From: Phoronis australis
Taxonomy: Eukaryota; Animalia; Phoronida
Length of the DNA: 64,000 nt
NCBI GenBank assembly: GCA_002633005.1
Contig: NMRA01000271.1
Location: 451,588-515,587, forward strand
Reading direction: 5' to 3'
The first letter of the stretch is position 1. Each line of letters begins with the position of its first letter. A program made the position numbers and the translations under genes. This document shows positions 1-64,000 of the stretch, in pieces. Below the pieces are notes generated by a model that saw nothing but the letters and a program-made list of their open reading frames with translations, had not been told where the DNA came from and did no database searches.

Positions 1-359
1 CATGCCGAACTTTCAGTTGTAGGCCACGGTGTGTCCAAAGACAAATAAATCCGTAACAGCGATATAAAGCAACTTGTTTTTATAAGAACTCGGTGTATTT
101 TTAAGGGTTTTACATCGAATTTTGGCGATTTATTGGTGTTAAACGATTAATTCAAGCAATAAGCTGACACCAGTAGCCCGTGTTGTGAACTGCTGAACAG
201 ACTGCGTGTCAGGAAACCCGGAATATACGCCATTGGATAATTTCAACACCTCCGTCTGCCGTCAGGTGTGAGGTAACGCAACCGTACGTGCCCTTATAGA
301 GTAGACCTACTCGATCTAAATTGGTACAAATTAGGTTGTTTTTTGGGTGGCATGCTCCT
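1..359 (-). mobile_element. End of a Kolobok-like non-autonomous DNA transposon
   Basis: Terminus gggtggcatgctcct|TTAA. The sequence is an inverted homolog of about 46576-46890. Confidence 0.6.
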
Positions 360-363
360 TTAA

Positions 364-1570
364 AGATTGTTCATATACTTTTGGATAGTTGTCAAACGAA
401 CGCAAAATAAAAATATAGAAACAGATGAGTGTAATAGATACACTGTGTAATTTGAGGGTGCACAATGTATCAAATACACTCATCTGTTTGAAATATTTTT
501 TAACTTAAAAATGTTCCATGTGATGATTTCCCGAAACTATTCCGTGGAACTTTAATCTTTGGTGACTGGATAACATTGTTTGCAGCAAAACAGTTCATCT
601 ACTGTTACATTCATAACGTTGGTCCCGATTTTGAGTATTTTTATTATAAAAATTGTGAAAATCTATTTAGAGCATCCCTAACAATCTTACTCAAACTTGC
701 ACAATCGGAGTATGCTTAAAGACTGTTCATTTATAACATTTGGGCAGTTGTCAGGCGAACGAAAAAAATATAGAAACAAATCAGCGTAATTGATGCACTG
801 TGGAATTTGAGGGTGCACACTGAACCAAGTTTACTCACCCGCTTGTATATTTTTTAACTTAAAAATGTTCCAGTGCCCTAGTCACGTAAGCTGCAGCGCC
901 GAGTAAGTGGGACGGGCCAAGCTGCCGAAGGCAGTGGATGCCCTAGTCCCGTAAACTGCAGATAGCCGAGTAGGCGGGGCGGGCCAAGCTGCCGGAGGCA
1001 CCGCGTGCCCTAGCTAGTCCCGTAAGCTGCAGAGCCGAGTAGGCGTGACGGGCCAAGCTGTAGGAGGCAGCGCGTGCCCTAATCCCGTAAGCTGTTTTGA
1101 AATGTTTTTTAACTTAAAAATGTTCCATGTGATGTTTTCCTGAAATTATTCCATGGAACTTTAATCTTTGGTGACTAGATAACATTGTGTGCATCAAAAC
1201 AGTTCATCTATTGTTACATTCATGACATTGGTCCCAATTTTGAGTAGGTCCTATTTTTATAATACAAGTTGTGAAAATCTATTTATAGCACCCTTAATAA
1301 ACTCAAACTTGCACAATCGGGGTAGCTTAAAAATGTTCCTATACAACCTTTGGATAGTTGTCAAGCAAACGCAAAATAAATATATAGATACCAATGAGTG
1401 TAATTGATACACTGTATAATTTGAGGGTGCACGCTTTTTCAAGTTTACTTATCTGTTAGAAACATATTTTTTAATTTAAAAATTTCCATGTGATGTTCCC
1501 TCATATTATTCCATGGAACTTTAATCTTAGTGACTGGATAACATTGTTTGCAGCAAAGCAGTTCGTCAAT
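364..1570 (+). repeat. About 356-bp tandem satellite-like repeat (about 3 partial copies)
   Basis: Recurring tttgagggtgcac (near 452, 807, 1421) and aaaaatgttccatgtgatg blocks. Confidence 0.8.
873..1094 (+). repeat. GC-rich minisatellite of about 62 bp (about 3.5 copies)
   Basis: Unit gtgccctagtcccgtaagctgcagagccgagtaggcggg.cgggccaagctgccggaggcagcgc. Confidence 0.85.
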
Positions 1571-1825
1571 TTTTCTTGAAAGTCACTATTACTATTAGGC
1601 CTACTCCTTACTTATCCCTAGCATGATTGTCATGGAAAACTATTTTGAAAAAATGAAACATAAAGTTGGCATTAATTACAGAGTAGATGTACCTGCTTGG
1701 CACATTCAATTCGTCTGAACTGTGAAGTAACATTTTCTGTGTTCTGTAGTTAACACTTTTTCTATTCTAGAGCTTTTATTCATCAATTTTTAGTATAATC
1801 ATTATGACGATTTTCGATACAAGGG

Positions 1826-2157
1826 CAAAATGGGTGCACCTTATGCCATGAGAATGTCGAAATGAGAGCACGCCATAAGAATGAGCACATTATATTATCT
1901 CAGGGAGAATGTAAAAATGGTAGCACCTTATGCTACGAGAATGTTAAAATGAGTGCACCTTATGTATAAGAGTGTCAAAATGGGAGCACTTTACTTGTCA
2001 TGAGAATGTTAAAATGGGAGCAACGTATGCAAAGACAACGACAAAATGTAAGCATCTTATGTTATGAGAATATGAAGATGGGAGCACCTTATGCCACGAC
2101 AATGTCAAAATGGAATCACCTCATGCCACCAGAATGTTGAAATGCGCACACCTCTTA
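1826..2157 (+). repeat. Minisatellite of about 32 bp
   Basis: Repeated aaaatgggagcaccttatgccatgagaatgt, about 10 diverged copies. Confidence 0.85.
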
Positions 2158-3752
2158 TTAATTTTACCGCCACGCTCCGAGCACGACATTCAACAATGTC
2201 ACAATGTCTGAGGCCCAGAGCAGTAATGGACCACCAAAATAAACATGAGCGCCTTTGGAGACTGAAGCAAATGTGCAAGAGCACGCCACTGAGCAGTGAG
2301 CAACGGTAAGCGACAGGGCCTTGCAAGTTACTATTTGATGCCTTATTTGGCTATTGCATGGGCGGCACAGCACTGGAGAAAGTGGGGGGGGGGGACTATA
2401 GCTGACATTAATATTTTTCTTTCCCACAACATTTGAGCCAATCACATGAAGGTGCTGAAGAAGGTACAGCTTGTTGCACTTTTGTACCTCCCTGACGACG
2501 ATAGGTATCCCGATGAGGCTGTGTGCTTCAAGCACGTGGCTATTAAACATTACTGCAGAAACGAAAGCGTTGCTGCTACGCCCACTTGCCTGCACGACAA
2601 GGATAAATATCGTTCACTGTTCACCATTTTATTATTTTTTTGTAAAGCTAACCAATGACTGCCGAGGTTACATCAACCAGTGGTAAAGCGCAGAGAACCA
2701 ACGAGAAACATAAGCCTACCATGATTAGCAGACGACGTAGCCTACTTGACAAAATTAGTACTCAGCAATTTGGCCAGGTGTCGCTAGTGAATGACGTCCA
2801 TTGAAAGTGTATTATGTAAGAAGTTGGCGGTGTTCCATCATGCTACAGTTTTTGGTGTAGATCCAGGGCAGCTCTATTACGCTACGTACGGTAAAGATTC
2901 TCGGGTAGGCCTAATCGTTTACAATATGACGAAATTTTAGGGGGTGGACATGGCCCCGTTGGTCCCCCCTTAAATCCGCCACTGCTTTTTGCCACTACTT
3001 AAGCTGAACTCTTACGAAGTTACGGAAGGCAACGGCCATCGCCTCTGCTGGCCCTATGTGTTTGTAGGGCCAGCAGAGACGATAGTCATTGCCTAGTCTT
3101 AAGGTAGAAATTTAGGGTATACATATGTCATGTAGGCTATATGTCCGTCACACTAACTCCCATCAAATTGACAGGTGTTTTTTAAAACAATCCTGGACCT
3201 CTAAATTATCATATAAAACAAAGAAAGATAGTAACTGTTTACAGTTCACACCAAATAAAATTTGAATACTGGTTTTGCAAATTAAAATTCAAATTCTGTG
3301 GGTGCATTTCAAAGTCAAGCTAAGAGGTAAGACATAAATGGATGCAGCCGTTGAAAGTTACTAATATTGACTGACAGTGATAGTGTGTCCAACCGTTACA
3401 AATAGAAATGCCCACCGTATGAAGGGTTTGCAGTTTTGTCTGTTACTTCATTACTAGCTTGTAGATACAGAATAGTAATTTTGTACTGTGTTTCAGTTAC
3501 TTTACTACAAAATTGCATTCACACCCTATAGATACCAAATGAAAAGTTTGCATGTACAACTTAACTGTAATGTGTTTACCTTGTAGATACCGGATATATT
3601 TTTTCTTTATGGCAGTTGATCAAACTGGAGAATCGAAAAGTAAGGGTTTGGAGATTGGGTTTGAATTTTGGGATTAGATTTTGGAGCCTGTAGTCTTTCA
3701 AGGCCGTTCTTTCAGATAATCCATTTGAATTGTCTTGGAAACGTTTGATGTC

Positions 3753-3975
3753 ATGGCCAGGAAGTTTGAATCTCGTATGACTCACATTGACGTGACATTG
3801 GAGAGTAGCGAGGATGAGGAAGAAACTGATTATGAGGACTCCAGGGCCATCGAGGACATTCACTACGAAATGTTTGGCAGGGTGGCAAACAAATGGAAGG
3901 TCTGCACTAACATTGTTGATGGAAAAATTGATGGAGAGGAACACATCAAGATGGATGTCCGGAAAAAACAGTCTG
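3753..3975 (+). CDS. Putative first coding exon (MARKFESRMTHIDVTLESSEDEEE...KKQS), acidic N-terminus
   Basis: ATG 3753 follows the acceptor ttctttcag (3715). The open frame ends at a phase-1 donor G|gtaaat that fits the next exon. A homologous exon lies at 44472-44702. Confidence 0.6.
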
Positions 3976-6900
3976 GTAAATCAGGCCTGAGATTACTGAT
4001 CTTCAACCTGGAAAATTGATAAATGCAATTGCATGACATAATTTGGTTTGAGAATTTTTTCATGCTTTTAGTTAGTCAGGCTAAACTGAATTATAGTCAT
4101 GTGGCGTACTGAAATTTGAGTAAAGTTTCAAGTTGCACGTGATCTAAGCTGTCAGTTTTCGAGTTTAGTCTCGTGTGTTTCTGTACCCATGTGGTCACAT
4201 AAACTGACAGTCGGTCTAAAGTAGAGACAACAGTCAGGCAAATAAAAACCAAAATTCCAACACCTGGTATAAAACGAGTTACTATATTAGTGAAAACATG
4301 TTTTAGAATGAGAGGTTATTCAGTGTGGTTGTAAAACAAACAAGAATATTTGCATGGTCACTAATATGTTCCTTATATACAAAATTTCGGGCTTATCTAA
4401 TATACCTACTAGTAGTTACCAGGTCATGCTGATTTGTTAAATTCTTGGAAAAAGTCGTAAGTTTAGAAAGCAAGATAGCGCTTCCACACTTTATTAGAAT
4501 GAAAAGGATCTCTAAGAGACTGTTGAGCTTGAGCTAAGCTTATTTGGCACGGGATCCAGGTTATTACTGGACTCTGCAGTATAGCTTGGCACTGAAACTT
4601 CAGGTCACATGACATGCTGAAGCTTCCCTAAGTGTGGCATGAAAGTTGAAACTCCACAACATCTAAGTGAGATTTTCCCAGTCTATCAGAGGTTTTGCAA
4701 CGTGCTACGTGATGGACTTCTTAACTGCCTGGAGGAAATAGCAAGATGATTTGCATTTAGCAGTCTTTGTATTAGTTCCTGAGGAAACCAGCGAATAGTT
4801 ACACTCAAGTTTTGCATGTGTGGACCATCACTTTACCCCCCTCTTCCAAAGCATAGAGAACTGCCCCGGGACGTGCTTTCAGAGAAATTGAGTTGTTGGA
4901 TGTTAAATGTGGCTAGTACACAGTTCCATGAACCAATTGAGTTTTCTTCAGTTCTTGAATTTTTATTGCATATCACCTCAGGGAAATATTATAGAAAATC
5001 TATAGAATTCATTCAGTAGTCCAAGATAAGGAGGTACAGTTTATTTGGTTCCAAAAGGGATCTTCACTCTGTATTTTTATAGGATGAAAAGGTGTTGATA
5101 ATGGGCACGCATATGCTAGAGGCTGGGTAGTACAATCATGCAGATGTTTTTGAATGTTGTATGTTTGTTTTGACATGGAATCTTTAAATGTATGCTCAAG
5201 TTGGCAGGGCACTGTGGTTGGCTGAGAAATTCAGATGTTCTGATATGTTGTTTCTCCTATAATTTCAGGAAGTCCTGCTGTTTATAAAGTTGTGTTTCCA
5301 AGCATTGAAGGTACGTATAATTGTTTGGTCTTTTATTCTGCTATTTATGAATAAAATACTGTTTAATATGAAAGATATTATTGATCATGATCATTGTCTT
5401 CTCTGCGTGTTATGACCTCCACCTGTTTTAATTGGGATCATGGTCTCAAAAACATATGCAAGCAAATTTTAAACATCTCGTTGTGGTCAATTCAGCAACA
5501 AACCCGACAATTCCCCCAACCCTTTGACACATCTCTTGGTTACGGTTGACCAAAGGAGACCAAATCTCATTTCCTCCCATGTCTGTCTAGCTGATATTCT
5601 CTCACTAAAGATCGAGTCATGTGATGTCCACTTGAATGTGCAAGGTTCTTGTTACTACTGCGTAATTGATCATTTTATTTGCAGAGAATACAAATTGGTA
5701 CAAGTCTCTTGAGTTTTTTTAGACTAATGTTTGGTGTCGTGCTACTTATAGTGATTGTATAGCATGTCTGTAGTCTTTTACTGTTGTACACATCTGGTAG
5801 TTTGTTGAATGTATTTATTCCTGTTGATCAGCTATAGGTGATGTTTTGCAGGTGTTGCAAACAACTTGTTTCTCCAAGTCCTACCATGGATAAACGTAAA
5901 GTCCCCTGTTGAATTTATCGGTACGTTTATTTTATCAGTTTAAAGTCATTGTAAAATTTAAAAACCATGTGCCTATTCCAAGATGTTTCATTTATATATT
6001 TTTTCACCAAGCCGTTGAAGATAGTGATCTAAGACGATGCAATCCACACCTTTCTGCAGATCTAGCCAGATCAGCATTCAACATTCATTTTGCCTTTTGA
6101 TTTTGAAAGTTTCTGGCGAAAGTCTGCATATAATTCACAGTTCACATTTATGTCAGCCTGCTTTGTAGTGTGCGAAGACAGTTCATGAAGTCCTAGTTGA
6201 AATTGTTTCAGTCGACGCGAAGCAAGGTCGTGAGAAAAAAGATGACTCGTGGAATGTAACAGTGGATTCTGCCAATGGGGAGAAAGTCGCAGTTGATATA
6301 AAAGGTTTGTTGTGACATGTTAACGCCTGACGGAAAACATTGAACTGCTGTTCAATTCTTGCTTGGCATTGTAACTTCAGTTATAAAAAATCTTTATCAT
6401 TTCTTCATCAGATTGATTCACCACAGGGTTGGGCTTGTAGTTACATATTTGGTAGTGGGATGTGGCTGCACTCTAGACCAGTGCTATTGTCTTGGAGAAT
6501 AAGAGAAAATGGGTACCCGAGGCCATTATACCAGGTGACGAAAAAGCATATCAATACATACTACGCTGCTGCTTTGTTGTCACTGAGCCTATTGCCTTTA
6601 TCAACCTGTTCCATAGGAGAGTTGTCCAGTTTGACTTCACCTAGCCATTGTTATGAGAAGATCATCAAATGATTTGTGTAGTATTCCAGTGTTATTCCCT
6701 TAACAGACATAAATCTTTAGTGCCCAGCTTATGACTGCAAGTTGTCCCTAGTATTTTTTCGCTTACTGGCTATTCATTGTAAGTCCAAGACACAGGTCGC
6801 ACAACAGGAAAAGATCTTGTGACACAAATCACGCGACTTAAAAATGTGAAAAAGAAATGTTTGATAATTTGTATTCATGCTTTGTATCTGCTATGTTTAT

Positions 6901-9900
6901 GTTGGTTGACTTAAGACAATTTTGGATACAGTTATCTAGGCTCTAGTAATAGTGAGGTGAAGATTTTCTCATCTTTGACTTGATTCCAATCCATTGCAAT
7001 CCGTGTTGTGACTGGTTTGAACACCAACATTTATAAGTGTCCGGGTTCATATGCAGAATATGTGGCTAGGGAGCTGATGGCTGGCATAAAAAGGTAGACA
7101 CGATCCAAAAAGGATGGTGTAGCAGTGATTTCAGAAAAACCTACAACAAGATTGAGCCGCTTAGGTAAATTATATGAACATAAAATTTTTAAAAATCAAT
7201 TTTTCAGAATTTTGCGATGTCATGGGTAATCAAATGACGCCAATTACGTACACCTTCATGCCAAGGTCTTCTGATAGTTCCATGGTGTCTGTGAAGATTG
7301 GGGACCACCATGTGGAAGGTTTGTGTCTGTTGCACCGAGCTCATGAGGGCTGCATCCTTCATTTAAATAATTCTAACCTAAAAACTAATTGCACTGACAG
7401 GTATGACAAATTTTGAGAAGCAGTTTGATGCCCATTATTTGGTGACGAAAACTGGTTCTTAAAATGCGTTACCCCTTTTAGTGACTATTACCCTTTGTTG
7501 TATAATTGTAAACAATGGTTTTAATGCCTCTCACAGTTTTGTTTCTGGGCTGGGTTACAAATCACATTTAAAACTTATCCACTTGTAAACTAAGGTCCAT
7601 TGTAGCGGGACTGTTATAGCATTATTCAACAATGGCATTGTGATCTGCTTGATGGTGTCATGTCATTCTTGTTATCTGTATAACTTTTGTGGAATTGGGC
7701 CCAAGATTTTGTGCAATGTATTGTGACTGTCAACTCCAAGTTTTTACCAGACTGTGGCCCATTCCAACAAAACTGACTTAGCTAAGACAAATCTTAAAGT
7801 TTAGTAAATTTTAAAATAAAAGTTAAATTTGTCTCAAAACCAATTCAAGAAAGAGATCTTAATTAATTTGACTTAAGTGTTTGACATAAGTTTTGTCTTA
7901 GTTTTGACTAACTTACTGAATGTGGAAGTTTCAAAGTTTGGAAGTTAAGGCAAATCTTAAACCTAAGTCAAAATTAATGAACTTAAGTCAGTTTCTTGGA
8001 AAAGGACCCTGTTCTGTATATGAGATGAACATCTAATTCTCAACTTTGGTATCTTGCATGTTCAGGGTACACAATGTTCTCCCTCGCGGCCCGTACAAGC
8101 TTTCTTAGTAACAGCGTCCTTGTCTCATCAATGTGATAATTCTTTTCTCGCAACCTGCAGTTCTTTTTTCAAACATTTTGTATCATGAATGACAGGAGGC
8201 GCTTGATACATTGTAGAGAACGTGTCTGTACACTACAACTGGGTGGTTAGTAAGAACAGAATTGGGTTCCTAAGAACAGAGTAGCAGGGTATATGAGAAG
8301 AACTGCATCTTATGAGAAAGAAGTGCGGTTATTTTGACCATCCACAAATACGTAGACGGGAATGTCATTAAGATGTCTTGATCTTGTCAAATATTGAGAC
8401 TTTGTTTCAGGTAGCCCAGCCAATGTCCAGTATTCCAGACGACCTTTGGCGAATGACTTGGAAGAGAGTTCATGCAGTAATTGTTTTTTCTTGAAGTTAC
8501 TTAAATTTAAAATAATTCTGTTAACAATTAATTATTGCATTGAATATTTAAACTCATTGAGCACACATAAAGATTTCGTAAAACCACTTTGAGGTGATGA
8601 TGTAGTGACATCGTGTCTAAAATCTCTTGGTCAGTTTACAGCAACCTCTTATTGTCTTAGCAGTTTGGGAGGTTTTGGTTGAACTTGATACTAGAGTTGA
8701 AGCTGTATTCCTCTTGTTAAGCTGACAAATGCCTTGAGTAATTGTGAAAGTTCGCACATTAATATTGTTCCTATTGGCCATTGGCAACATAAGTTTTCGG
8801 AAAAGTCTAGCTATTGTCGCATCCCTATTGACAAATGAAATTTTTAATTTTATTTGTGTCAACCTCAATTTCTAAAAAAAAATTTTATTGATCGTTAATA
8901 ATTTGTGATCGCATTGAGGAGAGTAGGGCTAACACAGACTTTCAGAAAATGTGACTAGTGCAGCGCCTCATAATGTTTTTGTAGCTCCTTCAATATTTTG
9001 ATAAATCTTTATGGAGTTTGGGTTGTTTATTTCTGTTGAGGGAAGCCCATCTGGGGTTAGTTTTCAGTTTTTGACTTCTGCGGCATCTGCTAATTGCTGG
9101 GTCCATCTTAACTAGTTGTTCTTTTGTATTGTTTTCATGACTGAGAAGAACATAAGTGATGCTGTAGATTCATGTGTATCTGGCTATAGTGGAAATGTTT
9201 GAAAAAACCGAACACCCCTTATATCTTAGCTGTTGCGAAGCACACGGTTGACGCATATCAATACATTGTGTTGATCTTGTGTTAAGTAACCGTAGCATCA
9301 TGGCAAATCTATGCCTGAACTCTGCTATGTTTTCAGACTCCCATGAGCGGAATAACATAGGTTCCAGCCTTCCAACCATCCCAGAGATGTCTTTGGATCC
9401 ATATCCTACTTACAGTTCCTCTATGCTTGGACAAAGTCATCAACAGGTGAAGAATTAGTGAACTATATCCTGTAACTGACACCTTGTTGTGTTACACGTT
9501 ATCAGAACTGGAACTGTTTGAGTACGGTTGGCTAATGACTGAATAACCAGCACTATTCTGCATGTATTGACTGTCACTTCATGGTAGTGATTATATTTAA
9601 TGAAACTGGATTTGCAGTTTTGACAAGAGTCTGTGAGTATAACCATTGCCTTGTAATGACCACAATGACTACAACAAGGATTTCAAAGTGGGCATGGTCG
9701 GCAAAATCTGCTCATTTTGCACCTTAAATATAGTTAAAATTGAACCATGAGAAAGCAGAAAGATGACGTTTGAGAATTTGCCAAAAATGTTGGATTTTAA
9801 GATGGTTTGGAAAAGTTTTTAAAGTTACGTACTAGGGATGATTTTTTTCCAGCCTGCCTATGTTCAAGAACAGAAAAATTCATCTAGTGGCTACAGAGTG

Positions 9901-12900
9901 TACGAGTCAGTGGCCCCACATCGGCAGCTTTCAAACAATGAGTACGAGGCACTTCGCAGTGCCTCGGGCAGTTTCAAATATTCTTACTACCCCACCAGAA
10001 GGAGCTCTGTACAACTAATGCCAAAACAGGTATTTTCTAGTTTATGATTGTGACGATTATTATTCAATTGCATCCACACATTATGTGGGTGGTTATTGTG
10101 CTATGACTGTGCAGGCATTTGTCTAATAGTTGCCTTGAAGATACTCTTGTTTACTTTCACCTGTCAATATGGAATGACTTAATTTATGGATAAAGTAGAA
10201 ACATTTAATTTGTAAGTTATAGTCCTACATGTTTCTGTCCTGTCCATGAAATTGATGATTTGCTGGATGAAGAATGGGCAAGTATCATACTCGCCGGTTA
10301 GCAGGCATGTGAGTCAGTGGAAGAACTTATTAAGTTATACCATGCCATCTGTTGGAAATAAGTTTTTAATTGGTTTAGTTATTGAAAGAATTGGGAGATC
10401 TTAGGTTTGTAGCACATCCTGTTCGAACTTTGAGTTAGTTTTCTTGTACCCTCTGACACTGCTCCACCTATTCTGGAAAGTGGCCCTGTGAAAATATGAT
10501 GAATGACACATGGAATTTCGTACGTGTGGGCTTCTATGCGCATGCTTGGTCAGAAGTTTACCCATCACATCACCACCACTTGCTCGCGGCCTTTATGCAC
10601 TGTACATGTTTGCCAATGATCATTGTTCTCCTGATTTTGTTTATTTCGATCATTGCCCGTTGTAATAAATTGCAACTGTATAAGTCAAAGGATGTTGCCA
10701 TAGTATGTTACAGTAAACTAAAAGGGGTTTCCCAGGTTTCAACCAATAGGAATTACTGAATATCATGACATCGGTGAAGCCACGTTAAATAACATTCCAC
10801 AGTACGTAATACCTTTGGCAGCATTGTGAGAGAGTGTAGGTTTCTTGCTGCTTGGATGGGAAAAGTATTTGATGTTCAAATGATGTAATTTTGGAATGCG
10901 ATCCAAGACACACTCTACTCATTTGACTACAATATCTTGGCATACCTGAATGTCATTACAAGAGTTGCTGCTGATATCCTTCGCAGGCAAAAGATTTAGG
11001 TCAATTTCAGAGTTGTCTCCACAAATCAAGTGTGCCAGATAAAGGCACTTGAAATGATACCACAGGATGCAGTTACCTTTCATTGTGGCCACTGAACTGG
11101 AATCACACTTCTAGGTACTTGAAGACATTGTGTTGTACCGTACCAGTCGACGCTTAAGGCATGTGGACCCTGTAGAGTACTCCTCTGTTGAGGTAACAAT
11201 CGGACAGTTTAATCCAAACACAACAACGCATGTGAAGATCACACGTGAAGCATTAAAAATGGGCATTGAGAAACGGGACGTTGAGCTCCTGGATGTTGGT
11301 GAGTCTTGTACTGTACACAGTTGTTATAAAGACATGGAATAATTTCAAATAAATACACCGATTCCTTTTTATGTGCCCACATATTTATATGTGGTGGCAT
11401 ATTGCTGTCGTCTCTGTCTGGGCGTCCGGCGTCTGCAGCTGTATCTCCTAAACCCCTCGCAGGATCTTGATGAGATTTAGCAGATGTGTTCCTATCAAGC
11501 TATCAACAGATGACAGCAAATTTTGAGCCTTTTTGGCAACTGTTGTGCCCCCTAGTGGCAAATTTAGTTTTTTACGCTTACCTCTGTATCTTCGGAAGTA
11601 CTCAACGTATTATCACGATGAGACTATCCTTTATCATGATGAGACTATCCTTTCATTTTTGGATGGATTAAACATTATAGTTTGCGCTACCCAGTGATTA
11701 TTTTTACTGTTTTTGAGTCTGCAGGATCTTCATTAAATTTGAAAAGTGTATTTATATGAAGCTAACAATAGACGACTGTCATAATATTGTACTATCCTCT
11801 GTTGACTCTTCCAGTGTCTGTAGACTATCGTGTTGCATACTCTATGTTTAAGCCATGTTTCCTGTACTAGAGAGCTCTCTCACTCTTCCTCCACATGTAT
11901 ATTATTCCTAATAAATCTGTGTTTATCTAGTGCCTCTATAACCATCCATAATATAACAACAACGACTTTCAGGCAGACGCTGTGACCCTAGTGGCAATTT
12001 CATTTTTTTCCGTTTTCCTTCGTTTCGCTGAAGTTCCTTGACAGATTTTTATGAAATTTGGTAAATAAGTTTCTATTAAAGAAGTGATGGCGTGTTCTGT
12101 TTTCAGATGGATATTATGTTTTACGCCATCTAGTGGCCATTTTTATGACACAAATAAACAACTTTATGAGCACACCATTTGCGGTGCATTCGTGGGTGCA
12201 TTTCAATGATCTACGTTGCTTTTGTTTTAGTTTTTAAAAGAGTGTGTTTTATATATTTTAAGAAGTTACTCAAGATATAGGGCAACTACTTGATCTCCCC
12301 CACCCACTTCACTATTGCTGAATAAAGTTTAATCAAAATTATGAATGCATCACAGTCTAAAAACAATTGATGGAAATTGTCTAGAGTCAATAACTAATAG
12401 TTATGTGTATATTCTCTCAGACTGCACTCCTAACTCACTTTTCATGAAACAGACCTCAGATGAAGCATTTTCAACTTTTTTGATTATATATATTCTGGCT
12501 ATCTTGTTTACCAAAAATTCCTTGATCTCTGCAAAAGTTCATATTCTCGTTTCCTTCAAGTTGGCACTCACGGCAACTGTTTTCCTTAGTTGTTGCGATG
12601 ATGTTTCAATCAATGGTAGTGCGGCAGTTTGTGATCCTGGAAAATGAGTTATTTTGCTCGAGATCAGAGCCTTTGCCAAATTTTAAAATTAGGCGATATT
12701 GATTGTCCCAAATTCAAGAATTGAGGTCACTGAAAGACGATCGCTCACCTTGATATTACGCTTCATGTGCAGAAATGTTCTGTCAGTGACAATTTTTGAC
12801 AATTTTAAGATTTGTCGAGTCTGTTTTCAGAAAAGGTCAATGTCCGATATTTGAGAAATATGATCAATAACGAAATCGCTCTCATATCTCAACCTTCAGA

Positions 12901-15900
12901 ATCCAGAAACTTCAATTTGAACTGGAATTTCGGTGTCCCATAGAGACTGTCCCAAAGTGGGGAATTATGGTCATAATCTTCTTTGCAGTAATTCCTTTCT
13001 GGAAAAAGCTGAAGGAGGACGGAAGTTGGCACCCGATGATCCAGATTGCCAAGGAAAACAACGCTTTCTTGTTCTCGCGTCTTGCTCTTAAACACGAGCT
13101 GCACATCCCGGAACCTCACGACTACTTTTGCTCAAAAGAGAACTGCCCTGTCAAGGACTCCCTAAAGCACTCACTGTTGAGGATCAACACATACAAGGCT
13201 CTGGCACAGCCTGCTCACCTCCTGGCCAAGGAAGACCCCATCAGAGATGCCTTTGAGCTGCGACGACAGATGATGGCAATGAGCAATCTGGACAAAGAAT
13301 TTAAGGTAGAGTACAAAAGTATTCATACAAAGTGACTCGGAATTCTCCCATCACGTTGAAAAAATTTTTTTTGATTTCTTACAATTTTATGTTAACCTAA
13401 TCCTTAATTCTTATAGCAAAAAAAATAAAATTATTCTGAAAATCCAAAGTTGCTTTTTTAATTATTTTTTATCAATCTTCAGTATCATATGGCTTGACTG
13501 CTCACCAGCTCAGTGACTGACAAGTGCGGTGGAGCTTATACAATGACACTAGCTCTAATCTAATCCTGTCAACAAACATTGCATAACGGGCAATCGAGAG
13601 TGCTGTACCAGCTGATATAGGTGTTGAAGTGAGACTTAGAATAAAATAAACCATTTTATGATCATAATGTAAAGTTGGTGGTGAAATGGTAAATTCCTGT
13701 TCCGAGACTGAGCCTGTTTGTTCGTCTGCAAAAAAATCAAGTTGTATACGACAAGTCCTACCGAAGTCATCACTGGAGATGCAGAAATCTATGATGACAA
13801 CGGAATCTGGAACTGCACTCAGCTTGAGGAGTCCATTCAGATATTGTGCGTGAGCAAGAGAAGTCAGAAAGGTGTGGTGACTTGCACGAGGTCACTGAGC
13901 ATTGACGGTGTTGGTATTGCATGATGCGAAGGTCAATTAGAGATGAACTCTCAGTGATCAAATCAGTGGCCAAAAACCTTCATCAATATGACACTACCTT
14001 ATTGTGGTACTGAACAATTTTTGGTTGTGCGTCAAGCCGAGTTGGCACCAACTGCGGGAATCAAACCCTCATGGCCTTGTAGGCATCTTGGGGAGAGCGC
14101 TTCCTTAGGGGAGGTTTATGGAGATTTGCTGGAATTGTCTCGAGGTACCCATTCTTGTCCATATTTGTAATGCATGTCAGCTCTTGTTCTGTGCATCACT
14201 ACCTTTAATGCTTATATTCCCACTGAAGTACTTTTTTCCAGAACGAGTACATTTTACTTTCGGATAATGTCGAGCAGTTCTGCTGTGATATGGCCAAGCT
14301 GTGTGGTCGCAAGAAGGAGATAGACATATTCCTGGATAGGTCACACTTTGACTTGGACAAGGAGAAATCGAAGCTTGGAACTGTGGAGATGGGTTACAAA
14401 TACGAAGCTAAGCAGGTTAGACAGAGCATATGATATGTTTGATGTAGGACTGACCCTGCAGTTTGGTCAGTTCTGCAGGAATGACCTATAACTAACATAA
14501 CATGTTGCATACAGATCATTTTCACTGTAAAATTTAAAATTAATAAATCTTAATTTTGTGTGACAAACTTGTTCTTTGGGAAATGATAAATTATTTCATT
14601 TTTTTATTTCCAAATTGTTGGAGTGGTGGACTATGTTCACCATTATTTTTCAATGTTTTGATTTTGTTTTGTTCAGAAGTAGTGCTGATGAGGTCAGTTT
14701 TCCTTGGAGCTCTGAAGCAGCATTTGTGCAGTGTTGAATCAACTCAAACTCATTCTCACTACACGTCGCAGCTTCTTAATCCACCAAAAGTACTCTTAAG
14801 CTTGCCTTAAATGCTTGAGTTGTTTTCAGTGAGCAGAATCTTTAAATCAATTTCTCATTTCAGTTTGTAGCTAATGAATTTGTACAGAGCCATCTACATG
14901 AGGAGTTCTATGGCAAGTCTCCACGGCAACAGAAGTTTTTCTTGAAACACAACAACTTCACAAAGCTCTTCATGTGTTTAGTGTTGTCACCTGTGGTGTT
15001 ACTAATGATTCTTGGCTACATCCTGTTCGGAGGCATAAAGATTCTAAAGGAAAAGGTAAAATGTGATTTGCTGGACAGGTGTTTATATGATACCTGCAAC
15101 TCGTTTTGGTGTAAAGAATCATCGCTGTAAGACTCTGCTTATTTTACTTTTTGTTGTTCCTGTTTAAATACAAAATCTTATCTTGCTCTGTTAGGCTATG
15201 CAGGAAACGCTGCATTTTTTGTTCTCGACTGTTTGATGTTCATTGTATAGTACAGCTACTGAATTATTTGGCTTCGTCCGGGCTGCCTCCGGTCTGGCTA
15301 GGCGTGACTGTAACTAGAACGCAAGTGTGAGAGAAATCAGTCACGGTGTTCTCACGCCTACTCTCCGGGAAGCACTCACACTTACCTCCGGTTTGGTTAA
15401 TTCTTTGCTCACGCTTTCCTCACGCATTCCTCACGCTTATCTTAAGCTTTCCTCACGCTGTGGTAATGTACCGTGATGGTGCACCAGGCTAATAGAAATA
15501 CCATCTAGGTCTGTGTGTACAGTAATCCATTGTTTTGGCATCTTATACCACTGAGTTCCGTAATTTGTCGTATTTGTCACTCAAAGGAACTTCTTTAACT
15601 CCTCTGGTGTCACACTTATGTAGTCCAATTTATAACTCTAAATCATGTCCCATCAACAACTTAACCGTGGTGAGTAAAGACATAGACCTAAAGTTAAGAC
15701 GAACAATTAATGTGATCCTCTGCTTGTGTTCACAGTGATGTTTGCATGGCTAGGAGACTCCATGAAACCCATCACAGTTGAACGTACTTAATTCGCTCTA
15801 AAAATGACCCACGCATCTTGACTCACTACTCATGTATCGTCACTGTGTGGGTTCTTTCAGCGCACTCGTGGAACAGAAAATTTCAATAAGCTCACTTCTG

Positions 15901-18900
15901 TGGCTGAAGGCATGTAGCATCTCCATCCCCTACTACGAGCAAATGTTACGTGCCCAACCCCTTATACCGGTTTATTTGTAGCCCCATCCATTTAGTATTT
16001 CGTGCTAACGTAGTCCGGGATATTCTTTACTAAAATAATTATAGCAGTCACCTCTCTGACACGTCAATTGGTTGTGATCACATTCTCCACATAATGCCGG
16101 AATTTGGGATAAATGTGTGCAGAATCATGAAGACAATTGAATTATTTCGTCAGGCACACGTGTGTTAACATTGCTGATATGTTTATTTCAAAAACAAAAT
16201 AACGAGTGAGAAATTAAGGCCTGGGGTCTGTTTCATGAATTGACAAAGACATCAGTGTGTTATTCATACTGTATGAATACGGGACAGTATCGTAAAAAAA
16301 ATCATCGACAGTAGAAAGATGCACTCCGAAAAGGCGCAACCACAATTTCTGGGATTCACATTTCCTGACCATAATTTTTAAGCACCGATTTGTCTGTATA
16401 ACAGACCACACTTGCTCCATCAGTCATGCCAGTTTGTTTGCGTAAAGCGCTGCCTGTTGAAAATTTGACCAGCCAATCACAAACACCGGTGTAAAAAGAA
16501 TTTCCTGAGGAAAATTAAGTGATACCTGCGTGCTGGNTATTTCGGGGTGCGCATGCGCCACGTCCAATATTTCCGCCATCTTTAACCGGAAGTCAACGAT
16601 TTTCTGCACAATTGTAGCACATGCGTTCTAGTATATTCGTACCGATTTTCAGCCATGTACGTCGAAAAATGCGGCCTCTACGAGTATTTGACTGTGAAAT
16701 CGGATACAAAATGGCCGCCACGTCCGCCATTTTGTATCCGATCATGACCAAAAACAATAGGCTTCCAGGACTTCCCGATCTACACGTTGTGTGCAAATTT
16801 CGTGAAAATCGGACGAAAATTGCGACCTGTAGAGTGCGAACAAAAAAAAAAAAAAACTTGACGACAGAGCAACATACTTGTCGGAATTCGAAGAATTCCG
16901 CCAAGTAATAATAGCAGTCAACTCTCTGACACATCAATTGGTTATGATCACATTCTCCACATAATGCCGGAATTTGGGATAAATGCGTGCAGAATCATGA
17001 AGACAATTCAATTATTTCGTCAGGCACACGTGTGTCAACATTGCTGATATGTTTATTTCAAAAACAAAATAACGAATGAGAAATTAAGGCCTGGGGTCTG
17101 TTTCATGAATTGACAAAGACATCAGTGTGTTATTCATACTGTATGAATACGGGACAGTATCGTAAACAAAAATCATCGACAGTAGAAAGATGCACTCCGA
17201 AAAGGCGCAACCACAATTTCTGGGATTCGCATTTCATGACCATAATTTTTAAGCACCGATTTGTCTGTATAACAGACCACACTTACTCCATCAGTCATGC
17301 CAGTTTGTTTGCGTAAAGCGCTGCCTGTTGAAAATTTGACCAGCCAATCACAAACACCGGTGTAAAAAGAATTTCCCGAGGAAAGTTAAGTGATACCTGC
17401 GTGCTGGCTACCACCTAGCGGCACGCAGGGAACCAGCGAGTGTTCACCCCTTACTCGCGGTAAGTTCCGGGCAGAGTCACACTTAGGCTCAGGCTAGCTG
17501 TCACGGTTGATTCACGCCTCGCTCTCCGGTCTATCTCCGGTTACGGTCATGCTTAGCCAAACCGGAGGCAGCCCGGATGAAGTCTAATAATTCAGTGGCT
17601 GTACTGTATGTAGCTTGCTGGGCTCTTGCTTAAAACTGTGCTTTTGATTGACAGCTGTGTTGCTATTTCTCTTCAGTACCCTATCCCATTCTACTACATC
17701 AACGCGCTGAAAGACCCGATCATCAAGTTCTATATTCACACAATGTCCTATATCCTCTTCCTGCTTCTACTGCTGGTTAATTCCCTGCTGCCACTTGCTG
17801 ATAACCAGTCTCACCGCAATACTGGCTTTTCATGGATGCTGTGGTGCATTGCATTCTATATTCTGGGTAAGAGAAAGACTTGACCTCATTACTTGGGGCT
17901 AAGTGAACTGAATAGTCCTATCAATAGGGAAGTGGACAATGTGCTTAAGCCATTTCAAACCTAAAAATGCATTAAATGAAGTTGGCAACATCCCATGAGA
18001 GCTCATTAAATTGTAAATGAACATTGTTCCTCTTGGCTGTACTTTGGGAGCAAGTTTTCAGACATAGTGCAAAATTGGTTGAATACACGACGCTTGTCAT
18101 GAATCTTTATTCCATTCCTTTCGTATCCTCGGAACAAAGTTCGACACTCAACAGAACATTGGTAATTAAAAACAACTGATCAAGAAGCATAATGAAAAGA
18201 CATACGATATTTCCTAACATGCTTGTTTAATTCTTAAGTGGCAATAAAATGATGCAGTAATACCACCACAGAACAAAAGCTGGAGACATACACAGTGGGA
18301 CACAGCAGGTGTGAAATACTGCAAAGAGTGACAAATGTAGGGGGGTGACAGGAAAGTCACGCAAACAAGTATAGCTTGTTGTACAGCCCTGCTTGCTGCT
18401 CATTCAAAACAGGCTTGTCGAATGCAGTCAAAAAGGACTCCAATATTTTCAATCCCAGCATATTATGCTCTACATACCATATTGACATGTTTTCCGCAAT
18501 TAGTTGTATTCAACCAATTGTTTCTCTATACTTTTAACAAAATGCTTTGTCATATACCATACCTGAATGTTTGGATGAGAACATTAAGTGTATAAATGTG
18601 ATCAACAAAAGGGTAAATGCTGTTGTAGCTGATAATGTTATGTTCTTGAAGTAACACTCAGTGTGTGTTCTTGGATAAAGTTCTGAGGCCTCTAGGCTTG
18701 CTAGTGTTTAAATCTGATGGGGTTAAACTTACTCACCTGGAAACACTGTTAGTTAGACACCAATGTAAACATCATTAGAAAGGCTCCTGGTGATTTATCT
18801 TCTGCAGGTTATGCCTGGGCTGAAGTGAAGCAGTTATATATGAGAGAATACCGTGCATACTTCCTCAGTGTTTATAACTGGTTGGACTCGCTCATGGTCA

Positions 18901-21900
18901 TTCTGTACATGGCCTCGTACGCTTGTCGTGTAGTGGCCTTGTTTAAAACGAAAGATGCTTTGCATTTCCAAGAAAGAAATCCAGTCGGACCGTATCCAGA
19001 AGATGTTCAATATTACCTGGAAACGGGTGGGTTTTAGCTGAAGTGTGTTCATTCGTATGTTTTCCATGAACTGTTTGTGGACTTTTTTGTTGTCGTTCTG
19101 TTTTGGGCTTCAGTTCTGAGACTGCTTTGGAGCAATTGAATCTGAGTGAAGATGTATTTCAGATACTGACTTTACCTGAGATGTTTGCATATTGTTATCC
19201 TAGCAGATGACATTTTGAAACCAAAAGTCAAACCTTTAGTGTATGCCTAGGTATAGCAGTAGCTGGGTTTTCCATGTAAATGCCAGGGATTAATTCTCCT
19301 AAATAGCATTCCGTAATAGGAACAGCAAATTTTCCTTGACTGTAAGAAAGAAATTACAACCAAAAAGGATATTAACTCTTCAATATCCATTAGGGGAAAG
19401 TTTAATATAGGGTCCTACTGAGTACATTTATTTTTTTTCCAAATAATCACCATGTGTGCATCTTTGTAAAATTTCCCTTGTATATCATGCATTCTAGGCA
19501 TATATTCTGCTGGATTTTTATTGAAATGCTCGTTTTGTGGCAATATGGACAATTCTGTATTTTGCTGCACCAAACTTCCCTCGCTCAGTGTTACTGGCTG
19601 TCTTCATCAGGTGACAAAAGTACGTCAGGCTGAACCTCGATTGTCCTTACTGTGAACTGCTGATTACCTTCACTTTATTGTTTAGACCCCAAGCCACCTT
19701 GCCATCTGTGTGGTGAGTGAGTGCTTTCCAGGCATTGTTCACCCTTGCTACCCAAGGCCAAAAGTAGATACCCTGAGTTTTAGATAATTATAGAGTAAAC
19801 AACCAACTGAAGGTTCCTTCTCAAGCAACTAAACCTGCCCTCTGGTTGACGTTGAATACTACTAATGGTTCACCCTTCATGATCCATCTTACTCCATGAC
19901 TGACTGTTTTTAATTTCAACCACAGAGGTTGCATGTCTCTTATGGTAAAATGAATACTGTCGAAATAGTACAGTATTGTTTTATTTGCTTCAAAGGGAAT
20001 CCTTAGTTGCTTGTTTCACCTCTTTGAGTGAATCAACTAATCACCTGCTTTAAATGTCTCCACAAATGCAAGCACAAACTTAGGATATTATGCTTAGCTT
20101 TTGCCATGCATTTTGCAATGAAGTATCATATTTATGAATATGTGTTTCAGACCGCAGCAAGTGGTCAGCTACTGACCCTGAGATTGTGGCTGACTCTGTG
20201 TTCGCTGTTGCCAATCTACTCAGTTTTGCTCGTCTCTCCTACGTTCTTCCAACATTTGAGAGACTTGGACCCCTGTTGGTCGTTTTAGGTACTTCCTATG
20301 ACATTGGCTTTTAAAGTTCCACATACTTCTTATGCAACCATGTATGAAATAAACATTTTGTTGTCTGCGTTGTGTATTAGCACTGTCTCTAAGTTGATCT
20401 GTTGATAGTTGGTTTCTGGCTATTATGTAATGAAATTGACCACTTGCACTTTGCTTGAGTAGAATGCACGATTGCTTTTGATTTCTAACCTGTTCTAACC
20501 GCTCCACTTATTGTTTGACTGCTGACCCGTTTTTGGCTGCGTGGATTATTTCAAAATAACTCCGAAGTCATTATGAAACTTTGCAAGGTTTTGTTGGTAA
20601 GAGCAGGTTCATGTCAGTTTCCACCCCTATTTGGACAATGGCAGTGCTCTGCCGTTTGCTAGATACTGAAAGAAGTCATGCTCTCCATACAGATTTCTAT
20701 TGTTAGCTGTCCAGTATGGTAATTATGATAATGATTTTTTTTCTTAATGTTCGTTTTTGATGAGTCACATTTCACAAAATGAAGCTCCGTATATCCATCA
20801 TTTTGCGTAATAAATTGAAGAGCGTTTATCGTACTCTCTGCCTTCCAGCCAGTCTAACAGCAACACTATTGTATTTCAGGTAAAGTCCTGTGCGACACCT
20901 TACAGTTCATGGCTCTCTTTGTGATCGTCTTCGTTGCATTCTTGGTAGGAATGCAAAATCTCTACAAGTTTTATCCCAATGCAACATTCTCCTCGTAAGT
21001 GTCCTCTTCTGTGTTGTCAGTCTTTTTTCTTTTGCAGAATTTGAAGTCAATGCATTCATACTGATATCTTTTCTGATCCCTGTTCTTTCTTTTCCCGTGA
21101 CTTTCATGTCTCATGAGCTACCTTTTTTAGTATTCNAAAATTTCCCTTGTATATCATGCATTCTAGGCATATATTCTGCTGGATTTTTATTGAAATGCTC
21201 GTTTTGTGGCAATATGGACAATTCTGTATTTTGCTGCACCAAACTTCCCTCGCTCAGTGTTACTGGCTGTCTTCATCAGGTGACAAAAGTACGTCAGGCT
21301 GAACCTCGATTGTCCTTACTGTGAACTGCTGATTACCTTCACTTTATTGTTTAGACCCCAAGCCACCTTGCCATCTGTGTGGTGAGTGAGTGCTTTCCAG
21401 GCATTGTTCACCCTTGCTACCCAAGGCCAAAAGTAGATACCCTGAGTTTTAGATAATTATAGAGTAAACAACCAACTGAAGGTTCCTTCTCAAGCAACTA
21501 AACCTGCCCTCTGGTTGACGTTGAATACTACTAATGGTTCACCCTTCATGATCCATCTTACTCCATGACTGACTGTTTTTAATTTCAACCACAGAGGTTG
21601 CATGTCTCTTATGGTAAAATGAATACTGTCGAAATAGTACAGTATTGTTTTATTTGCTTCAAAGGGAATCCTTAGTTGCTTGTTTCACCTCTTTGAGTGA
21701 ATCAACTAATCACCTGCTTTAAATGTCTCCACAAATGCAAGCACAAACTTAGGATATTATGCTTAGCTTTTGCCATGCATTTTGCAATGAAGTATCATAT
21801 TTGTGAATGTGTGTTTCAGACCGCAGCAAGTGGTCAGCTACTGACCCTGAGATTGTGGCTGACTCTGTGTTCGCTGTTGCCAATCTACTCAGTTTTGCTC

Positions 21901-24900
21901 GTCTCTCCTACGTTCTTCCAACATTTGAGAGACTTGGACCCCTGTTGGTTGTTTTAGGTACTTCCTATGACATTGGCTTTTAAAGTTCCACGTACTTCTT
22001 CTTATGCAACCATGTATGAAATAAACATTTTGTTGTCTGCGTTGTGTATTAGCACTGTCTCTAAGTTGATCTGTTGATAGTTGGTTTCTGGCTATGTAAT
22101 GAAATTGACCACTTGCACTTTGCTTGAGTAGAATGCACGATTGCTTTTGATTTCTAACCTGTTCTAACCGCTCCACTTATTGTTTGACTGCTGACCCGTT
22201 TTTGGCTGCGTGGATTATTTCAAAATAACTCCAAAGTCATTATGAAACTTTGCAAGGTTTTGTTGGTAAGAGCAGGTTCATGTCAGTTTCCACCCCTATT
22301 TGGACAATGGCAGTGCTCTGCCGTTTAAATTTGCTAGATACTGAAAGAAGTCATGCTCTCCATACAGATTTCTATTGTTAGCTGTCCAGTATGGTAATTA
22401 TGATAATGATTTTTTTTCTTAATGTTCGTTTTTGATGAGTCACATTTCGCAAAATGAAGCTCCGTATATACATCATTTTGCGTAATAAATTGAAGAGCGT
22501 TTATCGTACTCTCTGCCTTCCAGCCAGTCTAACAGCAACACTATTGTATTTCAGGTAAAGTCCTGTGCGACACCTTACAGTTCATGGCTCTCTTTGTGAT
22601 TGTCTTCGTTGCATTCTTGGTAGGAATGCAAAATCTCTACAAGTTTTATCCCAATGCAACATTCTCCTCGTAAGTGTCCTCTTCTGTGTTGTCAGTCTTT
22701 TTTCTTTTGCAGAATTTGAAGCCAATGCATTCATACCGATAACTATTCTGATCCCTGTTCTTTCTTTTCCCGCGACTTTCATTTCTCATGAGCTACCTTT
22801 TTTAGTATTCTGATGTAGAGATTACATGACAAGTTAATATTATGAGTGTTGAGATCTTTCTGTTTGCAATGTAAAAATTTGAATTACATTAGATAAAATG
22901 ATCCCGGATTTGCAGATATACTGCATTTATTTGTTCTCAGAAGAATGATGATGGTATGTAACCCCTATAGTCCTTTAAGTCATCATTCCCGTGAGAAAAT
23001 AAATGCAATTTATTCGAAACGTCAGGTCATATTATCTTAATTTACATGGTACACTGAATGACCACAACACCCTGTGGCAGTTCTTTTCTCATGATCTGGA
23101 AGTATTTCTCAAACACCTTTTTCTTTTGGAACCACAGTTGGGCCCAGTTTTTCATTTCTTGCTGTAAGTAAGTAATTTTTTATTATAGTGACGTGTTCAA
23201 ATGAATTTAAGCAATGAATACGTTACAAAGACTAGGAACACCCAGCCCTCCACGGGGCTTATGAGTCACTTAAGATACATGATACAAAAAAGAAAAGACA
23301 AGTGTACACGCATTGCAAGAGGACCAGAAAGAGAAGGCCGAGATAAAAGTGATCTTAAATAAATATAATTTTTCCTTACTTCAAAAACATTTTTGATGAA
23401 AACTGAAGTTTTTCTAATAACATCTTTTTGCATGATTATAATTAGTTTACTTTCACAGCTTTCAGCACGGAATTCTGGATATTTAATATCAACATGACAG
23501 TAAAAGGTGTTTCTGGCATCTACGAAAATGGACACTCAAACAGAAAATATAGTTCAGTTTCAACCTGACCAGTGTGACAAAGACAGCAAATTCTGTCATC
23601 AAATTCTAGTGAACGAAAACGCCCAACCTCAACCAATAGCTGTAGGGTTCCGGTTCTATTTTGAGCAAGAATTGACCTACTAGGCCGAGTTAAGTCTAAA
23701 TGCACGTAAGGCTCAACTTCAGACATTCTTCATCAAAACATAGGTTCTTAACTTTGGTTTCGAACGGCTTTCAAACAACCACCTATTACAGGCCAAATCA
23801 TGCAAAATATTCTTACAGTGAGACAGATTAATGGACGTAAGTTATGAAAACAATCCGAAATCCTTAATTCTTCAAAAATGATCAAAACTTCAGAAGACCA
23901 ATCATTAATACAAGTAGTGTAGTCCCAGCAAAATATTCAATATGTTAGTCTATCAACCTTGAAATTAATAATACGATTCCACATTCTCAAAAGCTCAATT
24001 TTCCGCCTAACACTGGGGAATTCCCACCCCATGTCACCCATAACAGCTTCAGCGAATTTGTGAATGCCCAAGAAAAATTGCGCGGCTCTATTCTGAATGA
24101 CATCATAATCCTGTAGACTAGAGCCGCCCTAGACACCTACGCAATAATCTCTAACAGGCACAACACAAGCATTGAATAATGTAGTGAACGTTCTGTACCT
24201 CATATTTTTATTCTTTTTAAATTTATTAATTAAAGCGCCCAAAGCTCTTCCGGCAGATTCGGACAGAGGTTTAGCAGTTTCAGAAAACTTCAATGTTCAT
24301 TTAAAATTATTCCTAAATATTTGTATTTGGGTACATATTCTAGGTCTAGTCGAACCAACCGAAATGGATATAAACTACGAGAGACACGCTTGGATTTGAA
24401 GTGAATAATATTAGTTTTTTCCTGATTGACAATTAGCCTCCGTATAGAGCACCATTTATCAACTATATTCAATAAACCCTGTAAATTTTCTTCGCTCTTG
24501 GCAAGTACCACTATATCATCAGTTTTAATCAGACCTGGTTTACCGGTGACTCGACTCGGCAATCGTTTAGCCCTTATTATGTTCACAGGATGACCAATCT
24601 CGGCTACAATGTCTTTGACCAAAGCATCAACACTTTGGTTATCATTGTAAGGCAGGTTAAATATCACTACTGTCTTGACTTCATCATATTCAACAGTCTG
24701 TGTACCATTACTCTCCAGTACCTCAATCCTACCTCTCAGCTGGTTGATCTCCATTCATTTTGTTAAATCATCTTTGACAGCATTGAGGTGACCCAGCAGG
24801 AGTATTTTTGAGTCTTCAATAGCCTGACCCAACTTGCAGTGGTTTTCATCTACTTTGCTCATGAACTTTGTCCAAAGAAACCTCGTCAAGTGACACCGAT

Positions 24901-27900
24901 ACTGAAGATTTCTTCTGTGGCATTTCATAGTCACGTTTTTCAGCACAGAGAGAATCACACGAGAATAAACAACAGAGTTTAATCAAAAACTGACTTATAA
25001 TTTAAAAGCACTTGTGCAATGAGATAGAGATGAAAATAACACAGAATTCCGATGGTCGACCTCTCAGCTTAGCGCATGCGTACTTCCGTGTTATAGATGA
25101 TTAATGTAATGTATTAAGTGATATCACTTAGCTGCAAATTTTCTTGACATAGCATGGCAGCATTCTGTTGTTCAGCAACTTTTCCAGACGTGAGGGGTTC
25201 TGAACGTGCGATAACATCTGGCTCTTTTGTTAACTCCCCAGCTCAGTCTTTTGTCTCGTATGATAACAATCAGGCCAATTATCTCCCAGGCTTCAAAGGA
25301 AACAAGTGCGTTGGTAATCGGTTTGGACAGAATAGATTGTCTTAACTTCTGTTGTAGTTGGGCGATTTTGGTGATTCAAAAACTAAACATGATCAGCATT
25401 TGACAAGGAATTCAGAAAATATGCTATCTTCCTTTCATGGATAGGACAGCATTAGCATACTATCGAACGGATCAGACTACCGGTGTGCCCCCTAGTGTCA
25501 ATTTTAGTATTTTACATTTACCTCGAGTCTGTATCTTCAAAAGTCCTCAAGGTATTTTCATACAATTTAGTATGTAGGCACCTATTAGTGAGATGACGCT
25601 ATCATTTTCTGTTTTCGGATGGATTTGACGTAGTTTGCATCACCTAGAGGTCATTTTACTGTTTTTGAGTCTATTTTTTGGCATCCACCTCTCTAACCAA
25701 CTAAACCGCTCTAAGGATGATTGTGAAAATTGGCATGTATGTTCTTGCTATGACGAGGGCAGCTGACGATTCTCCGATGCCTTCGTCTACTGTGGCGCTT
25801 CCTAATGGCAGTTTTGTTTTTCTTTGCGTCTATGGCTGTATCTCCTTAACTGTTTGCAGGATATTTACTAAATTTAGCAAACGTATTTAATGATGTTGAC
25901 AACGGACGATGACAACTTTCGGACGGATCTGACTACTGGTGTGCCCGTTGTGGCAATTTAATTTTTTGTGTTTGCCTTTGTATCTTCAAATGTCCTCTAC
26001 AAATTTTCATAAAATTTTGAATATAGGCATCTGTTGGTGAGACGATACTGTCTTTCCGTTTTCGGATGGAATCGGTTGTATTTTGCGCTACCTATTGGCC
26101 ATATTTGCTGTTTGTCAATGTAGTTCAATGCCTTGTGTTGCTCGTGTATCATTTATAGGGCTCCCACCTCTTACGGATTTATCCATATTTTTGTACTTTT
26201 GGGGTGTAAAAAATCACCACATACGGATTTTTAAATATTACGGATTTTGAGGATTTTTTTCTTCAAAAAAGTTAGATGAAAATTAAAAATATGTTTTAAA
26301 TTGTCAGTGTTTTGAAGCGCAAGATCGGGGAAAGTCGAGGCAGGAAGTATAAGAAAGAGATGGAATTGTCAAGAACGCACGATCCTTCCAGATAGACATA
26401 TCCTGATTACCAGTGGAGAATGCAATTTGCTATGAGATTTCCCTTTTGTGATTGGTCAATTCCAGTTTTCTTTTGAAGGACTGGCCAATGAAAAATGCCC
26501 TTACTTGGATTTTTGCATTATAGGATATCACATGCTTTGGAATTCGTGTTAAGATGTCATGATCAAAATTTCGGAGACGAGTACCCCAATGAATTAGATT
26601 ACATTTAGAAAACGGGAATGGACTCACGCTGCCTTCAACACTGAGAACCCTGACGCCTGCAACACCAGTATGGATCAGGAATTATGAGATATCGGTATTT
26701 GCAGGGCTGTGGTAGTGTGGGAAGAAATCAACCATGCCGACATCAAAAGGCTAAAAGCATCGATGTGACAATCTGAGTTATGACATAATGTTGCTTTTTT
26801 AATTAAACACAATTACCGGTATAAGAAATTGATAATTGCTGTTTTGGTGTATATCTAATATGCAATTGAAGTTAAACTTTTTGAAAATGTTGGCATTTCT
26901 ACAAGTTTTCACTAAGCAAGTTATGGATTTTTTAAATAAAAATTACAGATTATATTCTTAAGGATATCTCAAACCTTATTTACAAAATATCACCATTTTT
27001 AATGCAGTATTTCACATTTGTCTAGCAAAATACCTTATCTTCATTCTCAGGGAACTTCAAATACATACCGTGTAGCGTGAAAAAAATATTTGGCAGAACC
27101 ATCTGGGAACCGCACAATCCCGTGGAAATTTGATTACTACTTAGCTGAGGTCAAAGATTTCAGGGCTGTCACACATATCAAATCTCTCGCCAGGCACAGA
27201 GCAGCTCAGTGTGTACCCTTAGTCCCTACATTCAGGGAGTCGCCATGATATTGCGCCAAGGACGTTTACTTATGATAGAAAGGTGCTGGTGAAAAACGAA
27301 GACAAAACGTAGCTTTGATCCTGAGAGAGTTGTGAGTCTGCATGCATAAAGTGGACCTCAATGCACCAGCTTGACCCACTTCATATGCTTGCTCCGCCCC
27401 TGACAAGATCGACTTTGTTTAAAATTATTAAATGAAAAGTTTTTTTGATAATTAAGATAATTGCGCATGGTGAACATGGCTAAGGTGTGTATAGGATATT
27501 TTGACCAAAACAAGTTTCCACCAAATCATTAACTGATGTCTTTGACTCGGCCTTGCATTTTTCACGTATCGCCACATAGTCAGCTTTTTATTGTCTTCCC
27601 AAATTGACTTAATTTGAACTTAGGAACAGGAGTTCTCGAAAATGGCTTGATGGATTTCGCTGAAAGTTTCCAAACGTAATATTTATTTATCAATCTCAAG
27701 AAGGCTTTTAGGATTTTTGATGTAAAGACCATCTTTTCACGTAATGTAAGAAATATGAATATGACATCTATTTTTTACAGTAATACTTTACTTTTTGCGA
27801 GTTGATTGGTCATAGAAATCGAATGGAAAGGCTAATCGAAAATTCCTAACATTGTTTTTAGGTAACTGGTGAAGTTGCATTTAAAAAGGGTTTCATTAAA

Positions 27901-30900
27901 ATTTACGGAAGGGTTATTTAGCTATGAAATATGTACCTTTCTTAAAAATGGAATTTTGACTCAAAAAGGTATTAACATACTAATAATAATAATGACACAT
28001 GATATAAAACATTTTTTGTATTGCCAGATCTGTTTTCTTTCACCAGTTGACAAAGCCTAGTGTTTTGCTATACCAGTTAGAATGGAGGCCACTAAATAAA
28101 CTTTGAGATAACTTAATGGGTTGGCAGGCCAGTATTTAGAACTTTGTTTTTTTTGTACTATGTTGTTTTGACGGTCAACTGAACACAATTTTAGTTACTA
28201 GTATTTTATATTTTCATCCTAACTCAATGAAATTTCTTTATATTTACAGATTTGAAGGCACATTTGATAACCTGTTTTGGGGAGTGTTTGCCATGACGGA
28301 CAAGGATTCAACCAATTTTAACTCACAACAGGCTGTGGTTGAAACTGTGGGCTTCTTGATGTTTGGAACATTCCATGTCTTAATTGTCATCATGTTACTC
28401 AACATGTTTATTGCTATGCTGTCTACGTCCTACGAAGCCACTGATGTAAGTATTGACGGTTGGTCGTACAGTATGCCCAGAATGATGAATAAGTCATTTT
28501 TTAGAATTCAAATTTTTAGGTTGAGATAAATTTTCAGCTTGTTTCTGAGAAATGACCGACTAAAATGTCATGCTAGTATAAATAGGCTTTGGTGATAACA
28601 GACCAGTAGATTTCAGAAATGATGATACTACAGCTACACCTGACAGCGGTTTTGAGAAGTTATGGGTGAAAATTGCATACTACGCATAATAATTGAATGA
28701 TCCTTTTTCAAGATTTCTGAATTTTCTTTACAGTTTTATAGGTGTGTTTTCAGCACATTAAGCGTTCAGAATAGACCAATATTTGTAAGTTTTGGGGTAT
28801 GTCAGCAGAAAGTGGGTTAGTCTAAATGATGGATGTTGACTTAGAAAGTAAGCTAGAGTCACAGATAGCATTGTACATTTTTGAAGACTTACTGGTAATA
28901 GATTCTGTTGTGTAGTGATTGTCTGTAAAATCTGATATTTGGTATTATCAATTGATGATACTAGGTAGGTATGTGGACGACAGTTTGTCTTATGGGTTCA
29001 TAACTGAGTGAACTCTAATTTCGTTGAGGAAAAATTGAGATGAATTTCCTATTGATAAGTGGTCTGAATCGGAAGTTTTCTGTGGTGGAAGGTGGATTTG
29101 TTGTTGCTTTGATTACTCTCAGTATTTATCTGTAGGTGAATACTGGTGTGCAGACATAGCATTGACACACTTGTTCGCACTTGGTTACAGGAGAGGAAGG
29201 ACGTAGAGTGGAAGTTCTCCCGCGCTGGGCTGTGGCTGGACTATATTGTCAAGGGTGAAACGCTTCCAGTGCCTTTCAATATCGTCCCTACTGTGAAGTC
29301 TGTCATTCGCATATTTGTGCGACTCAAGGCTCTGTGCTGTTGTGGTGCCAAACTAGCTCTGCAGAGGGTATGTGCAGTCATCTGTTTTTTCTGTTCAGGT
29401 CTTAATCATAATGTAGTGTAACAGTTATAATTCATGGCTACCACAAACACAGAGCTATATGCGTTGAATGCAAACTAGCACAGCTCATAGTTCATATCTG
29501 CAGAGGAAAATGAGCCCTGAAAGTTTTGCCGCGTGAGGAGGTGAAGTGAATGTCTCTGTTGTTTACCGGGCAATCGAAAATCCTCGCAGCCGTGTTATGT
29601 GAGCTTAGTGCTTTGCCAGTTACTTCCGGAAGCCAAAATTAATCATTATATCAGCTGACATCAACAAATCTCTCATTGACTCATTGTTACTGTGTTCACT
29701 ATTACACTCGATTGCCTCTCACTGTATGCTGACACCAGTTATAGTGTAAGGTTATCTTTACCTGGGGCAGCTGACTGAGCTTATAGTTTTCTGTATGCAG
29801 TAACCTTGTTTAAAACTGCTCAGTATCCCAAATTCTGTCCATTAAGTTGATTTAGACCATTTGTCATGATAAAATTGGCCTCAACTTGTTACCCTGACTC
29901 AAAGTGTTTTGTGGACTTTGGAAGTACTTGCTGTACATCAGTGCTTGAGACTTGGCATTAATAAATCGTGTTGTGCACAGAAAGCAATTTTGCTGGACAA
30001 ATAGGTTTTAGGTACTACTGGTTCGGCACATCTGTTTTTTCTCGCTACGTCTCAGTATTTGAAATTAACTGAGGATGAAGGTAAGGTATTTTGCTAGACA
30101 TGTGAAACATTACAGTAATAGTCATTTTTGTAAATAAGGTCTGACATATCCTTAAGCATGGTTTGCACTCGGCATAAAACAACATTTTGGTGAAATTTAT
30201 ACTTTTGTAGCAAGGAAGATAGTCGTGTATGGCAATTCTCCACTTATTTTGCACAAGAAAATTGTCCCATTTTGCTAATGCTAGTTACTTTACTAGTGAC
30301 GATGGAAACTTTGCCAAATGTTATTTTATGGCCTGTACAGGTCAGTTCAAACCAATCTAGTAACAGATTAGATTAAAGTTTTTCTAATCTTTATGGGTTA
30401 TTGTTTATGAAGAAATTTGACAATAGACTTTCACTTGTCCGCCATGTGGTGTCCTAAATAAGTGAGGAATTACTGTAGAAAGTAAATGGAAGGTCTTTTT
30501 TGACAAGCTGATTATTACTATTTCATTGGTCCATTAAAACTTTTAATAGTGTATGTTGTAAGCTATGTGAGTTAAACTTTTGTCAACTTTATAAATGTGG
30601 TGAATGCTTTGTTATAGAAAATACAAAAGTCCAATGACAAGCACAAACTCTTCAGAGTGCGGTACCTGAACTTGATTAAAAAACTGAAGTTAAAGTACGC
30701 CAAGTCAATCCTCGATGGACAGGATATTGTGGTCAGCATTAATGAAGGTAATTTATTGATTTAAAGTTCATAATTATTCAAATCCAGCAGCTAGCGTTGT
30801 GCCAGTTTTATTTTTGTTGTTTTTTTCCATTTATCAATTAGTCTATCTTTGAGGCAAGTTTGGGACCTAGGAGTGCATGCAGTGAAGTCACAACTACTCA

Positions 30901-33900
30901 TGCTAAAACTTAAAATGTTATCTGAGGGAGTGCCTCGGCTGGTCTGCTCATGGTGGCAAAAGATAAAAAAGTCATCTCCGCACCCATAAAAGCCATCCCA
31001 CGCTTATTTTGTTGGCCCTTACCCCTGTAGCCAAGCTCTCCCTTCACTACTGTATTAGTGTAGATGGCACCTGTACTGGATGATATGTAGTGACTTCTTT
31101 CATTACACTGATTCAGAATGAAAGTGATTAGCTGTTGTGGTTGTATATACAAATGGGTGCTTTTGGCATTGCGTTACGAAGCAGATCTTTATTTCTAACG
31201 GCAGTCCCTGGGTTGAGGGAATTGCTTGTTGGCTACCTGCTAGGATCAAGTATTGAAGAGGATGGACCAAGGGCCAGTGCCCTTCCCCCACAGTTAACCA
31301 ACTCTTTGTGTCTGCTTACCATTCTCCAGTGATCATTTGTGTGAGCTGATGTATGAATGATGGCAGACTGCCTTTCATAGTGAAACACTTAGTGGACATT
31401 CAAATGCTTTGGAGGCTGAGTATAGTTTTATGCACCCACATTGCTATCATTACTGGCTGGTGTTCGGGTGGTCAGCGTCCATGACTGTTCTCCTAAAACC
31501 CTTGAAGTATCATAATGAAATTTGTCAGATGTGAAGCTTTCAATAGACGACGAATTTCAAAGTGATCCACCTATGTGCCTTTTAATGGCAATTTTCGTTT
31601 TTTATGTTTATTTTGCTCCTTGATTGGCATAAGACACGTAATTCAAATTTTGACGGGCTACTGTAACCTAGCCCGACACAGACATATTACTAGGCACATG
31701 GGGAGTCCAGTGGGTCCCGAGTGTGGTACTGATGTAGAATCCCCTAAGCACCTGCTAGAGTCTTGCCCAGCTTTTTATAGGGTAAGGAGCAACCTACTGG
31801 TTGGCACTGTTACATGCTTACAACATATAGTGCATGGCAACAAATGGAAACGTCTCTCCATTTTCTGAAAGGAGACTGGCAGACTTGAAAACTTTCTTCA
31901 CGAAGAGCCATAATTGAGTTCTTGTGCTTTTGCTCAAGTGTTTTGTGCAATGGGCACAACCATGAGGCCTGTGCAGGTCTGATGCATTGCAAATGACAAC
32001 AGGCCGCCTGCACTGTATTTTTTGATGGGTTTTCAGGAAATTTAAGAAATATGTTTCTGTTAAGGAGATGATGACGTCTTCTTGTTTTTGGACAAGTTTG
32101 ACATATTCTGTGCCACCTGGTGGCAATTTTTGAAATTTTTTAATATGTTTTTGATGTCCATCTCTCTATCCGCCAAACTGCTCAAAGGATTGTTATGGAA
32201 ATTGTCAGATGTGTTCCTGTTAAGAAGACCTCAATTGACACTCATTTTCTGTGGTAATTTTGTGGTTTTTTTGCGTCCACTGTTGTATCTCCGTATCTCT
32301 TTGGAGGATTTGTGTGAAATTCGAAAGATATTTTCCTATTGAGACGGTAACAAATTACAGTGTACTGTTTGAGAGCAATCCAACTACAATTGTGCTCTCT
32401 AGTGGTAATTTTAGTTTTGTGTTTGCCTGTATATCTTTAAAGCTCGTTGACGTATTTTTTTTATTGGGCAAATATGTTTCTATTTTTAGACGGATTTGAC
32501 ATTCTGCACCACCTAGTGGCCATTTTTAGTATTTTTGTAGTTTGGTTTTAAGCATCTGCCTCTTGATCCGCCAAACTGCTCATTGCTCAACATTATGGAT
32601 CGCTGCATTTCTGTTCCGGTCAAAGACTGTTATGTTCGTGGTTTTCATTAAATTTGCAGAGTTCAAAACATAACCTTATATGGCACTGGTACCTAGAATC
32701 ATAGATTGTGTAAGTTGTGCAAAACAATTCTCTGAAACCTGATTATGACTCGTGAGCGTATGGTCTCTAGTTCTGACAAACAAGTTTTCACTGAGTTGAG
32801 AGTTAGACAGCATAGTGTCTGAATAGATGTATCTTGTAGATCTCTAGATTAAACCCATGTAAAACCGTAACACAGAGTTGTGTTTGAAAGAGGTTTTCAT
32901 ACAAAGACCATGGCTGATATTGATTTTTGGATGAGTCTGACAACAATGGCATCCCTAGTAGTGATTTGTTTTTTGCGACCATAGTTGCAGCTCCTGATTC
33001 TTTTGCAGGAGGATTATGAACTATAGACGACTGCTACCGTGTCGTGATTTGAATTGGGTATTTACAAGTTTGCCAAAAAGAGGCTCTTGTGTATTGCAGT
33101 GGTGTTTTCAAGTTCTTCGTCATGTTCTTGCTGCAATAGTCCTGTAAATTGCTGCTGTTGTTTCACTGGTACAACTGAGAAAGAAATATACTCTGTTAGA
33201 GTCCACGCCTGTCAGACTCGTCATGTGTGATTTAGATGTACTGTAACATTCGCTATACTTTTGCAAAGAACTAGAAGCCTGTATTTCTAAGTAGGTGGCA
33301 TTAATAATTATGTTATTTTGATACTTTTCAAAAAATCTTGTCTTACATTTTTGAAAGAACACCACTAAAAGATCAATGATTGAAAATTACATTCTCATTT
33401 TCATCAAGACCATTAAAAATTCATCCTGAACTGGCAGTTTTTGAGGTGACGGCGTAGTTCCTCGAAGAGCTTTTCAGTTTCAATGACTGTGGACTTTGCA
33501 AGGGCACCATCCCAATAAATGATTAATTTGCTATCTACATTTGGCATCATAAATTGATAAAGTGTTTGCATGAAATCCGCATGGAAGTTGAATCCGGAAA
33601 AGTGATTTTACAACTGATGGCTAAGACCTTAAAACCATTAAATGGTTTTAAGGTCTTCGCCATCAGTTGTACATTTATTTGTCAAATGTTTGACAGAAAA
33701 TCTGTAAGTACGTAGCAACACCACTTGCAGGTCGTCCTCGTATGATGTTTTCTTTTTTTTTCTTGTCAAGAGGCTTCTATTTCCCGGCTGTGATTCACCT
33801 TCCTGTCCGATGCTGAATCAGTTTCCTCTTTTTTTCTTTTCTTGCTTGTTCAAGCTTAAAAGTTGTCATTTCTTTTTTTGATGCTCTTCTTAAGTTTGAT

Positions 33901-34951
33901 TTTGTACACTTTGCCATTTCTGCTTAAAATGATAGAGTACTACTTTGCTTTTTAGTCTTCTTTGTGTCTCTGTTGATAAACTCCTCTGAGTAGAAGTGAG
34001 CACTACAGATTTTAGTGTGAGAATTCACATTGAAATACACCGAATTTCTTCTCACTTTTGTGATACATAGTGGTAGGAGTAGCTTATTGTCCATAGGTAG
34101 TCTAAAAAAATGCACTTCTGACAAATTTTCACATCAACCGCAACAAAAATGAGGCATCTTGGCACTGGCTGTACACATACTTCCGACTTTGTTTTGATTC
34201 AACACCTATGCAATCCAGGTCCCTTGATATCGCAGGTGCACAGCAGTTGATTTGGTCTTTTGTAGCTGTTTTCCTAGAGATGTGACAAAGGCTGTCCATG
34301 ACTTTATGGATGGCTATGACTACCGCCATGCCCTCTTGTAGCAATTTTATTCTTTACCTTTGCTTCTGTATCTTCAGAGTCCATTGACGATTTTTCATAA
34401 AATTTGGCAAACAAGTTTTCATTATACTAATTTGGGACAGATTCAGTGCTTTTTTGCACCATGTCCATTGTCATGGCACTGTGAGAGAGAGCACTGTAGA
34501 AGCACACTGTTTGCGTTGAAGTCGTCAGTGCATTTCAGTGCTCTGCATTGCTCTTGTAAACATTTCCATCAAATTTTTAAGCAGTTTGCTATACCTTCTA
34601 AGCAGAAATTGGTGGACATCTGTTTCCTTCTTTACAGCTAACCATGAAGTCATCGGCGCTCCTGTTCAAGAACCGTCTACGTCACAGCCCGCTGCTGGTG
34701 GCGATGTTGGGGATGGTGACATCATTCGCCAAACTGCATCCCAGCCATTGTCCAGCAGTCCCAGAGACCATGTAGATGGTAGAGTTGCAAGACTCACCTC
34801 GAGTGACCCTCTCAGAGATTTACTTCTCAAGTACTTCAAGAAGGGAACTTTCTCCGAATCATTCACCGTCAACGTGATAAATGAGCTGCATAAGTCCAGG
34901 CATAAGTCCATTGATGAAGAAAGTGACTCAATTCAGCCTAGTTCACCCTAA
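3753..34951 (+). CDS. TRPC: Multi-exon TRPC-family (canonical TRP) cation channel with an N-terminal filamin-like Ig repeat
   Basis: Manual splicing of 19 GT-AG exons gives one open frame of 3168 nt ending at TAA 34949-34951: 3753-3975, 5269-5310, 6212-6304, 7208-7318, 8411-8476, 9337-9446, 9853-10029, 11115-11298, 12989-13305, 14242-14415, 14864-15055, 17677-17866, 18808-19026, 20151-20288, 20880-20994, 28250-28445, 29191-29367, 30618-30747, 34638-34951. TRPC hallmarks present: IPEPHDYFC..DSLKHSLLRINTYKALA, LGPL, LFW, LLNMFIAM, EWKFSR, LPVPFN. The 5' exons are less certain than the channel core. Confidence 0.9.
5269..5310 (+). CDS. Small exon (G)SPAVYKVVFPSIE, a filamin-type GSP strand
   Basis: Acceptor tttctcctataatttcag, donor G|gtacgt, phase 1-1. 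GSP followed by a beta strand is typical of the end of a filamin repeat. Confidence 0.6.
5852..5895 (+). CDS. Possible additional small exon (G)VANNLFLQVLPWIN
   Basis: Acceptor tgttttgcag, donor C|gtaaag, phase 1-0. It stays in frame if the next exon uses the upstream acceptor ctttgtag at 6168. Confidence 0.35.
6212..6304 (+). CDS. Exon (V)DAKQGREKKDDSWNVTVDSANGEKVAVDIK, filamin-like repeat
   Basis: Acceptor ttgtttcag (an in-frame alternative start exists at 6169), donor G|gtttgt. VDAK..V.V.S.NG..V.V.I matches the filamin repeat pattern. Confidence 0.7.
7208..7318 (+). CDS. Exon (E)FCDVMGNQMTPITYTFMPRSSDSSMVSVKIGDHHVE, filamin-like repeat
   Basis: Acceptor tttttcag, donor G|gtttgt. YTFMP...VSVKIGDHHVE-GSP is the canonical second half of a filamin repeat. 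Confidence 0.8.
7756..8009. mobile_element. Short MITE
   Basis: Imperfect terminal inverted repeats ggcccattccaacaaaactgactta / taagtcagtttcttggaaaaggaccc with AT-rich taag repeats inside. Confidence 0.5.
8411..8476 (+). CDS. Exon (G)SPANVQYSRRPLANDLEESSC
   Basis: Acceptor tttgtttcag. Splicing completes HVEGSP with the previous exon. Donor A|gtaatt. Confidence 0.75.
9337..9446 (+). CDS. Linker exon (N)SHERNNIGSSLPTIPEMSLDPYPTYSSSMLGQSHQQ
   Basis: Acceptor tgttttcag, donor CAG|gtgaag, phase 1-0, open frame. Confidence 0.7.
9853..10029 (+). CDS. Linker exon PAYVQEQ...RRSSVQLMPKQ
   Basis: Acceptor tttttttccag, donor CAG|gtattt, phase 0-0. Lies within ORF 9838-10047. Confidence 0.75.
11115..11298 (+). 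CDS. Exon VLEDIVLYR...EALKMGIEKRDVELLDV (degenerate ankyrin repeat)
   Basis: Acceptor cacttctag, donor G|gtgagt. The C-terminal part resembles TRPC ankyrin repeat 3 (dALL.AI....VE.VElLL). Confidence 0.8.
11366..12226 (+). mobile_element. Helentron-associated non-autonomous element (HINE/DINE-1-like)
   Basis: Starts in a T run. It has a 5' subterminal repeat ATGTGCCCAC with an adjacent palindrome, a GTCY-type microsatellite remnant, about 150-bp core repeats, and a 3' GTGGGTGCAT plus short stem-loop. Confidence 0.7.
11777..11958 (+). mobile_element. Putative solo LTR nested in the HINE
   Basis: TGTCATA...TATAACA termini, internal AATAAA, near-direct flanks acgac/acaac. It interrupts the HINE core repeat. 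Confidence 0.55.
12989..13305 (+). CDS. TRPC: TRPC exon: last ankyrin-like repeat plus TRP_2 domain
   Basis: Encodes HPMIQIAKENN..., IPEPHDYFCSKENC, DSLKHSLLRINTYKALAQP and EDPIRDAFEL..EFK. Acceptor ctttgcag, donor AAG|gtagag. Confidence 0.93.
14242..14415 (+). CDS. TRPC: TRPC exon NEYILLSDNVEQFCCDMAKLC...YKYEAKQ (helical linker domain)
   Basis: Continues EFK-NEY..L...C..F as in TRPCs. Good splice sites, phase 0-0. Confidence 0.9.
14864..15055 (+). CDS. TRPC: TRPC exon FVANEFVQSHLHEEFYG... (pre-S1 elbow)
   Basis: K.FVA...Q..L...Y motif followed by a hydrophobic elbow. Splice sites catttcag / AAG|gtaaaa. Confidence 0.9.
15253..17601. mobile_element. Tc1/mariner-like MITE
   Basis: About 60-bp inverted termini CAGCTACTGAATTATT..CCGGGCTGCCTCCGGT / ACCGGAGGCAGCCCGG..AATAATTCAGTGGCTG, with TA on both sides. 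Confidence 0.75.
16538..16910 (-). mobile_element. 5' end of a second HINE-type element
   Basis: Terminal palindrome ACTTGTCGGAATTCGAAGAATTCCGCCAAGT (about 16877-16907), followed on the minus strand by a T tract and a ccgattttcacgaaatttg-type core. Confidence 0.55.
17677..17866 (+). CDS. TRPC: TRPC exon, S1 to start of S2
   Basis: PIIKFYIHTMSYILFLLLL (TRPC P..KF..H..SY..FL.LL motif). Splice sites cttcag / G|gtaaga. Confidence 0.93.
18808..19026 (+). CDS. TRPC: TRPC exon, S2-S3
   Basis: WAEVKQLY...Y...YNWLD retains the E/Q/N/D residues of the S2-S3 cation site. Splice sites tctgcag / G|gtgggt. Confidence 0.93.
20151..20288 (+). CDS. TRPC: TRPC exon, S4 and S4-S5 linker (copy 1)
   Basis: (D)RSKWSATDPEIVADSVFAVANLLSFARLSYVLPTFERLGPLLVVL. 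This frame differs from the ORF-track translation. Confidence 0.9.
   Translation, partial: TAASGQLLTLRLWLTLCSLLPIYSVLLVSPTFFQHLRDLDPCWSF
20880..20994 (+). CDS. TRPC: TRPC exon, S5 (copy 1)
   Basis: (G)KVLCDTLQFMALFVIVFVAFLVGMQNLYKFYPNATFS. Donor TC|gtaagt, phase 2, matches exon 28250. Confidence 0.9.
21820..21957 (+). CDS. TRPC: TRPC S4 exon (duplicate copy, probably the second haplotype)
   Basis: Same protein as 20151-20288 with a synonymous GTC/GTT change. Confidence 0.6.
   Translation, partial: TAASGQLLTLRLWLTLCSLLPIYSVLLVSPTFFQHLRDLDPCWLF
22555..22669 (+). CDS. TRPC: TRPC S5 exon (duplicate copy, probably the second haplotype)
   Basis: Same protein as 20880-20994 with a synonymous ATC/ATT change. 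Confidence 0.6.
23164..25090 (-). mobile_element. Internally deleted, degenerate LINE (L2/CR1-group-like)
   Basis: ORF1-like segment (TVVIFNLPY...RAKRLPSR..GKPGLIK), RT C-terminus (DDIVVLA...L.VNQEKT..YKYLG), distal LLVEVGRF..DRIC.LC..VETE.YFLFECP motif, and AATAAA plus (TTAC)n tail near 23164-23190. Confidence 0.85.
25460..26150 (+). mobile_element. HINE fragment with core repeats
   Basis: Homologous to the 49980-50600 repeats (gactaccggtgtgccccctagtg..., aaccgctc.aaggatgattgtgaaaat). Confidence 0.75.
28250..28445 (+). CDS. TRPC: TRPC exon, pore helix, filter and S6
   Basis: FEGTFDNLFWGVFAM...VETVGFLMFGTFHVLIVIMLLNMFIAMLSTSYE. Splice sites tttacag / GAT|gtaagt. Confidence 0.95.
29191..29367 (+). 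CDS. TRPC: TRPC exon, TRP box
   Basis: DVEWKFSRAGLWLDY...GETLPVPFNIVPTVKS. Splice sites ttacag / AGG|gtatgt. Confidence 0.95.
30618..30747 (+). CDS. TRPC: TRPC exon, rib helix / CIRB-like segment
   Basis: KIQKSNDKHKLFRVRYLNLIKKLKLKYAKS (Y...i..L..rY pattern). Splice sites gttatag / G|gtaatt. Confidence 0.85.
31426..32600 (+). mobile_element. Degenerate HINE of the same family
   Basis: Start ttttatgcacccaca, with core repeats containing gccacctggtggc and caccacctagtggcc. Confidence 0.65.
31625..31990 (+). mobile_element. 3' fragment of an I/R1-group LINE nested in the HINE
   Basis: ILTGYCNLARH...PECG..VESPKHLLESCPA resembles the C-terminal LTGH...C..C...E...H.L..CP zinc knuckle of these LINEs. 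Confidence 0.6.
33924..34150 (-). pseudogene. THAP-domain relic (DNA transposon derived)
   Basis: HFFRLP...KVRR...FNVNSHTKICSAHF.SEEF is the THAP C2CH signature. The conserved Trp and the N-terminal Cys pair are disrupted. Confidence 0.7.
34638..34951 (+). CDS. TRPC: Terminal coding exon (A)NHEVIGAP...SIQPSSP*
   Basis: Strong acceptor tttccttctttacag, phase 1, open to TAA. Lies within ORF 34538-34951. Confidence 0.8.
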
Positions 34952-37900
34952 AATGATGTTTCGTGGTGGGCACTTACGCCCAGTTGTCACCTATTTCATG
35001 GTGTTGATCCACCTGCTATCGTTACCTCCACTGCACTCACAATTTTAAGTCTTTGGTAGCTTTTAAAATAATCTCTTGACTGGGGGGTGGGGTGTCTTAA
35101 CAATTTAGTGTTTTTGTCAGCAATTGACCTTTTGCAAGCTCTGTCCCCTTGCGAAAAGTCACGTGACACTTGACTAACAAGCACTAAGTTTTACCCTACC
35201 ACGCATGAGTAAAATGGCTGCTTTGAAATGAAGGTGTGTCAAGAATACTGTGTTCTGATTGGTCAGTTAAGCCATCACTCAAAATTCTGACAATAGGTCA
35301 ATTTGCTCGCAGCTGTTATTTTGGAGGCAGTTGAGAAGCAAGGTCCATTTAGGAATGTTTTAAGTATTTAACTTCTTGAATTTTTTTACCGTAGTATGGC
35401 AGAACATCAACCCTTTTGCATGACATTTGCGATCTACTTCCATCATAGTTGAAGCTATTGTAGGTAGTGGTAGTTACGTGGAGATAATCCTTGGCTATGC
35501 TACTGAGCGCCGGCAACATTGTATTTTAAAATTTTATTTTTACATTTTAGATGGCTTTTCAGTATAGACTGTTTTATGTGTGGTGTTCTTGCGTAACATG
35601 ATCCATAGCCAGTGGAAATGCTATGTGTTGTTTCATCATTGACATGTGTTTTGTATTGGATGACTGTGATATACAAGTATTAACCATGTGTTTTAGGCAT
35701 TGTTTAAGGTTATGTGGGACCCTTGAAAATTTTCATATTTGGCCAACTTGGGAACATCAGATCTCATTCTTCAAAATACTATAATTCCACATTTGCAAGA
35801 GAGGTTTTAAAAAAGTAAGACTTTTTATTCTCTTGAAAAAACATGAAAAGTTGTTTGAAATGAAAATAAAATGATAATTTAGCAACCTATATCTAAGTAT
35901 TTGATATTTTATCATAGCATTTATATCAAATCGTTTTGCTATCAATGCTTTATTCCTTTTTGACAAACTTTCTAAACAGACATGGTCACATGATCCAATT
36001 ATTGGTAACAAGCCACAAATCAAATTCTACTGGCATTCTATTTTAAGAAAATATTGGTATGTACTTTTACTTAGGTAAATTACATGATTTTTAGACATAT
36101 GGCCAAGTACACAGCCTTTTGTAGATGTATGTCCAAGTATACAGCCTTTTTGATAAAGGCCTGCATAACCTTAAGCCACTTTGCCCTATTCAATGAATAC
36201 TCAAATGGCATAATAAAATTAGGACATCTTAGGCGAAAGTGGGGTTAACTTTATACTTAAGGCAATGTTAACAGTTGGGATAGGAATGCTTATATTGCAA
36301 AAACAGAATGTGTGTCAACATATGTAACATATAATTCTCATCTGTAAAAGGTGTATTGTGCTTTAGAATATGACAAAGTAGCAATCATACCACATTGTTT
36401 TTAGATACCCAAATTAAGAAATCCCTAAGTGACATAATTCCAACTTCCTGAAGACCAATTGCGTTTAAATGTGACAGGGCATTGTTGTGTGTTTGAAAAT
36501 ACGTTCAGCATGGATTGAAATCCACAACTTCAACAGTTGTAGTCGAATGCTCGTCTGGCAAGAGCTAAAATCCTATGTTATTAGTGGATGAGTATCTTTA
36601 TAGTTACTGCTTTTATTTTCATCACTTTTACCGGGATTTGGTTAGTTTTGATAAAATGTGAAAAACACTAAGAATTTCATTGTTTTATAGCATCCGTCTT
36701 CAGGAACTCTATCAGGCTACCCATTAATAAATCCTACAGTTTCGGTTTTGACCACAAACCTGTCTTTGTTGTCATAACTTGCAGCCACTTATATAGTCAA
36801 TGAATTCTTGGCATTGCAAAATAGCATGTTGGTAAGTGTGGCATGTAAAAACCAGGAACTTAATAGTTGTTTTCAGTAAATACTCCCATTGAGAATTTTG
36901 TTGCCAACGGTGAATTCCAAAATCCAAAAGAGTCCAAGACGACATTGCAATAGATTGTCTTTGAATACTGGTATGCAAAGCTGGTTTGTTAGCAATTTTG
37001 GCTCCGGTGGGGGGGGGTGCAACTGTGATTTAAGTGGATGAATATAAACACTGGACAATGACTAAACATTTAAAGCATATGTAACTTGGCTTTCCATTAC
37101 AAAAATCAACTTTTGATTTAGACCATGAAATACATGACAAATCACTCCTTGGTCAAATTAGACGGGAATTCAGGGCTGCAAGAGAACTAATAGTTTGGAT
37201 GGAACTTGGGCTTGTTGGCATGGCAAATGTGATATTGGACTAAATTTATCAAGATTGCTTTAAACGGCTAGGAGTATTGAAATCAAATTTGAATTTACAG
37301 TAAAACCTAAATGGCTGGACTCACAAATTTTATCTTAGTATGATGAAATCTGACGTACCTAAAGTTAAGACTCAAGAACACAAACTAGAACAGTTGTATC
37401 AATGAACGTAGTATAATTTGAGCGAAATCCGACTTAAGCGATTTTTATTGTGGTTAATTATTGATATGCTTTGAATCTCAAGTCTCCCAGGAAGTGAATG
37501 TGTGGTAGACTGTCTGAAGTGTGTGTGTTAATATTGAGGTATTGGTAGTTTTTTGAATTCCATGGAAAACACAGAAGCGTCCGTACCAATCGCAATCGTT
37601 TTTGTCGATTCCAAATCTATAACTTTCGTTAGGTAGTTTGTATGTCTTGTTCGCATTGCCAGTGTCTTGTTAGCTTGTTAATGAACAATTCTGTGATAGC
37701 AGTCAAGTCCAGAAAGTGGCAGAAATCTGAAGAAATAGAAGCACCGAACAAAAATCTATCTTGCCATGCATGTTGCATGTTTAATTCTTTTATCTCTCAA
37801 TGATGAAGAGTTCTATATTGTATGTTAATACTCAGGTTTTAGAATGGGCCAGTAAGTACAGTGAAAAGCTTTACTTGCACCGTGTTAAATGCTTGTTTTG

Positions 37901-40900
37901 CATTTTTGCTATGACTTACGTTATGGGCAATAGTGTCTAGTCAGAATTTATAAATATACCCTGATATTGTGACGAAGTGCTTGTTTGAGCTTTGTTTAGT
38001 ACCAAAAAGTAGATGAACATGTGCCTTCCGTCAGTTGAAATCAACTTTTCATTAGGGACAGTGTTACGGCAATAGTTTCGTAAAGGTGTCCGCATTTTGA
38101 GAACCCCTGATTTTTCCACGGAATAACTGGCGTCAAACTGTTTATTAAAATCTGGGACTCCTGTAAGTGACTTTTGCCCCTACATGACGGCGACATCCCG
38201 TTGCTCCCAACTTGTTCGATTCTATAGCCCAACAACAAGTTGGGAAGTTTACCCCCGTAGCTAATATCTTACACGACTGATTAACTCCATTCTGTCATTT
38301 ATGTTTGGAGGGCCTGTGCACTTTTGTTCGATAATTGCTCTAATCTCCGGCCGGTCGTATCTAGCCTGACTGGGCTGGGCTGATAAAAATGGAAGTTAAG
38401 TTATAACATATTAGATCTTTAACCCAATAGCATTTCTGAATTCCTCGTCAAATGCTGATCATGTTCCGTTTTTGAATCACCAAAATCGTCCAACTACAAC
38501 AGAAGTTAAGACAATCTATTCTGTCAAACGGGTTACCAACGCACTGGGTTTGACTGTGTTCAGTTCATACGCGTTTGGTAATAGCGTGCAACCACCATAC
38601 GTTTCCATTGAAGCCTGCGAGATAATTGGCCTGCTTGTTATCATACGGTACAAAAGACTGAGCTGGGCAGTTAACAAAAGAGAGAATTTTTATGGCACGT
38701 TCAGCATCCCTCACGTCTGGAAAAGTTACTGAACAACAGAACGCTGTAATGTATAAATACCGGGACGTGCGTGTTTAACCAACGGATACAACAGTAAGAC
38801 CAAAATTTACTTCAGTGGTTTTAACCCTGAAAGCAAATCTAATCCACTTATTGATCAGCGAGAAACATTCTAGTAAACAAACGGCGGGCGCACACTGGGA
38901 GACCGAAGTCACAACTCAAGTCAACCCAGTTCTATGACCGGGCTGTTGCTGGTAACACAGCACGAGATTGGAAACAACACACTATCCGGAATTGAACAAT
39001 TCTTCGATGAGCTCTTGTAATCATATTATATTAAAGATATGTGTTTCTGTAACCTGCTTGCTACAAAGAGCTGAGATTCGCTATAAAAGTTTTTAAGTTA
39101 AGCCTGTTGTCTTGACTACCGAGCGGAAATTTAGACTCCCAACATTATGTTTTCGTTTCGTGCTAGACCATCCCAGACTCGAGCAAAAGCCCAATTCATC
39201 TTCATGCGTGCGTGTGTTCCAGTAGTAAATGTAGTCTCAACACGTTTTGTTCTATGTTTTTCAGTACAGTTGGTTTTTGATAGACTATTTCGGATGAGTA
39301 TTTTGCATTTTGTTGCTTGGTACTCATTGCTGGAAATTTGACAACATTTTTTCATGTGGTTAGAACATACACTTTTGCCGTAATCCTAACCATGTAATCT
39401 CTTTTTTCGTTGGGTGTGACGATTGGTAGCTGAGTTGACGTCCTCGAAACAAGGGCAAATTTTAATTATTTGCACACGTGTTGTCACGGTTGCTGTCACT
39501 CACGAAGCAGCTAAGGCAGTTTTGGTTAGTGTTTTCAGGAAATAAAGTTTGTTATCATACTTATTTTCAATTCTGTTTTATTAATATTGCCATAGAAATT
39601 AATCTGTTTTTTTGAAACAAAATACATCATTTTTTGCAATAATTTAGACCTTTATATTAAGTTTCATTTTTGTAGTATACTGTGGAAAATTTCAAAGTTG
39701 TTACAACTATTACTAATGATATTCCGGAAATTTCCGTAAAATGTGTGAGAGTTCTGACACATTTGATTTATTCCCCTCACCAATGAGCTCATTGCCCTGA
39801 CCTAGCCCTAAACTAAGCCTCAAATGGCTCTCGCTGGTTCCCTGCCTGCATGTCCGCTAGCAGAAAAGGGAACACGCAGGTACACCATTCGGAAGCACGG
39901 TTTTACTGGTTGATGTAACCTCCACAGTCATTGGTTAACTTAACAACAAAGACAGAAAATGGCGGACCGTGAACGATTTTTTGTCTTGTCAACATCTTTG
40001 CAAACCAAGTTTTCTTTCTACAGCCATTAGTGTCAGTAAGGTCAGAATTTGAAAACCGTGAAAAGTTATCAGCTACAGGGAGCTTGATATCGGTTGCCGA
40101 AAAGGACACTCTGCCAACAGGCTAGTCAGCGACGGCAGAAAATGCACACCAGAAACGCACAGCTTCATTCTTCCGGTTCACATTTTTTGAACGTATCCCG
40201 AGGAAGCAACGATTTGTTTGTACCCCAGACTACTAGAACTATATTCACATTTACACTTCTTCCATCAGTCATGCCGGTTTGTTGGTTAAAGCACTACCGG
40301 TACCTTTGTAACATTTTTTCTCGAGGAAAATTAATTGATACCTACGGGTTCCCTTCCCCCTAGCGAACACGCTCGGAACCTTCCAGCAAATAGCAAACCC
40401 AACGAGCTAATTATCTCATCGGCTAAACCGATCAGCGCTATCTTGATGTTTGGAGACGAGGCTGTAAAAGCGGCTAGTTTTACACTTTGGGACGTGGTGT
40501 GAGTCTGTCCGACTGGATTAAACGACGCCGGGAAAAAAATGGATTTGAGCTTTATCTCAAACATGCAATACTCAAAGTTTAAATTTATTATATTCGTATT
40601 ACATGAATCGCTCCTACCTCATGACTAACATTGGCAATTTTCAGCGCATCATTTGTAGTAACACCCAAGGTTGTCTTGGGAGTTTCGAGTAGGTACTGCT
40701 CGATACGCCAGCACGTGTATCGGCCGCAGAAGGTTCGCTAAATGATTCATGTTGCACCCTTATTGGCCAGTGCAGGCATATGGGCCGGGACAGCCAACGT
40801 CGGCAGTCACAACAGCCGTCTTTCGATGCCGACTAGGGCACGTACGCCGCAGGACAGCGCAGCAGTACAGGTCGAATCAGTGAGATACATTTATCTCATT

Positions 40901-42519
40901 GGGTCAAATGCTGTCTTCCTGCCGGGTCAAATATTGTTTGATACTTGACACTGGCAGATTTTCTTTTCAATGAGTCAAATCCGCGGACGACGCCGGGAAA
41001 AACGAGTTAGTGATCTATATTTAAATCAAAATACGTCACATGACATACCTCGTCCGGTCCGCTCACCAAATGTGGGGGCGTAAATTGCCGTAAAAAGACT
41101 GGGACGCGGTTTGCGTACTTGCTTTCTACGTTGACCAACTGATTGTCACACGTGGATTTATCAGCTGGTGAGTTGACATTTGAAAAGTTTAAAAAGAATT
41201 GCTCGAGTGACAAGTTTTGATTGGAATTCTTGTCGTAGGATTGTGCAGCAAGTTCGTTGAGACACAGTTTCGGATTCAACATAATTGACATGTATTACTT
41301 GGTTTCATTTTGCCTATTAGTCTGAAGAAGTGGTCCCATTTTAAAGCATCAGAATTTCTTCAGTTTTTTACTTAGAATCCTATTTCAGCATCCACTCTTT
41401 CACAAGAGGGGTAGAAACTGTTCTGTGGTGCCATCATGATGTTTGCCATATCTCCACTCCTTTTTTGACTATAGCAACACTGCTATTTCGACTCCTTTTT
41501 ATTGTGGTACTTTTGGAAAAGCTTACTCACATGTAATGAAAAATAATTTCCTAAGCTTTGGATTTGCAAGCGACAGGAGACAACTCATTTGGCTCAATTC
41601 CTGTGTGTTCTCTGCCCCCTACGCATACGCAGAAAACCAGCGAGTTCAAGTGCGTGACTGAATTTACACGTGGGTACCACTCCTAAGCTGCACATCAAAT
41701 GAGAACAGCGACAGTCCTGAATGATAGAGCACACCGGCTTCAGTGGTTATGTTAAGTACACGGGTGCCAATCGTTTTATTTCACAATGAACTCAATGGGT
41801 TCCCGGCCGTTATAAAAGACCCGATGTTTTACGATTCCCCGGGACCGATGTAGCCCAGAACTTATATTCCTGTTCCGATTTTTCCCGGGTCAGTGTTCCG
41901 TAGGCGCGTTTTCCTATGCCTGTAACCAGCTATTGCAACTAAACGCCGGGGTAGGAGCGCAATTGTGGTTAGCGAACTTGTTATTCTTTCTTCATCACTG
42001 TACACCCTCACCCCGTCGGCTCCCGCGCCGCCTGTCGCTCCCCGGATCACGCAGTAAATTTTTCAGACTCTAACAGAAAGAATCTTGTTCCATCCTAAAA
42101 ACAAAATTATTCCGGATGACGAAAAAGGGTGTTGGTGGTAGCGATAGCCAGAAAGTCGATCATCCCTAGTGGAGTGACAAGAACATCTTAAAGAAGCAAT
42201 TGAATTGGATTAAATAGAGGGATTTACGGTTTACGGACAAACTGTAGATGTCAGCTGACCCAGGAAGCCGAAGAGTCCGTGACCCGTGTTTGGCGGTCCG
42301 TTAACGGTGTTTCTTCTGGAATGTGAGTCCGTGTCCTGTGTATTTGGGTGAATGGATCGTGTTTTGCGAGTCCGTTCCTGTGTTTGTGAGTGAACGGTGT
42401 GTGCAGGTACGTGAGTCGTGTTCATGCGTCCGTGACCGTGTTTATGAGTCCGTTTACCGTGTACTTTAGGTACCTTGCTAACTCACTATTCCCATTGACA
42501 GGTATGATCATCGTCTATC

Positions 42520-42663
42520 CTCATCACAGGTATGATCATCAGTACTTAACTCACTATCCCCACTACAGGTACATGTATGATCATCAGTACTTAACTCACT
42601 ATCCCCACTACAGGTATGATCATCAGTACTTAACTCACTATCCCCACTACAGGTATGATCATC
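42520..42663 (+). repeat. 39-bp minisatellite
   Basis: caggtatgatcatcagtacttaactcactatccccacta, about 3.5 copies. Confidence 0.9.
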
Positions 42664-43769
42664 CTCATTGTACCTTTCATTCTGCTTCGCCAAATATCAC
42701 TCTAATGGGTTTTCATTACTTTGTTTCTAAATTTACAATCAATGTTCTCCCCAGGTTGTTCTAACAGGGGGCTGCACCGTCTTTCAATTCCTTCTGTTGA
42801 CCTAGTGACCCTTGTTAAATTTACTGCTCCTCTTTTCCACCCTATTTAATTTGTTTACCTGCTCTCAGTCTTATTACCTTTGGTGTGTACATTTATTGTT
42901 TGGTACAGAAGAGCTATGACTTTGGTGTTTACAAAAGTTGAATTTAATGGCTGAAAGTCCTTTCAAATTCATCCTATCCTGACTAATAGAAACACTTTTC
43001 CATTTAATTTTTCTTGACCCGGGATTATGTATATTTTTTCACAAATTTTTGGTATAAGACGAACAAGTACATTTTAATGACATCGCACTCACGCTCGAAC
43101 GCACACACTCATGCATACACGACATGTACTTTACTGATATGTCCTAACCATGGTGTGAAGTAACAAATCTTCTTAACAAAATGTTTTGAGAGAGGTCCCT
43201 CCAGAATGAATGTTGTAGGGCCTCAATCGATCTGTTTGTACGAAATCTTTTTTCGTAGTTCAGCATAGTAATACAAGAAAGTTTTAAAGTTAGTAAATTT
43301 GGGAATAGTCTGATTCTTGCAGGAGATGAATACGGGAAACAGTGTGACATGGTCGTATTGCGCTCGAGTGATTCAACGCGTATGGGATAAAACGAGATTG
43401 AAGTGCCGCTGTGTAATCGGGGCCCTATTGTCTGTTGAACACTCCTGTATGTTTTTAAAACGTCGCCTTTATTGTTAACGTGAGCATGCATCAGAACCAT
43501 TTTAGGATGCCATTTCACATGTATAATGATCAAATAATGATGGAAGATTGTCTTCCTAGTAGAGACACCCATCATAAGAACTTGGCCGAGGTGATGAGAT
43601 GAGCCAGTGTCTTGTGTTTTAACAAGGAATATGTGTTTCGTTATACTAATTTAATTTTGAATCAGTTGGGAAAGGTCTTTTTAACCTTAAATACTGAAGT
43701 TTTAATCTTTCTGAATTGCTATATTAGTTACAACTAATGGTTGTATGCTAGAATTAGAGTGTACGTCCG

Positions 43770-45452
43770 TCACGTATGTACGTCACACTACCTCAGCTTG
43801 CATGAAATTGACAAAATGATTTTTAAAAATGTGTTGGACTTCAAAAACATTTCTGAAACATTTCGTATAAAACAAAAATTGTAATCGCTCATAGTTCACA
43901 AGAAATAAAACTGACTGTTTTTTTTTTAATCAAAAGTCAAATTCTGTGGGTCCGTTTGTCACAGCACTTTAAAGGTCATTTTCAAGGTCAAGTAAAGAGA
44001 TAAGAAAAAAGTTGATGCAGCCCTTATGAAATATACTGTCTAATAAGACCTAACAACTGATCAAAATATCGTCTGACAATACGTCTGTACGTTACAAATG
44101 GAATTGCCCATATCATCAGTTTTCAAATTATTGGGGTTTGCAGTTTTGTCTGTTACGTAGCCTACTAGTAACTGCAAATCGTGTTCACTCCCTGTAGGTA
44201 CAGCATAGAAGTTACTGCAAATTTACATTCACACCCTTTCTACCAAATAAAAATTTACAGAGTTACGTAACTGAAAAATCACGTTTACCTTGTGGATACC
44301 GAACATAATCTTTTCCTCTATGGAACTTGATCAAACTAGGGAATTAAAAAGTGAGGGTTTGGAGATTGCGTTTGAATTTTGAGAGTAGATTTCGTGCCCA
44401 ATAGTCTTTATTCAATGTCATGCTTTTAGGTAGACTATTTGAACTGAAGTGTCTTGGAGAAGTCTGCTGTCATGGCCAGGAAGTTTGAATCTAGTATGAC
44501 CCACATTGACGTGACATTGGAGAGTAGCGAAGATGAGGAAAAACTGAGTATGAGGACCCCAGGGCCATCGGGGACATTCGCTACGAAATGTTCAGCAGGG
44601 TGGCAAAGAAACGGAAGGCCTGCTCTAGCGTTGCTGATGGTGAAAAAAAGGATGGAGAGGAACACATCGAGATGTATAGTTGTAGAGCAAGAACACAGTC
44701 TGGTAATGTCTCTGTAAATCAGGGCTCGAGATTGCTAATCTTCAACCGGGAAAATTGACCAATCGCATGATATGTTTTGGTTTGAGAAATTTTGTTTTGT
44801 GCTTGTAATTGGTCCGAGTCTAAACTTGAAAATTGTCGTGTGGCATACTGCAATTTGAGTCAACTTTCAAGTGAATTTTGGAGTTTAGTCTCAAGTAGTT
44901 TGGTGAACTGACAATCGGTCTAAAGTAAAGACAACAGTCACTGTCAGACAAATAAAACCCAGAATTTCAACAACTGGTAAAAATGAATTACTATAATAGG
45001 GAAAAAATAATTAAGAGGCTATGCCCTATGGTTGTAAAACAAACAACAATACTTGCATGGTCATTAATGTGTCCATTGTATATAAAATAGTTCGGACATG
45101 TCTAATACACCAAATTACCAGGTTCTGTTGATTTGTTACATTCTTGGAAACAAGTCATTATTACTTTCATCAACTATCAGTTCATTATAACTGTAGAGAG
45201 CAAGTTCCACACCCTATTGAACGAAAAGGATGTAAGAGGCTGTTATGCTTGAGATAGGCTTGTTATTTGGCAGAGGGTCCAGGTTATTACTGGGCACTGC
45301 AATCTAGCTCGGCATTGAAACCTCAGGTCACTTGACATGCTCAAGCTTCCCTAAGTGCGGTTTCGCAACATTCTACTTGATGGACACTTTAACTGCCAGG
45401 AGGAAATAGCGAGATTATTCGCGTTTAACGGTTTTCTAAGTTCCTGCGGAAA
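43770..45452 (+). repeat. Diverged direct duplicate of 3140-4790 (upstream region, first exon and start of intron 1)
   Basis: Colinear similarity read by eye, e.g. caggttattactgg, caggtcac.tgacatgct.aagcttccctaagtg and ggttgtaaaacaaacaa. Confidence 0.9.
44472..44702 (+). pseudogene. Paralogous copy of the first exon of the filamin-TRPC gene with a 1-bp frameshift
   Basis: MARKFESSMTHIDVTLESSEDEE is nearly identical to 3753 onward. A 1-nt loss occurs in an A run near 44540 (gaggaaaaact versus gaggaagaaact). The donor TCTG|gtaatg is conserved. Confidence 0.6.
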
Positions 45453-46048
45453 CGGGCAGAAGCTAGAATGATGAATCCTGTGCTGGAGTGTCCTCACGAG
45501 TCATAATCAGATCATTGGTGCAATGGGCCTTATGGCCCATGTACACCTGGTGCGCTGCAAAAGGCCACTTTTATTGTTCATACTTGTATTAGGGTACATA
45601 ATACCAGATGTCAGAACAGCCAATAGTTCAGTCTTTCAGGGTAAAGTTGCATTGCCGTGAAACAGGATTTGAAACCATTAGGTATTTTGATGTCAAATAT
45701 ATTGCTTGGTAAGTACCGTACTGTTACAGTTGCATTTTTGAAAGGCGTGATTGCAGGCATTTTGTTTTTTATCTTTTGTACATTTATTATCAATTAGTAA
45801 TATTGCATTGAAAATTACATACACGCTTGCACTCACTCAATGGTCGCTTAATTTTCAATAATGTGAGCAAATTTCAAAAACATATTTCTAAATCTCCCAA
45901 ACTTTCTATTTAAAAAAAAAATTGCTCTGTGAGATAATACGGTCTTAAAATGTTCATAAAAGCATAAATAGATGGTGAAGTGCCCCCCCCCCAATATTTC
46001 ACAGTACATTTGATATTTCGCTAGAGTCAAACTTAACTTTGTAGATAA

Positions 46049-46540
46049 TTATGTATTTATAATTTCAAAAAGAACATCATTCATTATTGTTTCATCGCTA
46101 TCACTGAATTTAAACTCGAAGATATCTTCCCAAAAGGTTTTTGTGTTGTTATAATAAAGAAACAAGTGCATCAAAGTGTCTGGGGCTTGATTACAAAATG
46201 TACAAGCAGAAGACTCCGAGACACCTATTTTGTAAAGATACAAATTTTTACATAATATTCTGTCAACTAGTCGATACTCAATTTTACATCTAGAGAAAAA
46301 TCAAAAACATTCAAATGCACTGTTTTCCAACGCATAATTAATTCATTACTCATTTCAGAAATCCATTTACACAGTGAGATCGGTTTTATCTTCATATTAT
46401 GGCATATAACGAACATTGATCTAAACTCTTTCTTATTTTTTGTTATTTGATTTGACAGTTCCAGACTATGCGGCAGACGAAATGATTTAATGAACTACAT
46501 AATAAGTCTTTCATAAGGTGTTATTAAGTGCTAAATCCTG
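46049..46540 (-). mobile_element. L1/Tx1-type LINE 3' fragment
   Basis: LYKIGVSESSACTFCNQAPDTLMHLF....TKTFW is a zf-RVT-like motif. Confidence 0.75.
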
Positions 46541-46575
46541 GTTCACTGATTACTTTAGGGAATCGGAAAAGTGAA

Positions 46576-47985
46576 AGGAGAATGCCGCTCAAAAACAACC
46601 TATTTTGTATCAGTTTAGATGAGTAGTGCCACTCCATAAAGAAAGTACAGCTCTTTTACTTGACACCTGACGGCAGATGGAGGTGTTGAAATTAACCAAT
46701 GACGTCAGAGGTTCGAATGCAGTCTGTTCAGCAGTTCACAACACGCTTACTGAATTCACCGTTTTACACCACTAAATCATAAAAATTCGATGTAAAACCC
46801 TTACAAATACACTAAGTTATTAAACAAACGTGTTATTTTATATCGCTGTTTTGGATTTTTTGGTATTTGAACGTACCGTAGCCAACAAAGCTCGGTAGGC
46901 TAATTTACCGCAAGGTCAGTCGCGGGAGTATGGGGTCTGTTTAGTGAAAAATTCAAATTATTCGTCCGTGAAATACAGACAGGAGAACATAGCTCCATGT
47001 TGTAATTTAGTTGTAAACTAAACTTCCAGTCACGAAAAGACTATACTAGTGAGACAAAGAAAAATTGCACGCTGATCTGTTTGGTGAATTAGCCGCGAAA
47101 CTGCAAATCTACTTACTAGCTCGTCGGGGGCCGCGAAGTCAGGTTACCTTCCACAGAACCGCCAGGGCCATTGTTGTACAGTAACAATGATTCGAATAAT
47201 GCATATGAATATCTAAATAAAGATTCCCCTAACATCAAACTGAAACCTGAAGAATGAGTCAGTCATCAAACACGTTATATAAAACGTTATGCTCTCACGC
47301 CTTGAATTAATTGTAATTGTTTATGTTTTCATGGTCAACTTCTCCATCATCAAAAACTGATCAACTACCAATCCGACGAAATGCAGGACACTGACGAGAC
47401 ACAGAGAAGTTTCACGGCCTCTCGCACCCAGCCTTTAATACGGGACGGGGGCTCGAATTCCTGACCAAGTGGACATTTTGCAAAGAAAAAAAGCGGGAGG
47501 ACTAATAAAAAAGTAAAAAACGGGGTACCACCATCAGAACTGTGAACTCTGCGTTTGCTCCATTTTAGGGGATTTTTTGTTTCTCTGAGGCGAACCTTTT
47601 TACCTACTTCGCCAAATGTGGGGGCTCCTTGGAGCCACCCGAGCCTCCATGGGTGCGCGCATGTATTAACAGCGTACTTTTCATTCTTCACTACCGCGAG
47701 CCAGTTCAGAAACTTTATGTGCTCACGAAGAAATCGAGAAAACGTTATAACCGCTTTCCTTGCAGCTTCATAGTTCCCATGCGCGGGAACAATACACCAC
47801 ACCAAAGCGGCACTCACTCTGCGGAAGAACCACTGACATCGCTGCGTCGTTTCTCACTTTCTCACCTTCCTCACAGGTTAACGCGTCACCTCTCGGCGAG
47901 GTAGGATCGACCGTATACAAAGTGATGTGGATATAGACCGATTAAGACGATAAAAAAGACTAATTAAATTGGGTGGCATTCTCCT
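46576..47985. mobile_element. Kolobok-like MITE
   Basis: Terminal inverted repeats AGGAGAATGCCgCtCAA / TTGGGTGGCATTCTCCT, flanked by TGAA and TTAA (TTAA target, AG termini). Confidence 0.65.
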
Positions 47986-48054
47986 TTAAATCTATTCACT
48001 TTCACAAAACTTTATGTTCCTACCAGTGGAACTATAACACTAAGATTAAATAGA

Positions 48055-49450
48055 AAACTTATGTGGGTGCATATTGCCGTCACCTCTGTCTGGGCGTCCG
48101 GGAGTCCGGCATCCGCAAATGTTTCTCCTAAACTTCTCACAGGATCTTGTTGAGATGTGGTAGATGTGTTTCTATGAAGCTGACAACGAATGACTGCAAA
48201 TTTCGGGTCTCTCCCACTACTGGTGTGCCCCCTAGTGGCAATCTTAGTTTTTACTTTACCTCTGTAATCTTCAAAGGTCAATCTCAAAGAATTTTCATCT
48301 ATAAGTGAAATGACGCTATCCTCCGGTTTTCGGTTTGATTTTAAGTATTTTGCGCCACCTAGTGGCCATTTTGTCTGTTTTCGAGTGTGTTTTTGGCGCC
48401 TACCCCTCTGTCAACCAAACCACTCCAAGGATGATTGTGGAAATTCGCATGTATGTTCGTCATTGAACAGGAGGGTCGACGATGAATTTCCAACAACCAC
48501 GACTTCCTTGGCGCCTCCTAGTGGAAGTTTTTTTTTTAAGTCCATGGCTGTATCTCTTAAACCCTCTGCAGGTTTTTTAAATTAAATTTAGCAAGTATGT
48601 TCATATGAAGTTTACAGCGAACAACGACGACTTTCAGACAGATCTGACAAACACTGCGCCTCCTAGTGGCAATTTTATTTTTCCCTCTGTTTCTCTGAAG
48701 CTGTTTGACGGATTTTCCTGAAATTTGATAAAGAGCTTCCTATTGAAATTATAACAAGTTCCTCGGATGGATTGGTCATATTTTGTGCCATCTAGTGGCC
48801 ATTTTTACTGTTTTCTAGGGCATCCACCCTCTGTTAACCGAAGCACTCCAAGGATGATTGAAAAAATTTGCCCTTAGTGTGAAGAGGACAGGACGGTTGA
48901 TGATGGTTTTCCGACGACTTCATGTATTGTGTAGCCTCCTAGTGGCGGTTATGTTTTTTCGCTACCATAGCCTCAGGGTGGCAACTTTATTGTTTCCGTT
49001 TCCCTCGAATTCTCAGAAGTTCTTGACAGATTTTCAGAAAATTTGGTAACTAGCTTTGATGACATATATATATACGGCAACTTTCAATGCATTTACAAAA
49101 CGGTTCGAAATATCGCTTTTTAAATTATGTTACCTACTGATGTCGTTTGGATTTATATTACACTGTTGTAATGTAAAGACAAGATCTCTATTTAGAGAGT
49201 TGGAAAGAACTGATATTAAACAAGTAAAAACAGATCAAAGTCGTGTTTTCAATGAAATATGTATACGAGAAAGATTACTGCCAAATTATAGTATATGTAT
49301 ATGTATATGTATATGTATATATAAAACAAAACAGTTTTTGGATAGATTCGATGTATTTTGCGCCACCTATTGGCCATTTTATGATACAAATAAACGCCCG
49401 TTTACGGTGCTTTCGTGGGCTCATTCCAATATTCCGCATTGCTCTTGTTT
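48055..49450 (+). mobile_element. HINE with core repeats
   Basis: 5' atgtgggtgcatattgccgtc plus gtcc-type tract, about 150-bp repeats, 3' gtgggctcatt...gctcttgtttt. Confidence 0.75.
49065..49322 (+). mobile_element. Penelope-like element 5' fragment flanked by TA-type microsatellites, nested in the HINE
   Basis: RELERTDIK......VFNEICIRERLLPNY resembles the N-terminal F...C..e.llP.y motif of Penelope-like ORFs. It is bounded by (TA)n and (TATATG)n. Confidence 0.5.
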
Positions 49451-49791
49451 TGTCATTGGTCATTCCAAGCCCTGAAACAAACAAGTTAAAATAGTAGCTG
49501 TATTTCGACGGCACGTGTCTTATCGTCAGGCTTATGGTAAGGTGATGTGTACGTGGAGTACAAGTGAGTGAATACCAAGCTGTCTAACAGAAAGTGCAAT
49601 CATGTTTTCAAATAAGTTTACTGTTTGGAAATATTTCAGATTCCAGTGTTTTTGCTAAAGGTGACAGGGAATGTCTATTGGAATCACAAGGTAGGGCAAA
49701 GTCATAGAAGTTGGGTGTAGTCACGAAGTAGATCTTTTGAATTTACTTTATGTTGTGGAATCAGAAATGTTACGTGTGAGTTTTTGGCTCA

Positions 49792-51517
49792 TTTGTATGC
49801 GCCCACATACTTATATGAGGACCCATTATGCCGTCATCTCCGTCCGTCCATCCGTCCGTCCGGGCGGCGTCCGTCTGGCGTCCGGCGTCCGCTGCTTTAT
49901 CTCCAAAACCCTTCGACATACGTTCATGAAATTTGGTACATTTCCATTCATAAATGGGACGGCATGAGCGAACTTTCGGACGGAGCCGACTACCGGTGTG
50001 CCCCCTAGTGACAATTTTAGTTTTTTTACGCTTACCTTAGTATCTTCAAAAGTCCTGAACGGATTTTCATGAAATTTGGTATGTAGGCACCTATTGGTAA
50101 GATGACGCTATCCTCCCGTTTTCGGATGGATTTGACATAGTTTGAGCCACCTAGTGGCCATTGTTACTGTTTTCGAGTCTGTTTTTTGCGTCCACCCCTC
50201 TATCAACCAAACCGCTCAAAGGATGATTGTGAAAATCGGCATGTATGTGCTTACTATGAAGAGGACGATTGACGATGATTTTCTGACGATTTTGACTACT
50301 GTGGCGCCTCCTAGTGGCAGTTTTATTGCGCCTATGGCTGTATCTCCTAAACCGTTCGCAGGATCTTTACGAAATTTAGTAAGTATATTCATATGATGTT
50401 AACAACGGACGACGACGAATTTTGGACAGATTCGACTACCGGTGTGCCCCCTAGTTGCAATTTTTTTTGTTACGTTTACCTTTGTATGTCCAAAAGTCCT
50501 TAACGGATTTTCATGAAATTTAATATGTAGACACCTATTAGTGAGGTGACGCTATCCTCCCGTTTTCGGATGGATTCGACGTAGCCATTTTTACTGTTTT
50601 CGAGTCGTTTTTTTTGCGTTCACCCCTCTATCAACCAAACCGTTCAAAGGATGATTGTAAAAATTGGCAGGTATGTGCTTACTATAAAGAGTACGGTTGA
50701 GGATGATTTTCCGACGATTTTGACTACTGTGGCGCCTCCTAGTGTCAGTTTTTTGTTACGCCTATGGCTGTATCTCCTAAACCGTTCGCAGGATCTTTAC
50801 TTAATTTAGCAAGTGTATTTATATGATGTTGACTACGGATGACGACGACTTTCGGACAGATCTGACTACTGCTGTGCCACCTAGTGGCAGTTTTAGTTTT
50901 TTTAACGTTTAACTCAGTATCTTTAAAGGTCCTCAACAGATTTTCATAAAATTCTAAATATAGGCATCTATTACTGTGATGACGCTATCTTCCTGTTTTT
51001 TTTGGGTGGAATCGAGGTATTTTGCACCACCTAGTGGGCATTTTTGCTGTTTTCAAATCTTGTTTTTGGTGCCCACCCTGTATCAACCAAATCATTTGAA
51101 AATTGGCATATATGTTCTCAGTGTGAAGACGACCTTTGATGATGGTGACTGACTACTGTTGCGCCTCCCAGTGGTATTTTTGTTTTGCGCCCATAGTTGT
51201 ATCTCCTAAACCCACTGCAGGATCTTTACTAAATTTAGTAAGTATATTTATATGAAGATAACGACAGACGACGACTTTCAGGCGGATCCAACGGACTCTG
51301 TGCCCACTAGTGGCAATTTCATTTTATTTTGTCTTCCTTTGTTTCTCTGACGTTCCTTGACAGATTTTTATGAAATATGGCATTTTCCTGTTTTTGGATG
51401 GATTGTATGTTTTTGCGCCATCTAGGCGTTTTTTATGATACAAATAAATAACCCTAAAAGCACACCATTTGCAATGCATTTGTGGGCCCATTTCAACGCT
51501 CTGCGTGGCTCTTGTTG
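49792..51517 (+). mobile_element. Best-preserved HINE with higher-order repeats of about 430-445 bp (3 x about 150 bp)
   Basis: 5' ATGCGCCCAC, (GTCC)n-like microsatellite at 49840-49890, units starting near 49989, 50434, 50863 and 51293, 3' GTGGGCCCAT plus a stem-loop and cttgtt. Confidence 0.8.
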
Positions 51518-52615
51518 CGAATTTGGGAGATGACTTCAAAGAATTGAAATGCGCTCTTCAAGAAGCTAAATAGGAATATTGCTTTCCAAAGACGTTAAAT
51601 TAAGATTTTGCAGGTTCTTGTGGGAGAGGACAAATCGTTGCCCATAACATCCCCTGAAGCCTGTAGTCTTAACTTGACGCCCTCGCGTTGGAGGGGTAAT
51701 CATCTATGTAGAATCTAGACATGGTGTTTACCTTAAATGCCCTCTATACTATAACCATTAGCTAATTTAATATGTTAACATTTGGTTACAATCTTGCTCA
51801 AAATGGCCACTAGAAGGCGCTGTTGCGTATTACGCTGTCGAAGGCAAGCAGTGCAGTAACAAAAATGATTTATTTTTATCTCACGTTGACATTCAACTTA
51901 TTCACATGTTTGGTAGAGCTAAATGGCCTATAATGAAGAATTTTTTGAATATTCCCAGCTGCCATAGTGATATGTAAGATCACGCTTGTCGTGTGGTTTA
52001 AGTGGGGCTCAGGTAAACTAAGCTGTTATCAAGTCTGTTTAGGCTGGGGTAATGATATGAGTTAGTGAGAAAAGAACTGTCACCTCTATTACTTTAACAC
52101 GTTCTTGTAGATGTGTCGTTGCGTTGCAATTTCAGTAATCGAAAAACGTGCATACTTTGAATCAAGTATTTTTGAACAGCGTCATTTTATAATTTATCGG
52201 TAATGACATTCTTTCTAACGGCTTATCCTTGCTTATTTCATCTCTGACAGTAATAGGACAATGTTTTTTCTTCAGAGATTGCATCCAACTTCGCTTTATA
52301 CGTTCCATTGGAAATACAGTTTGAGAAATCCTGCCAGATAAAAGGTGATTAATTTCATTATTTTGAGGTTGTGTCAAGTGAAAAACACCTGTCCTCCGTA
52401 AACGGTTGAACTAAGTTACCATCTGAACTCGCCGTTCAATACCAACTTCTTTATGCCTCACTGCTAAATATTTTCTCTTGGCTGGTAGATTTAAAGTGTA
52501 TGAAACATGACATTGTAAGTAAAACGTTGTTGAGCATAAGGGAGAATTCTCCAAGGTCTCATTTTGATTGAACTTTTTAAAATTTTATTCTTAATGTCAT
52601 CTCCGCTCTGTTTAG

Positions 52616-52801
52616 TGTACCTCAACAAGGATGTTGATCAACAGCGAGTGACTAGTGACATAGATCTATCTGTCACTGTCAATGGTCGCCCAGTTCCATT
52701 CATTGTTAAGAGTGGCCAGTTTCCTCTGTCCTTCGAATTCTGTCCTCTATCAGCTGATGATCACGTGGTCTGTGTTAAATTCAGAGGCTACGACGTCCAA
52801 G
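52616..52801 (+). CDS. Isolated exon encoding a filamin-like repeat (V)YLNKD...SVTVNGRPVPF...FEFCPLSADDHVVCVKFRGYDVQG
   Basis: Acceptor ctctgtttag, donor G|gttagt, phase 1-1. The F.P....H.V.VKF.G..V.G pattern is that of filamin repeats. Confidence 0.7.
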
Positions 52802-55800
52802 GTTAGTTCGCTGCTGGAGTTCTCTAATGTGTGTGAAATGTGATTTGAAGTGCTTGAGAAGTGGTTTCTGTGCTTGCAAAGAACTGAAATGTTGTTAGTT
52901 CTTGAGACTATGCTCAGCCCATAAAAACGCACCATGGTAATTTAACTTGTAGAGCCTGTTCACTAGCACTAATGAACTGTGAGCTCATTTGAAGCCCTGA
53001 AGTCACCTCAAATTTGATCTAAGAACAATTTGGGTGCAATTTCATACCTGTAAGTGGTCTAGCTAGATAAAGAGTAGGTATTTGTTGTAGAATGTGGCTT
53101 GATATCATTTTAAAAGCAATATAAGAAATTAGTGAACATTTCCCGTGCACAATTCCCTTATATTTGCGCATGCAAGCCTGCAAAACAATTTTGTAAGTAT
53201 CCCTCGGGGGCTTTTCTAAGCCTTGCTTGTAAAAGGGCTCACTAGAAAGGTCGCATATTAAACTTCCAACGGCAGTCTGAAAAACGGTCGCATCGGATAA
53301 CTTTCGGGAGATTGTTGGGAGCGTTAGTCGAGTCTTGACATCAAAAATCCCCTATGGCTAGTTCTAAATAATCCAATAGCAGTTGCCCAATCATGCCAGG
53401 TATCAGGATAGAAGTCAATTAGTGGGATCTTCCTAGCATTGCTTGATGTGTGACCAAAGCATTAGAGAGAGCTCTTTAAATATAAAATCTTGGGTACAAA
53501 GACTCCATTTGTATCATTTGGGTGACTTAAGTGATAGGTGCAAGGCCTATAACATCGGCGGCGCAGCACTGAAAAAAGTGGAGGCTATAGCCCCCAGCCC
53601 TCCTGTCGTGCATTGCCCATTGACCGTGGGCGGCGCAGCACTGAAAAAAGTGGGGCTATAGCCCCCAGCCCCCTATGGTGCACCGCCCGTGTATAAATCA
53701 AATAGTTACACCCAAGGTTTGAATGTGTGGACCGTCATTTTACCCCTCCCTTCCAAAGCACCGAGAACCTTCCCTAATTTAACCAGCCAGACTAAATGTC
53801 CTGACGAATGCTGACGTCGCATGAGCGGCAGATGTATACCACCAGGAAGAGATAACCAGGAAGGGACAACTAGCTAAACCGCCGTTTTTGGTCTCTTTCC
53901 CCGGACTAATATCAGGAGTTAAGTTTCATTTAAAGGAAAACAGATGATTTCATCAGAGAGAATAAAGCTTTTTCTATAGAAAGATGTCAAAAAAACTCAC
54001 TTTTCAACTTTGAACAGCGGTGTAATTGTACTTTGAAAATATCAAGTTCAGCGCACGCAATCGCAATTTCCCACACGCAGTCACGGGTATTTAAGCTTTT
54101 CCGTCGATGTATAGATGGCGCAGTAATCAAGTCCTCCCTCATTAGCATATCAAATTTGCATGCTGTAAATGGGAGTTTTCGAGATTCTCGTCAGTTGTTA
54201 CATCGAAATGTCATATAGTTATAACGGGAGTTTGTGACAAAAGAATTTCATTGTGACGGATTTTATCCAGCAAGAATACTTCTGTGGGACACGTTTGTCT
54301 CGGCTCCGTTAATGAAGTAATGTTTGAGGAGTTGTCCGGCTTCTTCCATGAACTAAAGCGGAATATTGCGGATCGAATCGCCAGGAAACAGGTGGCGAAG
54401 AGCGTGGACGACGGACGTAGTGTTCCGCGCACTGAGTGAGGTCATGCTCTGCGCGAAAGTTCACAGAAAATTTATTCGGCCATATCATATGGTGCTACCA
54501 CAATTGGACTTGAGGAGTAAACATGACACTGACATGCAACGCAGTGCAGTGTGCAATTCTACTTTTTGTATATGCACCACGAGTCCTCTGGCTTCGTCAC
54601 CGTATCCTCTGCTAGTACAGCAGCCACTACCTGGAGTACCAGCACTGAAAGCACCAGTGTCGCAAGTAGACGGAATCTTTTTCCCGGCCCCAGTTTAATA
54701 AGTCGTACCTCTGGACTCCCACCCCAGCCTTACCTGATCGGGGTTTACACTTACTGGCAGGTGGTTGTATTAGAGAGATGTTCCGTACATACAAGAAGAA
54801 CAGGGGTGATGCATCATACAATCAGAAAAGAAAAATTCTGGCTGCTGTGACCATTTCTGCAGATGTCAAAAAGAAGTAAGTTTTATTTTGATTTCCTGGG
54901 AATAAAGTGATGAGATTGGGAGTTTTGAAATTATTCTTGTCCTTCGTTTTGTATCAATGGTCACATTACTGTGTCTAATTCTCATCAATTCATGTTATTG
55001 TCAAAACTGAATTGTTGCAAACTTTCCTCAGTTCACTCTAATGACCCTCATTGCAAAGCAGGTGACTTTCTCAGTGATTGAAAGCAAAACTATGTCCATG
55101 GTTAGTTTCCAATAAAACAGTATGCGAATCATAGGTTTCTTTTAATTTCGGGACAAGCTGAACATAGACTATTTTAAAGATGCCAAGTCTCATTAAAACC
55201 ATGAAGATTTGAATTTTAGCAACCGCCACCTAATGACTTCATGGAGAAATGTGTGCACAGAAAATGAAACATTTGTTAAACAATTTAAAATAGTAAAACT
55301 AAAACAACAAGCGTCAGTACTAAAATATATTTAAATATTCTATATTTCGAGCAATGCGCTCTTTGTCAAGGGTGTGCTACAGACTGCTGAGTATATGTAG
55401 ATGGATTTAAAATAAAATGGCACAGGAGACCACATAGCGACATACAATTGACAATTTGCTGTTTTAAAGAAAACACTGCAACTGAAAGCTTAAAAACAAA
55501 TGTGAACATACAAAAACCCCAATAATTTCAAATATAATGCAGTTGTTATTTGATAGTGAAATATTCAAGTATTAAAAACTGTTCCTTGTTTCATTTGGGC
55601 AACAATGAAATTTGCATGAAAATAGTCTCGCAAAACGAGACTTTTGTGATATTGTAATGGTAACTGGTTCTGGGATGGTTTCCGGTACATGGGAAGACCC
55701 AGGGTAGTTTGTAAATTAGTACTTCATTTGCATTCCCAATTTAATGAGACGATGTATCTTTAAAGTATGTAGTTCGACTTGTTTGTACCAAAATGCAACT

Positions 55801-57122
55801 TGACGTGCAACTTTTCTTTGAATTGCAAGTACTAAGTACGAAAATAGACAAAGGATATGTACAAAACACCCATTTAAGTGCATGACTTGACTTTAAGTGA
55901 AGCATGCTTGCACATGAGTATGCCTTCAGGATGAAAGGACCTGAAAGAATGTTTTTATTGAAAAAGTACAATGTTCTCAATGGATGAACTTTCAGTTTTA
56001 GTTGTACAGTACTAGTTCAGTGTTGTTCTTGTGATTTCCTAACTTCTGTTTTTCTTGGCATCCTTCTTCCAGTACAGCAGAAGTGCAGAGATTGAGGTAA
56101 TTTACTGTACCTACACCATTCCTTCTTGCCATTTCTGAGCAAGCTGGATAGTTCCATACGACAAGAGTTCATTGGTAACCATAGACACAAAATTGTAAAG
56201 GTGATCATATGACAGTTTTAAAATAAGAGATTAAATCATGCCGCAATTCAACGTTTCCCTGCCTCCTCTAGATTATGTGAGACTAGGTGGTAAAAGAGTG
56301 AACATATACATTCACTAGAATATCAAGCCTGTCACAGTAGTGCTTGATTTAGGAATGAGATTTAAAGTTTTGGGGTTTCCAAGAAATGCTAGATTTCGGG
56401 ATGACCTGTTATGTTCACTAGTCCTGCTTGTGGGTCCAAATCGTGTTGCCGATACATCATCACTAAACATTCTAATTGTGTGCCTCTAGATACCCTCTCT
56501 CACTTTAAATTTTGCCATGTTTCCCATTGCAGATTAGACAATCCAAGGTAAAAGATGATATAGAGTACATGTGATTGGCCACTTTGTAAGAACAATTCTT
56601 GTCGTAAATATACCAATGCACATATTGGTGGTTTCCTCAGAGGAGAGGCAGGAAGAAGCTTTGAAAGCAGAAGTATGCGAACAAAAGGCGACGTGGGTGT
56701 GCGTGATAAACTTTATCGTCAGGTAGCAGTTTATAAAACGTGAATTAAATTGACGTGTATCATATCATTTGCTCAAATTGTCCAAATAATTTTCTGTGGT
56801 CTGTTTCTAAATTTGTGTAGCAATTGTCCTTGTAAAGTTGTACAGCACAATAGAATACACATGTACTTGAGTTATCGTTGTTGCATTTTCCAGATCTATG
56901 AACGTCACAACCATTACGATATCAAATTAACTTAGCTAATGTTAAACAACAAAATCAGTCAACATAATGCAAAGTGCACCGCATATTTGCACACAGAGAG
57001 GTGCTATTCGAACCAAAAATGGCGCTAGTGAAATACTTGTAGCAGTCTTATCATATTCAGAGCACTGGTAGGCATGTTACTACTGTGACTATGTCATGTG
57101 AATTAGTACATTGTTGTGTCCC

Positions 57123-57392
57123 TCAGTCCTTCTTTTGCTTTTTCCTGAGTGGAATCTCATGGGTTGCAACAATACCCCTGACCTCTCTCTGCAGTTTGTT
57201 TGTCAGTACGGCATGTGGAAAATTTACTGATGTCAGCTTTCTACTTGATATACACTTGTATTGGCTATAAAAAGTTTCAACAGCACTACCCTTTAACTGC
57301 AGTGGAGAAATGTAGTACCCTGGATGTCTGGTGTGAAAATCCTTGCACAAGACTTTGAACGAGAATACACAAATTTGTAGAAGATTGTATGT
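57123..57392 (-). pseudogene. Last exon of a DDE-transposase-like gene (P-element-related by inference)
   Basis: Acceptor gtttcctttcag then TYNLLQICVFSFKVLCKDFHTRHPGYYISPLQLKGSAVETFYSQYK. The SAVE.FS segment resembles the catalytic Glu region of P-type transposases. Confidence 0.5.
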
Positions 57393-60300
57393 CTGAAAGG
57401 AAACAATGAAAACACACTTAAATTTGCTGTTGCATTATGCAACTTCCAGCAGCGTCCTCAAACTGGACTTAACACAGGCTGAAGTGTGCATAACTTCCCG
57501 ATGCTTTACATATGAAGCAGTAATTGTTGCTATCAACTGGAATTCAAAAAAGGCAAGGTTGCCTGTACGTAATTTAAGGTAAAACGGTAGCTTGTACATT
57601 AGCAGTTTTCACTTGTAGAATGATTTTTGTTTTCTGAGGTCATGTATATCTGAATTTGTGAGTAATGCCTTATCTCTGTGATTGCTAGGCCAAATTAATG
57701 AGAAACGTGCATATGAAGGTGGTTGAAAATTGTCTTATGTTTTTAAGAACAAGTTTTGTAGCGAAAATGATCCTCCATATTCAGTAAGTATCGTGATGTG
57801 CTATTTGAACCCGCGAGGTATGTCATTAGTGCAAAAGGTCGCCTATTTGCAGATTTTTTTGTTTTCACATTTACCAGGTGTCAGTGAATACAGCTGCACT
57901 TTGTTGATATTCAAAAGGCATTGTTGTTTAGTTCCTGTAATACATTAGCGCAATTAGGAGGATGCAGTTACATCTTTAAGAGGTTTAAGAAAAGTTTGCA
58001 ACCAGGATACTCGTCAAAAGAAATGAGCACTAGTGTGCCTCCATGAATCCTTTTCAATAAGCCACTCATTACTTATAATTTTAAGTTTTGAAGTATACCA
58101 TGACTGGAATAAAGTGACTCGTTTCAAAACCTGACTCAAAGGGGTGCTTGAAGTCAATACCAGAGAGGCTTACAGAATGAATACCTAAAGAATACCCACT
58201 GAAGAAACAGTCATTTATTTCTTATTCAAAGCAAAGGTATCCAAACAGTAATCGAATTTTGAAAAATAAACCTGTCAATACAAAACTTAGAGAAAACCAT
58301 ATCCTATCAATTCAGCCCCAAACTCGACAAAAACCTTTCCCAATTCGATGCCAAAATTGGTGAAAATCACCCTTTTAATCGGCACGTCACCCACCCACAT
58401 CATGGAATCTCATTCAGATACTGAATGGCCCGTGTTCTAAACACCAAATTTTGTAAGAAGCCTTTGGTTCTCAAATCATATTATACTATAATAACAAAAT
58501 AGATACCAGTATAGACCTAATTCAATAAGCACATTATTTAATATGATTATGTGTGTTGTATTTCCATTTCCGTTTTGGGTTACAAAATGAGTCCTTGTTT
58601 TTAAAGTGACTTGAAAAAGATATTTCAGAGTCGAGCGCTAGTGGATAAACCGGTGACCTGCCGCTGAGAGCACTCGCTGATTTTAAAAGATACCACAGCG
58701 AACAATCATCGCTTCGCAATCAGGAGGTAAAAACACTCCCATGACCGCAGTTCTAAATTCCAGCTAAGCAAGCCCTATTTCGAGGGGCGGACTTTGAATT
58801 GATTTGACACCATGACAGTGGGTTGCAGAGAAGTTTAGAACGAGGTCAACATAGAACTTTCTAAGGCTAGCTGTCGTGTTGACAAAAGTTTGAAGTGTCA
58901 GAATCATAGACTGAGCGCGCGAGAGGTCTATGATTCCTGTTCTATAATTCAGTTGACGAAAAAATTGCTGTCGGCATAAAGAACGACCGTGGGAAATTCA
59001 TTTTCACCCCGGCCAACCCGCGATCGACAACGCCCGGAAGGCGATCGAGAACGACACCTTACACCAAAAATGGCAGACGACAGTGAAGTACCCGGTGAGT
59101 TTAAGTGTCATTTTCTTCTTAAATAGAGGCTACTTTGGTACCAATGCGACACACCGAAAAGCGTCAGAGCTTAGCCTTTGTTGTGGACCTGAAATAATAC
59201 TTGGCTTTTGCTATTTTTTGAAATAGAGACCGCAGAATGCAATGGCTTTCAGTAAAATGACTTGCGTCTCGTAAATTCGTCAATTTCTACTTGTTATTAG
59301 CAATTCTTGGGTTCTTCAGTGGACACGTGTGACGTTTATAGTTAAATCGTCCCTGCTGACACCTTTGTTAGTTATAATTTGTGAAACAATTCGAGCTATC
59401 TACCGATACAAGCAGGTCCTTGTGTGAGACGGCGATCGGGAACGAAGCTGTTAATTCTCCATGGCGATCGTGAACGCACATTTTTTTCTGTACATTTTCC
59501 TGAATAATTGTTCAAGTTACGGTGTAATATCAATAATTTTAGAATAATACGACCATGAATTAGTTGACAGGTCAATTGTTTGTTATACTTTCACCGTTTT
59601 TTTATGATTTCTCTGTGAGATTTAGCCTCACAAATATGATTAATTTGATTTTTCAGTTGAACTGTAGCCGCATGAGAAGTCCTTCAGAGTGTTAACATAC
59701 ATGCCTTCAAAAAAGAGTACCGGTAGCACAACTGCTGCATGTGACAAAGGGCTGTGTATGCATATATGTTGTGAAGCTTCGTTCAGGAAGAAACCTTTTT
59801 TGTATAACCACATGACAATAAAACACAGTGGCACTCACTAGCTGCAAACAAGACCTTTACCAGCCCCCTGTTGCATGGGGCAAGATTTTTTTTACCGCAT
59901 AAGAAAACACAATATGAAGCATAGTGCTCAGAAATCAAGTTGTTTCAGTGCCCTATCTGTGATCAATGTTTCACAGAAAGAGTAAGCCTGACTCACTCCT
60001 TGTTGTTGTGAATGTGTCATGCAAGAGAATCAGAATCACCATGGATAAAATAATTCAGTCCAGTAGTGAAAGTTGTTAAGTCACGAAACTTTATTCAGAT
60101 ATACAGAGTTTATGGTTGGTAGTTGTCTGATGTGATAGTATTTTGACGTTTGGTTTGAACCTTTTTCCTATTTGTGTTATTTCAGCAGCATCTTTAACAG
60201 AACCAGTGCATTTTTGTTGTGTTTGGGTACATTTAAATGGCCACTCTATGTGTCATTGGGTGATTCTTACATACAATTGTTATAACCAATTAGTATTTTA

Positions 60301-60699
60301 AAAGAAAACTATATGTCTGCCATAACTGTAGAAACTATTTTCATATTGTTGTTGTTTCCCTGTGAGAGAATTTTATACTATGAACCTGTCCGAAATAGAT
60401 TGTCTATGATTCAGTGATGATTTAGTCTAATACACTCCAAAAATAATTCGCAGGAAATGTACTCTGAATGTGTTATGTTGATTTCCCTAAAGCATTGTTT
60501 TATATCTTTTTTCTGTATGACCAATTTTGAGGAATGTGTGATAAAAGATTAATAATATTATAGAATTGCTTTAATATTGTTGTTGATTTCCTGTGTAATC
60601 ACTACATTATTTCTTGAAGTGATGTTAAAGACAACATTTTAACTACATTTTTGAGAAAATCACAATATAGTAGGTGTATTATATCTTGCCTCACTCTTT

Positions 60700-63245
60700 T
60701 TCAATGTCACGTTAAACTGGAGATCATGAACTGAAGATGCACTCAGGACCAATACTACAAAACAGAAGAGTCAAACATATGTTGTATATCCAAGCCACAC
60801 AAGTGCCACAAGTCAATCTGTTCATCTCTGTATCGATAATATCAGTAAAACATCCAACAAAATATCACCCGTTTTATCAGCAAAACAGTTAACACCATTT
60901 CTGGCATTTTTTTAAATCCCAGACCTTCATGAGCGGTAATCTTTGAATCACCTCACGAATGGTGTTGCCGCTCTCTTCTCGTTCCCCACAGGCACGCTCA
61001 TCATCATTCTTTAACTTCACTGCCGTATTTGTTTTTTTCCTTTTGTTGTCACAATCTTGCAAGAAGATTCGGAACTCGCTTTCCAGGGCCGGATCCAGGA
61101 TTTTGAGTTTGGGGGGGGGGGGNNNNNNNNNNNNNNNNNNNNNNNNNNNNNNNNNNNNNNNNNNNNNNNNNNNNNNNNNNNNNNNNNNNNNNNNNNNNNN
61201 NNNNNNNNNNNNNNNNNNNNNNNNNNNNNNNNNNNNNNNNNNNNNNNNCCCTTGACACCCCCCCCCCCTCCTAAATCTGCCAGTGCTTTCATCTGCATCA
61301 ACAATTTGTTTACTCCTGGCTTACACGCCACATGGAGCAATTGCTAGGTGAGTCTTAGTTTAGAACCCTTGTTTCACTTGGTTTGGTTGAAAAGTATATG
61401 TCTATATTTCAAAACCCTGGTAGAGTGTACTTTCACGCCCTGATTAATCTGTTCGTTGAAGCTCGCCTCACAATAATAACAGTGAACGTGTTTCCTGAAA
61501 TGAAAATAAATTCATATTTCATTTGTGAAAATATCCATAATTAAAATAAGGCTTGATGTACATGTAGTAATTTAGTGGTAATGCTATGATATTGTTTACT
61601 TTGGAAACGAAAGTAACAGTAATGACTCAAAATGTGATTAATTCATTGCACCACACTTATTTTGTAACCCTTTTCACGTTTTATAAGTAAAAAGTTCATA
61701 ACTGTTCGGCACACCACGATGCGTTCTCGATCGCATAAACAAATCAAAAATTTGCGTTTCCGATCGCTTATCTTTGCGTTCTCGATCGCATCTTTCAACA
61801 GAAAAGTGTCGAAGAATCAGAGATCCTGTCAAAACTACGAAAAACAAGCATTGTGTTATATTTTCACAAGTCACTTCTTCATAACTTCATGGTCAATTTA
61901 TTGATTTAGTACCAAAAATAACCGCAATTTGCCAAAATGACATACGAATCACCTTTGACTCAAGCGATGCCTCATTCAACGTAACTTATCTCCAATAATT
62001 GGAACAGAAACCAGCCCAAACCTCTACCTGCCCTTCCTCAATGTGTTACGCCTTGAACCCATGTCTCTGTTTTCACATTGGAAGTAAAAGCAACGTAAAT
62101 TCATCAAATTTACTCACCTTGCCTGGCTTCGCTTCTCGCAACAGGTTTCGTTCTCGATCGCTTTCCGGTCGTTCTCGATCGCGGGTTGGCCGGAGTGATT
62201 TTGAGGTGGACACCTGTATCCAAGAATAAATATTAATATGGACAGCACACAAACGCAATAGTTTGAAAGCTTCTAATTGTGTCGATAGATATTATAATAC
62301 CATGCAGTTTTCATTAATTTATTACTCACGGTTTCGCTCCTGGTCTTCAAAGAAAGCAATCTTTAAAGCTTCCTTTCTCTCCGTGTACTCCTCGATATCC
62401 TTCCCGTCGCACTCATCTATGACTTCAGTCAGATTCTCAACGGAAAATTTAACGTCTTTAATAAACGATAGCTCAACACTGGGTTTTCTCAAGCTCAACT
62501 GTCAAATCATTGCTAGTTGTAATATCTCACCCTCCGCGTTTCGTTTCTTTGGGAGGTTGCGGTATCGTGAAACAACGCCGTCGAGTGAGAGAAGTTGCAC
62601 CGGAAAATTGGAATTGGTTGCAGTACTTTCCTTTAGAGTGCCCCGACTGCCGTTTTCTTGGCAAGTCACCTTGCCTTCCTAAATTTTTCTGGGCATTTAA
62701 GCATCGGCCTTCTGCGGTAATCAACCTTTTATCTGCTATAGAAATGTTACGCCTAGTTTTCTATCATTTTAGCACACTTTGTGGCTCTCTAGCATATCCC
62801 GGGCCTGCTGTAAGTCTAACGTTTGATATTTCGGCAAAAATCGCACACAGCTACAGTTAGCACTGTTATAATCATATTTCTTAATTCCGCCACAGTATGC
62901 ATGCTTGGAAGTTAGTTTTGCTAGGTGTTCTCCCAAATTAATCCACAATAGTTGTTCATTATTAAATGCCTCATTTCCTCCCCAAGGACAGTTCCGTCAA
63001 CACAAAACGTTTCCTTGCCATTCTTCAAAATTCGTGTACATGCGCTCGCTTCAAAGGACCAGTAGCCGTGGCTGGAATGTCGGCAGCTTCACAACTAAGA
63101 CTACACCTAACTCCTGTTGAAATTCTTCATACTTCAAAATTCTTGCTTGCAGGTGCTCATAATTACCTTCAATAGTTTTCATAATAAGAGATTAGAAATC
63201 CGAGTTATCACACACGCCCACTGGCCTGCTGCTGCCTTCCATTTT
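60700..63245 (-). pseudogene. Decayed coding exons of an unidentified (probably transposon) gene
   Basis: Stop-interrupted frames such as KPSVELSFIKDVKFSVENLTEVIDECDGKDIEEYTERKEALKIAFFEDQERN (donor gtgagt near 62329), KHVHCYYCE, and IVDADE|SEFRIFLQDCDNKRKK interrupted by the 61084 insertion. Confidence 0.4.
61084..61286. mobile_element. Short GC-terminal MITE containing an assembly gap
   Basis: cagggccggatccagga ... cctaaatctgccagtg termini, flanked by a direct ctttc. Poly-G/poly-C around the N run. Confidence 0.55.
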
Positions 63246-64000
63246 CACTGCATGACAGCGTTTTCCCGTTCCTTAAAGGGGGCCATTGATGTGATATAAG
63301 TGACCACATTTTTCGTGTTTTTATTGACAAATTATTAAAGGGGCCACTCACGCAGAGAGGGCCCAATGTTGGAATTCAGTGATTACCTCTATTTTCCTGT
63401 TTTTTGTGAAATCGCACAACCGGCTTTCATATTGAGGAATGTCATTTCTTGCTGGGTTACACGACGTGTAAAAGAATCAGCTGTCACTCGTTCCCAAGCT
63501 TAATGATTTTTAGTCTTTCATTCCATTTTAGACGGGATCCTCTCTCGGTGGGGCGCTTCGGGAGAATTGACCTTTTGGTCAATGGGCAGCGCACCATAGG
63601 ACGCTGGGAGGGGAGGGCTATAGCCCCACTTTTTTCAGTGCTACGCTGCATATGGTCTATAGGCGGTGCACTNGGGGGGGGGGTTGAGGGGGCTTTAGTC
63701 CCACTTTTTTCAGTGCTGCGCCCTCTATACACCTCCGACATGTCTCTGCCAACTACTCACGAGGCGATTCCAAATTCATCAAAAACACAAAACATTAGCG
63801 CACAGCACAGAAGCTACCTAGTAAGAAATGACGATGCGTCACTGAACTTAGTTGAAGGCTGACTTAGGAAAATTCGACCAATCATCTGACCACCATATTG
63901 CAATGAAGTACACTAACGATAACAGCGAGAAGTTCATGAATGTCGAGCAGCTCTAAATGCTTTATTGAATTAAAAACCAGACTAGTGAAATTTTTAAAAA

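Follow-up and report, generated by a model that had tools for sequence, protein, structure and literature searches.

Canonical TRPC channels (beta-TRPC) have four ankyrin repeats, and TRPC3, TRPC6 and TRPC7 open through the PLC/diacylglycerol route. The filamin/ABP280 repeat (PF00630) is seen in filamins, in Dictyostelium gelation factor, and as a single repeat in TRIM3, TRIM45 and TRIM71. The tether of NOMPC sits at the N-terminus. According to PMC8539334, TRPC channels contain 2–6 N-terminal ankyrin repeats. A lophotrochozoan expansion of beta-TRPC is described in PMC12980990. As stated in PMC3143143, filamins bind actin via an actin-binding domain at the N-terminus, composed of CH domains, and sense force via paired repeats.

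The locus is on the + strand of a 64-kb stretch of the Phoronis australis genome (hereafter, the window). A 20-exon model with GT-AG introns spans 3753–34951 and encodes 1078 aa with zero stops. In order, the protein contains an acidic head, a filamin-like repeat (approximately aa 105–195), a linker rich in Ser, two putative helix pairs of ankyrin type, TRP_2, and a complete TRPC core. The exons are as follows.

E1, 3753..3975, + strand: putative first coding exon, with ATG, open frame and phase-1 donor
E2, 5269..5310, + strand: 42 nt, phase 1/1, just ahead of the filamin-like match; depth 3–11x
E3, 5852..5920, + strand: 69 nt, phase 1/1, beginning of the filamin-like unit; small contribution to the profile score
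E4, 6212..6304, + strand: filamin-like unit; acceptor 6212 scores best
E5, 7208..7318, + strand: core of the filamin-like match; depth 4–16x
E6, 8411..8476, + strand: final strand of the filamin-like repeat and start of the linker
E7, 9337..9446, + strand: Ser-rich linker, FoldIndex negative; read joints to E6 and E8
E8, 9853..10029, + strand: Ser/Tyr-rich linker
E9, 11115..11298, + strand: first ankyrin-like helix pair in its 3' third (aa 340 on), aligned to Lingula aa 203 on
E10, 12989..13305, + strand: second ankyrin-like pair and TRP_2 (Pfam TRP_2 E 6.7e-16)
E11, 14242..14415, + strand: TRPC linker helices
E12, 14864..15055, + strand: pre-S1 region
E13, 17677..17866, + strand: membrane segment, S1 region
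E14, 18808..19026, + strand: membrane segments; Ion_trans E 2.3e-4
E15, 20151..20288, + strand: S4 region; second copy near 21820–21957
E16, 20880..20994, + strand: S5 region; second copy near 22555–22669
E17, 28250..28445, + strand: pore helix, filter and S6; PKD_channel E 1.1e-6, Ion_trans E 1.3e-4
E18, 29191..29367, + strand: TRP box 1 and Pro-rich box 2
E19, 30618..30747, + strand: basic C-terminal helix, predicted from frame and splice scores
E20, 34638..34951, + strand: predicted final coding exon, containing the stop; based on frame and acceptor score

Leave-one-out splice scoring places 18 of the 19 acceptors in the 94th percentile or higher, and 18 of the 19 donors in the 89th or higher. 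The two weak sites are the donor of E6 and the acceptor of E9, both on joints seen in RNA reads. In-frame alternative acceptors of E4 (6182, 6191 and 6197) are weaker than 6212. The peptides quoted in the original prediction are found where it placed them, and the chain runs in one frame across GT-AG introns. It counted six to seven small exons upstream of the core; these splice in frame, but among the ten exons within 3753–13305 the small internal ones are eight (E2–E9). The product of E1 (aa 1–74) is an acidic head, predicted to be disordered, with a filamin profile z of 0.2. Reads cover the 5' part of E1, and its final 40 nt have a depth of 0–1.4x. Because of this poor coverage, E1 and the start at 3753 are the least certain part of the model. 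A neighbouring copy of E1 is frameshifted.

Stranded RNA from three runs is present on the same strand on E1–E12, the exons that were mapped. The depth of E2–E12 is approximately 3–16x on one strand in the three runs, with a lower value for E8 (1.4–3.3x). Two repeat-free intron bins have zero RNA depth, and the reads of run X4 fall mainly on repeat bins. Junction reads connect E6 with E7 (8 reads of a diverged allele with 6 additional nt in frame and no clean GT..AG row), E7 with E8 (5 exact and 6 allele reads), and E8 with E9 (19 exact reads). An in-frame E8 allele shorter by 45 nt is seen in 9 reads. RNA-seq over 7208–8476 and 12989–13305 had been proposed as a check: E5, E6 and E10 are covered and E6 is joined to E7, while E5–E6 and E9–E10, like E1–E2 and the joints from there to E5–E6, are not among the junctions listed, where repeat-derived rows predominate.

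It is quite improbable that E1–E5 are transcribed separately or make up a minor isoform, with the main channel mRNA starting at or just before E6 and using a later Met in the linker. The absence of E5–E6 from the joints listed is in line with such an arrangement, as are the poorly covered 3' end of E1 and the Lingula relative described below, which has no such domain. In run X2, all 8 E6 reads extend into the end of intron 5; the corresponding numbers are 2 of 13 in X3 and 0 of 4 in X1. However, the end of the intron is missing from 15 of the 25 E6 reads, and the depth upstream there is near zero, implying that most E6 reads are spliced to some upstream exon. The depth of E5 agrees with that of E6, E9 and E10 run by run, and no pile-up of read starts was found in the RNA reads. 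Besides, the repeat requires E6 for its completion. E6 gives half the score and joins E7–E9, so the channel transcript itself carries part of the filamin-like domain. We infer that E2–E5 are spliced onto E6. The predicted fusion of filamin and TRPC in one gene is most likely correct, based on the E6–E9 joints and the RNA on E1–E12, with the connection of E2–E5 to E6 as its inferred part.

On a profile of proxy filamins, the spliced repeat reaches 19.9 bits, against 3.4 for the best of 3000 random exon chains and 3.7 for the best of 282 TRPC controls. The score falls to 7.1 bits when E5 is omitted and to 9.3 when E6 is omitted. With the glocal profile, z is 7.3, none of 150 shuffles reaches the score, and the reversed sequence has a z of 0.8. 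HHalign gives 92.8% (E 4e-7) over 75 columns against the filamin proxy, and 8.8% for Big_1, the one rival Ig family compared. Pfam confirmed 7 of 7 repeats sampled from the proxy filamin sets, and filamin matches in the PDB also validated these sets. These facts indicate a filamin likeness above the chance controls, but one that is weak in absolute terms and measured on proxy profiles. The glocal score of 16.5 is at the bottom of the range of true repeats (16–110, median 69), and also inside the Big_1 range on the same filamin profile (Big_1 maximum 21.5). Bacterial proxy profiles in local HMMER give a marginal 4–8 bits, and a TRPC control ranked first in one round. Pfam Filamin has no match on single exons, each scanned alone without splicing, and neither the individual filamin-like exons nor a small alignment of them gave a significant match in PDB sequence searches. 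In one archaeal phylum, the filamin search found 0 of 251 genomes.

The match begins near aa 105–118, and the E2 peptide, part of the Ig repeat in the original prediction, precedes it. The idea that E1–E2 form the end of a preceding filamin repeat was rejected (z 0.2 and 1.4; 1.75 in another run). The repeat is single, with no tandem repeats, and aa 1–95 have a filamin z of 0.2. The likeness to PF00630 covers approximately 75 columns and includes the characteristic C-terminal pattern, whereas the score is far under that of typical members and the DNGDGTY-type loop conserved in the proxy profiles is lost. Filamins as actin cross-linkers contain a CH domain and tandem repeats; here the repeat is in single copy, and Pfam gave no match to a CH actin-binding domain in the scanned exons. 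The repeat would be expected to fold as an Ig sandwich.

A second filamin-like unit is located at 52.3–52.8 kb.

Paralogous exon, 52276..52344, + strand: length and phases as in E3
Paralogous exon, 52616..52801, + strand: matches E4 and E5, ends at the intron position of E5; second filamin-like unit

The alignment score of 52616..52801 is 60, compared with −12.7 ± 9.2 for shuffles, and 0 of 2000 shuffles reach 60. Its filamin profile z is 4.2–5.0, and its acceptor scores poorly (−6.8). The two units share 9 identical residues in approximately 31 columns around the repeat motif, while their DNA is no longer alignable. This pattern suggests selection on the fold. The AlphaFold model of the 62-aa paralogous exon alone contains five strands at a pLDDT of 58, a low quality. 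With this poor model, Foldseek found nothing at E < 0.001 and the best Z of VIA was 2.8. A filamin-B domain at rank 22 of Foldseek (E 7) is no evidence. The 64-kb window contains no second TRPC core beyond the duplicated E15 and E16.

Alternatively, a genuine repeat present on the transcript could be a passenger in decay, or some generic Ig-like domain, without function in the channel. The very low profile score would fit this, as would the retention of the repeat by 0 of 282 relatives, Lingula included, and the frameshifted E1 copy, which implies a locus that turns over quickly. Nevertheless, five small exons retain their frame, splice sites and expression, and the residues shared by the paralogous units point to selection on the fold. 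The passenger interpretation is rather unlikely.

TRP_2 (PF08344), expected from the original prediction, is present in E10 with 58.7 bits (E 6.7e-16; Pfam cut-off 27), and the best PDB matches of E10 are TRPC6 and TRPC3. On a profile of 39 TRPCs, the core scores 517 bits over aa 374–941. TRP box 1, EWKFSR, is at aa 878, and the Pro-rich box 2 is aligned after S6, following the definition of TRP boxes in PMC8539334. TRP_2, the six-helix core, the pore helix, the TRP boxes and the position in the tree are common with beta-TRPCs (TRPC3/6/7 and the lophotrochozoan expansion). In contrast, beta-TRPCs have Pfam ankyrin matches (29 of 37 rows), no Ig domain, a full HxxxCxCxxC zinc motif, and Gly in the selectivity filter. 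The second Cys of the zinc motif is lost here, in E10 (the full motif is in 271 of 277 TRPC proteins), and the filter contains Ala (Gly in 109 of 114 TRPC proteins). With both lost, the channel may depart from TRPC3/6/7 in its gating or selectivity. The gene is expressed, and its product is a fast-evolving channel of the TRPC family.

The ankyrin region differs from the four repeats of canonical TRPCs. Four single-repeat profiles detect no ankyrin repeat in the model; with ANK1 and ANK2 profiles, controls score 25–45 bits and nothing is found in aa 1–340. Few gaps are needed to align the putative ankyrin stretch with a region of a Lingula protein in which AlphaFold places two confident helix pairs. 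This alignment agrees with the claim of two degenerate ankyrin-like repeats, which the single-repeat profiles do not recover. From the modelled Lingula structure, the region is likely reduced to two worn repeats. Upstream of it, the Ser-rich linker of approximately 110 aa is predicted to be disordered, and its length alleles differ in frame by +2, +4 and −15 residues.

This Lingula anatina protein, XP_013384878.2 ("TRPC6-like"), is the closest relative, with 38% identity over 545 columns from aa 340 of the model. The two are paired in the tree with a support of 100. Placed alone, either one is beside lophotrochozoan TRPC3/6/7-type channels (support 97 and 94). The trees come from quick searches, have long branches and cover TRPC rows only, with no outgroup; 10 of the 39 canonical rows were left out first and 8 more in the single-row trees. 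Long-branch attraction as the sole cause of the pairing was rejected, as each row alone takes the same place. Both proteins have no Pfam ankyrin match and an incomplete Cys motif, and the two helix pairs before TRP_2 in the Lingula protein are probably shared by the model. The head of the Lingula protein is Pro/Ser-rich and of low AlphaFold confidence, with no filamin signal in the annotated protein, whose gene model may be incomplete; its filter Gly is kept.

The ankyrin repeats had been thought to be partly replaced by the filamin repeat. Lingula argues against this: it has the same ankyrin loss and a disordered head with no filamin match. Judged by this comparison, the history looks like ankyrin loss plus a separate filamin gain. 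The layout was regarded as undescribed, and indeed it is absent in 282 TRPC relatives, Lingula included, and was not found described in the literature searched; nor was the ankyrin-reduced branch common to the model and Lingula. Among clusters around the Lingula protein with at least 50 members, and up to three families listed for each, none is listed with Filamin. Word-based homologue searches found nothing among 32 candidates with E10 and among 24 candidates with the two filamin-like exons, both weak evidence.

With modest confidence, we favour one TRPC channel gene, of which the exon chain, the transcription of E1–E12, the E6–E9 joints and the TRPC core are observed. Its ankyrin region would be reduced, likely to two worn repeats. 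It has likely acquired one degenerate Ig domain of the filamin type, which would dock partners on a predicted-flexible leash and not act as a gating spring. The channel would be a tetrameric cation channel opened via PLC/diacylglycerol as in TRPC3/6/7. The tetramer would display four filamin-like domains, approximately 150 residues from the ankyrin remnant. These could bind to partner proteins through beta-strand peptides of the latter, or to one another, and such binding may place or cluster the channel. One may speculate that the unit was gained by exon shuffling into a lineage already without the first ankyrin repeats, which fits the phase-1 introns around it.

The original prediction proposed a cytoskeletal tether like the NOMPC spring. 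TRPN/NOMPC is also a group-1 TRP channel with an N-terminal module possibly reaching the cytoskeleton, and the domain here is at the N-terminal position of that tether. Under force, filamin repeats unfold or uncover sites (PMC3143143), and Filamin A links polycystin 2 to the regulation of mechanosensitive channels (PMC5727099). However, the force switch described in PMC3143143 needs the neighbouring repeats 19–21, and here one worn repeat is found, with no CH domain and only approximately 85 residues ahead of it. The disordered linker of variable length would absorb slack, and TRPN has 28–29 ordered ankyrin repeats, according to PMC12980990, versus approximately two here. With no actin-binding domain, no repeat pair and a varying linker, the spring idea is weak, and passage of force to the gate is very unlikely. 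A bolder extension has similarly little probability: a small, tandemly duplicated invertebrate TRPC family with built-in filamin, whose Ig domain would grip the cortical cytoskeleton via a partner, so that a TRPC gated by messengers would become a tethered mechanosensor and the NOMPC principle would have been invented independently.

The layout is likely real and new for TRPC, and the filamin-like domain is probably a docking module. TRPC N-termini are very uniform across animals. A natural TRPC that has lost its first ankyrin repeats and, in one branch, acquired an Ig module offers a ready way to ask which functions require the ankyrin dome, and whether a TRP channel can have a filamin-type link built permanently into it. 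If docking of partners is all that the domain does, it would be a curiosity of one lineage. Should it pass force, it would bear on the long-disputed question of TRPC mechanosensitivity.

The TRPC gene is read as 20 exons (E1–E20) at 3753–34951 (+), which are joined through GT-AG introns into a 1078-aa frame with 0 internal stops. With leave-one-out scoring, 18 of 19 acceptors reach at least the 94th percentile of sampled AG sites, and 18 of 19 donors at least the 89th percentile. E3–E6 (about aa 105–195) encode a filamin-like unit, and exon phase is 1/1 throughout E2–E6. The E4 acceptor at 6212 scores 9.5, the three other acceptors that keep the frame score between -6.6 and -8.0, and the filamin signal is kept under all four choices. 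The window is AT-rich, animal-type in composition, and abundant in interspersed repeats. Its features are:

3753–34951 (+): TRPC gene, E1–E20
12989–13305 (+): E10
28250–28445 (+): E17
52276–52344 and 52616–52801 (+): second filamin-like unit
44212–45450 (+): copy of the E1 region plus the beginning of intron 1 at 78% identity, frameshifted by 1 nt near 44540
19468–21135 and 21137–22810: tandem 1.67-kb duplicate, 98.5% identity, a single N between copies, E15 and E16 doubled
16033–16539 and 16903–17410: 508-bp direct repeat, 97%
11388–12226, 25429–26118 and 48060–51516: copies of one interspersed repeat family
24290–24982 (-) and 46049–46494 (-): ORF fragments, which we take to resemble broken LINE retrotransposon proteins

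The tandem duplicate is likely two alleles assembled in series, and less probably a genuine exon duplication. The E1 copy may be a recent partial duplication, a pseudogene or an assembly error.

The channel core is of TRPC type. Pfam searches of single exons place TRP_2 in E10 (E 6.7e-16) and detect Ion_trans or PKD_channel in two membrane exons. In PDB, E10 matches TRPC6 and TRPC3 best, and aa 374–941, including the pore helix and TRP boxes, score 517 bits on a profile of 39 TRPCs. The HxxxCxCxxC motif in E10 lacks its second Cys, while it is full in 271 of 277 motif-bearing relatives compared. The filter position in E17 is Ala, against Gly (109/114) or Ser (5/114) in relatives.

A full HMMER search of 1.84 billion representatives, with E10 as query, found 305 matches, 150 of them listed. 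Among the matches listed, the best to the spliced model is Lingula anatina XP_013384878.2 (368 bits; runner-up 315). Unlike the Phoronis channel, it retains the filter Gly, and the zinc-site Cys that it has lost is a different one. In quick-search trees of TRPC rows only, with long branches, the two are paired (support 100) and adjoin lophotrochozoan TRPC3/6/7-type rows; placed singly, each takes the same position (97, 94), which would suit a lophotrochozoan host. TRPC3/6/7 are gated by PLC and diacylglycerol, and by analogy the Phoronis channel would be opened in the same way.

With the Lingula protein as query, the top feature match in the ESM Atlas is an 86-member TRPC cluster, in which hemichordates are commonest and ankyrin is absent from the three listed families. 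A cnidarian TRP-like cluster has VWA domains in 65% of members; both clusters are leads only. The annotation of Gadus morhua CAL8377674.1 joins a PR/SET domain to a TRPC, and two genes may have been merged in that model.

Pfam Filamin gave 0 matches to single exons. Because Pfam was restricted to single exons, two proxy profiles were built. The first contains 30 bacterial PF00630 repeats; aligned with five more, these retrieve from PDB the repeats of filamins, gelation factor and TRIM proteins. The second contains 27 eukaryote-like repeats chosen from 62 in metagenome loci, with 35 bacterial or Big_1/invasin-looking repeats left out. All seven sampled proxy repeats pass Pfam Filamin.

The model scores 14–16 bits on the second proxy, and the spliced unit has a glocal z of 7.3 (0/150 shuffles reach it; reversed, 0.8). 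E3–E6 score 19.9 bits, against at most 3.4 for 3000 random stop-free pseudo-exon chains from the window. The score falls to 7.1 without E5, 9.3 without E6, 15.1 without E4 and 19.6 without E3.

The second unit agrees with E3 and E4–E5 in length, phases and 3' boundary, and 0 of 2000 shuffles reach their alignment score. It is followed by neither a matching E6 nor a TRPC exon up to the window end, and may head a paralogous channel beyond it. The second unit and the E1 copy may be parts of one paralogous gene. HHalign of the two units gives 92.8% (E 4e-7, 75 columns) against the second proxy and 8.8% against a 24-sequence Big_1 profile. Seven of the top ten matches of the two-unit profile fall in filamin repeats (1.4% of searched residues), which are mutually related.

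The unit lies at the bottom of the range of true repeats (16.5 versus 16–110, median 69), Big_1 domains score up to 21.5 against that profile, and the bacterial proxy gives only 4–8 local bits. AlphaFold of the second unit's 62-aa exon gives five strands at pLDDT 58, for which no matching fold was found. From its sequence it is best called a predicted, strongly degenerate filamin-type repeat. That such a repeat is a passenger relic is considered unlikely.

Transcription was assessed in three raw RNA runs (X1–X3; ~18–19% of each used) and one contig set, chosen by species label. Reads on exon bins have a single orientation, which indicates + strand RNA if the libraries are stranded in the usual way. 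Depth is ~3–16x per exonic base over E2–E12 (X1–X3), and lower in E8 (1.4–3.3x, 90% threshold); two intron bins free of repeats have zero depth. The interspersed repeat family is heavy in reads, with depth >100 on copies near 11.3–12.2 kb.

Joints and alleles come from a second alignment at 85%, and the displayed joints are confined to E6–E9. E6–E7 is joined by 8 reads (2, 0 and 6 by run), all of a diverged allele with net +6 nt, E7–E8 by 5 exact reads plus 6 from a +12 nt allele, and E8–E9 by 19 exact reads. Nine reads carry a -45 nt allele inside E8. All three length changes preserve the frame. The E9–E10 joint is supported because homology to the Lingula protein spans it, with one small gap. 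In the exons of 8411–11298, reads diverge by several percent from the window sequence and carry these in-frame indels. Polymorphism may be very high, or the reads may come from a different population or species filed under one label.

Depth supports expression of E2–E12, and joints support E6–E9. Three observations count against the model. In tables dominated by repeat-derived rows, the listed joints include none upstream of E6 and not E9–E10. The end of intron 5 (8385–8410) is covered by 8/8 X2 and 2/13 X3 reads of E6, and the last 40 nt of E1 have only 0–1.4x. The intronic reads, which carry two changed letters, may represent a retained intron, an allele-specific acceptor or an internal start. 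That the filamin-like exons belong to a separate or minor transcript is still judged rather improbable.

The original prediction regarded the filamin repeat as partly replacing the ankyrin region. This is not upheld: the Lingula protein has the same ankyrin loss and is annotated without filamin, with no Pfam match to either domain. PF00630 is found in 0 of 120 relatives of the Lingula protein (120 of 168, among the matches listed), and none of 282 TRPC relatives collected exceeds 3.7 bits on the filamin proxy. Since the loss is common to both, the simplest order would be ankyrin loss first and filamin gain later; it would change if the Lingula model is incomplete.

Two degenerate ankyrin-like repeats were also proposed. 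Single-repeat profiles find ANK1–4 in two held-out controls at 20–54 bits and nothing above 0 in the model. AlphaFold of the Lingula protein (37-row alignment) gives confident helices at 201–212, 217–233, 239–245 and 249–257, ahead of TRP_2, while residues 1–198 are mostly below pLDDT 50. Model aa 340–397 align to this four-helix stretch, therefore two ankyrin-like pairs are likely on the predicted structure.

A cytoskeletal tether comparable to NOMPC had been suggested. In filamins, actin is bound by an N-terminal CH-type domain and force is sensed by paired repeats (PMC3143143). The N-terminal module here has a single filamin-like repeat, no CH domain was found in the exons scanned, and the linker (aa 189–297) is predicted to be disordered (FoldIndex negative) and shows allelic length changes. 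These facts argue against a force tether, which is very unlikely. The filamin-like domain could rather dock partners or cluster the channel. A filamin-TRPC fusion in itself is quite probable; the full statement, with docking or clustering as the most likely role, is favored slightly beyond even chances.

Within titles and abstract openings from a full-text literature search (subscription journals outside its scope), neither a filamin-TRPC fusion nor an ankyrin-reduced TRPC branch is described. Filamin is not mentioned in the main text of either PMC12980990 or PMC8539334. Supplementary domain tables of two mollusc surveys could bear on novelty. Overall, the original observation is confirmed in part and its interpretation is upheld in part. 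The domain fusion is likely real, and yields a TRPC variant that is new relative to the literature compared.
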